Source: Vicinamibacterales bacterium (GTDB taxonomy: Bacteria > Acidobacteriota > Vicinamibacteria > Vicinamibacterales > CAVVIG01). From it: DNA of 24,000 nt. Below, in pieces: positions 1 to 24,000 of the stretch. How positions within the stretch are numbered: the first letter of the stretch is position 1; the number at the start of each line of letters is the position of its first letter. The translations under genes were made by a program, and so were the position numbers. Under the pieces are notes generated by a model. It was not told the DNA's origin, made no database searches, and saw only the letters and a program-made list of their open reading frames with translations. Location of the stretch: NCBI GenBank assembly GCA_035259385.1, contig DATFWL010000550.1:18787-42786 (forward strand). The letters run 5' to 3'.

Positions 1-5
1 GCCCA

Positions 6-422
6 ATGAGTCCGGAACGCGTCTTTGCGATCGCCAATCTCGTCGCCGCCGCCGCGTGGCTGCTGCTGGCTGTCCTGCCGCGGCAGCGGTGGGTGACGAC
101 GATCGTGACCGGAACCGCGGTGCCGGCGTTCTTCGCGGTCGCGTACATCGCGATCATCGGGTCGCAGTGGGGGACCAGCTCCGGCAGCTTCTCGACGCTT
201 GGCGGCGTCAGCACCCTGTTCGCCAACCCCTGGCTGCTGCTCGCCGGCTGGCTTCACTATCTCGCGTTCGACCTGCTCGCCGGCACGTGGGAGGTGAGCG
301 ACGCTCGCGAGCGCGACGTTCCGCATCTCCTGGTGGTGCCGTGCCTCGCGTTGACGTTCATGTTCGGCCCGGCGGGCTGGCTGCTCTACAACGGCGTTCG
401 CGCGCGGTACCGCCGCGCCTGA
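6..422 (+). CDS. Small integral membrane protein, ABA4-like / DUF4281 family (about 4 TM helices)
   Basis: 138-aa ORF with four hydrophobic segments. The motif WLHYLAFDLLAGTW resembles the conserved HYLAFDLFVG core I associate with DUF4281/ABA4-like proteins. The upstream region is cut by the window edge, so the start context cannot be assessed. Confidence 0.6.
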   Translation: MSPERVFAIANLVAAAAWLLLAVLPRQRWVTTIVTGTAVPAFFAVAYIAIIGSQWGTSSGSFSTLGGVSTLFANPWLLLAGWLHYLAFDLLAGTWEVSDARERDVPHLLVVPCLALTFMFGPAGWLLYNGVRARYRRA

Positions 423-428
423 CGTGCG

Positions 429-1247
429 TTACTTGAGCAGCGCGCGCGCTTTGGCCTTGAACTCCTGATCCTCCGGCGCGAAGTCGGGATCGAGCGGCGC
501 GTCGAGCACCGCCTGAAGCTCGGCGCGCCCCTCAGCCTTCCGGCCGTCGTCGAGCAGCACTTCGGCGAGGAAGAAGTGCGACGCGGTGCTGTTCGGGTTG
601 TATTTCAGCGACGCGCGCAGGTGCGCTTCGGCTTCCTTGCGGCTGCCGCCGAAGAGGCCGGGCACCTTGAAGTACCAGCGGCCCAGCGCGCGATCGGCGG
701 AGCCCTGCTGAAACGCCGGATCGAGCCGCAGCACGGTCTCGAGTTCTTCCTTGATTGGCTTGCGGTACTTGAGGCCCTGCCGCAGGCCGTACGACTCGGC
801 GAGCGCTCCCATGTTCGCGGCGAGCCAGAAGTGACCCTCGGGACGATTCGGCTGGGCAGCGATCGCCTTGCGCCCGGCGTCGATGCCGGTTTCGTAGAAC
901 GCGCGCCGCTCGCGCTCGTCGGCGTGGCCGCCGAGCCAGTAGTCGGCGCGCGCGAGCTTCCAGGCTGCGTCGAAATTCCGCGGGTCGGCCGCGAGCGCCT
1001 GCTGCCATGAATCGGCTGCTCTTCGCGCGCTCGCGAGATTCGCTCGATCGGCGTAGAGCCGATCCGCTTCGACGGCGTGCGAGTCGCGCGGCTGTGGGTC
1101 AGGCGGCTGAGCCGCCGGACCGGGGATATAGAATAGGAGGATGCAGGACGCGATCAGGACGCTGCTGTACGAAATCGGCGAGGATCCAGCACGGGAAGGA
1201 CTGCTCGACACGCCGAAGCGCGTCGAGAAGGCGTATCGCTTTCTCAC
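429..1247 (-). CDS. TPR-like repeat protein; start codon uncertain
   Basis: The long ORF has helical-repeat sequence typical of TPR proteins ([49 protein letters not shown]). The longest form starts at GTG 1247 and overlaps the folE 5-prime end by 107 nt. The only other in-frame canonical start before the repeats is GTG 1211. A hydrophobic stretch ([18 protein letters not shown]) could be a signal or anchor. Confidence 0.6.
1129..1134 (+). promoter_or_regulatory. Candidate -10 hexamer TAGAAT placed 6 nt upstream of the folE ATG (possible leaderless transcript)
   Basis: The sequence reads gaTATAGAATaggaggATG. An in-frame TAG at 1129-1131 excludes any longer folE ORF. The AGGAGG abuts the ATG with zero spacing, too close to act as a normal SD. 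Confidence 0.35.
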
Positions 1248-1746
1248 CAGCGGCTACCACGCCAATATCGATCAGGTACTGAACAACGCGCTCTTCACCG
1301 TCGATTATAACGAGATGGTGATCGTCAAGGACATCGACTTCTACAGTCTCTGCGAGCACCATCTGCTGCCGTTCTTCGGCAAGTGCCACGTCGCGTACAT
1401 CCCGAGCACGAAGGTGATCGGTCTCAGCAAGATTCCACGGCTGGTGGACGTGTTCGCACGCCGCCTGCAGGTGCAGGAGCGCCTCACGAATCAGATCGCC
1501 GACACGATTCGCGAAAAGATCACGCCGCTCGGCGTGGCCGTCGTGATGGAAGCGACGCACCTGTGCATGTCGATGCGCGGCGTCGAGAAGCAGAATTCGT
1601 TCTGCGTCACGAGCGCGATGTCGGGCGCCTTCCACGACAACTCGCGCACGCGGATGGAATTTCTGGAGCTGATCAAGCTGCGCAGCGTCGTCCCGGGCGC
1701 GCGCGAGAGCGCCACGCCCGGCTTCGCGTGTGTGGTGGACGATTAG
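1141..1746 (+). CDS. folE: GTP cyclohydrolase I (FolE, type 1)
   Basis: The 201-aa product carries the canonical FolE blocks: [55 protein letters not shown] and [12 protein letters not shown]. It is collinear with Bacillus and E. coli FolE as I remember them. Confidence 0.93.
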
Positions 1747-1757
1747 GTCGGGTCGGT

Positions 1758-1811
1758 CCGACCTACTTGACGCACCCGACCTACCCGACCCACCAGACCT
1801 ACCTGACCCAC
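1758..1811 (-). repeat. Six tandem 9-nt units (plus strand CYGACCYAC; minus strand GTRGGTCRG) between convergent folE and the TonB-dependent receptor gene
   Basis: Read directly: ccgacctac ttgacgcac ccgacctac ccgacccac cagacctac ctgacccac. The G-rich strand is the sense strand of the receptor gene, whose stop is 8 nt away. A 7-bp hairpin (aggtcgg/ccgacct, 1745-1764) overlaps the folE stop codon. Confidence 0.8.
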
Positions 1812-1818
1812 CAGGCCT

Positions 1819-4752
1819 CTAGAACTTGAACGCCGCGCGCAGCACGACGGTCCGCGGCGGCAGAATCGCCGTCGGCGACAGGAACTGCGTGAGCCTGGCG
1901 CTCTGACCGGTCGTCGGATCCGTGAAGGTGGATGCTGGTGTCAGCGACCGCGCCTGCCACACCCAGTTCGCATTGGTCAGGTTGTCGAGATCGATCGTCG
2001 CTTCGAGCTCGCGATTGCTGTCGAACTTGAAGACCTTCCCGGCGCGCACGTCGATGCGATTCTGGAAGTCGAGGCGGCGGTTGCCGAGCGGCTCGAGGTT
2101 GATCGTCTGCGCGGCGCCGAACGCCATGGCCTGCGTGATCTGCCGCGTGATCGCCGGTCCGCTCACGCCGCTGTAGTTGCCGCTCACGATGACGTCGTAC
2201 CACGGCAGGATGTACATCCCCGTCAACTTGAACTGATTCGGCTTGTCGGCGTTCGAGGCGCCGCAGGCCGGGCACCGCGTCGTCGCGGTCGGTGAGTTCA
2301 CGACGACGTCAGGCGTGATCGGCCCTGCCACGTTGATGAGGAAGTTCGGCGAGACGTCGACGGCGACTCCCTCGATCCGGTTACTCGACAGCGTGTAGCC
2401 CGCCAGCATCGACCAGCGATCGGTGAAGCGCTTCGTCAGCGTCAGCTCGAGCCCCTGGTAGCGCTGCTTGACGTCTCGATCGTTGGTGATGACGACCCGG
2501 TTCGCCGCCGAGATCCGCTGGTAGTACCCGAAGGTACCGTCGTCGGCGGTGCCGATGAAGCCGTCGGGGCCCGGGTCGATGCCGGTGCTCAGCGTCGACG
2601 CGTACGGGTTGTCCGGATTCATCGATGCCTGGGTGTTGTTCTCGCGTCGATAGGTGTAGATCGCGCTCAGCTTCAGGCTGGTCATCAGCTCGCGGTCGAC
2701 TGCGAAGCTGTACTCGTCGGTATACGGCCGCGAGAAGTTCGGATCGATCGAGGTGGCGATTTGTCCGTTCACGACCACCGCGTTCACGACTGGCGTGCCA
2801 GTCTGCTCGCCGAGCTGGAACTTGTGATCGCCGTTGAGATCGTTCCAGACGTACTGCTCGCTGTAGTTGGCGTTGCGGTTCACGTTGCTCACGCCGCCGC
2901 CGCCGGTGGACAGGACGTAATAGTACCGCCCGTACGAACCCTTCAGCGCCGTTTTTCCGTCGCCCATCAGGTCGTACACCGCGCTGATGCGCGGGCCGAC
3001 CGTGTTCCACTTCACCACGTCGCGGATTTCCTGGTACTGCCGCGGCTGCGCCGCGAAGCCGCCGATGCCGGCCGTTGCGAATGGCGAGGGCGGGCTCGAC
3101 TGCTCCGGAAGGTAGCCCTCGAGGCTTTCGAAGCGGAGGCCGCCGCTGACGGTGAACCGCTTGACGCTGTAACTATCTTGCGCGTAGAGCGCCAGCACGT
3201 TGAGCGCGGTCGCGTCGTTCTGCGGCGTCGCGTACAGGGTGACGTTCTGCGGCGTGAATCCGCCGCCGGCGCTCGTGTAGAACACCTGCACGTTATCCGG
3301 CCGCGTCGTCTCGTTGCGCGTGACGGCGTGCGTGTAGTCGAATCCGAACTTGAATTCGTGGCGTCCGCCAAGCGCCTCGTCGATGTAGTACTGACCGGTC
3401 CCGTTTGCCTGGTAGCGATCGCGGTGCCGGACCACCTGGGTCGGGTTGTTGCCGTAGATGATCCCGGTCGCGTTGTCGGTGAGGGACTGGTTCGAGCCGC
3501 CGTTGAAGTAGGTCGGGAACAGGATCTTGTTGAGGCCGAGGCGTGCGTCGATGAACAGGTTCTTGCCGAGCACGGAGTTCCACAGCCCCTGCACCAGGTC
3601 GAACATGTCCTCTTCGTCCACCGTCGATTCCGGCACCGTGATCGCCGCGCTGTTCAGCAGGCGGTTTGGCTTGCTGTAGCGCTGGCGTGAGTAGAAACCG
3701 GTGATCCGGTTGTTCTGATTCGCCTGCCAGGTGACGTTCCCGAGTCCTGACGTGATGTTCGTCTGATCGAGCACGCTCTGCGAGTTCTGCACCGGCACGT
3801 TCTGGTGCACGCGCCAGTCGCGGAACGATCCGAAGAAGCGCAGTTTGTTCTGCACCAGCGGCCCGCCAGCGCTGACGTTGACGTCGGAGACGAAGTCGGA
3901 CGTGTTGCCATCGGGCCGGAAGCCGTAGGCCTGCAGCGTCGGGTCGTGATCGTTGCGCGCCTGGAGCGAATCGCCTGTCCAGGTAAACGTCGAACGACCG
4001 TTCCACGAGTTGCCTCCGGTCTTGGTGACCATGTTCAGGAACACCCCGGAGGTCGGCACCGTGATGTCATGCGCGCCGGTCGACACCTGAATGTCGTCGA
4101 ACGCGTCGAAGTCGTAGTAGAAGCCGGCCGCCCCGATCGCGGCGGGATCGCCGACGTTGATGCCGTTCAGAAACGACGTGTTCTGCGCGCTCGCGGTGCC
4201 GCGCGCGCTGAAGGTCCCCTGCAGCCCGCCGGAGGTGCCGCCGACGTCGGGGCGGCTGATCACCAGGCCCGGCACCTTGGCCTCGACCAGCGCCCAGATG
4301 TCGCGCCCGCCCGGCGTCGCCTGAATCAGCTGTTCGCTGAGGTTCACAGCCACGGTGGCGCTGGTGGTGTCGACGGTCGGCGACTGGCCAGCGACGGTGA
4401 CCGTCTCAGCGAGCGTGGCCACCTTGAGGCCCTGCTCGATCGGCGTCGTCTGCCCGACGAGGACAACGATGCCCTGACGTACGACGGTCTGGAAGCCCGA
4501 CAGCTCGAGCCTCACTTCGTACGTGCCGGGCACCAGCGACGGGAAGCGGTACGTGCCGGCGGCATCGGTGACGCCGTTCATGGAGCCCGACACGAGGACC
4601 GGACTGCTGATGGTGATCGTGACCCCAGGGACGACGGCTCCCTGATCGTCGGTCGCCCTCACCAGAATGCTGCCGGTCTGCACCTGCGCACTGGCAGATG
4701 CCGCGACGCCGGACGCGAGCAACACCAATAGGAGACGCACACACCGTTTCAT
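1819..4752 (-). CDS. TonB-dependent outer-membrane receptor with N-terminal carboxypeptidase-regulatory-like (CarboxypepD_reg) domain
   Basis: 977 aa. Signal peptide MKRCVRLLLVLLASGVAASASAQ. The N-terminal block GSILVRATDDQGAVVPGVTITI...AGTYRFPSLVPGTYEV is typical of CarboxypepD_reg. A long beta-rich barrel region ends in the OMP-type terminal Phe (AAFKF). An AGGAGGAAG SD lies 1 nt before the ATG (GGAGG core 5 nt before). Confidence 0.9.
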   Translation of the reverse strand: MKRCVRLLLVLLASGVAASASAQVQTGSILVRATDDQGAVVPGVTITISSPVLVSGSMNGVTDAAGTYRFPSLVPGTYEVRLELSGFQTVVRQGIVVLVGQTTPIEQGLKVATLAETVTVAGQSPTVDTTSATVAVNLSEQLIQATPGGRDIWALVEAKVPGLVISRPDVGGTSGGLQGTFSARGTASAQNTSFLNGINVGDPAAIGAAGFYYDFDAFDDIQVSTGAHDITVPTSGVFLNMVTKTGGNSWNGRSTFTWTGDSLQARNDHDPTLQAYGFRPDGNTSDFVSDVNVSAGGPLVQNKLRFFGSFRDWRVHQNVPVQNSQSVLDQTNITSGLGNVTWQANQNNRITGFYSRQRYSKPNRLLNSAAITVPESTVDEEDMFDLVQGLWNSVLGKNLFIDARLGLNKILFPTYFNGGSNQSLTDNATGIIYGNNPTQVVRHRDRYQANGTGQYYIDEALGGRHEFKFGFDYTHAVTRNETTRPDNVQVFYTSAGGGFTPQNVTLYATPQNDATALNVLALYAQDSYSVKRFTVSGGLRFESLEGYLPEQSSPPSPFATAGIGGFAAQPRQYQEIRDVVKWNTVGPRISAVYDLMGDGKTALKGSYGRYYYVLSTGGGGVSNVNRNANYSEQYVWNDLNGDHKFQLGEQTGTPVVNAVVVNGQIATSIDPNFSRPYTDEYSFAVDRELMTSLKLSAIYTYRRENNTQASMNPDNPYASTLSTGIDPGPDGFIGTADDGTFGYYQRISAANRVVITNDRDVKQRYQGLELTLTKRFTDRWSMLAGYTLSSNRIEGVAVDVSPNFLINVAGPITPDVVVNSPTATTRCPACGASNADKPNQFKLTGMYILPWYDVIVSGNYSGVSGPAITRQITQAMAFGAAQTINLEPLGNRRLDFQNRIDVRAGKVFKFDSNRELEATIDLDNLTNANWVWQARSLTPASTFTDPTTGQSARLTQFLSPTAILPPRTVVLRAAFKF

Positions 4753-4861
4753 GCTTCCTCCTGATAGAAGTCCGCCGACTCTATCAAACCGTTGTATTGG
4801 ATTTCAGTTCGATTTACCAGCCGTTGTCGCGAGAGTCACTGCGTGTCCGGAAACTTGGATT

Positions 4862-4867
4862 TATACT
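4862..4867 (+). promoter_or_regulatory. Candidate -10 hexamer TATACT placed 7 nt upstream of the S9 peptidase ATG (possible leaderless transcript)
   Basis: The sequence reads cttggattTATACTgcccggtATG, with no purine-rich SD between the hexamer and the ATG. TTGGATTT occurs twice in the divergent intergenic region (4796-4803 and 4855-4862). Confidence 0.35.
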
Positions 4868-4874
4868 GCCCGGT

Positions 4875-7112
4875 ATGAAACCCTCTCTCAAGTTGACGCT
4901 CGCGTCAGCAGTTGTCGTGTCGATGATCATCGCGACGGCGGCAACGATGATGTCGCACCGCGCGGCATCGGCCGCCGCCGGTTCGCTGACGATCGAGCAG
5001 CTGGTCGACATACGTCATCCATCGAACCCGATGTGGTCGCCCGACGGCCGGCGAGTGGTCTTCCTGTGGGATCGCGCCGGCGTCTCGAAGGTGTACGTCG
5101 TCGATGCGCAGGGCGCGGCCGCGCCGGGTGAGCTCACGGCGGCTGGTTCGCAACTGAACGGCGCGTTCTGGAGCGCCGACGGCGCTGCGCTGGTGGTGCC
5201 GAAAGAGGGCGACCTCTGGCGCGTGCCCATCGACGGCAGCGCCGCGTCAGCCGTGTGGACGACGCCGGCGGTCGAGTCGGCGATCGTGCCGTCACCTGAT
5301 GGCAAGCGCGTCGCGTTCGTACGATCGGCGCCGGGATCGACACCCGCCACGGCCAGCGGTGGCGGCGGACGCGGTCGTGGCGGAGCGGGCGGCAGCGAAC
5401 TCTTCGTGCGCTCGCTGGCCGACGGGCGCGAGAACCTCGTCGTCCGCGCCGATCGCCACCCGATCGGCGCGCTGTCGTGGTCCCCTGACGGTCAGACGAT
5501 CGTGTTCAACGACCTCAATCCGCCGATTCGTCACGAGCAGACGCCCGACTACTCGGGGGTGAAGATCATCTACACGATCACCGAGAACGTGCCTGGCGAG
5601 ACGAGCGCCGTCCCGGCGGCTGGCGGTACGCCGACCTCGCTCGGCGTGCTCGGCGGCTTCGGCGGACGACGGTGGCTCGACGCGCGCCACTTTCTCGTCG
5701 ATCGCACGTCGACAGATTTCAAGCGGCGGACGACGTCGCTCGTGGACGTGAGCGGCGGTACGCCGAACGTGCTGCACGAGGACGTCAAAGAAAAATTCTG
5801 GAGCATCACCGGCGACGCGAACGCCGGCGCGCAGCCGTCCCCCGACGGCAAGTGGATCGCGTTCCTCAGCGATCGCGATGGCTGGGATCATCTCTACGTG
5901 ATGCCAGCCGATGTCACCGTCGCGCGAAGGCTGCAGCCGAGCGGCAGCGATGCGATTCAAATCACGAAAGGGAAGTTCGAAGCGTGGCGGCCGGCGTGGT
6001 CGCCCGACGGCACGAAGATCGCCTTCGACGCGAACCAACCCGATCGCTATGGCGACCGCCATCTCTACGTGGCCACGCTCGGATCCGATCCGTCGCACGC
6101 GACGATCGCCGCGGTGACGAGCGGACGCGGGACGAACATCGCGCCGCAATGGTCGCCAGACGGAACGCGCCTGCTGTATCAGCACACCGATCCGCACAAC
6201 TCCGCGGATCTGTGGGTGGTCGACGTCGCGTCGAAGAAAACGACGCGGCTCACCGATTCGATGCCGGCGTCGATGGATCGCGCGTCGTTCGTCGAGCCGG
6301 AGATGGTGAAGTACGCGGGGCCGGACGGGCAGCAGGTACCCGCCTGGCTGTTCGTGCCGAAGAACCTCGACCGGACGAAGAAGCACCCGGCCATCGTCTG
6401 GATCCACGGCGACGGCGTGAACCAGAACTATGACGGCTGGCACGTGCAGCGCAACTACGCCGTCTATTACAGCTTCCACCAGTACCTGCTGCAGCAGGGC
6501 TATGTCGTGATCGCGCCCGACTATCGCGGCAGCATCGGCTACGGCCGCGACTGGCGCGAGGGCGTCTACATGGACGTCGGCGGCAAGGACGCGAAGGACG
6601 CCTGGATGGCGGCGAACTATCTGAAGACGCTCACCTACGTGGACATCGACCGCGTCGGCGTGTGGGGCTTGAGCTATGGCGGCTTCTTCACGCTGATCGC
6701 CGTCACCGATCAGCCGAAGCTGTTCCGCGCCGGCGTCGACGTCGCCGGCGTCGTCGACTACGCGATGTACTACGAGGATCCGTATCACGGCGGCTGGACG
6801 GCGAGCCGCATCGGTACGCCGCAGCAGAACCCGGCGGTTTACGCGAACGCGTCGCCGCTGTCGCATGTCGATCGGCTCGAACGGCCGTTGCTCGTGCTGC
6901 ACGGCACCTCGGACGTCAACGTCCCGTACCTGCATTCCGTGCGGCTCATCGACGAGCTGCTGAAGAAGGGCAAGGGTGATCTGGTGTCGTTCATGACGTA
7001 TCCGGGCGAGTTCCATTACTTCACCCGCGAGCACGTCCTCCGCGACGCGTGGCACCGGGTGGAGGACTTCTTCGACGCGAATCTCAAGCCGAGCGCCGCG
7101 GCCACGCACTGA
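4875..7112 (+). CDS. S9-family serine peptidase (prolyl oligopeptidase / dipeptidyl-peptidase type) with N-terminal TolB-like beta-propeller
   Basis: Start moved to ATG 4875 (MKPSLKLTLASAVVVSMIIATAA, signal-like), because the 4698 start would overlap the divergent receptor gene. Repeated WSPDG motifs (WSPDGRRV, WSPDGQTI, WSPDGTKI, WSPDGTRL) and related PSPDGK motifs (PSPDGKRV, PSPDGKWI) indicate propeller blades. The C-terminal alpha/beta hydrolase has the nucleophile elbow GLSYGG, then HGTSDVNVP (Asp) and GEFHYF (His). Confidence 0.9.
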   Translation: MKPSLKLTLASAVVVSMIIATAATMMSHRAASAAAGSLTIEQLVDIRHPSNPMWSPDGRRVVFLWDRAGVSKVYVVDAQGAAAPGELTAAGSQLNGAFWSADGAALVVPKEGDLWRVPIDGSAASAVWTTPAVESAIVPSPDGKRVAFVRSAPGSTPATASGGGGRGRGGAGGSELFVRSLADGRENLVVRADRHPIGALSWSPDGQTIVFNDLNPPIRHEQTPDYSGVKIIYTITENVPGETSAVPAAGGTPTSLGVLGGFGGRRWLDARHFLVDRTSTDFKRRTTSLVDVSGGTPNVLHEDVKEKFWSITGDANAGAQPSPDGKWIAFLSDRDGWDHLYVMPADVTVARRLQPSGSDAIQITKGKFEAWRPAWSPDGTKIAFDANQPDRYGDRHLYVATLGSDPSHATIAAVTSGRGTNIAPQWSPDGTRLLYQHTDPHNSADLWVVDVASKKTTRLTDSMPASMDRASFVEPEMVKYAGPDGQQVPAWLFVPKNLDRTKKHPAIVWIHGDGVNQNYDGWHVQRNYAVYYSFHQYLLQQGYVVIAPDYRGSIGYGRDWREGVYMDVGGKDAKDAWMAANYLKTLTYVDIDRVGVWGLSYGGFFTLIAVTDQPKLFRAGVDVAGVVDYAMYYEDPYHGGWTASRIGTPQQNPAVYANASPLSHVDRLERPLLVLHGTSDVNVPYLHSVRLIDELLKKGKGDLVSFMTYPGEFHYFTREHVLRDAWHRVEDFFDANLKPSAAATH

Positions 7113-7127
7113 CGCGGCGCCGGCGTC

Positions 7128-7161
7128 GGGGCTGGGGGCTGGGGCTAGGGGCTCGGGGCTC
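7128..7161 (+). repeat. Five tandem G-rich heptamers (GGGGCTN) starting 16 nt after the S9 peptidase stop codon
   Basis: Read directly: ggggct gggggct ggggcta ggggctc ggggctc. An exact 13-nt inverted copy (agccccgagcccc, 7219-7231) lies about 60 nt downstream. Confidence 0.85.
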
Positions 7162-7237
7162 GCGCCTAGCCGGGTGCTCGGCTCAAGCCTTCGCGCGACG
7201 GAAGAACAGCTCGCCCCAAGCCCCGAGCCCCGTCTGG

Positions 7238-7243
7238 TACACT
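7238..7243 (+). promoter_or_regulatory. Candidate -10 hexamer TACACT placed 6 nt upstream of ATG 7250 (possible leaderless transcript)
   Basis: The sequence reads ctggTACACTctctctATG. The spacer is pyrimidine-only, so there is no SD. Confidence 0.3.
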
Positions 7244-7249
7244 CTCTCT

Positions 7250-7924
7250 ATGCGATCTGCGATCGCGATAGTGATGCTCCTGACCGCGTCTGTTTCGGCG
7301 CAGACGCGCCGGCCGCCCGCGCGCAAACCGCCGCCGGCCGCGGCGCCAAAGACGATCACACCCGAGATGAACTGTCCCGCGCCGCTCGGCGTCGGCGTGA
7401 AGACCAAGGTCGCGTTCTGCGAGGTGATGGCCGGGCGCGATCCTGCCGGCGGCATCCTGATCACCGTGCCGCCTCACAAAGGTCCCGCCACGCTCACCTT
7501 CGACCTGCACAACCTCCACACCTATTCCGAAGAGCAGGTCAAAGCCAAGCGCGCGTTCACACGGTACACGGCCACGATCGGCGTCCTGACCATGGACAAC
7601 ACGCTGATCAGCCGTGCCGTCGTGCAGAACGAGTTCCGCGCGGCTGGAGATCTCGTCGACCGCGTCGGCGGCGGTGCGGGGCCGGGCGGCGTGAAGGCGG
7701 TGGCCCCGACCGGGACCGAGGCGGTGTCGATCGAGATCCCGGAGGGTGAGGACAAGGTGAGCCTCCTCGGCGAGAAGCTGACCGTCGATCGCATGGACGG
7801 CACCGCCACCTATACACAGGCGGGCCGCCCGATCGCGGTCGTGAGCAACGTCATGCTCGAGTACCGGCCGGGGCCGCCGCCGAAGGCGCCGGCGCCGAAA
7901 GCCACGGCCGCGAAAAAGCGGTAG
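7250..7924 (+). CDS. Exported hypothetical protein (224 aa) with Pro/Ala/Lys-rich termini
   Basis: Start moved to ATG 7250, which gives a clean signal peptide MRSAIAIVMLLTASVSAQ. The longer 7049 start would read through the heptamer repeat. I recognise no family. It is the first gene of an apparent four-gene co-directional cluster. Confidence 0.6.
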   Translation: MRSAIAIVMLLTASVSAQTRRPPARKPPPAAAPKTITPEMNCPAPLGVGVKTKVAFCEVMAGRDPAGGILITVPPHKGPATLTFDLHNLHTYSEEQVKAKRAFTRYTATIGVLTMDNTLISRAVVQNEFRAAGDLVDRVGGGAGPGGVKAVAPTGTEAVSIEIPEGEDKVSLLGEKLTVDRMDGTATYTQAGRPIAVVSNVMLEYRPGPPPKAPAPKATAAKKR

Positions 7925-7945
7925 GCCGGGCGACAGGAGGAATCG

Positions 7946-8431
7946 ATGCGTATTGCACTGACCGTGGCGTTGCTGCTCGTTCCTGTCCTCGCGTTCGCGC
8001 AGGCGCGCGCGCCGCAGGTGAAGCGGACGAACCCGCCGGCGCTGTCCAAGCCGACCGGATACACACACATCGTCGAAGTCACCGGCCCGGCGAAGACGAT
8101 CTACGTCTCGGGGCAGATCGCCTACGACAAGGACGGGAACCTGGTCGGCGCCGGCGATATGAAGGCACAGGCCGAGCAGGTGTTCAAGAACCTCGAGGCG
8201 GCGCTGACGGCGGCCGGCGCGAAGTTCTCGGATGTCGTCAAGATGAACAGCTACATCACGGACATGTCGAAGGTGCAGGCGGTCCGGGACGTGCGCACGA
8301 AGTACTTCGCGGAGACGACGCCGGCCAGCACGTTCGTCGAAGTGAAGGGCCTGGTCCGGCCCGAACTGCTGCTCGAGATCGAAGTCGTCGCCGTCGTCGC
8401 GGCGCCGGGAGGTACGGCGTCGTCGCGATAG
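7946..8431 (+). CDS. RidA / YjgF / L-PSP family protein with an N-terminal signal peptide
   Basis: The core blocks IYVSGQIAYDKDGNLVGAGDMKAQAEQVFKNLEAALTAAGA, VVKMNSYITDM and LLEIEVVAVV match the RidA/YjgF fold signature. The N-terminus MRIALTVALLLVPVLAFAQA is Sec-signal-like. An AGGAGG SD lies 6 nt upstream. Confidence 0.85.
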   Translation: MRIALTVALLLVPVLAFAQARAPQVKRTNPPALSKPTGYTHIVEVTGPAKTIYVSGQIAYDKDGNLVGAGDMKAQAEQVFKNLEAALTAAGAKFSDVVKMNSYITDMSKVQAVRDVRTKYFAETTPASTFVEVKGLVRPELLLEIEVVAVVAAPGGTASSR

Positions 8432-8434
8432 CCG

Positions 8435-9373
8435 ATGGCGACTGAGCGCTACCTGGAGGAGTGGCGGACCGCGGATCTCATCACCGCGGAGCAGCACGCG
8501 CTCCTCCTGACCATCGTCCGCAGGCAGCGCTTCGCGGTCTTTCTCGAGCTCAACGCGCTGCTCTATCTCGGCGTCGTCGCGATTGCGGGCGGCATTGGCT
8601 GGACGCTGCGCGAGCATTTCGCGACAGCCGGCGATGCCGTCGTCTTCGTCACGCTGGCCGCCATCTTCGCCGGCTGTCTCTGGTACTGCTTCACTCGCGC
8701 GCTGCCGTTCTCGCCCGAGCAGGTCGCGGCGCCAACCTTCTCTTTCGACTACATCCTGTATCTCGGATGCCTGGTGTTCGCCGCCGGAATCGCATACCTC
8801 GAGTACCGGTTTCGGCTGCTCGGCGTCGACTGGCACTATTACCTGCTCGGGTCGGCCGCGCTGTACGTCGCCCTCGCCTACCGCTTTGACAACCGCTTCG
8901 TCCTGTCACTCGGCCTGTCGACGTTGGGCGGGTGGTTCGGCGTCCGCTTCTCGGAATCGACGTTCTTCGGCGGCTCGATGCGCGAGATCGCTCTCGCCTA
9001 CGGTATCGCTGTCGCGGGAACTGGACTCGTATTCGATCGCCTCCGGATCAAACGGCACTTGCTCGAAGCCTACCTGCACATCGCGGTGAACGCAGTGCTG
9101 TTCGCCCTCGCCTCGGGAACCGTGGATCGGTCGCTGGTCGTCTGGCCGCTCGCGCTCGCCGTCGCGTGCGCGGTGGCTATCGAGCGAGGCATCCGCTTCA
9201 GGCGCTTTGCCTTCGTCGTCTACGGCGTGGTCTACGGGTATGTCGGCCTCAGCGCAGAAATCCTGCGCGGGATGCATCGCGACACGTCGATCCTCGGGTA
9301 CTTCGTGATCTCCGCGGCGGCGGTCGTCGTCGGCCTCGTCCTGCTGTCGCGCCGGTTCGGACGCGAGGAATGA
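8435..9373 (+). CDS. Multi-pass membrane protein (DUF2157-like N-terminal helix)
   Basis: 312 aa with about 8 hydrophobic segments. The N-terminal soluble segment LEEWRTADLITAEQHALLL resembles the DUF2157-type leader. The ATG lies 3 nt after the RidA-like stop codon. Confidence 0.7.
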   Translation: MATERYLEEWRTADLITAEQHALLLTIVRRQRFAVFLELNALLYLGVVAIAGGIGWTLREHFATAGDAVVFVTLAAIFAGCLWYCFTRALPFSPEQVAAPTFSFDYILYLGCLVFAAGIAYLEYRFRLLGVDWHYYLLGSAALYVALAYRFDNRFVLSLGLSTLGGWFGVRFSESTFFGGSMREIALAYGIAVAGTGLVFDRLRIKRHLLEAYLHIAVNAVLFALASGTVDRSLVVWPLALAVACAVAIERGIRFRRFAFVVYGVVYGYVGLSAEILRGMHRDTSILGYFVISAAAVVVGLVLLSRRFGREE

Positions 9374-10539
9374 GCTGCTACACGCGCGAGGATGAGGAGC
9401 GGATTCGGATGCAGGCGCACGTGCGTGCCTGGGGTCGCGCCGGCCTTCTCGACGCCGACCAGGTCAGCACGCTGGACACGCGCCTGCGGACGCCGTTGCG
9501 GCGAACGAATGTCTTCCTGCGGGCGGTGCTCGCGCTGTTCACGGCCCTGATCGTCGCGGCAGCGGTCGCTCTGGTCTTCGTGTCGTTCAACATCTCCGGC
9601 GATGTCGCGTCGACGATCACCCTCGTGATCGCTGCCGTCGCCTGCGGCGCGGTGGCCGAATATCTGATCGCATCCTTTCGCGTGTATCGCTACGGCGTCG
9701 AGGAGACGCTCGCGGTGGCGGCGGCGGTGCTGGTCGCGTTCGCCGTCGTTCGGTGGGCGGGCCCGATTGCGCTGCCGCATGACCGTGAGCTCGCGATGCT
9801 GGTTGGATCGGCCTGCGGGTTCGCGGTGTATCGGCGATTCGGGCTGGTCTATGCCGCGGTCGCGGCAACGATCTGCGCCGCAATCGTCCCGTTCGGGCTG
9901 GATGTCGGTGCGCCGGCGCAACGCATGATCGCGGCAGCGATCTTCAGCGCGATGCTCGTCTGGGCACGCCCGCTTCGACGTCGTCATGGCGATGATTTCC
10001 CGGGGGACGACTACGCGATCCTGCAGGCCGCGGCGTACGCCGGCGTCTATGTCTCGCTGAATCTCCACTTGTTCGATGACATCGGCGGAGCCTCACCCAC
10101 CACGGTCGCCGCATGGTTCTACTGGACCACCTACGTCGCCATCTGGCTCCTTCCAATCGCCGGACTGGCGGTCAGCATCCGCGACAGGGATCGGCCGCTG
10201 CTGACCGTCGCGCTCGCGTCGGCGCTGGCGACGCTCGCGACCAACAAACCGTATCTGGGCTGGGAGCGACAGACGTGGGATCCGATTCTGCTCGGTGTCC
10301 TGCTGATCGTCGTCGCGACCGTGGCGCGGCGCTGGCTGGCGAGCGGACCCGACGGCCAGCGCCGCGGCTTCACGGCGGCGCGGATTCTCGAGGGCGATCG
10401 CGACGCCTTGACCGCGATCGCGACCGCGTCCGCCGCGTGGCCGCGTGGGGCGCATCAGGCGGCGACGCCGGCCCAATCGTCGCCGTCGCCGTTTGAAGGC
10501 GGCCGATCCGGTGGCGGCGGCGGTGGCGCGGCCTACTGA
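9370..10539 (+). CDS. Multi-pass membrane protein, translationally coupled to the upstream gene
   Basis: Start moved to ATG 9370, which forms an ATGA overlap with the upstream stop at 9371-9373. About 10 hydrophobic segments. The N-terminal segment VRAWGRAGLLDADQVSTLDTRL echoes the neighbouring gene's N-terminus. The C-terminal tail is Gly-rich (GGRSGGGGGGAAY). Confidence 0.7.
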   Translation: MSCYTREDEERIRMQAHVRAWGRAGLLDADQVSTLDTRLRTPLRRTNVFLRAVLALFTALIVAAAVALVFVSFNISGDVASTITLVIAAVACGAVAEYLIASFRVYRYGVEETLAVAAAVLVAFAVVRWAGPIALPHDRELAMLVGSACGFAVYRRFGLVYAAVAATICAAIVPFGLDVGAPAQRMIAAAIFSAMLVWARPLRRRHGDDFPGDDYAILQAAAYAGVYVSLNLHLFDDIGGASPTTVAAWFYWTTYVAIWLLPIAGLAVSIRDRDRPLLTVALASALATLATNKPYLGWERQTWDPILLGVLLIVVATVARRWLASGPDGQRRGFTAARILEGDRDALTAIATASAAWPRGAHQAATPAQSSPSPFEGGRSGGGGGGAAY

Positions 10540-10547
10540 ACTGAGAA

Positions 10548-10621
10548 GGGGATTCGGGATTTGGGATTTGGGATTCGGGATTGGGGATTGGGGATTGGGG
10601 ATTGGGGATTGGGGATTGGGG
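10548..10621 (+). repeat. Tandem G-tract array: four GGGATTY-like units, one GGGATT unit, then five perfect GGGGATT heptamers; eleven G-runs in total
   Basis: Read directly: ggggattc gggattt gggattt gggattc gggatt ggggatt x5 gggg. The array starts 9 nt after the stop codon at 10539 and is G-rich on the sense strand. Confidence 0.9.
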
Positions 10622-10640
10622 TGATCGGGTGGACGGTCAA

Positions 10641-10672
10641 CGCTCGTGCAACAGGCGAGCGGTTCTCGTTTC
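10641..10672 (+). terminator. Candidate intrinsic terminator for the 7250-10539 cluster
   Basis: A 6-bp GC stem (cgctcg / cgagcg) with a 9-nt loop is followed by gttctcgtttcg. The T tract is interrupted, so the call is weak. Confidence 0.35.
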
Positions 10673-10684
10673 GCTGCAGCACGT

Positions 10685-10750
10685 GTCCGGCTTTAGCCGG
10701 ACTTCCTCCTCCTAAGACACCGAGAATTCCTTAGGAAATCTCGGTGTGTC
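10685..10750. other. Structured intergenic element: hairpin A, a CU-rich single strand (cttcctcctcct), then long hairpin B
   Basis: Hairpin A is gtccggc-ttta-gccggac (10685-10702). Hairpin B pairs acaccgaga (10717-10725) with tctcggtgt (10740-10748) and has an inner ttcc/ggaa extension. An alternative helix, cctaag (10711-10716) with cttagg (10730-10735), is mutually exclusive with hairpin B. Confidence 0.4.
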
Positions 10751-10886
10751 CGGTTTGATGCGCGAGTGCCACCGCGCCTGACCCGCTGAAGGCCGACACC
10801 GACCGGGCGCCGGCGATCGGGGTCCGCGAGGGCGTCGCGCCGGACGGGCTCGCTGACAAGGGCGAGCACCGTCCGGCCTGCGTCGA

Positions 10887-11462
10887 TCAGAAGCCGCAAT
10901 ACATGTCGGGATCGATCCCCTTCTCCGCCCCCTCGATGGTGAACTCCATTTTGTAGTAACGGCCGATCGCTCGTCCGAGCGGCGTCTCGGAGCGGGCGAC
11001 GTACAACTTCGTCGTATCGTCGGCTGACTGCTCGACCTCCGTCGAAGGCACGGGGAATGGACGATACGCTGGCTCAAACCCGGGCGGCGTCGGGCACTGC
11101 GCGAAGTGCGGCGACGGCTTGATGTCAGTGATCCTGAACCTGCGCTCGCTCCACCAGACAGCCTTCTGTTTCTGATCGTAGGAGAGCGTCAGGATCGTTT
11201 CCGGATGAGTGTCGTGGACATGCGGATGCTCGTGGAGCTTCTTGCCGACGCAATGCCACGGTTTTCCGCCGAACACGACGATGTCGGTCGGCCGCGCCGT
11301 CGCGCATTGTTTTGCGGCCTCATCGAGCTGCTGATCGCTTGGGCCCTTCGATGACACCGTGCCAATGGCCTCGGTTGGCTCGACGAAGATGATGTGGACG
11401 GGCACATCTCCCGTGGTCCTGGACTCGGGTCCCGCCGACGTCTGAGTTGCTGTTTCAGCCAT
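10887..11462 (-). CDS. Hypothetical cytoplasmic protein (191 aa), His-rich patch and 4 Cys; probably co-transcribed with the upstream Ser/Thr kinase
   Basis: ATG start with a GGGAGGGG SD 3-4 nt upstream, only 25 nt after the kinase stop codon. No signal peptide. It contains LHEHPHVHDTHPE and ends in MYCGF. I recognise no family. Confidence 0.55.
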   Translation of the reverse strand: MAETATQTSAGPESRTTGDVPVHIIFVEPTEAIGTVSSKGPSDQQLDEAAKQCATARPTDIVVFGGKPWHCVGKKLHEHPHVHDTHPETILTLSYDQKQKAVWWSERRFRITDIKPSPHFAQCPTPPGFEPAYRPFPVPSTEVEQSADDTTKLYVARSETPLGRAIGRYYKMEFTIEGAEKGIDPDMYCGF

Positions 11463-11487
11463 CGTCCCCTCCCGCGCGCAGGCGCTT

Positions 11488-14109
11488 CTATTTCTCTGAC
11501 GTCGGCAGGCGTAAATCGTTCCGCACCGAATCGAGCTCCACCCAGTCGTGGATCTCCGCGGGCGTCAGGCCGTGGCTGATCGCCCGCGCGAGCCAGTCGA
11601 GGGCGGCGGCGCGATCTCCGACATCCATCCACACCACTGCGCCGAAGGCGAGCACGTGCGGATCGGCCACGTCCGGGGGCAACCGGTTCATCTCGTCACG
11701 CGCTTTCGCCTTTTCGCCGGTCTTCGCGTAGAACGCCGCGAGGCTGATCCGCGCCTCGATGTCGGCGGGATTGACCGAGAGATCCTGCGACGCCAGGGCG
11801 ATCGCCTGCGCGTACAGCGCGTTGGCCTGGTCACGCTTGCCGGCCAGGTAGGAAGCGCGCGCCATGCCGCCCACCACGATGTAGCCGTCGGGGCCGACGC
11901 GGCGGGCTGCCGCGAACTGCTCGATCGCCTCGTCGAAGCGGCGGAGCTTCGACAGCGTCGAGGCCCAGTTCGAGTAGGCAGCGACGCTGGGGGCGAGCGC
12001 GACCGATTTGCGACATGCGGCGATCGCCTCGTCGTAGCGGCCGATCGATCCGTAGAGGCCGCCGAGAGTGGCGTAGACGCGCGCGTTGTCTGGCGTCAGC
12101 GCGGCCGCGATCTCGTACTCGCGCACGGCGTCGGCATACCGTGCGTGTTCGCGGTAGAACGTGCCGAGCCAGACGTGCGTCGCCCAGTACTGCGGCCGCA
12201 GCGCGATCGCGCGGCGGTAGGTGGCTTCCGCCTCCGCGTTGGCGCCCTGGCGCGCCTGCGCGCGGGCCAGGCCGAGGGTTGCTTCGTCGCTGGTCGGCTC
12301 GCGGTCGACTGCCCGCTGGAACTCGCCGGCCGCGACGTCGTACGCGCCGGTGCCGAGCGCGATCGTACCAAGGCAGACGTGCGAGGCCGGCAGTTCGCCA
12401 TCGAGCGTTGCCGCCTGCGCGCACGAGGCGCGTGCGTCGTCGGCATGACGCGCCTGATGCGAGGCCTCGAACTTCTGCCACAGCGCCTGGCCGCGCGCGG
12501 CGTACGCTGCTGCGAACCGGGCGTCGAGCGCGATCGCGCGATCGAGCAGATCGATGGCGGCGTCGACGTTCTCCGGATGCTGGTACTCGAGCAGGCGACC
12601 GCGCGCCTCGAGGTAGAGGTCGAGCGCGCCAGGCGCTCGCGTGCCGCTCGCGCGCAGCGCCTCGCGCTCCGCCGGATCGAGCCGCAGCGCGAGCGCTGAT
12701 TCCGCCCAGGTCGCGACGCGATCCTGGAGGTCGAACGGATCGCCGGCAGCGGCGGTGGTCGAGAAGCCGTCGATCTGCCGCAGCGTGGCGGCGTCGACGA
12801 ACACGTAGTTGATCCGCAGCATGTCGCCGGCGCGGACGATCGAACCGTCGAGCACGATCGTCGCGCCCAGTTCGCGCCGCGCCTGCGCGGCATCGACGAC
12901 GTTGCGGCGGCGTGCTTCGAGCGTGGACGTGATCTGTATGCCGCGTCGGCTGGCGAGCGGCGTCATCTTCGCGCTCAGCGTGTCCGTGAGGCCGTTGCAG
13001 TAGGCCTCGGCCACGGCGTCGCCGCTGCCGCGGCAGGGGAGAATGACGAGGTTGCGAGGCTCGACGTGCGCCGCCGTGACACCGGACCGGCGAGCGGTGC
13101 CGTTGTCTGGCGCCTGCCTCCACAGCCACGCCGACGCGCCAACAGTCGCAAGAATGAGCGCCGCGGCGGCGGTGGCCAGCCTGCGTCGACCGGAGGGCGG
13201 CGGCGGGTCGACGGTGTGTGGACCGCCGGCTGCCCACTCGAGCTCGCGCGAAAGATCGGCGGCGTCCTGCCACCGCTTGTCCGGATCCTTGGCGAGCGCC
13301 GTGGCCACGATGCGCTCGACCGACGCCGGCGTGTCCGGCCGCAGCGCCGCGATCGGCGGCGGATCCTCGGTCATGATCGCCGCGATCAGGCTGGCCTGAC
13401 TCGCGTGCGTGAACGCGCGTCGGCCGGTGATCATCTCGTAGAGGATCAATCCGAGTGCGTAGATGTCGGTGCGCGCATCGACCGTCCGTCCCGCCAGTTG
13501 CTCGGGCGACATGTAGGCGATCGTGCCAATCAGCGTCCCTTCAGGGCTGAGGCCGTCGATCGTCGTCTCGTCGTTCGGCGGCGATTCCAGAAGAGTACGG
13601 TCGCGGAGCTTCGCGAGACCGAAATCGAGCAGCTTGACGCCCGATTCGGTCAGCATCACGTTGCTCGGCTTCAGGTCGCGGTGAATGATCCCTTCGCGGT
13701 GGGCGCGCGCCAGCGCCCCCGCCAGCGCGACGCCGTGCCGCAGCGACTCGCGAAGCGGCATCGGCTCTCGGGCGAGGCGCGTCGCCAGCGTTTCGCCCTC
13801 GAGATACTCCATGACCAGGAACTCGGTGCCGCCGTCCTCGCCGACGTCGTAGAGCGTGCAGATGTGCGGGTGGTTCAGGCGGGCGATCGCGCGCGCTTCG
13901 CGTTCGAAGCGCTGCCGGCGTCCCGGCCGTTCGGCGCCATCGGCGGCGAGGACCTTGATCGCGACCGTGCGGCCGACGCGGGTGTCGACGGCGCGGTAGA
14001 CCTCGCCCATCCCGCCCCGGCCGAGCAGGGCGATCACCTCGTACGGCCCCAGACGAGCGCCGTTTGGCAGAGCCACGGGGAAGCTCTGATTATGCGGCGT
14101 TGCCCACAC
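11488..14109 (-). CDS. Membrane-anchored Ser/Thr protein kinase with extracytoplasmic TPR repeat domain
   Basis: Hanks kinase motifs are present: GRGGMGEVY, AIKVL, HRDLKPSNVML, DFGLAK and SPEQ. A single TM segment follows (LATAAAALILATVGASAWLW), then a long C-terminal run of TPR-like repeats. The start is GTG 14109 with no clear SD, so it is approximate. Confidence 0.9.
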   Translation of the reverse strand: MWATPHNQSFPVALPNGARLGPYEVIALLGRGGMGEVYRAVDTRVGRTVAIKVLAADGAERPGRRQRFEREARAIARLNHPHICTLYDVGEDGGTEFLVMEYLEGETLATRLAREPMPLRESLRHGVALAGALARAHREGIIHRDLKPSNVMLTESGVKLLDFGLAKLRDRTLLESPPNDETTIDGLSPEGTLIGTIAYMSPEQLAGRTVDARTDIYALGLILYEMITGRRAFTHASQASLIAAIMTEDPPPIAALRPDTPASVERIVATALAKDPDKRWQDAADLSRELEWAAGGPHTVDPPPPSGRRRLATAAAALILATVGASAWLWRQAPDNGTARRSGVTAAHVEPRNLVILPCRGSGDAVAEAYCNGLTDTLSAKMTPLASRRGIQITSTLEARRRNVVDAAQARRELGATIVLDGSIVRAGDMLRINYVFVDAATLRQIDGFSTTAAAGDPFDLQDRVATWAESALALRLDPAEREALRASGTRAPGALDLYLEARGRLLEYQHPENVDAAIDLLDRAIALDARFAAAYAARGQALWQKFEASHQARHADDARASCAQAATLDGELPASHVCLGTIALGTGAYDVAAGEFQRAVDREPTSDEATLGLARAQARQGANAEAEATYRRAIALRPQYWATHVWLGTFYREHARYADAVREYEIAAALTPDNARVYATLGGLYGSIGRYDEAIAACRKSVALAPSVAAYSNWASTLSKLRRFDEAIEQFAAARRVGPDGYIVVGGMARASYLAGKRDQANALYAQAIALASQDLSVNPADIEARISLAAFYAKTGEKAKARDEMNRLPPDVADPHVLAFGAVVWMDVGDRAAALDWLARAISHGLTPAEIHDWVELDSVRNDLRLPTSEK

Positions 14110-14120
14110 AGCCGAGTGAA

Positions 14121-14157
14121 AAAGAAGAAGGGCGCGACCGCGTGAGCGATCGTGCCC
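14121..14157 (-). terminator. Intrinsic terminator for the radical-SAM gene (minus strand): imperfect GC hairpin followed by a T-rich tract
   Basis: The plus strand reads aaagaagaa-gggcgcgaccgcgtgagcgatcgtgccc. On the minus strand the hairpin is followed by ttcttcttt. A near-identical hairpin occurs at 17131-17161. Confidence 0.55.
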
Positions 14158-14163
14158 TCAGCT

Positions 14164-14190
14164 AGCCCCTAGCCCTAGCCCCTAGCCCCT
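14164..14190 (-). repeat. Four tandem heptamer or hexamer units (minus strand AGGGGCT / AGGGCT) starting 10 nt after the radical-SAM stop codon
   Basis: The plus strand reads agcccct agccct agcccct agcccct. This is the GGGGCTN family seen at 7128-7161. It is G-rich on the sense strand of the upstream gene. Confidence 0.85.
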
Positions 14191-14199
14191 ACGGTTCCT

Positions 14200-16314
14200 T
14201 TACACGACCGGCTTGTGCAGCACCGGCGCGGGCTCCTCGGTCTTCTTCTTCCCACCGAGCCCCTGAATCTGCAGCGTCGGCTGCTCCTTGAGCACGTGCT
14301 GCCGATAGAGCCTGGCCATCTCCTCGTTATAGGCCGCGTCCTTCGCCGTCTCCTCGGGCGTCTTGTGCTGGCGCGCCTTCAGCTTCTCCTCGCGCGCGTT
14401 CTTCGCGATGCCGCGGTCGTCGAGATCCGTCTGCGCGCCGGCGCGGACCGCCTCCTCGTTCAGCTTCAGCGAATGCGCGGTGGACGACAGCGGCACCGCC
14501 TTGCCGCCGGCGAAGATCTCGTGGCGGCCATGCTCCTCGTACCACCGGGTGAGCGTCGCCGTCATGTGCATCTTCTCGATGATGTTGCGCCAGCCGATTC
14601 CCGTGTTGTACGCGCAGAACGAAATCTCGCCCTGCTGGGTGGCGTACGGGATGATGCACATCTCGGTGCGGCGGAAGTCGTAGTTGAAGAGATCCTGGAA
14701 CCACATGCCGGCGATGAAGAGGAAGTTCCAGCGATCGGCGCGGCGCTTCTCGATGTCGGCGGACGTACGATCGCCCTCGACCTTGCCGTAACCGCCCGAC
14801 TGCGCCTTCTTCGTCGCGCCGAACGTCTTGTCGAACTTCTTCAGCAGGTCGCTGAGCTTGAAGTGTGTCGGCGACTGGAACGGATCGTAGTTGCGGACGA
14901 CCGCGAGGGCGAGCCCGAGGACCGACAGGAACTTGCCGCGCGCGGCGTCGTTGATCTGCGCGAGATCCTTGGCGAGCCGCTCGGCCTTCAAGAACGCCGT
15001 CACCGGGACCGCTTCCTTCGTCTCCTTGTCGATCATCAGGCCCATGCCGACGCCGCAGTTCGGGTGGCAGCCGCAGGTGAGCTGGCCCCACTGCGCGTCC
15101 GGTCCGTGGACGACGTCCGCCCAGTCGGTGAAGGTGCCCATGAACGAGATCGGGAACCAGTCGCGCGCCGGCTCGCCGAGTCCCGTCTGGTTCTTCACGT
15201 CGTGCGCCAGGTGCGACAGCGTGTAGCGCTGCGCCGCGCGCCGCTCGGGCGTCACCTCTTCGTCGCGCCCGGTGAAGCTCACCGGCTGGAACGACAGGAA
15301 GTTGATCTTCTTCGGGTTGTCGAGCGCGAACTCGATGATCCGCCCGACCTGCTCGTTGTTCACGCCGTTCACGATCGTGACGACCGGCACGATGTCCACG
15401 CCGGCCGAGTGCAGGTTCTCGATCGCGCGCAGCTTGACGTCGAACAGGTTGCCGACGCGGCGGTGCGAGTTCGCGGCGTTGCCGATGCCGTCGAACTGCA
15501 GGTACGCGTAGCGCAGGCCCGCCTCGGCCGCCGCCTTCGCGAACTCGGGGCTCTTGGCGAACTCGATGCCGTTGGTCGCCGCCTGCACCGAGTTGTAGCC
15601 GACCTTGCGCGAGTAGCGCACGGCGTCGAGGAACCACGGCGAGATCGTCGGCTCGCCGCCGGAGAACTGCACCGACATCTGCCGCTTCGGCTTGATGCTG
15701 ATCGCGTTGTCCAGCACCATCTTGATGTCGTCCCAGCCGAGCTCGTGGACGAATCCCACCTGGTTCGCGTCCATGAAGCACGGGTCGCACATCATGTTGC
15801 AGCGGTTGGTGAGATCGACGGTGAGCACCGAGCCGCGCCCGTGCTTGATCGTGCTCGAGCCGTGGTTGTGGAGCGTTTCGTCGTTGTGCGCGCGGATGTC
15901 ACGCCCGGGAAAGACATCCTCGAGATGTTTGAAGAACGCGGTGTCGATCGCCATCACGTCCTCGAAGTGGCCGTGGATGAGGCAGTCCTTCACCATCAGA
16001 ATCTTGCCGTCGCGTTCGAGAATCGTCGCCTTGATCTCGCCGACCTTTTCGTTGAGGAGGACGCTCACGTCCTTCTTGCCGTCGAGAATCGCCTGACGCG
16101 CCTCGCGCACGCAGATCGGACACAGCGAGTCGGTCTCGCGCGGCCATCCGAGCGGGGGCTTCGTCTTCTCGTACGATTTCAGCAGCGGCTTGTCGGACCA
16201 GGCGGGTGTGAAGGACGGATTTTGTTTGATCTTGTTCAAACCGTTGAAGAGCGTCCATGCGCCGTTGGCCGCGATCGACAGGCCCTTCTCGACGTACTTG
16301 ATTGGCTTGTGCAT
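14200..16314 (-). CDS. Large radical-SAM enzyme resembling archaeal tetraether lipid synthase (Tes / GDGT-MAS, COG1964-type), copy 1
   Basis: 704 aa. N-terminal Cys pair SLCPIC...KDCLIHGHF. Radical-SAM CX3CX2C in VDLTNRCNMMCDPCFMDAN. Further blocks are VQFSGGEPT, QAATNG, YLQFDGIG, LSFQPVSFTGRDE, TCGCHPNCGVG (auxiliary-cluster-like) and the C-terminal block GMWFQDLFNYDFRRTEMCIIPYATQQGEISFCAYNTG. The order of these blocks matches my recollection of MJ0619-type proteins. CDS and radical-SAM calls are high confidence; the specific function is not. Confidence 0.88.
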   Translation of the reverse strand: MHKPIKYVEKGLSIAANGAWTLFNGLNKIKQNPSFTPAWSDKPLLKSYEKTKPPLGWPRETDSLCPICVREARQAILDGKKDVSVLLNEKVGEIKATILERDGKILMVKDCLIHGHFEDVMAIDTAFFKHLEDVFPGRDIRAHNDETLHNHGSSTIKHGRGSVLTVDLTNRCNMMCDPCFMDANQVGFVHELGWDDIKMVLDNAISIKPKRQMSVQFSGGEPTISPWFLDAVRYSRKVGYNSVQAATNGIEFAKSPEFAKAAAEAGLRYAYLQFDGIGNAANSHRRVGNLFDVKLRAIENLHSAGVDIVPVVTIVNGVNNEQVGRIIEFALDNPKKINFLSFQPVSFTGRDEEVTPERRAAQRYTLSHLAHDVKNQTGLGEPARDWFPISFMGTFTDWADVVHGPDAQWGQLTCGCHPNCGVGMGLMIDKETKEAVPVTAFLKAERLAKDLAQINDAARGKFLSVLGLALAVVRNYDPFQSPTHFKLSDLLKKFDKTFGATKKAQSGGYGKVEGDRTSADIEKRRADRWNFLFIAGMWFQDLFNYDFRRTEMCIIPYATQQGEISFCAYNTGIGWRNIIEKMHMTATLTRWYEEHGRHEIFAGGKAVPLSSTAHSLKLNEEAVRAGAQTDLDDRGIAKNAREEKLKARQHKTPEETAKDAAYNEEMARLYRQHVLKEQPTLQIQGLGGKKKTEEPAPVLHKPVV

Positions 16315-16321
16315 GCGCTAA

Positions 16322-16327
16322 ATCTTA
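16322..16327 (-). promoter_or_regulatory. Candidate -10 hexamer TAAGAT (minus strand) placed 7 nt upstream of the radical-SAM ATG (possible leaderless transcript)
   Basis: The minus strand reads gtgctcTAAGATttagcgcATG, with no SD-like purine run. Confidence 0.3.
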
Positions 16328-16459
16328 GAGCACGAATGGCTTACGACGATTACATTTCCAGCGAACGGTCCCCTCGCGCAGCGAACGGGCACTAGCCGAC
16401 ACCGGACGGTCACAGCACACCCGCCCCCACCTGCGCGAACGAAATAATTTGCAGGAAGT

Positions 16460-16473
16460 TGCATTTAAATGCA
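16460..16473. promoter_or_regulatory. Perfect 14-bp palindrome TGCATTTAAATGCA in the divergent radical-SAM / cupredoxin intergenic region; candidate operator
   Basis: Read directly. It lies in the only AT-rich patch of the 211-bp intergenic region, preceded by a further TTGCA half-site (16449-16453). It overlaps the possible -35 (TTGCAT, 16459-16464) of the cupredoxin promoter. Confidence 0.4.
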
Positions 16474-16483
16474 CGAGCTGTCA

Positions 16484-16489
16484 TAGAAT
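16484..16489 (+). promoter_or_regulatory. Candidate -10 hexamer TAGAAT for the cupredoxin-like gene (leadered, with SD)
   Basis: The sequence reads tgtcaTAGAATgagg. TTGCAT lies 19 bp upstream, a long spacer. A strong AAGGAGG SD (16514-16520) lies 5 nt before ATG 16526. Confidence 0.35.
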
Positions 16490-16525
16490 GAGGCCGCTCA
16501 ACCACAAATTCATAAGGAGGACGTA

Positions 16526-17059
16526 ATGAACAGAGCGATGCGGATCTCGGTTGCGGTCGGGCTGGCGGCCGCCCTCACAGGAGTGGCGGCCACGCTGACA
16601 GCCGAGCAGAGCGCGCAAGTCGTTCAGGTTCGCGATGACTGCGATCCGGCCACGTTTAATGCCGATCCGCCCGTTGGGCCAGGCCTTGGCCCGATCTGCG
16701 AGGGCAACGGCGACACGACGTTCGGCGAATTCATCGCGGAACTGCGGGCGACGAAGGTGGCGGAGGAGTGGCGGTTCAATCCCGATCGGATGAGCGAGCC
16801 GCGGCCCATCGTCGCGCACAACCGCGGCGGCGAGACACACTCGTTCACCAGGGTCGCCAAGTTTGGCGGCGGCCAAGTCCCCGTCCTGAACACGCTGTCG
16901 GGGAACGACAAATTCCTCGCGCCGGAGTGCTTCGACAAGAAGGTCGGTGGAACCTTCATCGGACCCGGCCACGATTTGAACGTCGATAGCGTGCAGGGCG
17001 GGGACCAGTTCCAATGCTGTATCCACCCCTGGATGCGGACGACGGTCAGAAATCGGTAG
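16526..17059 (+). CDS. Exported cupredoxin-like (putative type-1 blue copper) protein
   Basis: 177 aa. Signal peptide MNRAMRISVAVGLAAALTGVAATLTA. The C-terminal ligand loop QCCIHPWM has the C-x2-H-x2-M spacing of amicyanin (CTPHPFM). An upstream AHN / ETHSF His could supply the fourth ligand. Confidence 0.65.
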   Translation: MNRAMRISVAVGLAAALTGVAATLTAEQSAQVVQVRDDCDPATFNADPPVGPGLGPICEGNGDTTFGEFIAELRATKVAEEWRFNPDRMSEPRPIVAHNRGGETHSFTRVAKFGGGQVPVLNTLSGNDKFLAPECFDKKVGGTFIGPGHDLNVDSVQGGDQFQCCIHPWMRTTVRNR

Positions 17060-17119
17060 GTCCAGGTAGCGTGGAAGTCAGGAACGTCGGGTAAGTCGGG
17101 AAATCGAATATGTCGGACA
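17057..17119 (+). repeat. Degenerate tandem 9-nt repeat (about 7 units, consensus near AAGTCGGGN) starting at the cupredoxin stop codon
   Basis: Read directly: taggtccag gtagcgtgg aagtcagga acgtcgggt aagtcggga aatcgaata tgtcggaca. It resembles the minus-strand consensus GTRGGTCRG of the 1758-1811 array. It is G-rich on the sense strand. Confidence 0.55.
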
Positions 17120-17126
17120 GAAATGC

Positions 17127-17165
17127 AAAAGGGCGCGACCGCGTGAGCGGCGATCGCGCCCTTTT
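17127..17165. terminator. Bidirectional intrinsic terminator between convergent cupredoxin and TonB-receptor genes
   Basis: The sequence reads aaaa-gggcgcgaccgc-gtga-gcggcgatcgcgccc-tttt. The outer 8-bp GC stem, inner 4-bp stem and GTGA tetraloop are flanked by A4 and T4, so a U-tract follows the hairpin on either strand. Confidence 0.7.
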
Positions 17166-17170
17166 CAGCT

Positions 17171-17198
17171 AGCCCCGAGCCCCCGGCCCCGAGCCCCT
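17171..17198 (-). repeat. G-rich GGGGCTN-family repeat (minus strand) starting 3 nt after the TonB-receptor stop codon
   Basis: The plus strand reads agccccg agcccccgg ccccg agcccct. The minus strand reads aggggctc ggggccgggggctc ggggct. It is followed, in the minus direction, by CTAGCTG and the 17131-17161 hairpin, the same arrangement as at 14121-14192. Confidence 0.75.
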
Positions 17199-17200
17199 CT

Positions 17201-20119
17201 TCAGAAGTTCATCTGCACGCCGAACCGGATGTAACGGCCGTCGACAATCTGCGTTGGCGTCATCCACAGGTTCGTGCCCGCGTTCGCATACGTCTCGTTG
17301 ACGCGGACCACGGTCCCGGCGTTGAACAGGTTGAAGACGTCCATGAACCCCTGCATCTTCAGCCGATCGACCCTGAACGTCTTGCCCAGTCGCATATCCA
17401 GCCGGTTCTGATAGTCGAGGAACATCGTGCTCGGCTGGACCAGGTTGATGATGCTCGACGCGGCGCCGGTGGTCGAACCGATGATCGGCCGTCCCGCGAC
17501 GACCGACGTCACCGTGTAGTTCGCACTGACGTTTGGCCCGGGAATCGACGCAAACGTCCCGCTCAGCTGGATATCGTACGGGAAGGAATACGCCGCGGAT
17601 GCCTTGAACGATGTGCGGAACAGGCCGGCAAGTCCTACACCGGCGGCAGGCAGCGTTGAATCGCAGAACCGGACCCGGTTCGGGTTGTCGCGCGCGCTGC
17701 CTACCGGGTCGCCATTGGTGACGTTGTCGCCGTCGCACGTCGTCGAGACGCGCCGGTCGGTGGTGACACCGCCGAACACGAGATACTTCGCGCCGCGCGC
17801 GTTCACCGTGAATTCCACGCCGTCGTAATTGGTCTTGTTCTGGGTCGAGTAGGTGATCAGGTTGTCGGTCGCGATGCCCACCTTGCCGGGGTTCAACGTG
17901 TACATCGTGATCGGCTGTCCCGACAGCGCCAGCCGCGTGTCGGTCGGCGTGTTGATGGTGTACGTCGTCCAGTCGCCCGCAGTCAGATTCTGATTGTCGG
18001 TGGCCTGAATGTTGTAGTACTCGCGGTGATAGTAGCCGGCGGTCGCCGACAGCCGCGGCCGGAGCTCGCGCTGCAGCACGGCGCTGTATTCCCAGTTGTA
18101 GCCGCGCGGCAGATTGGGATCCGGTCGCGACGTGATCTGACCGAAGTTCGACGTGCCGCCGATCACCTCGTTCACCTGAATCGAGCCGTCCGGGTTCAGG
18201 ATCGTGTTGTCACGGTTCGCGTCGTTCCAGGTGCGCATCTGCGTCGCGCCGTTCATGCCGTTGAACGTCTGCGCGAAGCCGGCCGCCTGCGACGCGACGT
18301 ACTTGCCGACGTTCCCCTTCACGGCGGTTTTGCCGTCGCCGGTCAGATCGAACGACGCCGCAAAGCGGACCGCCCAGTCGTTCCAGTTCGGCACGTTGGG
18401 AATCTCGGGGAAGTTTCGCGGGCCGATCCAGGTCGACGCGGCCGACGACTCCGCCGGGATCGACGCGTTGAAGTGCTCGAAGCGCGCGCCGTAGTTGAGC
18501 GTCAGCCGGTTCATCGTCCAGGCGTCCTGCGCGTAGGCGCCCAAGTCGCTGTTGACGTTCTGGATGCCCGTCGTCGGCGTGTTGTAGACGACGGCCTGGA
18601 ACGGGAAGTCGGTGAGCGGAATATTCGTGCCGGGAACGACGGTGTTCACCGTGATGAGGGTGTTGATGTCGGCCTTTTCGATGAAGGTTCGCGAATTCTG
18701 TCCCCAGAGGTCCGTCATCCCGACCTTGATCGCGTGCGAGCCGGTCACGTAGCTCGCCGACGCGAGGATGTTGTAGTCCTTGGTCGTGCTCGAATACTCC
18801 GGGATGAGGTAGCCGCAGCGGCCGCTCAACAGGCCAGTGGATCCGTTGAGGTGCGCCAGCGTCGTCCCGCCGGGGGCCGTCCGCGAGCAGTCCTGCTCGT
18901 AGGGCTGGTCGTAGTAGGCCAGGCCAGCTTCGAACAGCAGCTTGTTCGAATGCGCGCGCGTCCATCGCACCTGCGGGATCCAGCCGACGCCGAAGGCGTC
19001 GGTCGACGCCTCCGGCGTCGTCGTCGCGAGGGTGTTGAAGCCGTTGAAGAACTCCCCGTTGTACTGCTTTTCGATGTAGGCGCGAATCTTGTCCTTGCTC
19101 GTCGCCGCCCACGTCACGCGCCCCACCGCACTGTAATTGCCCATGAGGTTGCGGTAGGCCTGGCTGCCGTCGGGGAATTTCGCGCTCGGGACGTAGACCT
19201 TCGTGTCCTGATACTTGTACGTGAAGTAGAACCACACCTTGTCCTGCATCAACGGTCCGCCGAACGACGGGTTGATCTGCCAGTCGTAGGCGGTGCCGGC
19301 GATCAGGACGCCTGCTGCCTTCACGGCGTCCGAGCGGTTGTCGGCCTGGAGGCCACTCCCCTGGTACTGCGCGAACAGTGATCCGGAAAACTTGTTGCCG
19401 CCGTCTTTCGGGACCTGGTTGACGCGGATGCCGCTGCTCTGGATTTCGGCCGACTGCGATCCCGTCGTGTAGCTCAGCTCCTGCACGGCCGCATCGTTCA
19501 TGTAGAAGCCGCTGAACTGGCCGCTGCCGCACAGGTTGTTCACCCGCAGACCGTCGATCGCCATCGTGAAGTCGGTCGTCGAGGATCCGTGCACGGTGAG
19601 GTTGTATTGCCCCAGGACGAACGGCGTCACCGTGGTACCGGGAATCAGCAGCGCGCGCGCCGGCGTATTGCGGATCGGCGTCGGAATCGCGTCGAGCACG
19701 TCGCGGTTCGCGACGATCGTCGACTGGTTGTTGATCACGTCGACCGCCGGCGTCTCGCCGGTGACGGTCAGCGTTTCTTCCACCGCGCCGACCGACAGTT
19801 CCGCGGTCACCTGCGCGGTGAAGGTGCCTTCGAGGACGATGTCGGCTCGCTTGACGGTCTTGAAGCCGGCGAGCGTGAACGACACCTGATATGTCCCCGG
19901 AACGAGGTCGACGATCTTGTACTGACCGGCCGCGTCGGTGATCACGGAGCGCGACTTTTCAATCAGTGCGGGGCTCGAGGCTTCGACGGTCACTCCGGGC
20001 AGGACAGCGCCAGTGCCGTCCCTGACGACGCCCGCGATCGCCGCTTGCGCATGGCTGGTTGCGGGCAACAGCAGCACGGCAGCCGAAAGCATGGCCGCAC
20101 AAAGCAGGACTCGACGCAT
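17201..20119 (-). CDS. TonB-dependent outer-membrane receptor with CarboxypepD_reg N-terminal domain (second copy in window)
   Basis: Start moved to ATG 20119 (MRRVLLCAAMLSAAVLLLPATSHAQA), with a GGAGGGAG SD 6 nt upstream. The N-terminal block AGVVRDGTGAVLPGVTVEASS...AGQYKIVDLVPGTYQV is CarboxypepD_reg-like. The barrel ends in a terminal Phe (GVQMNF). Confidence 0.9.
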   Translation of the reverse strand: MRRVLLCAAMLSAAVLLLPATSHAQAAIAGVVRDGTGAVLPGVTVEASSPALIEKSRSVITDAAGQYKIVDLVPGTYQVSFTLAGFKTVKRADIVLEGTFTAQVTAELSVGAVEETLTVTGETPAVDVINNQSTIVANRDVLDAIPTPIRNTPARALLIPGTTVTPFVLGQYNLTVHGSSTTDFTMAIDGLRVNNLCGSGQFSGFYMNDAAVQELSYTTGSQSAEIQSSGIRVNQVPKDGGNKFSGSLFAQYQGSGLQADNRSDAVKAAGVLIAGTAYDWQINPSFGGPLMQDKVWFYFTYKYQDTKVYVPSAKFPDGSQAYRNLMGNYSAVGRVTWAATSKDKIRAYIEKQYNGEFFNGFNTLATTTPEASTDAFGVGWIPQVRWTRAHSNKLLFEAGLAYYDQPYEQDCSRTAPGGTTLAHLNGSTGLLSGRCGYLIPEYSSTTKDYNILASASYVTGSHAIKVGMTDLWGQNSRTFIEKADINTLITVNTVVPGTNIPLTDFPFQAVVYNTPTTGIQNVNSDLGAYAQDAWTMNRLTLNYGARFEHFNASIPAESSAASTWIGPRNFPEIPNVPNWNDWAVRFAASFDLTGDGKTAVKGNVGKYVASQAAGFAQTFNGMNGATQMRTWNDANRDNTILNPDGSIQVNEVIGGTSNFGQITSRPDPNLPRGYNWEYSAVLQRELRPRLSATAGYYHREYYNIQATDNQNLTAGDWTTYTINTPTDTRLALSGQPITMYTLNPGKVGIATDNLITYSTQNKTNYDGVEFTVNARGAKYLVFGGVTTDRRVSTTCDGDNVTNGDPVGSARDNPNRVRFCDSTLPAAGVGLAGLFRTSFKASAAYSFPYDIQLSGTFASIPGPNVSANYTVTSVVAGRPIIGSTTGAASSIINLVQPSTMFLDYQNRLDMRLGKTFRVDRLKMQGFMDVFNLFNAGTVVRVNETYANAGTNLWMTPTQIVDGRYIRFGVQMNF

Positions 20120-20344
20120 GACGGTCTCCCTCCGAGGTTGTAAGTGAATGTAGACCGGCACGGTACGGTGCGGCTGGTTGCGTGTCAAGGCGAAACTGAG
20201 ACCGAAACGAATAGTTTCTGGCGGAGATCCGGCCCGCCGGACCGGATGTCTGCCGGGGCGGCGCACGCCGAGCCACGCACGTGAGCGGTGGAGTGGATCG
20301 CGACGCTGCGCGCGTAGGGACGGCGTCGAGCGTCAGGTCCGACG

Positions 20345-21094
20345 CTAAATCCCGAGCCGATCCTTCAGCGCGCGCACGCGATCCCGCGAGACACTCAGCT
20401 CGGTCTTGGCTTCATCCTTGAGCCGGACCAGCACGCCGCCGTCGACGGCCGGGAAGAGCTCCTGCACGAACGGGATGTTGACGATCGTCGCCCGGTGGAT
20501 GCGCGCGAAGCGCCGCGGGTCGAGCCGTTCCTCGAGCTCGGTCAGCGTGAAGTCGATCACGTGCTCGCGGCCGCTGGCGCAGGCGAAGGTGAGCTTGTCC
20601 TTCGAAAAGAAGTGGCTCACGCGCGCGACGTCGAGGATTGTCGTGCGTTCTCCGACCCGCGATGCGATCCGCTCGAGTCTGCGGGCCGGCGACAGCGCCG
20701 CGGCCAGCTCGCGCGCGAGCGCCCGGACGTCGTGCGGCGGGTGCGGCGCCAGCCGCTCGGCCTTGTCGAGCGCGCGCGCCAGCCGCTCGGGATCGATCGG
20801 CTTGAGCAGGTAGTCGATGGAGTTCACCGCGAACGCGTCGATGGCGTAGCGGTCGTACGCGGTCGTGAATATGACGGTGACGTCGCGGTCGAGCCGTTCG
20901 AGCAGCTGAAATCCGGTGAGCCCCGGCATCTGGATGTCGAGGAACAGGATGTCGACGTCGTGGGCTTGCAGGAACGCGAGCGCGATCTCGGGGTCCGTTG
21001 ACGATCCGACGATCGTCACGCGCCCGTTCGCGTCGAGCAGCCGCTGCAGTCGCTGCACCGCCAGCTTTTCGTCGTCGAGAATGTAGACGCGCAT
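20345..21094 (-). CDS. Two-component response regulator, LytR/AlgR (LytTR DNA-binding) family
   Basis: The receiver domain reads MRVYILDDE...DILFLDIQMPGLTGFQLLERL. The C-terminal LytTR-like domain includes FFSKDKLTFACASGREHVIDFTLTELEERLDPRRFARIHRATIVN. The start lies 3 nt after the kinase stop codon. Confidence 0.9.
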   Translation of the reverse strand: MRVYILDDEKLAVQRLQRLLDANGRVTIVGSSTDPEIALAFLQAHDVDILFLDIQMPGLTGFQLLERLDRDVTVIFTTAYDRYAIDAFAVNSIDYLLKPIDPERLARALDKAERLAPHPPHDVRALARELAAALSPARRLERIASRVGERTTILDVARVSHFFSKDKLTFACASGREHVIDFTLTELEERLDPRRFARIHRATIVNIPFVQELFPAVDGGVLVRLKDEAKTELSVSRDRVRALKDRLGI

Positions 21095-21097
21095 CGA

Positions 21098-22201
21098 TCA
21101 GGGGTTCGTGGCCGCTCCCGCCGGCACCTCGATCGCGACCGACGTCCTGCCAGCGCGGCTCTCGACCGCGAGTGACGCTCGATCGCCGAACAACATCTGC
21201 AGACGCCGGTCGAGCAGATCCAACCCGTGGCCGGGCGGCCGCGCCGACGCCTCGAACCCGGGTCCGTCGTCCTCGACGGTGATCCGGAGCCGGCGTTCTC
21301 CAGCCGCCGCGCGCACATGGATCGACGCTCCGTCGCGGCGCGGCGAGACCGCGTACTTGACGCTGTTCTCCACCAGCGTCTGCAGCGCCATGCGCGGCAC
21401 CGGCAGCCGCCCCGCGCCGTCGACCACCTCCAGCGAGTAGCGCAGCCGATCGCCGAAGCGCACCCGCTCGATATCGAGATAGGCACGGACGATTTTCAGT
21501 TCTTCTTCGAGCGGGACGATCGGTGTCGCCGTGCTGTCGAGCGCCGATCGCAGTAGCGACGCCAGCTGCCCGATCATCTTCTCGGCGCCGGCCGGGTCGT
21601 CGTGCACGAGCGCCGCGATCGCGTTCAGCGTGTTGAACAGGAAATGCGGCTGCACCCGCGACTCGATCGACGCGAGCTGCGCTTCGGCGGCGAGGCGCCG
21701 CGCCTCGGCCTCGTCGCGCTCCTTGGTCCGCAGCGCGACAGTCGCCTCATCCAGGCGCCGCCGCATGGTCTCGACGACGGTGACGAAGATTCCGAAGATC
21801 AGCGTGATGACGATCGACGCTTTCAGCGAGCCGGCCATCCAGGTGGCGACGATGCCACCGCCGTGCAGATAGCCGACCGCGGCAAGGATCAGGATCGTCA
21901 CGAAGCTGCCGGCCAGCGCGATGCCGACCATCGTCGCGATCAGCACGATCCAGTCGAGCGGGAACCGGTAGCGGCACGACACCGCGCGGGCGACGCGCGG
22001 CATGACGACGCCGAGCATGGGGCCGATGACGAACGAGAAGAGCAGCGAGACGGCGAAGGCCTCGACGAGCCGCCGCGGCGGCGTGCGCAGGCTGACGCCG
22101 CCATAGAAGACCGTCACGACGATCGAGGCGGCGATGCTGGCGCCGGTCACGCGCGCCCAGTACACGCGCGAGAGGCGCCGCGGCCGCTCGGACTTGCCCA
22201 T
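21098..22201 (-). CDS. Membrane sensor histidine kinase, LytS/YehU type (His_kinase PF06580-like plus HATPase_c)
   Basis: About 4-5 N-terminal TM segments and a coiled linker. The family-diagnostic phospho-acceptor block is RVQPHFLFNTLNAIAALV. ATPase motifs follow (LVENSVKYA, DDGPGF, GHGL). Confidence 0.88.
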   Translation of the reverse strand: MGKSERPRRLSRVYWARVTGASIAASIVVTVFYGGVSLRTPPRRLVEAFAVSLLFSFVIGPMLGVVMPRVARAVSCRYRFPLDWIVLIATMVGIALAGSFVTILILAAVGYLHGGGIVATWMAGSLKASIVITLIFGIFVTVVETMRRRLDEATVALRTKERDEAEARRLAAEAQLASIESRVQPHFLFNTLNAIAALVHDDPAGAEKMIGQLASLLRSALDSTATPIVPLEEELKIVRAYLDIERVRFGDRLRYSLEVVDGAGRLPVPRMALQTLVENSVKYAVSPRRDGASIHVRAAAGERRLRITVEDDGPGFEASARPPGHGLDLLDRRLQMLFGDRASLAVESRAGRTSVAIEVPAGAATNP

Positions 22202-22208
22202 CGTTCAG

Positions 22209-22214
22209 ACGTTA
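22209..22214 (-). promoter_or_regulatory. Candidate -10 hexamer TAACGT (minus strand) placed 7 nt upstream of the histidine-kinase ATG
   Basis: The minus strand reads cgcgTAACGTctgaacgATG, with no SD. This is the weakest hexamer of the set. Confidence 0.2.
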
Positions 22215-22284
22215 CGCGAGACGAGCTCCGGACGTCGAGATTGGCGGATGAAGGGTGTGTTTTTCCGATGCAGGGGAACCCGCG

Positions 22285-24000
22285 TCACCCGATGGTCACC
22301 GGCTCGACCGCGGCCGCCGCCGCCACCGACGCCGGGCCGGGGACCGCCTTCGGCGTCCACTGAACGAGCCGACCGTCTCTCGGAATGTGCAGCGCAACCG
22401 GCCGCGCGTATGCGGGCATCGGCACGATCTTCCTGAGGTTGGCGTAGACCGGATGCCTGCCGTGCTCCCTGTACCAGTCCGCGACCTTGGCGCTCTGATA
22501 CATGTTCTCGACGATCTGCCGCCAGCCGACGCCGGTGTTGTAGGCGCAGAACGAGATCTCGCCCATCTGCGTCGCGTAGGGAATGATACACATCTCGGTG
22601 CGGCGGAAGTCGTAGGTCCAGAGATCCTGGAACCACATGCCGGCGACGAACATCAGCAGCCACTCGTCGCCCTTGCGATTGTCGTTGTCGCGCGCCCCGA
22701 GCCGGCCGCCCAGCTGTCCGCCGCTCTGCTTGTCGAACTTGTGCAGGAGATCAATCAGGCGGAAGCCGGCCGGCGCCTTCAGCGGGTGGTAGTTGCGGAG
22801 CAGGCTCAGCGCGCTCTGCACGATCGTGAGCGCGCGCCCGCGGGCGGCATCGGCAATCGCGGTCGCGTCGCTGAGCACCTGCTCGACGTTCAGGAACTCG
22901 GAGAGCGGCGCCCACTCCTTCGTCTTCTTGCTGACCATGAAGCCCATGCCGACGCCGCAGTCGGGGTGACAGCCGCAGCTGAGCGATCCCCACTGGGCGC
23001 CCGGGCCTCTCATCAGGTCGGTGACCTGCGACATCGTGCTCGCCGCGGACAGCGGAAACCAGTCGCGCAGCGGATCGGTGACGCCGGTCTGGCGCTTCAT
23101 GTCCTCGGCGAGGTGCGACAGCGTGTAGCGCTTGCGGTGGCGCTCGTCGTCGCCGATCGCCTCGTCGCGGCCGGTGAACGACACCGGCTGGAACGACACG
23201 AAGCTCACCTTGTCGCAGTTCTGCAGCGCGAACTTGACGATCGGTCCCACCTGATGATCGTTGACGGTGTTGACGATCGTCACGACGAGGCAGATGTCGA
23301 TGCCGGCGGCGTGGAGGTTCTCGATCGCCCGCAACTTGACGTCGAACAGGTTGCCGACCTTGCGGTGGGCGTTGGCGTCCTCGCCGATGCCGTCGAACTG
23401 CAGGTAGGCGATGCGCATCCCGGCGTCGTGCGCCTGCCGCGCGAACTCCGGATCCTGCGCGAAGCGGATGCCGTTGGTCGCCGCCTGGACGCTGAAGTAG
23501 CCGATCGCGCGCGCGTAGCGGACCGCCTCGAGGAAGATCGGCGAGATGGTCGGCTCGCCGCCCGAGAACTGCACGGTCATCTGCCGCCGCGGCTTGATGC
23601 TGATCGCGTCGTCGAGCAGCTTGCGGACGTCGTCGAAGGTCAGCTCGTGGACGTAGCCGACCTGGTTGGCGTCCATGAAGCACGGATCGCACATCATGTT
23701 GCAGCGGTTGGTCAGGTCGATCGTCAGCACCGCGCCGCGCCCGTACCTGATCGACGACGTGCCGTGGTTGTGCAGCGTGTCGGTGATCGCGGGAAAGTCG
23801 CGGCCGGGAAAGAGCGATTCGAGACGGCGGAGAAATGCGGGATTCACCGCGAGCGTGTCGACGAAGGTGCCGTGGCGCGGGCACGTCTTCTCGACGATCA
23901 CTTTGCCGTCGCGCTCGAGGATCTGCGCCTTGATCTCGCCGACGTGATCGTCGACGAGCGACTCGATCGCCTGCTCGCCGGCGAGAATGCGCGCGCGCGC
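22285..24000 (-). CDS. Large radical-SAM enzyme, Tes / GDGT-MAS-like, copy 2 (5-prime end lies beyond the window)
   Basis: The frame stays open and homologous to copy 1 up to the window edge: ARARILAGEQAIESLVDDHVGEIKAQILERDGKVIVEKTCPRHGTF aligns with REARQAILDGKKDVSVLLNEKVGEIKATILERDGKILMVKDCLIHGHF. The GTG at 23901 in the ORF track is therefore internal. All copy-1 blocks are present: TNRCNMMCDPCFMDAN, VQFSGGEPT, YLQFDGIG, SFQPVSFTGRDE, SCGCHPDCGVG and GMWFQDLWTYDFRRTEMCIIPYATQMGEISFCAYNTG. Confidence 0.88.
   Translation of the reverse strand, partial: ARARILAGEQAIESLVDDHVGEIKAQILERDGKVIVEKTCPRHGTFVDTLAVNPAFLRRLESLFPGRDFPAITDTLHNHGTSSIRYGRGAVLTIDLTNRCNMMCDPCFMDANQVGYVHELTFDDVRKLLDDAISIKPRRQMTVQFSGGEPTISPIFLEAVRYARAIGYFSVQAATNGIRFAQDPEFARQAHDAGMRIAYLQFDGIGEDANAHRKVGNLFDVKLRAIENLHAAGIDICLVVTIVNTVNDHQVGPIVKFALQNCDKVSFVSFQPVSFTGRDEAIGDDERHRKRYTLSHLAEDMKRQTGVTDPLRDWFPLSAASTMSQVTDLMRGPGAQWGSLSCGCHPDCGVGMGFMVSKKTKEWAPLSEFLNVEQVLSDATAIADAARGRALTIVQSALSLLRNYHPLKAPAGFRLIDLLHKFDKQSGGQLGGRLGARDNDNRKGDEWLLMFVAGMWFQDLWTYDFRRTEMCIIPYATQMGEISFCAYNTGVGWRQIVENMYQSAKVADWYREHGRHPVYANLRKIVPMPAYARPVALHIPRDGRLVQWTPKAVPGPASVAAAAAVEPVTIG

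What the first reader, a model, noticed from the sequence alone, without database searches (positions are those of the whole stretch)
14200..16314. Bacterial homologue of the archaeal tetraether-lipid synthase (Tes / GDGT-MAS radical-SAM family)
The 704-aa protein is not a generic radical-SAM enzyme. It carries, in order: an N-terminal CPxC...CxxHG metal-site-like pair, the CX3CX2C SAM cluster (TNRCNMMCDPC), GGEPT, ATNG, YLQFDG, FQPVSFTGR, a CGCHPxCG cysteine cluster, and a C-terminal block MWFQDLFNYDFRRTEMCIIPYA...ISFCAYN. This is the block order I remember for COG1964 / MJ0619-type proteins. That family contains the enzyme shown in 2022 to join two archaeal lipid tails into GDGTs (Tes; GDGT-MAS). 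Bacterial homologues have been suggested as candidates for iso-diabolic acid / branched-GDGT synthesis, but to my knowledge none has been demonstrated biochemically. The source genes of brGDGTs remain an open question in geochemistry, so an intact and apparently independently transcribed copy in an Acidobacteriota-like genome is a good experimental candidate.
Basis: partly seen in the sequence, partly recalled or inferred. Interest (0 to 1): 0.78.

Follow-up and report, generated by a model that had tools for sequence, protein, structure and literature searches.

The report
Divergent bacterial tetraether-synthase-like radical SAM enzyme
This soil acidobacterial gene encodes a true but cofactor-reduced relative of the archaeal enzyme that welds two lipid tails into membrane-spanning lipids; it is a reasonable, already-published and still untested candidate for making the bacterial brGDGT lipids used as climate proxies.

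Summary
A 704-aa ORF lies at 14200-16314 (-), and all ten listed motifs are at exact positions. Homology to archaeal Tes/GDGT-MAS is solid: PDB 7TOL at E=1.6e-60, and an AlphaFold model (pLDDT 85) superposing at TM 0.88. It is not a canonical Tes. It scores 303 bits against NCBIfam's Tes model (cutoff 450). It lacks all four ligands of the N-terminal auxiliary [4Fe-4S] cluster. It carries extra N- and C-terminal extensions. It keeps the rubredoxin-like site, the radical SAM cluster, the C-terminal catalytic cluster ligands, Met439/Tyr459 equivalents and the SAM-binding residues. It belongs to an Acidobacteriota-wide 'A-type' clade, 75-91% identical across four classes. By similarity tier, this clade matches the second S. 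usitatus homologue (Acid_2410) and the only homologue of the brGDGT producer Edaphobacter aggregans. The brGDGT hypothesis for bacterial Tes homologues has been in print since 2022 and was untested in everything I could read up to mid-2026. In relatives, B terminates a conserved ~20-gene fatty-acid-synthase-like lipid cluster. Verdict: real, moderately interesting, a variant of a known kind.

The parts
14200..16314 (-). A-type Tes/GDGT-MAS-like radical SAM gene (704 aa), the finding itself
16144..16314 (-). N-terminal extension (residues 1-57; helix 3-28), absent from GDGT-MAS and conserved in the no-N-cluster bacterial clades
   Evidence: Alignment; near-invariant positions; pLDDT 84-95
15949..16143 (-). 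Rubredoxin-like metal site (C65, C68 ... C111, H114) with a 22-residue insertion relative to GDGT-MAS C9/C12/C33/H36
   Evidence: PF23545 hit; alignments; 100% conserved in the A and B clades
15265..15828 (-). Radical SAM core (residues 163-350) with C172-X3-C176-X2-C179 and SAM-binding residues F180, R285, Q343, S346, R350. The ~10-residue deletion that removes the [Fe4S4]N ligands lies just upstream, around residues 148-160
14605..15087 (-). C-terminal auxiliary-cluster domain (residues 410-570): C420, C553, C567 and M537 match GDGT-MAS C338, C455, C470 and M439; Y557 matches Y459; plus clade-invariant extra C414 and C416
14203..14532 (-). C-terminal extension (residues 595-704), helical and charged, last ~36 residues disordered; absent from GDGT-MAS
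16315..16525 (.). 211-bp divergent intergenic region upstream of A, the presumed site of A's own promoter (none detected by consensus scan)
22285..24000 (-). Paralogue B (B-type Tes-like; 571 of 641 aa in the window, N-terminus cut by the window edge); 60% identical to A with the same cofactor-ligand pattern
20345..22201 (-). LytS-type histidine kinase (21098-22201) and LytTR response regulator (20345-21094), co-directional with B (gaps 83 and 3 bp); syntenic with B in L084 and L085
17201..20266 (-). CarboxypepD_reg / beta-barrel outer-membrane protein, co-directional, between the B unit and A; syntenic in L084 and L085

Best explanation
The gene encodes a radical SAM enzyme of the Tes/GDGT-MAS superfamily. 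It belongs to a bacterial, Acidobacteriota-wide 'A-type' subfamily with three predicted metal sites instead of four: a rubredoxin-like iron, the SAM-cleaving [4Fe-4S] cluster, and the C-terminal auxiliary [4Fe-4S] cluster. Most likely it uses GDGT-MAS chemistry. SAM is cleaved to a 5'-deoxyadenosyl radical, which abstracts a hydrogen from the terminal carbon of a lipid tail. The tail radical is parked on a sulfide of the C-terminal cluster. A second SAM-derived radical on a second tail attacks it and forms a C(sp3)-C(sp3) bond. The expected substrates are bacterial iso-branched acyl or alkyl glycerolipids, giving iso-diabolic-acid or brGDGT-type membrane-spanning lipids. Shown here: homology, fold, and retention of catalytic ligands and SAM-binding residues. 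Inferred: the substrate, the product, and that electrons reach the clusters without the missing N-terminal cluster.
For: Sequence and fold: 7TOL E 1.6e-60; best NCBIfam hit is Tes; model pLDDT 85.4 and pTM 0.85; Foldseek 7TOL E 1e-32, TM 0.88, rmsd 3.3 A over 551 columns. Catalytic residues conserved in A and B and in 28/28 A-clade and 27/27 B-clade sequences: radical SAM cysteines, C420/C553/C567/M537, Y557, and SAM binders F180/R285/Q343/S346/R350. Met439 and Tyr459 are invariant in 1000 archaeal homologues, and Tyr459 lies 4.2 A from the substrate carbon (PMC9433317). Strong purifying selection: 75-91% identity across Vicinamibacterales, Bryobacterales, Terriglobia and Blastocatellia in at least 597 species genomes. 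From general knowledge these are subdivisions 6, 3, 1 and 4, the ones reported to make iso-diabolic acid (PMC13159169). By similarity tier (about 30-32% identity, E about 1e-61 to MA_1486), the A-type matches the only Tes homologue of the brGDGT producer E. aggregans (PMC8941075) and Acid_2410 (714 aa) of S. usitatus (PMC10087280 Table S5). Paralogue B is embedded in a conserved fatty-acid-synthase-like lipid cluster with lipid exporters, so this clade works on fatty-acyl lipids.
Against: No experiment exists on any bacterial homologue in the literature I could read. Only 3 of 14 iso-diabolic-acid-producing cultured Acidobacteria carried a Tes homologue under stringent criteria, so iso-diabolic acid can be made without this family. 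The A-type lacks the [Fe4S4]N ligands and scores below the curated Tes cutoff. Some genomes carry both a canonical Tes homologue and an A-type (S. usitatus; L041 and L055), which argues for non-identical functions. A itself has no conserved lipid-gene neighbours: the commonest neighbour family occurs in 11 of 80 loci. The assignment of Acid_2410 and the E. aggregans protein to the A-type rests on length, identity and E-value, not on their sequences (one search failed to retrieve them).
Confidence: 0.5

Rival explanations
1. A-type enzymes perform a different radical C-C or C-H modification on membrane lipids than the primary tail-to-tail coupling. Possibilities include closing the second bond (trialkyl to dialkyl tetraether), acting on ester-bound rather than ether-bound lipids, cross-linking, or ring formation. 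Canonical Tes homologues would do the main coupling where both are present.
For: Canonical and A-type copies coexist in S. usitatus and in L041 and L055. The A-type forms a separate clade with a different cofactor set and clade-invariant extra cysteines C414 and C416. S. usitatus makes trialkyl tetraethers and cyclised brGDGTs.
Against: By similarity tier, E. aggregans has only one homologue, of A-type, yet makes brGDGT-Ia. Archaeal Tes alone makes both C-C bonds. Active-site Tyr, Met and the C-cluster ligands are unchanged.
Confidence: 0.22
2. A acts, like paralogue B probably does, on the product of the adjacent flexirubin/aryl-polyene-like type II FAS cluster. That product would be a specialised, possibly outer-membrane, lipid or pigment rather than bulk membrane glycerolipids.
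For: In the window lineage, A lies about 6 kb downstream of B and its cluster. The B cluster encodes ketosynthases, ketoreductase, ACP, dehydratase, FadD-like ligase, LpxL-like acyltransferase, GT2, HpnN/BstA-like MMPL and LolA2_flexi-like proteins.
Against: In 77 of 80 A-type loci there is no second Tes-like gene or cluster within 10 kb. The A-type occurs in classes where the best 120 B-type matches (79-100% identity) give no sign of B. A is separated from the B unit by an opposite-strand gene.
Confidence: 0.13
3. It is a pterin or cofactor C-methyltransferase (class D radical SAM methylase, '7,8-dihydro-6-hydroxymethylpterin dimethyltransferase'), as many database names say.
For: JGI gives this name to many close homologues. 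The Pfam zinc-ribbon domain carries the HMPTM name. GTP cyclohydrolase I (FolE) lies in the window at 1141-1746 and within about 1 kb of the A-type gene in a few Vicinamibacterales loci.
Against: The name derives from MJ0619, whose methylase activity could not be reproduced and which was shown to be GDGT-MAS with a hydrophobic lipid pocket (PMC9433317). FolE linkage is seen in only 6 of 80 loci, all close relatives. Acidobacteria are not known to make methanopterin (general knowledge).
Confidence: 0.04
4. It is an inactive or regulatory relic of a Tes-like enzyme that has lost catalytic competence along with the N-terminal cluster.
For: Related lineages have clearly decayed. The T. roseus clade lost the C-cluster ligands and Tyr, and P0145 lost the radical SAM motif.
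Against: A and B keep every catalytic ligand in all 55 sequences checked. There is 75-91% identity across classes and the highest GC3 in the window. All of this points to an active, strongly selected enzyme.
Confidence: 0.03

Closest known systems
GDGT-MAS / Tes (M. jannaschii MJ0619, PDB 7TOL/7TOM; M. acetivorans MA_1486; NCBIfam NF045702)
   Same: Same overall fold (TM 0.88). Same rubredoxin-like C-X2-C...C-X2-H site, CX3CX2C radical SAM cluster, C-terminal auxiliary cluster ligands with the labile Met, active-site Tyr and SAM-binding residues. No transmembrane helix.
   Different: Only 31% identity and 303 bits against a cutoff of 450. The whole [Fe4S4]N ligand set is deleted. There is a 57-residue N-terminal extension, a 22-residue insertion in the rubredoxin domain, and a 110-residue C-terminal extension. 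Two extra invariant cysteines give CxCHPxCG; some canonical members have them too. Bacterial host with fatty-acyl, sn-glycerol-3-phosphate lipids.
Canonical acidobacterial Tes homologues (S. usitatus Acid_5929, Ca. K. versatilis homologue; here L041 14337-16019 and L055 18163-19872)
   Same: Same phylum and superfamily. Same hypothesis (brGDGT or iso-diabolic tetraester synthesis). Also untested biochemically.
   Different: The canonical copies are about 545-570 aa, keep C73/C77/C80/H83, are 45-47% identical to MJ0619 (about 460 bits), and cluster with the archaeal enzymes. A is only 33-34% identical to them and sits in a separate clade.
S. usitatus Acid_2410 (Q025C7, 714 aa) and the single E. 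aggregans Tes homologue
   Same: Same length class and the same similarity tier to archaeal Tes (30-32% identity, E about 1e-61). Bryobacterales and Acidobacteriaceae MAGs carry A-type orthologues 76-79% identical to A. These are very probably orthologues.
   Different: Orthology is inferred, not verified on the sequences. Those organisms are cultured with known brGDGT production; the window's organism is an uncultured Vicinamibacterales MAG.
Mss, bacterial membrane-spanning lipid synthase (Thermotoga, Thermoanaerobacter; Sahonero-Canavesi 2022)
   Same: A radical SAM enzyme proposed, and shown by heterologous expression, to couple two fatty-acid tails into (iso-)diabolic acids. This is the same reaction class expected for A.
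   Different: Only remotely related to Tes according to its discoverers. Restricted to anaerobes and reported absent from Acidobacteria. Not compared by sequence here.
TrsS radical SAM (seleno)protein (NCBIfam NF045646)
   Same: Second-best curated family; shares the N-terminal half.
   Different: 205 bits against a cutoff of 490; the match covers only residues 93-378.

Membership tests
Tes / GDGT-MAS (canonical tetraether synthase) | CX3CX2C radical SAM [4Fe-4S] motif | tested here: met
   C172/C176/C179 align with C98/C102/C105
Tes / GDGT-MAS (canonical tetraether synthase) | Rubredoxin-like iron site C9-X2-C12-X20-C33-X2-H36 | tested here: met
   C65/C68/C111/H114. The spacing is X42 instead of X20 because of a 22-residue insertion. 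PF23545 scores 44 bits against a cutoff of 27
Tes / GDGT-MAS (canonical tetraether synthase) | N-terminal auxiliary [Fe4S4]N cluster on C73, C77, C80 and a conserved His | tested here: not met
   All four positions are lost in a ~10-residue deletion in A, B, P0121, P0135 and 77 orthologues. They are present in all full-length canonical representatives
Tes / GDGT-MAS (canonical tetraether synthase) | C-terminal auxiliary [Fe4S4]C cluster with labile Met439 | tested here: met
   M537 matches M439. C420/C553/C567 match C338/C455/C470, the only C-terminal cysteines conserved across canonical members. The ligand identity of these cysteines is my inference from conservation
Tes / GDGT-MAS (canonical tetraether synthase) | Active-site Tyr459 and SAM/5'-dA binders F106, R210, Q268, S271, R275 | tested here: met
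   Y557, F180, R285, Q343, S346, R350
Tes / GDGT-MAS (canonical tetraether synthase) | Score at or above the curated NCBIfam NF045702 cutoff (450 bits) | tested here: not met
   303.1 bits for A and 289.9 for B. Canonical representatives score 474-593 bits (P0233 432)
Tes / GDGT-MAS (canonical tetraether synthase) | Full-length structural similarity to 7TOL | tested here: met
   Foldseek E 1.2e-32, TM 0.88 normalised to the target, rmsd 3.3 A over 551 columns
Tes / GDGT-MAS (canonical tetraether synthase) | Catalyses tail-to-tail C(sp3)-C(sp3) coupling of lipid chains | not testable with these tools
   Needs an enzyme assay or genetics; none was found for any bacterial homologue
Tes superfamily (PF23545 zinc ribbon + PF04055; InterPro IPR034474 'class D' family) | Both Pfam domains above gathering score, in this order | tested here: met
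   the same architecture is seen in all homologues
SPASM/twitch peptide maturases and cofactor radical SAM enzymes (NirJ, MoaA, PqqE, SkfB and others) | Score at the family cutoff and a C-terminal SPASM domain | tested here: not met
   24-67 bits against cutoffs of 180-650, covering only the radical SAM core. Folds: MoaA TM 0.52, SkfB TM 0.45
TrsS radical SAM (seleno)protein | NCBIfam NF045646 cutoff of 490 bits | tested here: not met
   205.3 bits, N-terminal half only
Mss (bacterial membrane-spanning lipid synthase) | Sequence homology to T. maritima / T. ethanolicus Mss | not tested
The authors report no mss homologues in Acidobacteria and only a remote relation to Tes

The most novel reading that the evidence does not exclude
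A and B define a bacterial branch of the Tes superfamily that lacks the [Fe4S4]N cluster. B would be a dedicated tailoring enzyme of a conserved ~20-gene type II FAS-like cluster, which also encodes an HpnR-like B12 radical SAM C-methylase, an HpnN/BstA-like MMPL exporter and LolA-like carriers. That cluster, together with the orphan A-type enzyme, could be the long-sought genetic basis for methyl-branched, membrane-spanning iso-diabolic/brGDGT-type lipids in subdivision-6 Acidobacteria, possibly destined for the outer membrane. The B12 enzyme would be a candidate for the C5/C6 methylations on which the temperature and pH proxies rest.
Probability: 0.15. Interest if true: 0.85.

Novelty: new variant of a known kind. 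Interest (0 to 1): 0.55.

Why it matters
brGDGTs are among the most used terrestrial palaeothermometers, yet their biosynthetic genes are unproven. Showing which Tes-like enzyme makes them would let source organisms be read from metagenomes and let the proxies be calibrated mechanistically.

This analysis sharpens the target list. 'Bacterial Tes homologue' covers at least three architectures:
- canonical, with four metal sites;
- A/B-type, with three metal sites;
- degenerate forms that lack the catalytic cluster.

Gene surveys that use a single BLAST cutoff mix or miss these. The A-type is the form conserved across acidobacterial subdivisions 1, 3, 4 and 6. By similarity tier it is the only form in E. 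aggregans, so it deserves testing alongside the canonical form. The lipid-cluster context of paralogue B offers an independent, testable handle.

Tried and rejected
- Exact-sequence contig look-ups for A and for full-length B found nothing on record, so the 85-kb source contig could not be read beyond the window.
- The first AlphaFold run, with a shallow 33-sequence alignment, gave pLDDT 59.5. It was replaced by an 89-sequence alignment spanning three clades, which gave pLDDT 85.4.
- The AFDB50 fold library was unavailable.
- A cluster-membership look-up of five Bryobacterales A-type orthologues did not retrieve the S. usitatus Ellin6076 entry, so orthology to Acid_2410 stays inferred.
- Table S21 of Sahonero-Canavesi et al. 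is not held, and Chen et al. 2025 (GCA) is not held.
- My first greedy ORF caller picked antisense shadow ORFs in this high-GC DNA. It was replaced by a GC3-filtered caller.
- Consensus promoter and terminator scans around A and an Rfam scan of the window found nothing.
- Neighbourhood clustering of 80 A-type loci found no conserved partner. The commonest neighbours (MsrPQ-like by my reading of the sequences, amidohydrolase, SDR, FolE) are lineage-specific synteny.
- The search seeded with the T. roseus homologue showed that clade is almost entirely metagenomic. It does not explain iso-diabolic acid in cultured subdivision-1 strains.
- Hydropathy and hydrophobic-moment analysis gave no transmembrane helix or strong amphipathic helix in the extensions.
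Full report
OBSERVATION

The window carries a 704-aa ORF at 14200-16314 on the minus strand. Its third-position GC is 0.93, the highest in the window. The slightly longer ORF on the opposite strand is a shadow typical of high-GC DNA. Pfam finds the Radical_SAM domain (residues 168-330) and the family-specific zinc ribbon PF23545 (residues 58-122), both above gathering score. The identical protein is deposited in NCBI as 'radical SAM protein [Vicinamibacterales bacterium]' from an 85-kb MAG contig. The 'Acidobacteriota-like' guess was therefore right.

HOMOLOGY TO TES / GDGT-MAS

The best solved structure by sequence is GDGT-MAS (7TOL), at E 1.6e-60 over residues 93-591. MoaA is next at 1e-5. 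The best curated family is NCBIfam 'tetraether lipid synthase Tes', but at 303 bits against a cutoff of 450. TrsS follows at 205 bits against 490. All SPASM and cofactor families hit only the radical SAM core, at 24-67 bits.

A first AlphaFold model from a shallow alignment was poor (pLDDT 59.5). It still ranked 7TOM/7TOL first. A second model, from 89 sequences of three bacterial clades, reached pLDDT 85.4 and pTM 0.85. It superposes on 7TOL with TM 0.88 and rmsd 3.3 A over 551 columns, E 1e-32. The next fold, MoaA, covers only the core at TM 0.52.

COFACTOR SITES, RESIDUE BY RESIDUE

Lloyd et al. (PMC9433317) describe four metal sites in GDGT-MAS:
- a rubredoxin-like iron on C9/C12/C33/H36;
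- [Fe4S4]N on C73/C77/C80 plus a His;
- the radical SAM cluster;
- [Fe4S4]C with a labile Met439.

Tyr459 lies 4.2 A from the substrate carbon. Met439 and Tyr459 are invariant in 1000 archaeal homologues.

I rebuilt MJ0619 residues 3-491 from the HMMER alignments and aligned it. The results for the window protein are:
- The rubredoxin site is kept (C65/C68/C111/H114), with a 22-residue insertion.
- The radical SAM motif is kept (C172/C176/C179).
- M537 and Y557 match Met439 and Tyr459.
- C420, C553 and C567 match C338, C455 and C470.
- C438 and C456 of MJ0619 vary even among canonical family members. The three conserved cysteines plus Met439 are therefore the probable [Fe4S4]C ligands. This is my inference.
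- The SAM and 5'-dA binders F106, R210, Q268, S271 and R275 are conserved.
- All four [Fe4S4]N ligands are missing, removed by a deletion of about 10 residues.
- The protein has a confidently folded 57-residue N-terminal extension and a 110-residue C-terminal extension.
- There is no transmembrane helix.

A DISTINCT CLADE, NOT A CANONICAL TES

An exhaustive search of 1.84 billion representatives finds 607 clusters (50% identity) at E<=1e-30. The full-length representatives fall into three groups:
- **Canonical forms** keep the [Fe4S4]N ligands, are 34-37% identical to A, and score 432-593 bits on the Tes model.
- **The group containing A and B**, with P0121, P0135 and 77 orthologues from named genomes, lacks the ligands and scores 290-414 bits.
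- **Degenerate relatives** go further. The Terriglobus roseus clade has lost the [Fe4S4]C ligands and the Tyr. P0145 has lost the radical SAM motif.

A neighbour-joining tree (no bootstrap) separates a 'no-N-cluster' superclade from the canonical clade. The canonical clade contains MJ0619 and the canonical acidobacterial copies.

A-type orthologues are 75-91% identical to A across Vicinamibacterales, Bryobacterales, Terriglobia/Acidobacteriaceae and Blastocatellia. All ligand positions are invariant in 28/28 A-clade and 27/27 B-clade sequences, including the two extra cysteines C414 and C416. This is an active, strongly constrained enzyme.

WHAT IS ALREADY KNOWN

- Zeng et al. 2022 reported 456 bacterial Tes homologues, including acidobacterial ones, and proposed a role in brGDGT synthesis.
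- Lloyd et al. 2022 noted bacterial homologues of unknown role.
- Chen et al. 2022 used a Tes homologue to pick S. usitatus, which then proved to make abundant brGDGTs. They recommended looking at subdivisions 4 and 6.
- Halamka et al. 2022 list two S. usitatus homologues: Acid_5929 (545 aa, 40.2% identity, E 1e-139 to MA_1486) and Acid_2410 (714 aa, 30.1% identity, E 4e-62).
- Zeng et al. also report that E. aggregans, a proven brGDGT producer, has a single homologue at 32% identity and E 4e-61.

In my data, canonical acidobacterial copies (second genes in L041 and L055) are 45-47% identical to MJ0619 at about 460 bits. A-type proteins are 30-31% identical at about 215 bits and about 700 aa long. 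I therefore infer that Acid_5929 is canonical, and that Acid_2410 and the E. aggregans protein are A-type. I could not verify this on the sequences.

Against the hypothesis, Sahonero-Canavesi et al. found Tes homologues in only 3 of 14 iso-diabolic-acid-producing Acidobacteria, and no Mss in that phylum.

As of 2025-2026, papers still say bacterial Tes function is unconfirmed. A 2025 GCA paper is cited as linking a Tes homologue to iso-diabolic tetraesters in K. versatilis. I could not read it, and the citing texts describe co-occurrence.

CONTEXT OF A

Upstream of A lies a 211-bp gap and then an opposite-strand gene, so A needs its own promoter. Downstream, a Ser/Thr kinase-TPR gene follows after 90 bp on the same strand. 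Consensus scans found neither promoter nor terminator. Across 80 loci the neighbours of A-type genes are not conserved; the commonest family occurs in 11 loci. No lipid gene accompanies A in general.

THE SECOND PARALOGUE AND ITS CLUSTER

It is 60% identical to A, has the same ligand pattern, and is cut by the window edge. Full-length B is 641 aa on the same NCBI contig. B-type proteins form their own widespread clade. B is 61-62% identical to A-type orthologues of every class, which points to an old duplication.

In all six loci fetched for B-type relatives, the gene sits directly downstream of a FadD-like AMP ligase within a conserved cluster. Centring a metagenome scan on the cluster's B12 radical SAM gene extended the view. 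The cluster encodes:
- two FabF-like ketosynthases;
- a FabG/FlxB-like reductase;
- an ACP;
- a polysaccharide-deacetylase-like protein;
- a 973-aa LolA_like protein;
- a PHP/CehA-like hydrolase;
- a LolA2_flexi-like carrier;
- an HpnR-like B12 radical SAM (211 bits, below the cutoff of 650);
- an HpnN/BstA-like MMPL transporter;
- a GT2 glycosyltransferase;
- an LpxL/PIM-type acyltransferase;
- YdjM;
- a DUF2062-methyltransferase;
- a FabZ/ApeI/ApeP-like dehydratase;
- the AMP ligase;
- the B-type enzyme.

Where contigs reach far enough, the ketosynthase is present in 25/25 loci, the reductase in 24/25 and MMPL in 24/28. Among the 7 loci that extend about 10 kb on the B side, B is visible in 4. 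In a fifth (L092) it lies just past the edge, because L092 is the same contig as L085, where B follows the ligase. L105 has a small unverified fragment compatible with B. L156 shows neither the ligase nor B.

Locus L084 is syntenic with the window: B 90.5%, kinase 83%, regulator 87%, outer-membrane protein 72.5%, small ORF 77%, A 94.5%. It shows the ligase and dehydratase just upstream of B. In the source genome the cluster should therefore begin right beyond coordinate 24000.

The gene content resembles flexirubin/aryl-polyene-type clusters. That comparison is from general knowledge plus the NCBIfam names. I found no paper describing a Tes-like enzyme in such a cluster. This is independent evidence that the no-N-cluster clade works on fatty-acyl-derived lipids. 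It also raises a rival reading in which the product is a specialised lipid or pigment rather than brGDGTs.

MECHANISM AND CONFIDENCE

The best-supported reading is a GDGT-MAS-type mechanism on bacterial lipid tails. It would proceed by SAM cleavage, hydrogen abstraction at a terminal carbon, capture on the C-terminal cluster, a second radical, and C-C bond formation.
- **Shown here:** family, fold, retained catalytic residues, conservation and phyletic spread.
- **Inferred:** substrate, product, and how electrons are delivered without [Fe4S4]N.

I put 0.5 on 'makes membrane-spanning iso-diabolic/brGDGT-type lipids'. I put about 0.22 on a different lipid-tail modification, about 0.13 on a role tied to the FAS-like cluster product, and a few percent on pterin methylation or inactivity.

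VERDICT

The finding is real and correctly placed in the Tes superfamily. It is a cofactor-reduced variant and not a canonical Tes. The idea of testing such genes for brGDGT synthesis has been in print since 2022. Its value lies in two things. The first is recognising the A-type as a separate, highly conserved acidobacterial form that should be tested in its own right. The second is the new lead from paralogue B's lipid cluster.

Noticed in passing
window 22285-24000 (-): A second Tes-like gene (B-type) is 60% identical to A and cut by the window edge; full length is 641 aa (P0281). It has the same ligand pattern (no [Fe4S4]N, CGCHPDCG) and defines its own widespread clade.
   Followed up: yes
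beyond window coordinate 24000; proxies L081-L087, L092, L105, L133, L143: B-type genes terminate a conserved ~20-gene type II FAS-like (flexirubin/aryl-polyene-like) lipid cluster. It includes an HpnR-like B12 radical SAM, an HpnN/BstA-like MMPL, LolA-like carriers, an LpxL-like acyltransferase, GT2, a FadD-like ligase, 2 ketosynthases, a ketoreductase and an ACP. No description was found in the searchable literature.
   Followed up: yes
window 20345-22201 (-) and 17201-20266 (-): A LytS-type histidine kinase, a LytTR regulator and a CarboxypepD_reg beta-barrel outer-membrane protein follow B co-directionally with short gaps (83, 3 and 78 bp). They are syntenic in L084 and L085. They could be an envelope-sensing unit linked to the lipid cluster.
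   Followed up: partly
P0136 (Terriglobus roseus DSM 18391, WP_014786616.1) and its clade: A related clade of ~620-aa proteins keeps the rubredoxin and radical SAM sites but has lost the C-terminal cluster ligands and the active-site Tyr. T. roseus is the only named isolate carrying it. It would be missed by the E<=1e-50 / >=30% identity criteria used in published surveys.
   Followed up: partly
P0145: This family member has lost the CX3CX2C radical SAM motif but keeps the C-terminal cysteines and Tyr. It is possibly a pseudo-enzyme.
   Followed up: no
L041 10001-12106 and 14337-16019; L055 10001-12106 and 18163-19872: Two Acidobacteriaceae MAGs carry an A-type gene and a canonical, N-cluster-bearing Tes homologue within 10 kb of each other.
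   Followed up: partly
window 1141-1746 (+); L006, L008, L009, L002, L016: GTP cyclohydrolase I (FolE) recurs near A-type genes in a few Vicinamibacterales loci, about 0.8 kb away in three of them. It is probably lineage synteny, but it echoes the old pterin-methylase annotation of the family.
   Followed up: partly
window 14215-16395 (+), 22255-24000 (+), 13066-14145 (+): Long antisense 'shadow' ORFs (up to 726 aa) lie opposite real genes. They are artefacts of about 65-70% GC and misled a length-based ORF picker.
   Followed up: yes
window 11488-14109 (-) and 10887-11462 (-): A Ser/Thr kinase with TPR repeats and a small ORF sit between A and the DUF2157 region. They are absent at that position in the otherwise syntenic L084, which suggests a local insertion.
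   Followed up: partly
(database names): The same protein families are variously named 'tetraether lipid synthase', '7,8-dihydro-6-hydroxymethylpterin dimethyltransferase', 'uncharacterized radical SAM' or 'hypothetical protein' by JGI, and just 'radical SAM protein' by NCBI. The annotation is inconsistent and partly outdated.
   Followed up: no
L003, L009, L015: MAGs labelled Betaproteobacteria, 'proteobacterium' and Bifidobacteriaceae carry A-type genes 83-91% identical to the Vicinamibacterales one. These are most likely mis-binned or mislabelled contigs rather than horizontal transfer.
   Followed up: no
window 3-422 (+), 1819-4752 (-), 4698-7112 (+), 7946-8431 (+), 8435-9373 (+): The other window genes are an ABA4-like protein, a TonB-dependent-receptor-like outer-membrane protein, an S9 peptidase with beta-propeller, RidA and DUF2157. 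None is lipid-related. Rfam found no RNA family in the window.
   Followed up: partly

Follow-up and report, generated by a model that had tools for sequence, protein, structure and literature searches.

Tes homologues of bacteria were reported by Zeng et al. 2022 (PMC8941075). Two Tes homologues occur in Candidatus Solibacter usitatus, where they were proposed for the synthesis of branched GDGTs (brGDGTs) (Halamka et al. 2022, PMC10087280); the presence of two Tes homologues in one acidobacterium is already published and is not new. An activity has been demonstrated for none of the bacterial homologues (PMC11868695, PMC13459092), and no paper assaying one was found in our literature search. 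Two Tes copies with differing activities are present in 22 methanogen genomes (PMC8941075), and in Methanosarcina acetivorans the second Tes homologue, MA_1114, yields traces of macrocyclic archaeol and no GDGT (PMC8941075). Another radical SAM enzyme, Mss from Thermotoga maritima and Thermoanaerobacter ethanolicus, joins two fatty-acyl tails in a tail-to-tail manner (PMC13159169). Sahonero-Canavesi et al. observed Mss activity only under anaerobic conditions, and detected neither Tes homologues in the genomes bearing it nor mss homologues in the acidobacterial genomes that they screened (PMC13159169). Branched GDGTs are widely used as proxies of past temperature and pH, the acidobacterial enzymes behind them are unproven, and the bacterial Tes homologues are the leading candidates.

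The DNA analysed here (the window) is a stretch of 24,000 nucleotides from a bacterium of the order Vicinamibacterales. It contains two Tes-like genes:

22285..24000, minus strand: copy 2, partial coding sequence (residues 71-641 and stop codon) of a 641-aa radical SAM protein of the Tes/GDGT-MAS family (open frame, full-length product P0001, Pfam, NCBIfam and fold)
14200..16314, minus strand: copy 1, complete coding sequence of a 704-aa Tes-like radical SAM protein from a pan-acidobacterial clade

Integrity, family and cofactor motifs of copy 2

The frame of copy 2 on the minus strand comprises 571 open codons, from position 24000 down to the TGA at 22285-22287, with zero stops and zero frameshifts (ORF check), and its start codon is localized about 210 nt past the window end. 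The full product, identical over the visible part and 641 aa long, was retrieved from the protein database on a contig of 85,262 bp (P0001, whose numbering is used below). Outside the window, P0001 supplies a helix at the N-terminus and CPTC, the first half of the rubredoxin-like motif. The truncation of copy 2 is an effect of the window edge only. The preliminary description of this DNA had named, as a possible refutation, a gene truncated or frameshifted upstream; the record of P0001 shows it intact and provides its true N-terminus.

Copy 2 displays the Pfam domains Zn_ribbon_HMPTM and Radical_SAM. The best NCBIfam model is Tes (NF045702), with 308.3 bits for the visible part of copy 2 and 303.1 bits for copy 1, both below the curated equivalog cut-off of 450 bits. 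Using copy 1 as query, the best PDB sequence match is 7TOL (E = 1.6e-60). The AlphaFold model of copy 2, which is of moderate quality (mean pLDDT 67.5, pTM 0.76, low confidence around the cluster-binding loops), fits best to 7TOM/7TOL (Foldseek E = 1.4e-25, 558 aligned columns, target-normalised TM 0.75), and the next match, MoaA, concerns the radical SAM core only. Both genes belong to the Tes/GDGT-MAS family, copy 2 by sequence and by fold. The term "Tes-like" of the preliminary description is right as to the family; it has to be qualified for the N-terminal auxiliary ligands, which are lacking (see below), and for the scores of 303-308 against 450 bits.

The visible motifs of copy 2 are the following:

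23872..23883, minus strand: CPRH, the CxxH that completes the rubredoxin-like iron motif, corresponding to C33/H36 of GDGT-MAS (alignment; PMC9433317)
23680..23703, minus strand: CNMMCDPC, radical SAM CxxxCxxC motif binding the SAM-cleaving [4Fe-4S] cluster (alignment)
22954..22977, minus strand: CGCHPDCG block, whose last Cys is aligned with C338 of GDGT-MAS and whose first two are bacterial-specific extras (alignment)
22546..22641, minus strand: C-terminal auxiliary-cluster block GMWFQD...MCIIPYAT...SFC, with the counterparts of Met439, Cys455, Tyr459 and Cys470 of GDGT-MAS (alignment; PMC9433317)

The rubredoxin-like signature Cx2C...Cx2H is composed of CPTC (residues 64-67, outside the window) and CPRH, separated by 42 residues in copy 2 versus 20 in GDGT-MAS. 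The motif CNMMCDPC aligns with C98/C102/C105 and is invariant in 85 of 85 bacterial relatives. The residues C418, C541, C555 and M525 align with C338, C455, C470 and M439 of GDGT-MAS, and PMC9433317 names a labile Met439 for the C-terminal auxiliary cluster. In our reading the last Cys of CGCHPDCG would be a ligand of this cluster, and conservation suggests this role for C418, C541 and C555 alike. C412 and C414 are further conserved cysteines, specific to bacteria. The active-site Tyr459 has its equivalents in Y545 of P0001 and Y557 of copy 1. The rubredoxin-like CxxC...CxxH, the radical SAM triad and the equivalents of C338/C455/C470, Met439 and Tyr459 are shared by the two copies and the full set of 85 bacterial relatives, with the exception of the C-terminal set of L008, which is apparently frameshifted.

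The triad of the N-terminal auxiliary [4Fe-4S] cluster (C73/C77/C80) is absent, through a deletion of 10 residues, from both copies and from all 85 bacterial sequences. These retain a His at the position aligned with H83, which we take as the conserved, putative His ligand of the N-terminal cluster, and the archaeal-type representatives keep CCCH. The representative-library search gave mostly fragments; 25 full-length representatives were used as outgroups and in this ligand survey. With the triad missing and two extra conserved cysteines, the cofactor set, and possibly the chemistry, may be unlike those of GDGT-MAS.

Divergence and origin of the two copies

The two genes are separated by 5,970 bp, in agreement with the distance of about 6 kb given previously. 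Copy 2 aligns with copy 1 with 331 identities out of 549 (60%), 77% positives and 12 gap positions (BLASTP, E = 0), and copy 2 retains each of the 11 cysteines of copy 1, so that the whole-length alignment and the retention of the cysteine motifs described earlier are confirmed. The identity is of 76% in the radical SAM core, of 8 residues out of 9 in the CGCHPxCG block and of 45% in residues 421-515 that follow it (numbering of the full copy 2 protein), as had been estimated by eye (three-quarters in the core, much less after this block). The identity rises again to 71% in the C-terminal cluster block (GMWFQD...HGRH), which the preliminary description had overlooked, and falls to 29% in the C-terminal tail; the regions between the cluster-binding blocks are 45-49% identical. 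Neither the 9-aa insert of copy 1 nor its charged C-terminal tail of about 85 residues is present in copy 2, and copy 2 has two additional cysteines (C307 and C332) seen only within its own clade. In register, the DNA of the copies is 70-79% identical (maximum 79%, in blocks of 85-300 nt). This comparison found no near-identical stretch between them and there is consequently no sign of recent gene conversion, a candidate that was rejected.

Both copies are under purifying selection, the dN/dS of copy 2 being 0.146-0.204 and that of copy 1 0.102-0.184. Among the database clusters listed, the best 120 for each copy share no less than 79-85% identity with the respective query. The dS between the copies is uninformative as a GC3 of 93% compresses the synonymous sites.

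A neighbour-joining (NJ) tree on simple distances showed three clades each supported by a bootstrap value of 100, namely the clade of copy 2, clade I, which contains copy 1 and spans the Acidobacteriota, and its sister clade II (Acidiferrales/Cybelea and others). The clades of copy 1 and copy 2 are distinct at about 60% identity and each is conserved at 75-90% internally. Clades I and II form a group excluding copy 2 (bootstrap 100), and copy 2 was grouped with clade I in 0 of 100 replicates. Copy 2 type genes were found in 4 of the best 80 of at least 597 species-representative loci (each genome being represented once), all from MAGs of Acidobacteriota/Vicinamibacterales. The subfamily of copy 2 appears, from this topology, to have split from that of copy 1 before clade I spread across the Acidobacteriota, and the copies are evidently not a recent in-lineage pair. 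Of the "old duplication with both copies under selection" proposed in the preliminary description, the old divergence and the maintenance of both genes stand; the tree gives two old separate clades, and a duplication within the lineage is not borne out. The view that the pair is not a recent repeat agrees with both the DNA identity and the tree.

The origin of copy 2 may be an ancient duplication or an old horizontal acquisition, which are indistinguishable here. One doubtful but possible scenario is that copy 2 is a xenologue that entered the Vicinamibacterales ancestor horizontally, possibly with the polyene-like cluster described below or from a Myxococcota-like donor; the two genes would then never have been a single gene in this lineage. 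The position of its clade outside the acidobacterial group I+II would agree with such an entry, as would a first tree placing it near Polyangia and unclassified MAG sequences, and its restricted occurrence compared with the phylum-wide type of copy 1. Against it, a supported sister group is absent (copy 2 with L020/L035 and copy 2 with Polyangia were each recovered in 0 of 100 replicates), the relatives in Polyangia are without the cluster context, and GC and GC3 match those of copy 1 and its neighbours. A recent horizontal acquisition, evoked in the preliminary description, is disfavoured because the GC3 of copy 2 equals that of copy 1 (0.934 and 0.935), and any transfer would be ancient since the composition is indistinguishable from that of copy 1 and its neighbours. 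This scenario concerns the origin of the gene and is compatible with the explanation of its function preferred below.

Genomic context of the two copies

The other features of the window considered here are:

21098..22201, minus strand: LytS/YehU-type membrane histidine kinase (Pfam His_kinase and HATPase_c)
20345..21094, minus strand: LytTR-family response regulator, partner of the kinase (Pfam Response_reg and LytTR)
17201..20266, minus strand: TonB-dependent receptor with a carboxypeptidase-regulatory-like N-terminal domain, between the two copies (Pfam)
17127..17165, minus strand: intrinsic-terminator-like hairpin of 16 pairs with a T-rich tail, directly after the receptor gene (terminator scan)
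16526..17059, plus strand: conserved 177-aa ORF with a signal-peptide-like N-terminus, divergent from copy 1
14100..14199, minus strand: repeat of the terminator-like element, immediately after the stop codon of copy 1 (homologous to the element after the receptor gene)

The kinase gene is localized 83 nt downstream of copy 2, as in L084, L085 and L092 (L numbers designate loci of relatives), and the terminator scan detected no terminator-like site between the two. The receptor is found at the same position in L084 and L086-L088, as is the 177-aa ORF (75-77% identical), for which Pfam and NCBIfam gave no match. The hairpin at 17127..17165 likely marks the end of the transcription unit of copy 2, and the promoter scan returned nothing above chance level. 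From this arrangement copy 2 appears to be co-transcribed with the LytS/LytTR pair and the TonB-dependent receptor, and copy 1 appears to form a separate unit. In L002, an orthologous kinase-regulator pair is found directly upstream of the copy 1 orthologue. The pairing of the two types within 6 kb is limited to the window, L084 and L086-L088; elsewhere they occur either at distances above 10 kb or on separate contigs. No neighbour is conserved around the clade I genes, with 14 of 50 loci for the best candidate, and the recurrent neighbours are generic (ABC transporter, TonB-dependent receptor, QueG-TPR).

The copy 2 type loci have a conserved upstream flank and a variable downstream flank. 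An acyl-AMP ligase is encoded directly upstream of the gene in 17 of the 18 loci with visible upstream DNA, a pairing that reaches down to about 70% protein identity. In relatives, the copy 2 type gene is terminal in a cluster, 24-63 nt downstream of the acyl-AMP/CoA ligase gene or overlapping it. Farther upstream are found an ApeI/ApeP-like dehydratase, a DUF2062 methyltransferase, YdjM, an LpxL-like acyltransferase, a GT2 and an MMPL protein, with an FkbO/Hyg5 chorismatase in some loci and, past a divergent HpnR-like B12 radical SAM gene, LolA, KS, KR, ACP, a second KS and a halogenase-like flavoprotein. The parts were seen in L003, L004, L085, L089-L091, L095 and L096; the cluster as described here combines several contigs. 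The KR is FlxB-like (215 bits), and the matches to FlxB, LolA2_flexi and all other family-specific NCBIfam models are below the cut-offs. We infer that an aryl-polyene/flexirubin-like cluster probably lies upstream of copy 2 in the source genome, outside the window and beyond its end, judging from contigs whose copy 2 is 88-92% identical to that of the window. The association is clade-specific, because the Polyangia and L020 relatives of the copy 2 clade are not located in a polyene-like cluster; the same holds for its other MAG relatives. These relatives count against a functional link of copy 2 to the cluster, as does the fact that gene order shared within one bacterial order can stem from common ancestry and need not indicate function. 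A further point against it is the aromatic ring at the end of aryl-polyene products, not an obvious substrate for terminal-methyl coupling. The literature searched contained no link of Tes homologues to a polyene-like cluster and no paper mentioning both "aryl polyene" and "tetraether synthase".

Proposed functions and comparison with known systems

On balance we consider it probable that copy 2, an intact and maintained member of the Tes family, uses GDGT-MAS chemistry, copy 1 serving membrane-spanning lipids and copy 2 the lipids of the cluster. By analogy with the chemistry given in PMC9433317, the [4Fe-4S] cluster of CxxxCxxC would split SAM into a 5'-deoxyadenosyl radical, which would remove a hydrogen at the terminus of a lipid tail bound within a hydrophobic pocket. 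The substrate radical would be stored on a sulfur atom of the C-terminal auxiliary cluster, the one ligated by Met, and a second SAM-derived radical, formed on another tail, would attack it to give a Csp3-Csp3 bond. Copy 1, as a stand-alone and phylum-wide gene, would be the natural candidate for the coupling step of iso-diabolic acid and brGDGTs. Copy 2 would have been recruited to a specialised pathway as the last gene of an aryl-polyene/flexirubin-like lipid cluster of type II PKS/FAS, and would most likely couple or cross-link the tails of its lipid product, because it is the terminal gene beside the AMP/CoA ligase in relatives. The chemistry and the substrates of both copies and the functional link of copy 2 to the cluster are proposals; a functional divergence is plausible and the differing genomic contexts argue for it. 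The division of labour suggested in the preliminary description (ester versus ether, first versus second C-C bond) finds no support, the context pointing to a different lipid pathway, with copy 2 at the end of a cluster and copy 1 alone. A bolder version, which we hold as rather unlikely, would make copy 2 the final tailoring enzyme that joins two cluster-made tails by a C-C bond into a new dimeric, macrocyclic or membrane-spanning envelope lipid of soil Vicinamibacterales, with a B12 radical SAM methylase in the cluster, and copy 1 the true acidobacterial iso-diabolic acid/brGDGT synthase.

The copies could also do the same job under different control, both coupling iso-branched acyl or alkyl tails and copy 2 being expressed under other conditions (e.g. 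via LytS/LytTR), the cluster being close by chance or through a shared regulation of membrane remodelling. We regard this as a minority possibility. It accounts well for the catalytic and ligand residues, identical in both copies, for a core identical at 76%, for the separate transcription units and for a LytS/LytTR pair that adjoins copy 2 here and the copy 1 orthologue in L002. It fits poorly with two clades that stay apart (about 60% identity), with a conservation of 75-90% inside each, with the clade-specific cysteines of copy 2 and its lack of the 9-aa insert and C-terminal tail, and with the low identity (45-49%) of the stretches that separate the cluster-binding blocks, whose counterparts in GDGT-MAS are amphipathic helices that line the second lipid pocket (PMC9433317). 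Moreover, the pairing of AMP-ligase and copy 2 is deep, whereas the kinase-regulator pair is found in a subgroup only. That these proteins are pterin C-methyltransferases rather than lipid enzymes is highly improbable. MJ0619 was first annotated in this way, the source names read "7,8-dihydro-6-hydroxymethylpterin dimethyltransferase", the Pfam domain is Zn_ribbon_HMPTM and a GTP cyclohydrolase I is encoded 1-12 kb from copy 1 orthologues (window, L001, L002). However, this proximity of FolE is restricted to close Vicinamibacterales relatives and is not conserved across clade I, and the pterin activity was not corroborated by Lloyd et al. (PMC9433317), who showed lipid binding and the synthesis of GDGT and macrocyclic archaeol for MJ0619. 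Least credible of all is a decaying, non-functional copy 2, for which only the 5' end cut by the window and the apparently frameshifted relative L008 could be invoked. The open frame, the full-length product on record and dN/dS values of 0.15-0.20, on which a pseudogene was ruled out, speak against it, as do the retention of every ligand residue and the identity of at least 79% of all 120 closest database clusters listed; this reading is already refuted as far as sequence analysis can refute it.

The acidobacterial homologues form at least three well-separated subfamilies: a phylum-wide stand-alone one (copy 1), its sister clade and a restricted one associated with the polyene-like cluster (copy 2). 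This split shows experimenters which gene to test for the synthesis of brGDGTs or iso-diabolic acid, and counts of "Tes hits" in metagenomes would mix enzymes with probably different substrates. Of the three Fe-S clusters present in the archaeal enzyme, the bacterial sequences examined lack one (ligand survey), which gives mechanistic studies something definite to address. Should copy 2 act on the cluster product, radical tail-to-tail coupling would be extended to a new family of bacterial envelope lipids.

Aryl polyene, flexirubin and xanthomonadin clusters (ApeA-R type; Cimermancic et al. 2014 and later) have typical parts that recur in the cluster of the relatives. Those shared are the KS pair, KR, ACP, ApeI/ApeP-like dehydratase, AMP-ligase and methyltransferase, together with the LpxL-like acyltransferase, GT2, LolA (LolA2_flexi-like), MMPL, FkbO-type chorismatase (in some loci) and halogenase-like flavoprotein. 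To our knowledge, neither a radical SAM gene of the Tes family nor an HpnR-like B12 radical SAM gene occurs in the clusters of this kind known so far. The archaeal Tes/GDGT-MAS enzymes (MJ0619, 7TOL/7TOM; MA_1486; Maeo_0574) have the same order of rubredoxin-like zinc ribbon, radical SAM core and C-terminal auxiliary-cluster domain, but the copies are only about 27-35% identical to them and possess an added N-terminal helix, C-terminal tails and the two extra cysteines of CGCHPxCG. Archaeol-type isoprenoid diethers are impossible as substrates here, the bacterium not being known to make them. Mss, likened by its description, has the reaction type proposed for the copies. MA_1114 is a precedent for a second paralogue with a different activity, but it comes from an archaeon, its substrate is isoprenoid and no cluster is linked to it. 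S. usitatus is likewise an acidobacterium with two Tes-family genes, and a sequence from a "Ca. Solibacter usitatus" MAG (L059) belongs to the clade of copy 1, to which it is 78% identical; the window represents a different class, the Vicinamibacteria (subdivision 6).

The second Tes-like gene and its divergence from copy 1

The preliminary description had placed a second Tes-like gene about 6 kb from copy 1. This gene was borne out by a frame of 571 codons without interruption on the minus strand, from the TGA at 22285-22287 back to the edge at 24000. Copy 1 is a complete ORF of 704 aa on the same strand (14200-16314), at an intergenic distance of 5,970 bp. Truncation of copy 2 upstream of the window was checked and the gene is intact: its full product (database entry P0001, 641 aa, used here for residue numbering) is recorded on an 85,262-bp contig and only its N-terminal 70 residues lie beyond the edge.

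BLASTP aligned the two proteins with 331 identities out of 549 (60%), 77% positives and 12 gap positions. The identity is 76% in the radical SAM core, 8/9 in the CGCHPxCG block, 45% in residues 421-515, 71% in the C-terminal cluster block and 29% in the tail, in agreement with an earlier estimate by eye of three-quarters in the core and much less after CGCHPxCG. Every cysteine motif had been said to be conserved, and the 11 cysteines of copy 1 are indeed all present in copy 2. The latter has two extra cysteines within the radical SAM barrel, C307 (approximately 23290-23292) and C332 (approximately 23215-23217), that are found in all sequences of its clade and in no other clade (Val and Pro in copy 1) and that could serve in metal binding or redox chemistry particular to this clade. 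In nucleotide sequence, the copies are only 70-79% identical in a constant register, which excludes a recent gene conversion.

Neighbour-joining trees were obtained from 80 species-representative loci (taken from at least 597 relatives), more contigs, 25 full-length distant representatives and the 7TOL sequence of the archaeal enzyme. They display three groups: clade I, which contains copy 1 and members from Terriglobia, Bryobacterales, Blastocatellia and Vicinamibacteria (73-91% identity to copy 1); its sister clade II (Acidiferrales, Cybelea and others); and a separate clade containing copy 2. Each clade has a bootstrap value of 100, as does the grouping of clades I and II without copy 2, and copies 1 and 2 are grouped in 0 of 100 replicates. 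This position of copy 2 argues that the split between the copies predates the spread of copy 1's clade through the phylum. Copy 2 may derive from an ancient duplication or from an old horizontal transfer. Only four of the 80 species-representative loci listed are of the copy-2 type. Close relatives of copy 1 carry the source names Vicinamibacterales or Acidobacteriota, and the best 120 database clusters listed (at least 79% identity to copy 2, at least 85% to copy 1) come mostly from JGI and ENA metagenomes.

The dN/dS values (Nei-Gojobori, against orthologues) are 0.146-0.204 for copy 2 and 0.102-0.184 for copy 1, which shows purifying selection on both, and by its GC3 (0.934, versus 0.935 in copy 1) copy 2 is native in composition. 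Together with the deep clade separation, these dN/dS values support the earlier view of old paralogues that are both maintained.

Genomic contexts of the two copies

The genes of the window are, in the order read from copy 2:

22285-24000, minus: copy 2, followed by an 83-nt spacer
20345-22201, minus: LytS-type histidine kinase and LytTR response regulator
following, minus: TonB-dependent receptor
17165-17127, minus: strong terminator-like hairpin
16526-17059, plus: 177-aa ORF, divergent from copy 1; N-terminus resembling a signal peptide, CCIHPWM motif at the C-terminus
14200-16314, minus: copy 1
11488-14109, minus: Ser/Thr kinase-TPR fusion, immediately 3' of copy 1
4698-7112, plus: prolyl-oligopeptidase-family S9 peptidase with PD40 repeats
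1819-4752, minus: second CarboxypepD_reg/TonB-dependent receptor
429-1746: FolE/TPR region

This order, with a terminator-like hairpin between them, indicates that the copies are separate transcription units. The stop codons of copy 1 and of the TonB-dependent receptor are both followed by an element of about 80 nt, homologous at the two sites (14100-14199 and 17100-17200, minus). Successive GGGGCTNG-like units in it precede a GC-rich hairpin (GGGCGCGAT...GCGGTCGCGCCC) that leads into a T-rich tail, so that the element resembles a terminator module present twice.

The order copy 2, receptor, conserved ORF (176 aa), copy 1 is repeated in four loci of close relatives (L084, L086, L087 and L088), some of which have the kinase-regulator pair while others lack it. 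In these loci the 177-aa ORF, without match in Pfam or NCBIfam, is kept between receptor and copy 1 (75-77%), and the TPR kinase occupies the same place in L086-L088. No copy 1 was found in the visible DNA surrounding the distant copy-2-type loci (L003-L006, L091, L094-L097), nor any copy 2 within 10 kb of the copy-1 orthologues L001 and L002. Adjacency is therefore a local trait of one subgroup. Orthologous pairs of LytS-type kinase and LytTR regulator (61% and 74% identical to the pair in L085) are located directly upstream of the copy-1 orthologue in L002 (8062-9876) and downstream of copy 2 in the window; one two-component system thus recurs beside either Tes-like gene.

Three Vicinamibacterales contigs (window 429-1746; L001 12925-14314; L002 21033-22118) encode GTP cyclohydrolase I (FolE), together with a TPR/RMD1-3-like protein, at a distance of 1-12 kb from the copy-1 orthologue. 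This is probably plain synteny, curious only given the family's former annotation as pterin methyltransferase.

The conserved flank of copy 2 is upstream. Among the 18 loci with visible upstream DNA, 17 have an acyl-AMP/CoA ligase gene in front of the copy-2-type gene, either at a distance of 24-63 nt or overlapping with it, and this extends down to about 70% identity. On the 5' side of the ligase are an ApeI/ApeP-like dehydratase, a DUF2062 methyltransferase, YdjM, an LpxL-like acyltransferase, a GT2 glycosyltransferase, an MMPL/HpnN-like exporter and, in some loci, an FkbO/Hyg5 chorismatase. In relatives, the edge of this block is a divergent HpnR-like B12-binding radical SAM gene (211 bits, below the 650-bit cut-off), a candidate lipid C-methylase:

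L004, 357-1787, minus
L089, 10001-11479
L090, 2429-3901

Beyond it are LolA (LolA2_flexi-like), a ketosynthase, a ketoreductase (FlxB-like), an ACP, a deacetylase, a protein of 970 aa, a member of the PHP family, a second ketosynthase and a halogenase-like flavoprotein. We take these parts to match a cluster of the aryl-polyene/flexirubin/xanthomonadin type, supplemented by one Tes-like and one B12 radical SAM gene. This picture was pieced together from several related contigs, the counterpart DNA of this genome being beyond position 24000. The HpnR-like gene, for which some sources give the name "hopanoid C-3 methylase", lies mid-cluster in relatives. On the 553-kb contig L089, an IS110-family transposase and a reverse-transcriptase gene (1-821 and 8452-9681) interrupt or flank the cluster, which is split, the rest of the block no longer following the MMPL and GT2 genes.

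Polyangia and other relatives of the copy 2 clade were not located in such a cluster, and no conserved neighbour was found for clade I genes. In clade II (Acidiferrales/Cybelea), the upstream neighbour is conserved in 11 of 19 loci (e.g. L066, 7662-9536) and is a different one, an ORF of about 625 aa without Pfam match.

Functional interpretation

Sub-functionalisation had been proposed for the two copies. Functional divergence is plausible, since their genomic contexts contrast, but these contexts favour two separate lipid pathways over two steps within a single brGDGT pathway. Of the two, the phylum-wide, stand-alone copy 1 is the stronger candidate for making membrane-spanning lipids. Copy 2 would most likely be a tailoring enzyme of the adjacent cluster, acting on its putative substrates by the radical coupling chemistry of the family.

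The conserved cysteines would also suit two enzymes of one activity that are regulated differently, a reading that the contrasting contexts make unlikely. Acquisition of copy 2 by transfer is somewhat less doubtful: the deep split would allow it, although the native GC3 would make it an ancient event. It concerns the origin only, being compatible with the proposed function. A pterin methyltransferase is suggested by the name of the Zn_ribbon_HMPTM domain; we consider it highly improbable. A pseudogene, for which the window edge within the gene left room, is the least credible reading given the intact frame and the dN/dS values.

Bacterial Tes homologues are already published (456 in Zeng et al., PMC8941075), as are two copies within one acidobacterium: for S. 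usitatus, Halamka et al. suggested that "one or both" of its homologues act in making brGDGTs (PMC10087280). Zeng et al. also found two copies in 22 methanogen genomes, and GDGT was not made by the second M. acetivorans copy (PMC8941075). Of 14 acidobacteria that produce iso-diabolic acid, only 3 had Tes homologues in the study of Sahonero-Canavesi et al., and mss homologues were absent from the acidobacterial genomes screened (PMC13159169). Papers of 2025-2026 still call the bacterial homologues unconfirmed (PMC11868695, PMC13459092, PMC13274423). Our literature search found no paper connecting aryl polyenes with tetraether synthase, and a separate, cluster-linked subfamily appears to be new.

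Comparison with the archaeal tetraether synthase

Both copies contain the Pfam domains Zn_ribbon_HMPTM and Radical_SAM. Among NCBIfam models, both score highest with "tetraether lipid synthase Tes" (303-308 bits, below the 450-bit equivalog cut-off), and the best solved structure, with copy 1 as query, is GDGT-MAS of M. jannaschii (7TOL, E = 1.6e-60). The AlphaFold model of copy 2 (pTM 0.76, mean pLDDT 67.5) matches 7TOM/7TOL over 558 columns with a TM of 0.75 on target; its remaining fold matches cover the radical SAM core alone. In a Blastocatellia MAG (L050, 10001-12853), the Tes-like match spans 2,853 nt versus about 1,830, which suggests an insertion or intein by analogy with the intein-containing Tes model NF045703.

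The ligands given by Lloyd et al. (PMC9433317) were projected onto an alignment of 85 bacterial sequences. On this basis, the bacterial proteins keep the rubredoxin-like CxxC...CxxH, the radical SAM triad and the equivalents of C338/C455/C470 (predicted ligands), of the labile Met439 and of Tyr459. The N-terminal auxiliary cluster triad C73/C77/C80, retained by representatives of the archaeal type, falls in a 10-residue deletion in 85/85 bacterial sequences, including both copies; that all the bacterial sequences examined are thus apparently one Fe-S cluster short seems to be a new observation. Conversely, two extra conserved cysteines are gained within CGCHPxCG. The scores below cut-off and these kept, lost and gained ligands argue that copies 1 and 2 are a bacterial variant of the Tes family rather than Tes equivalogs.
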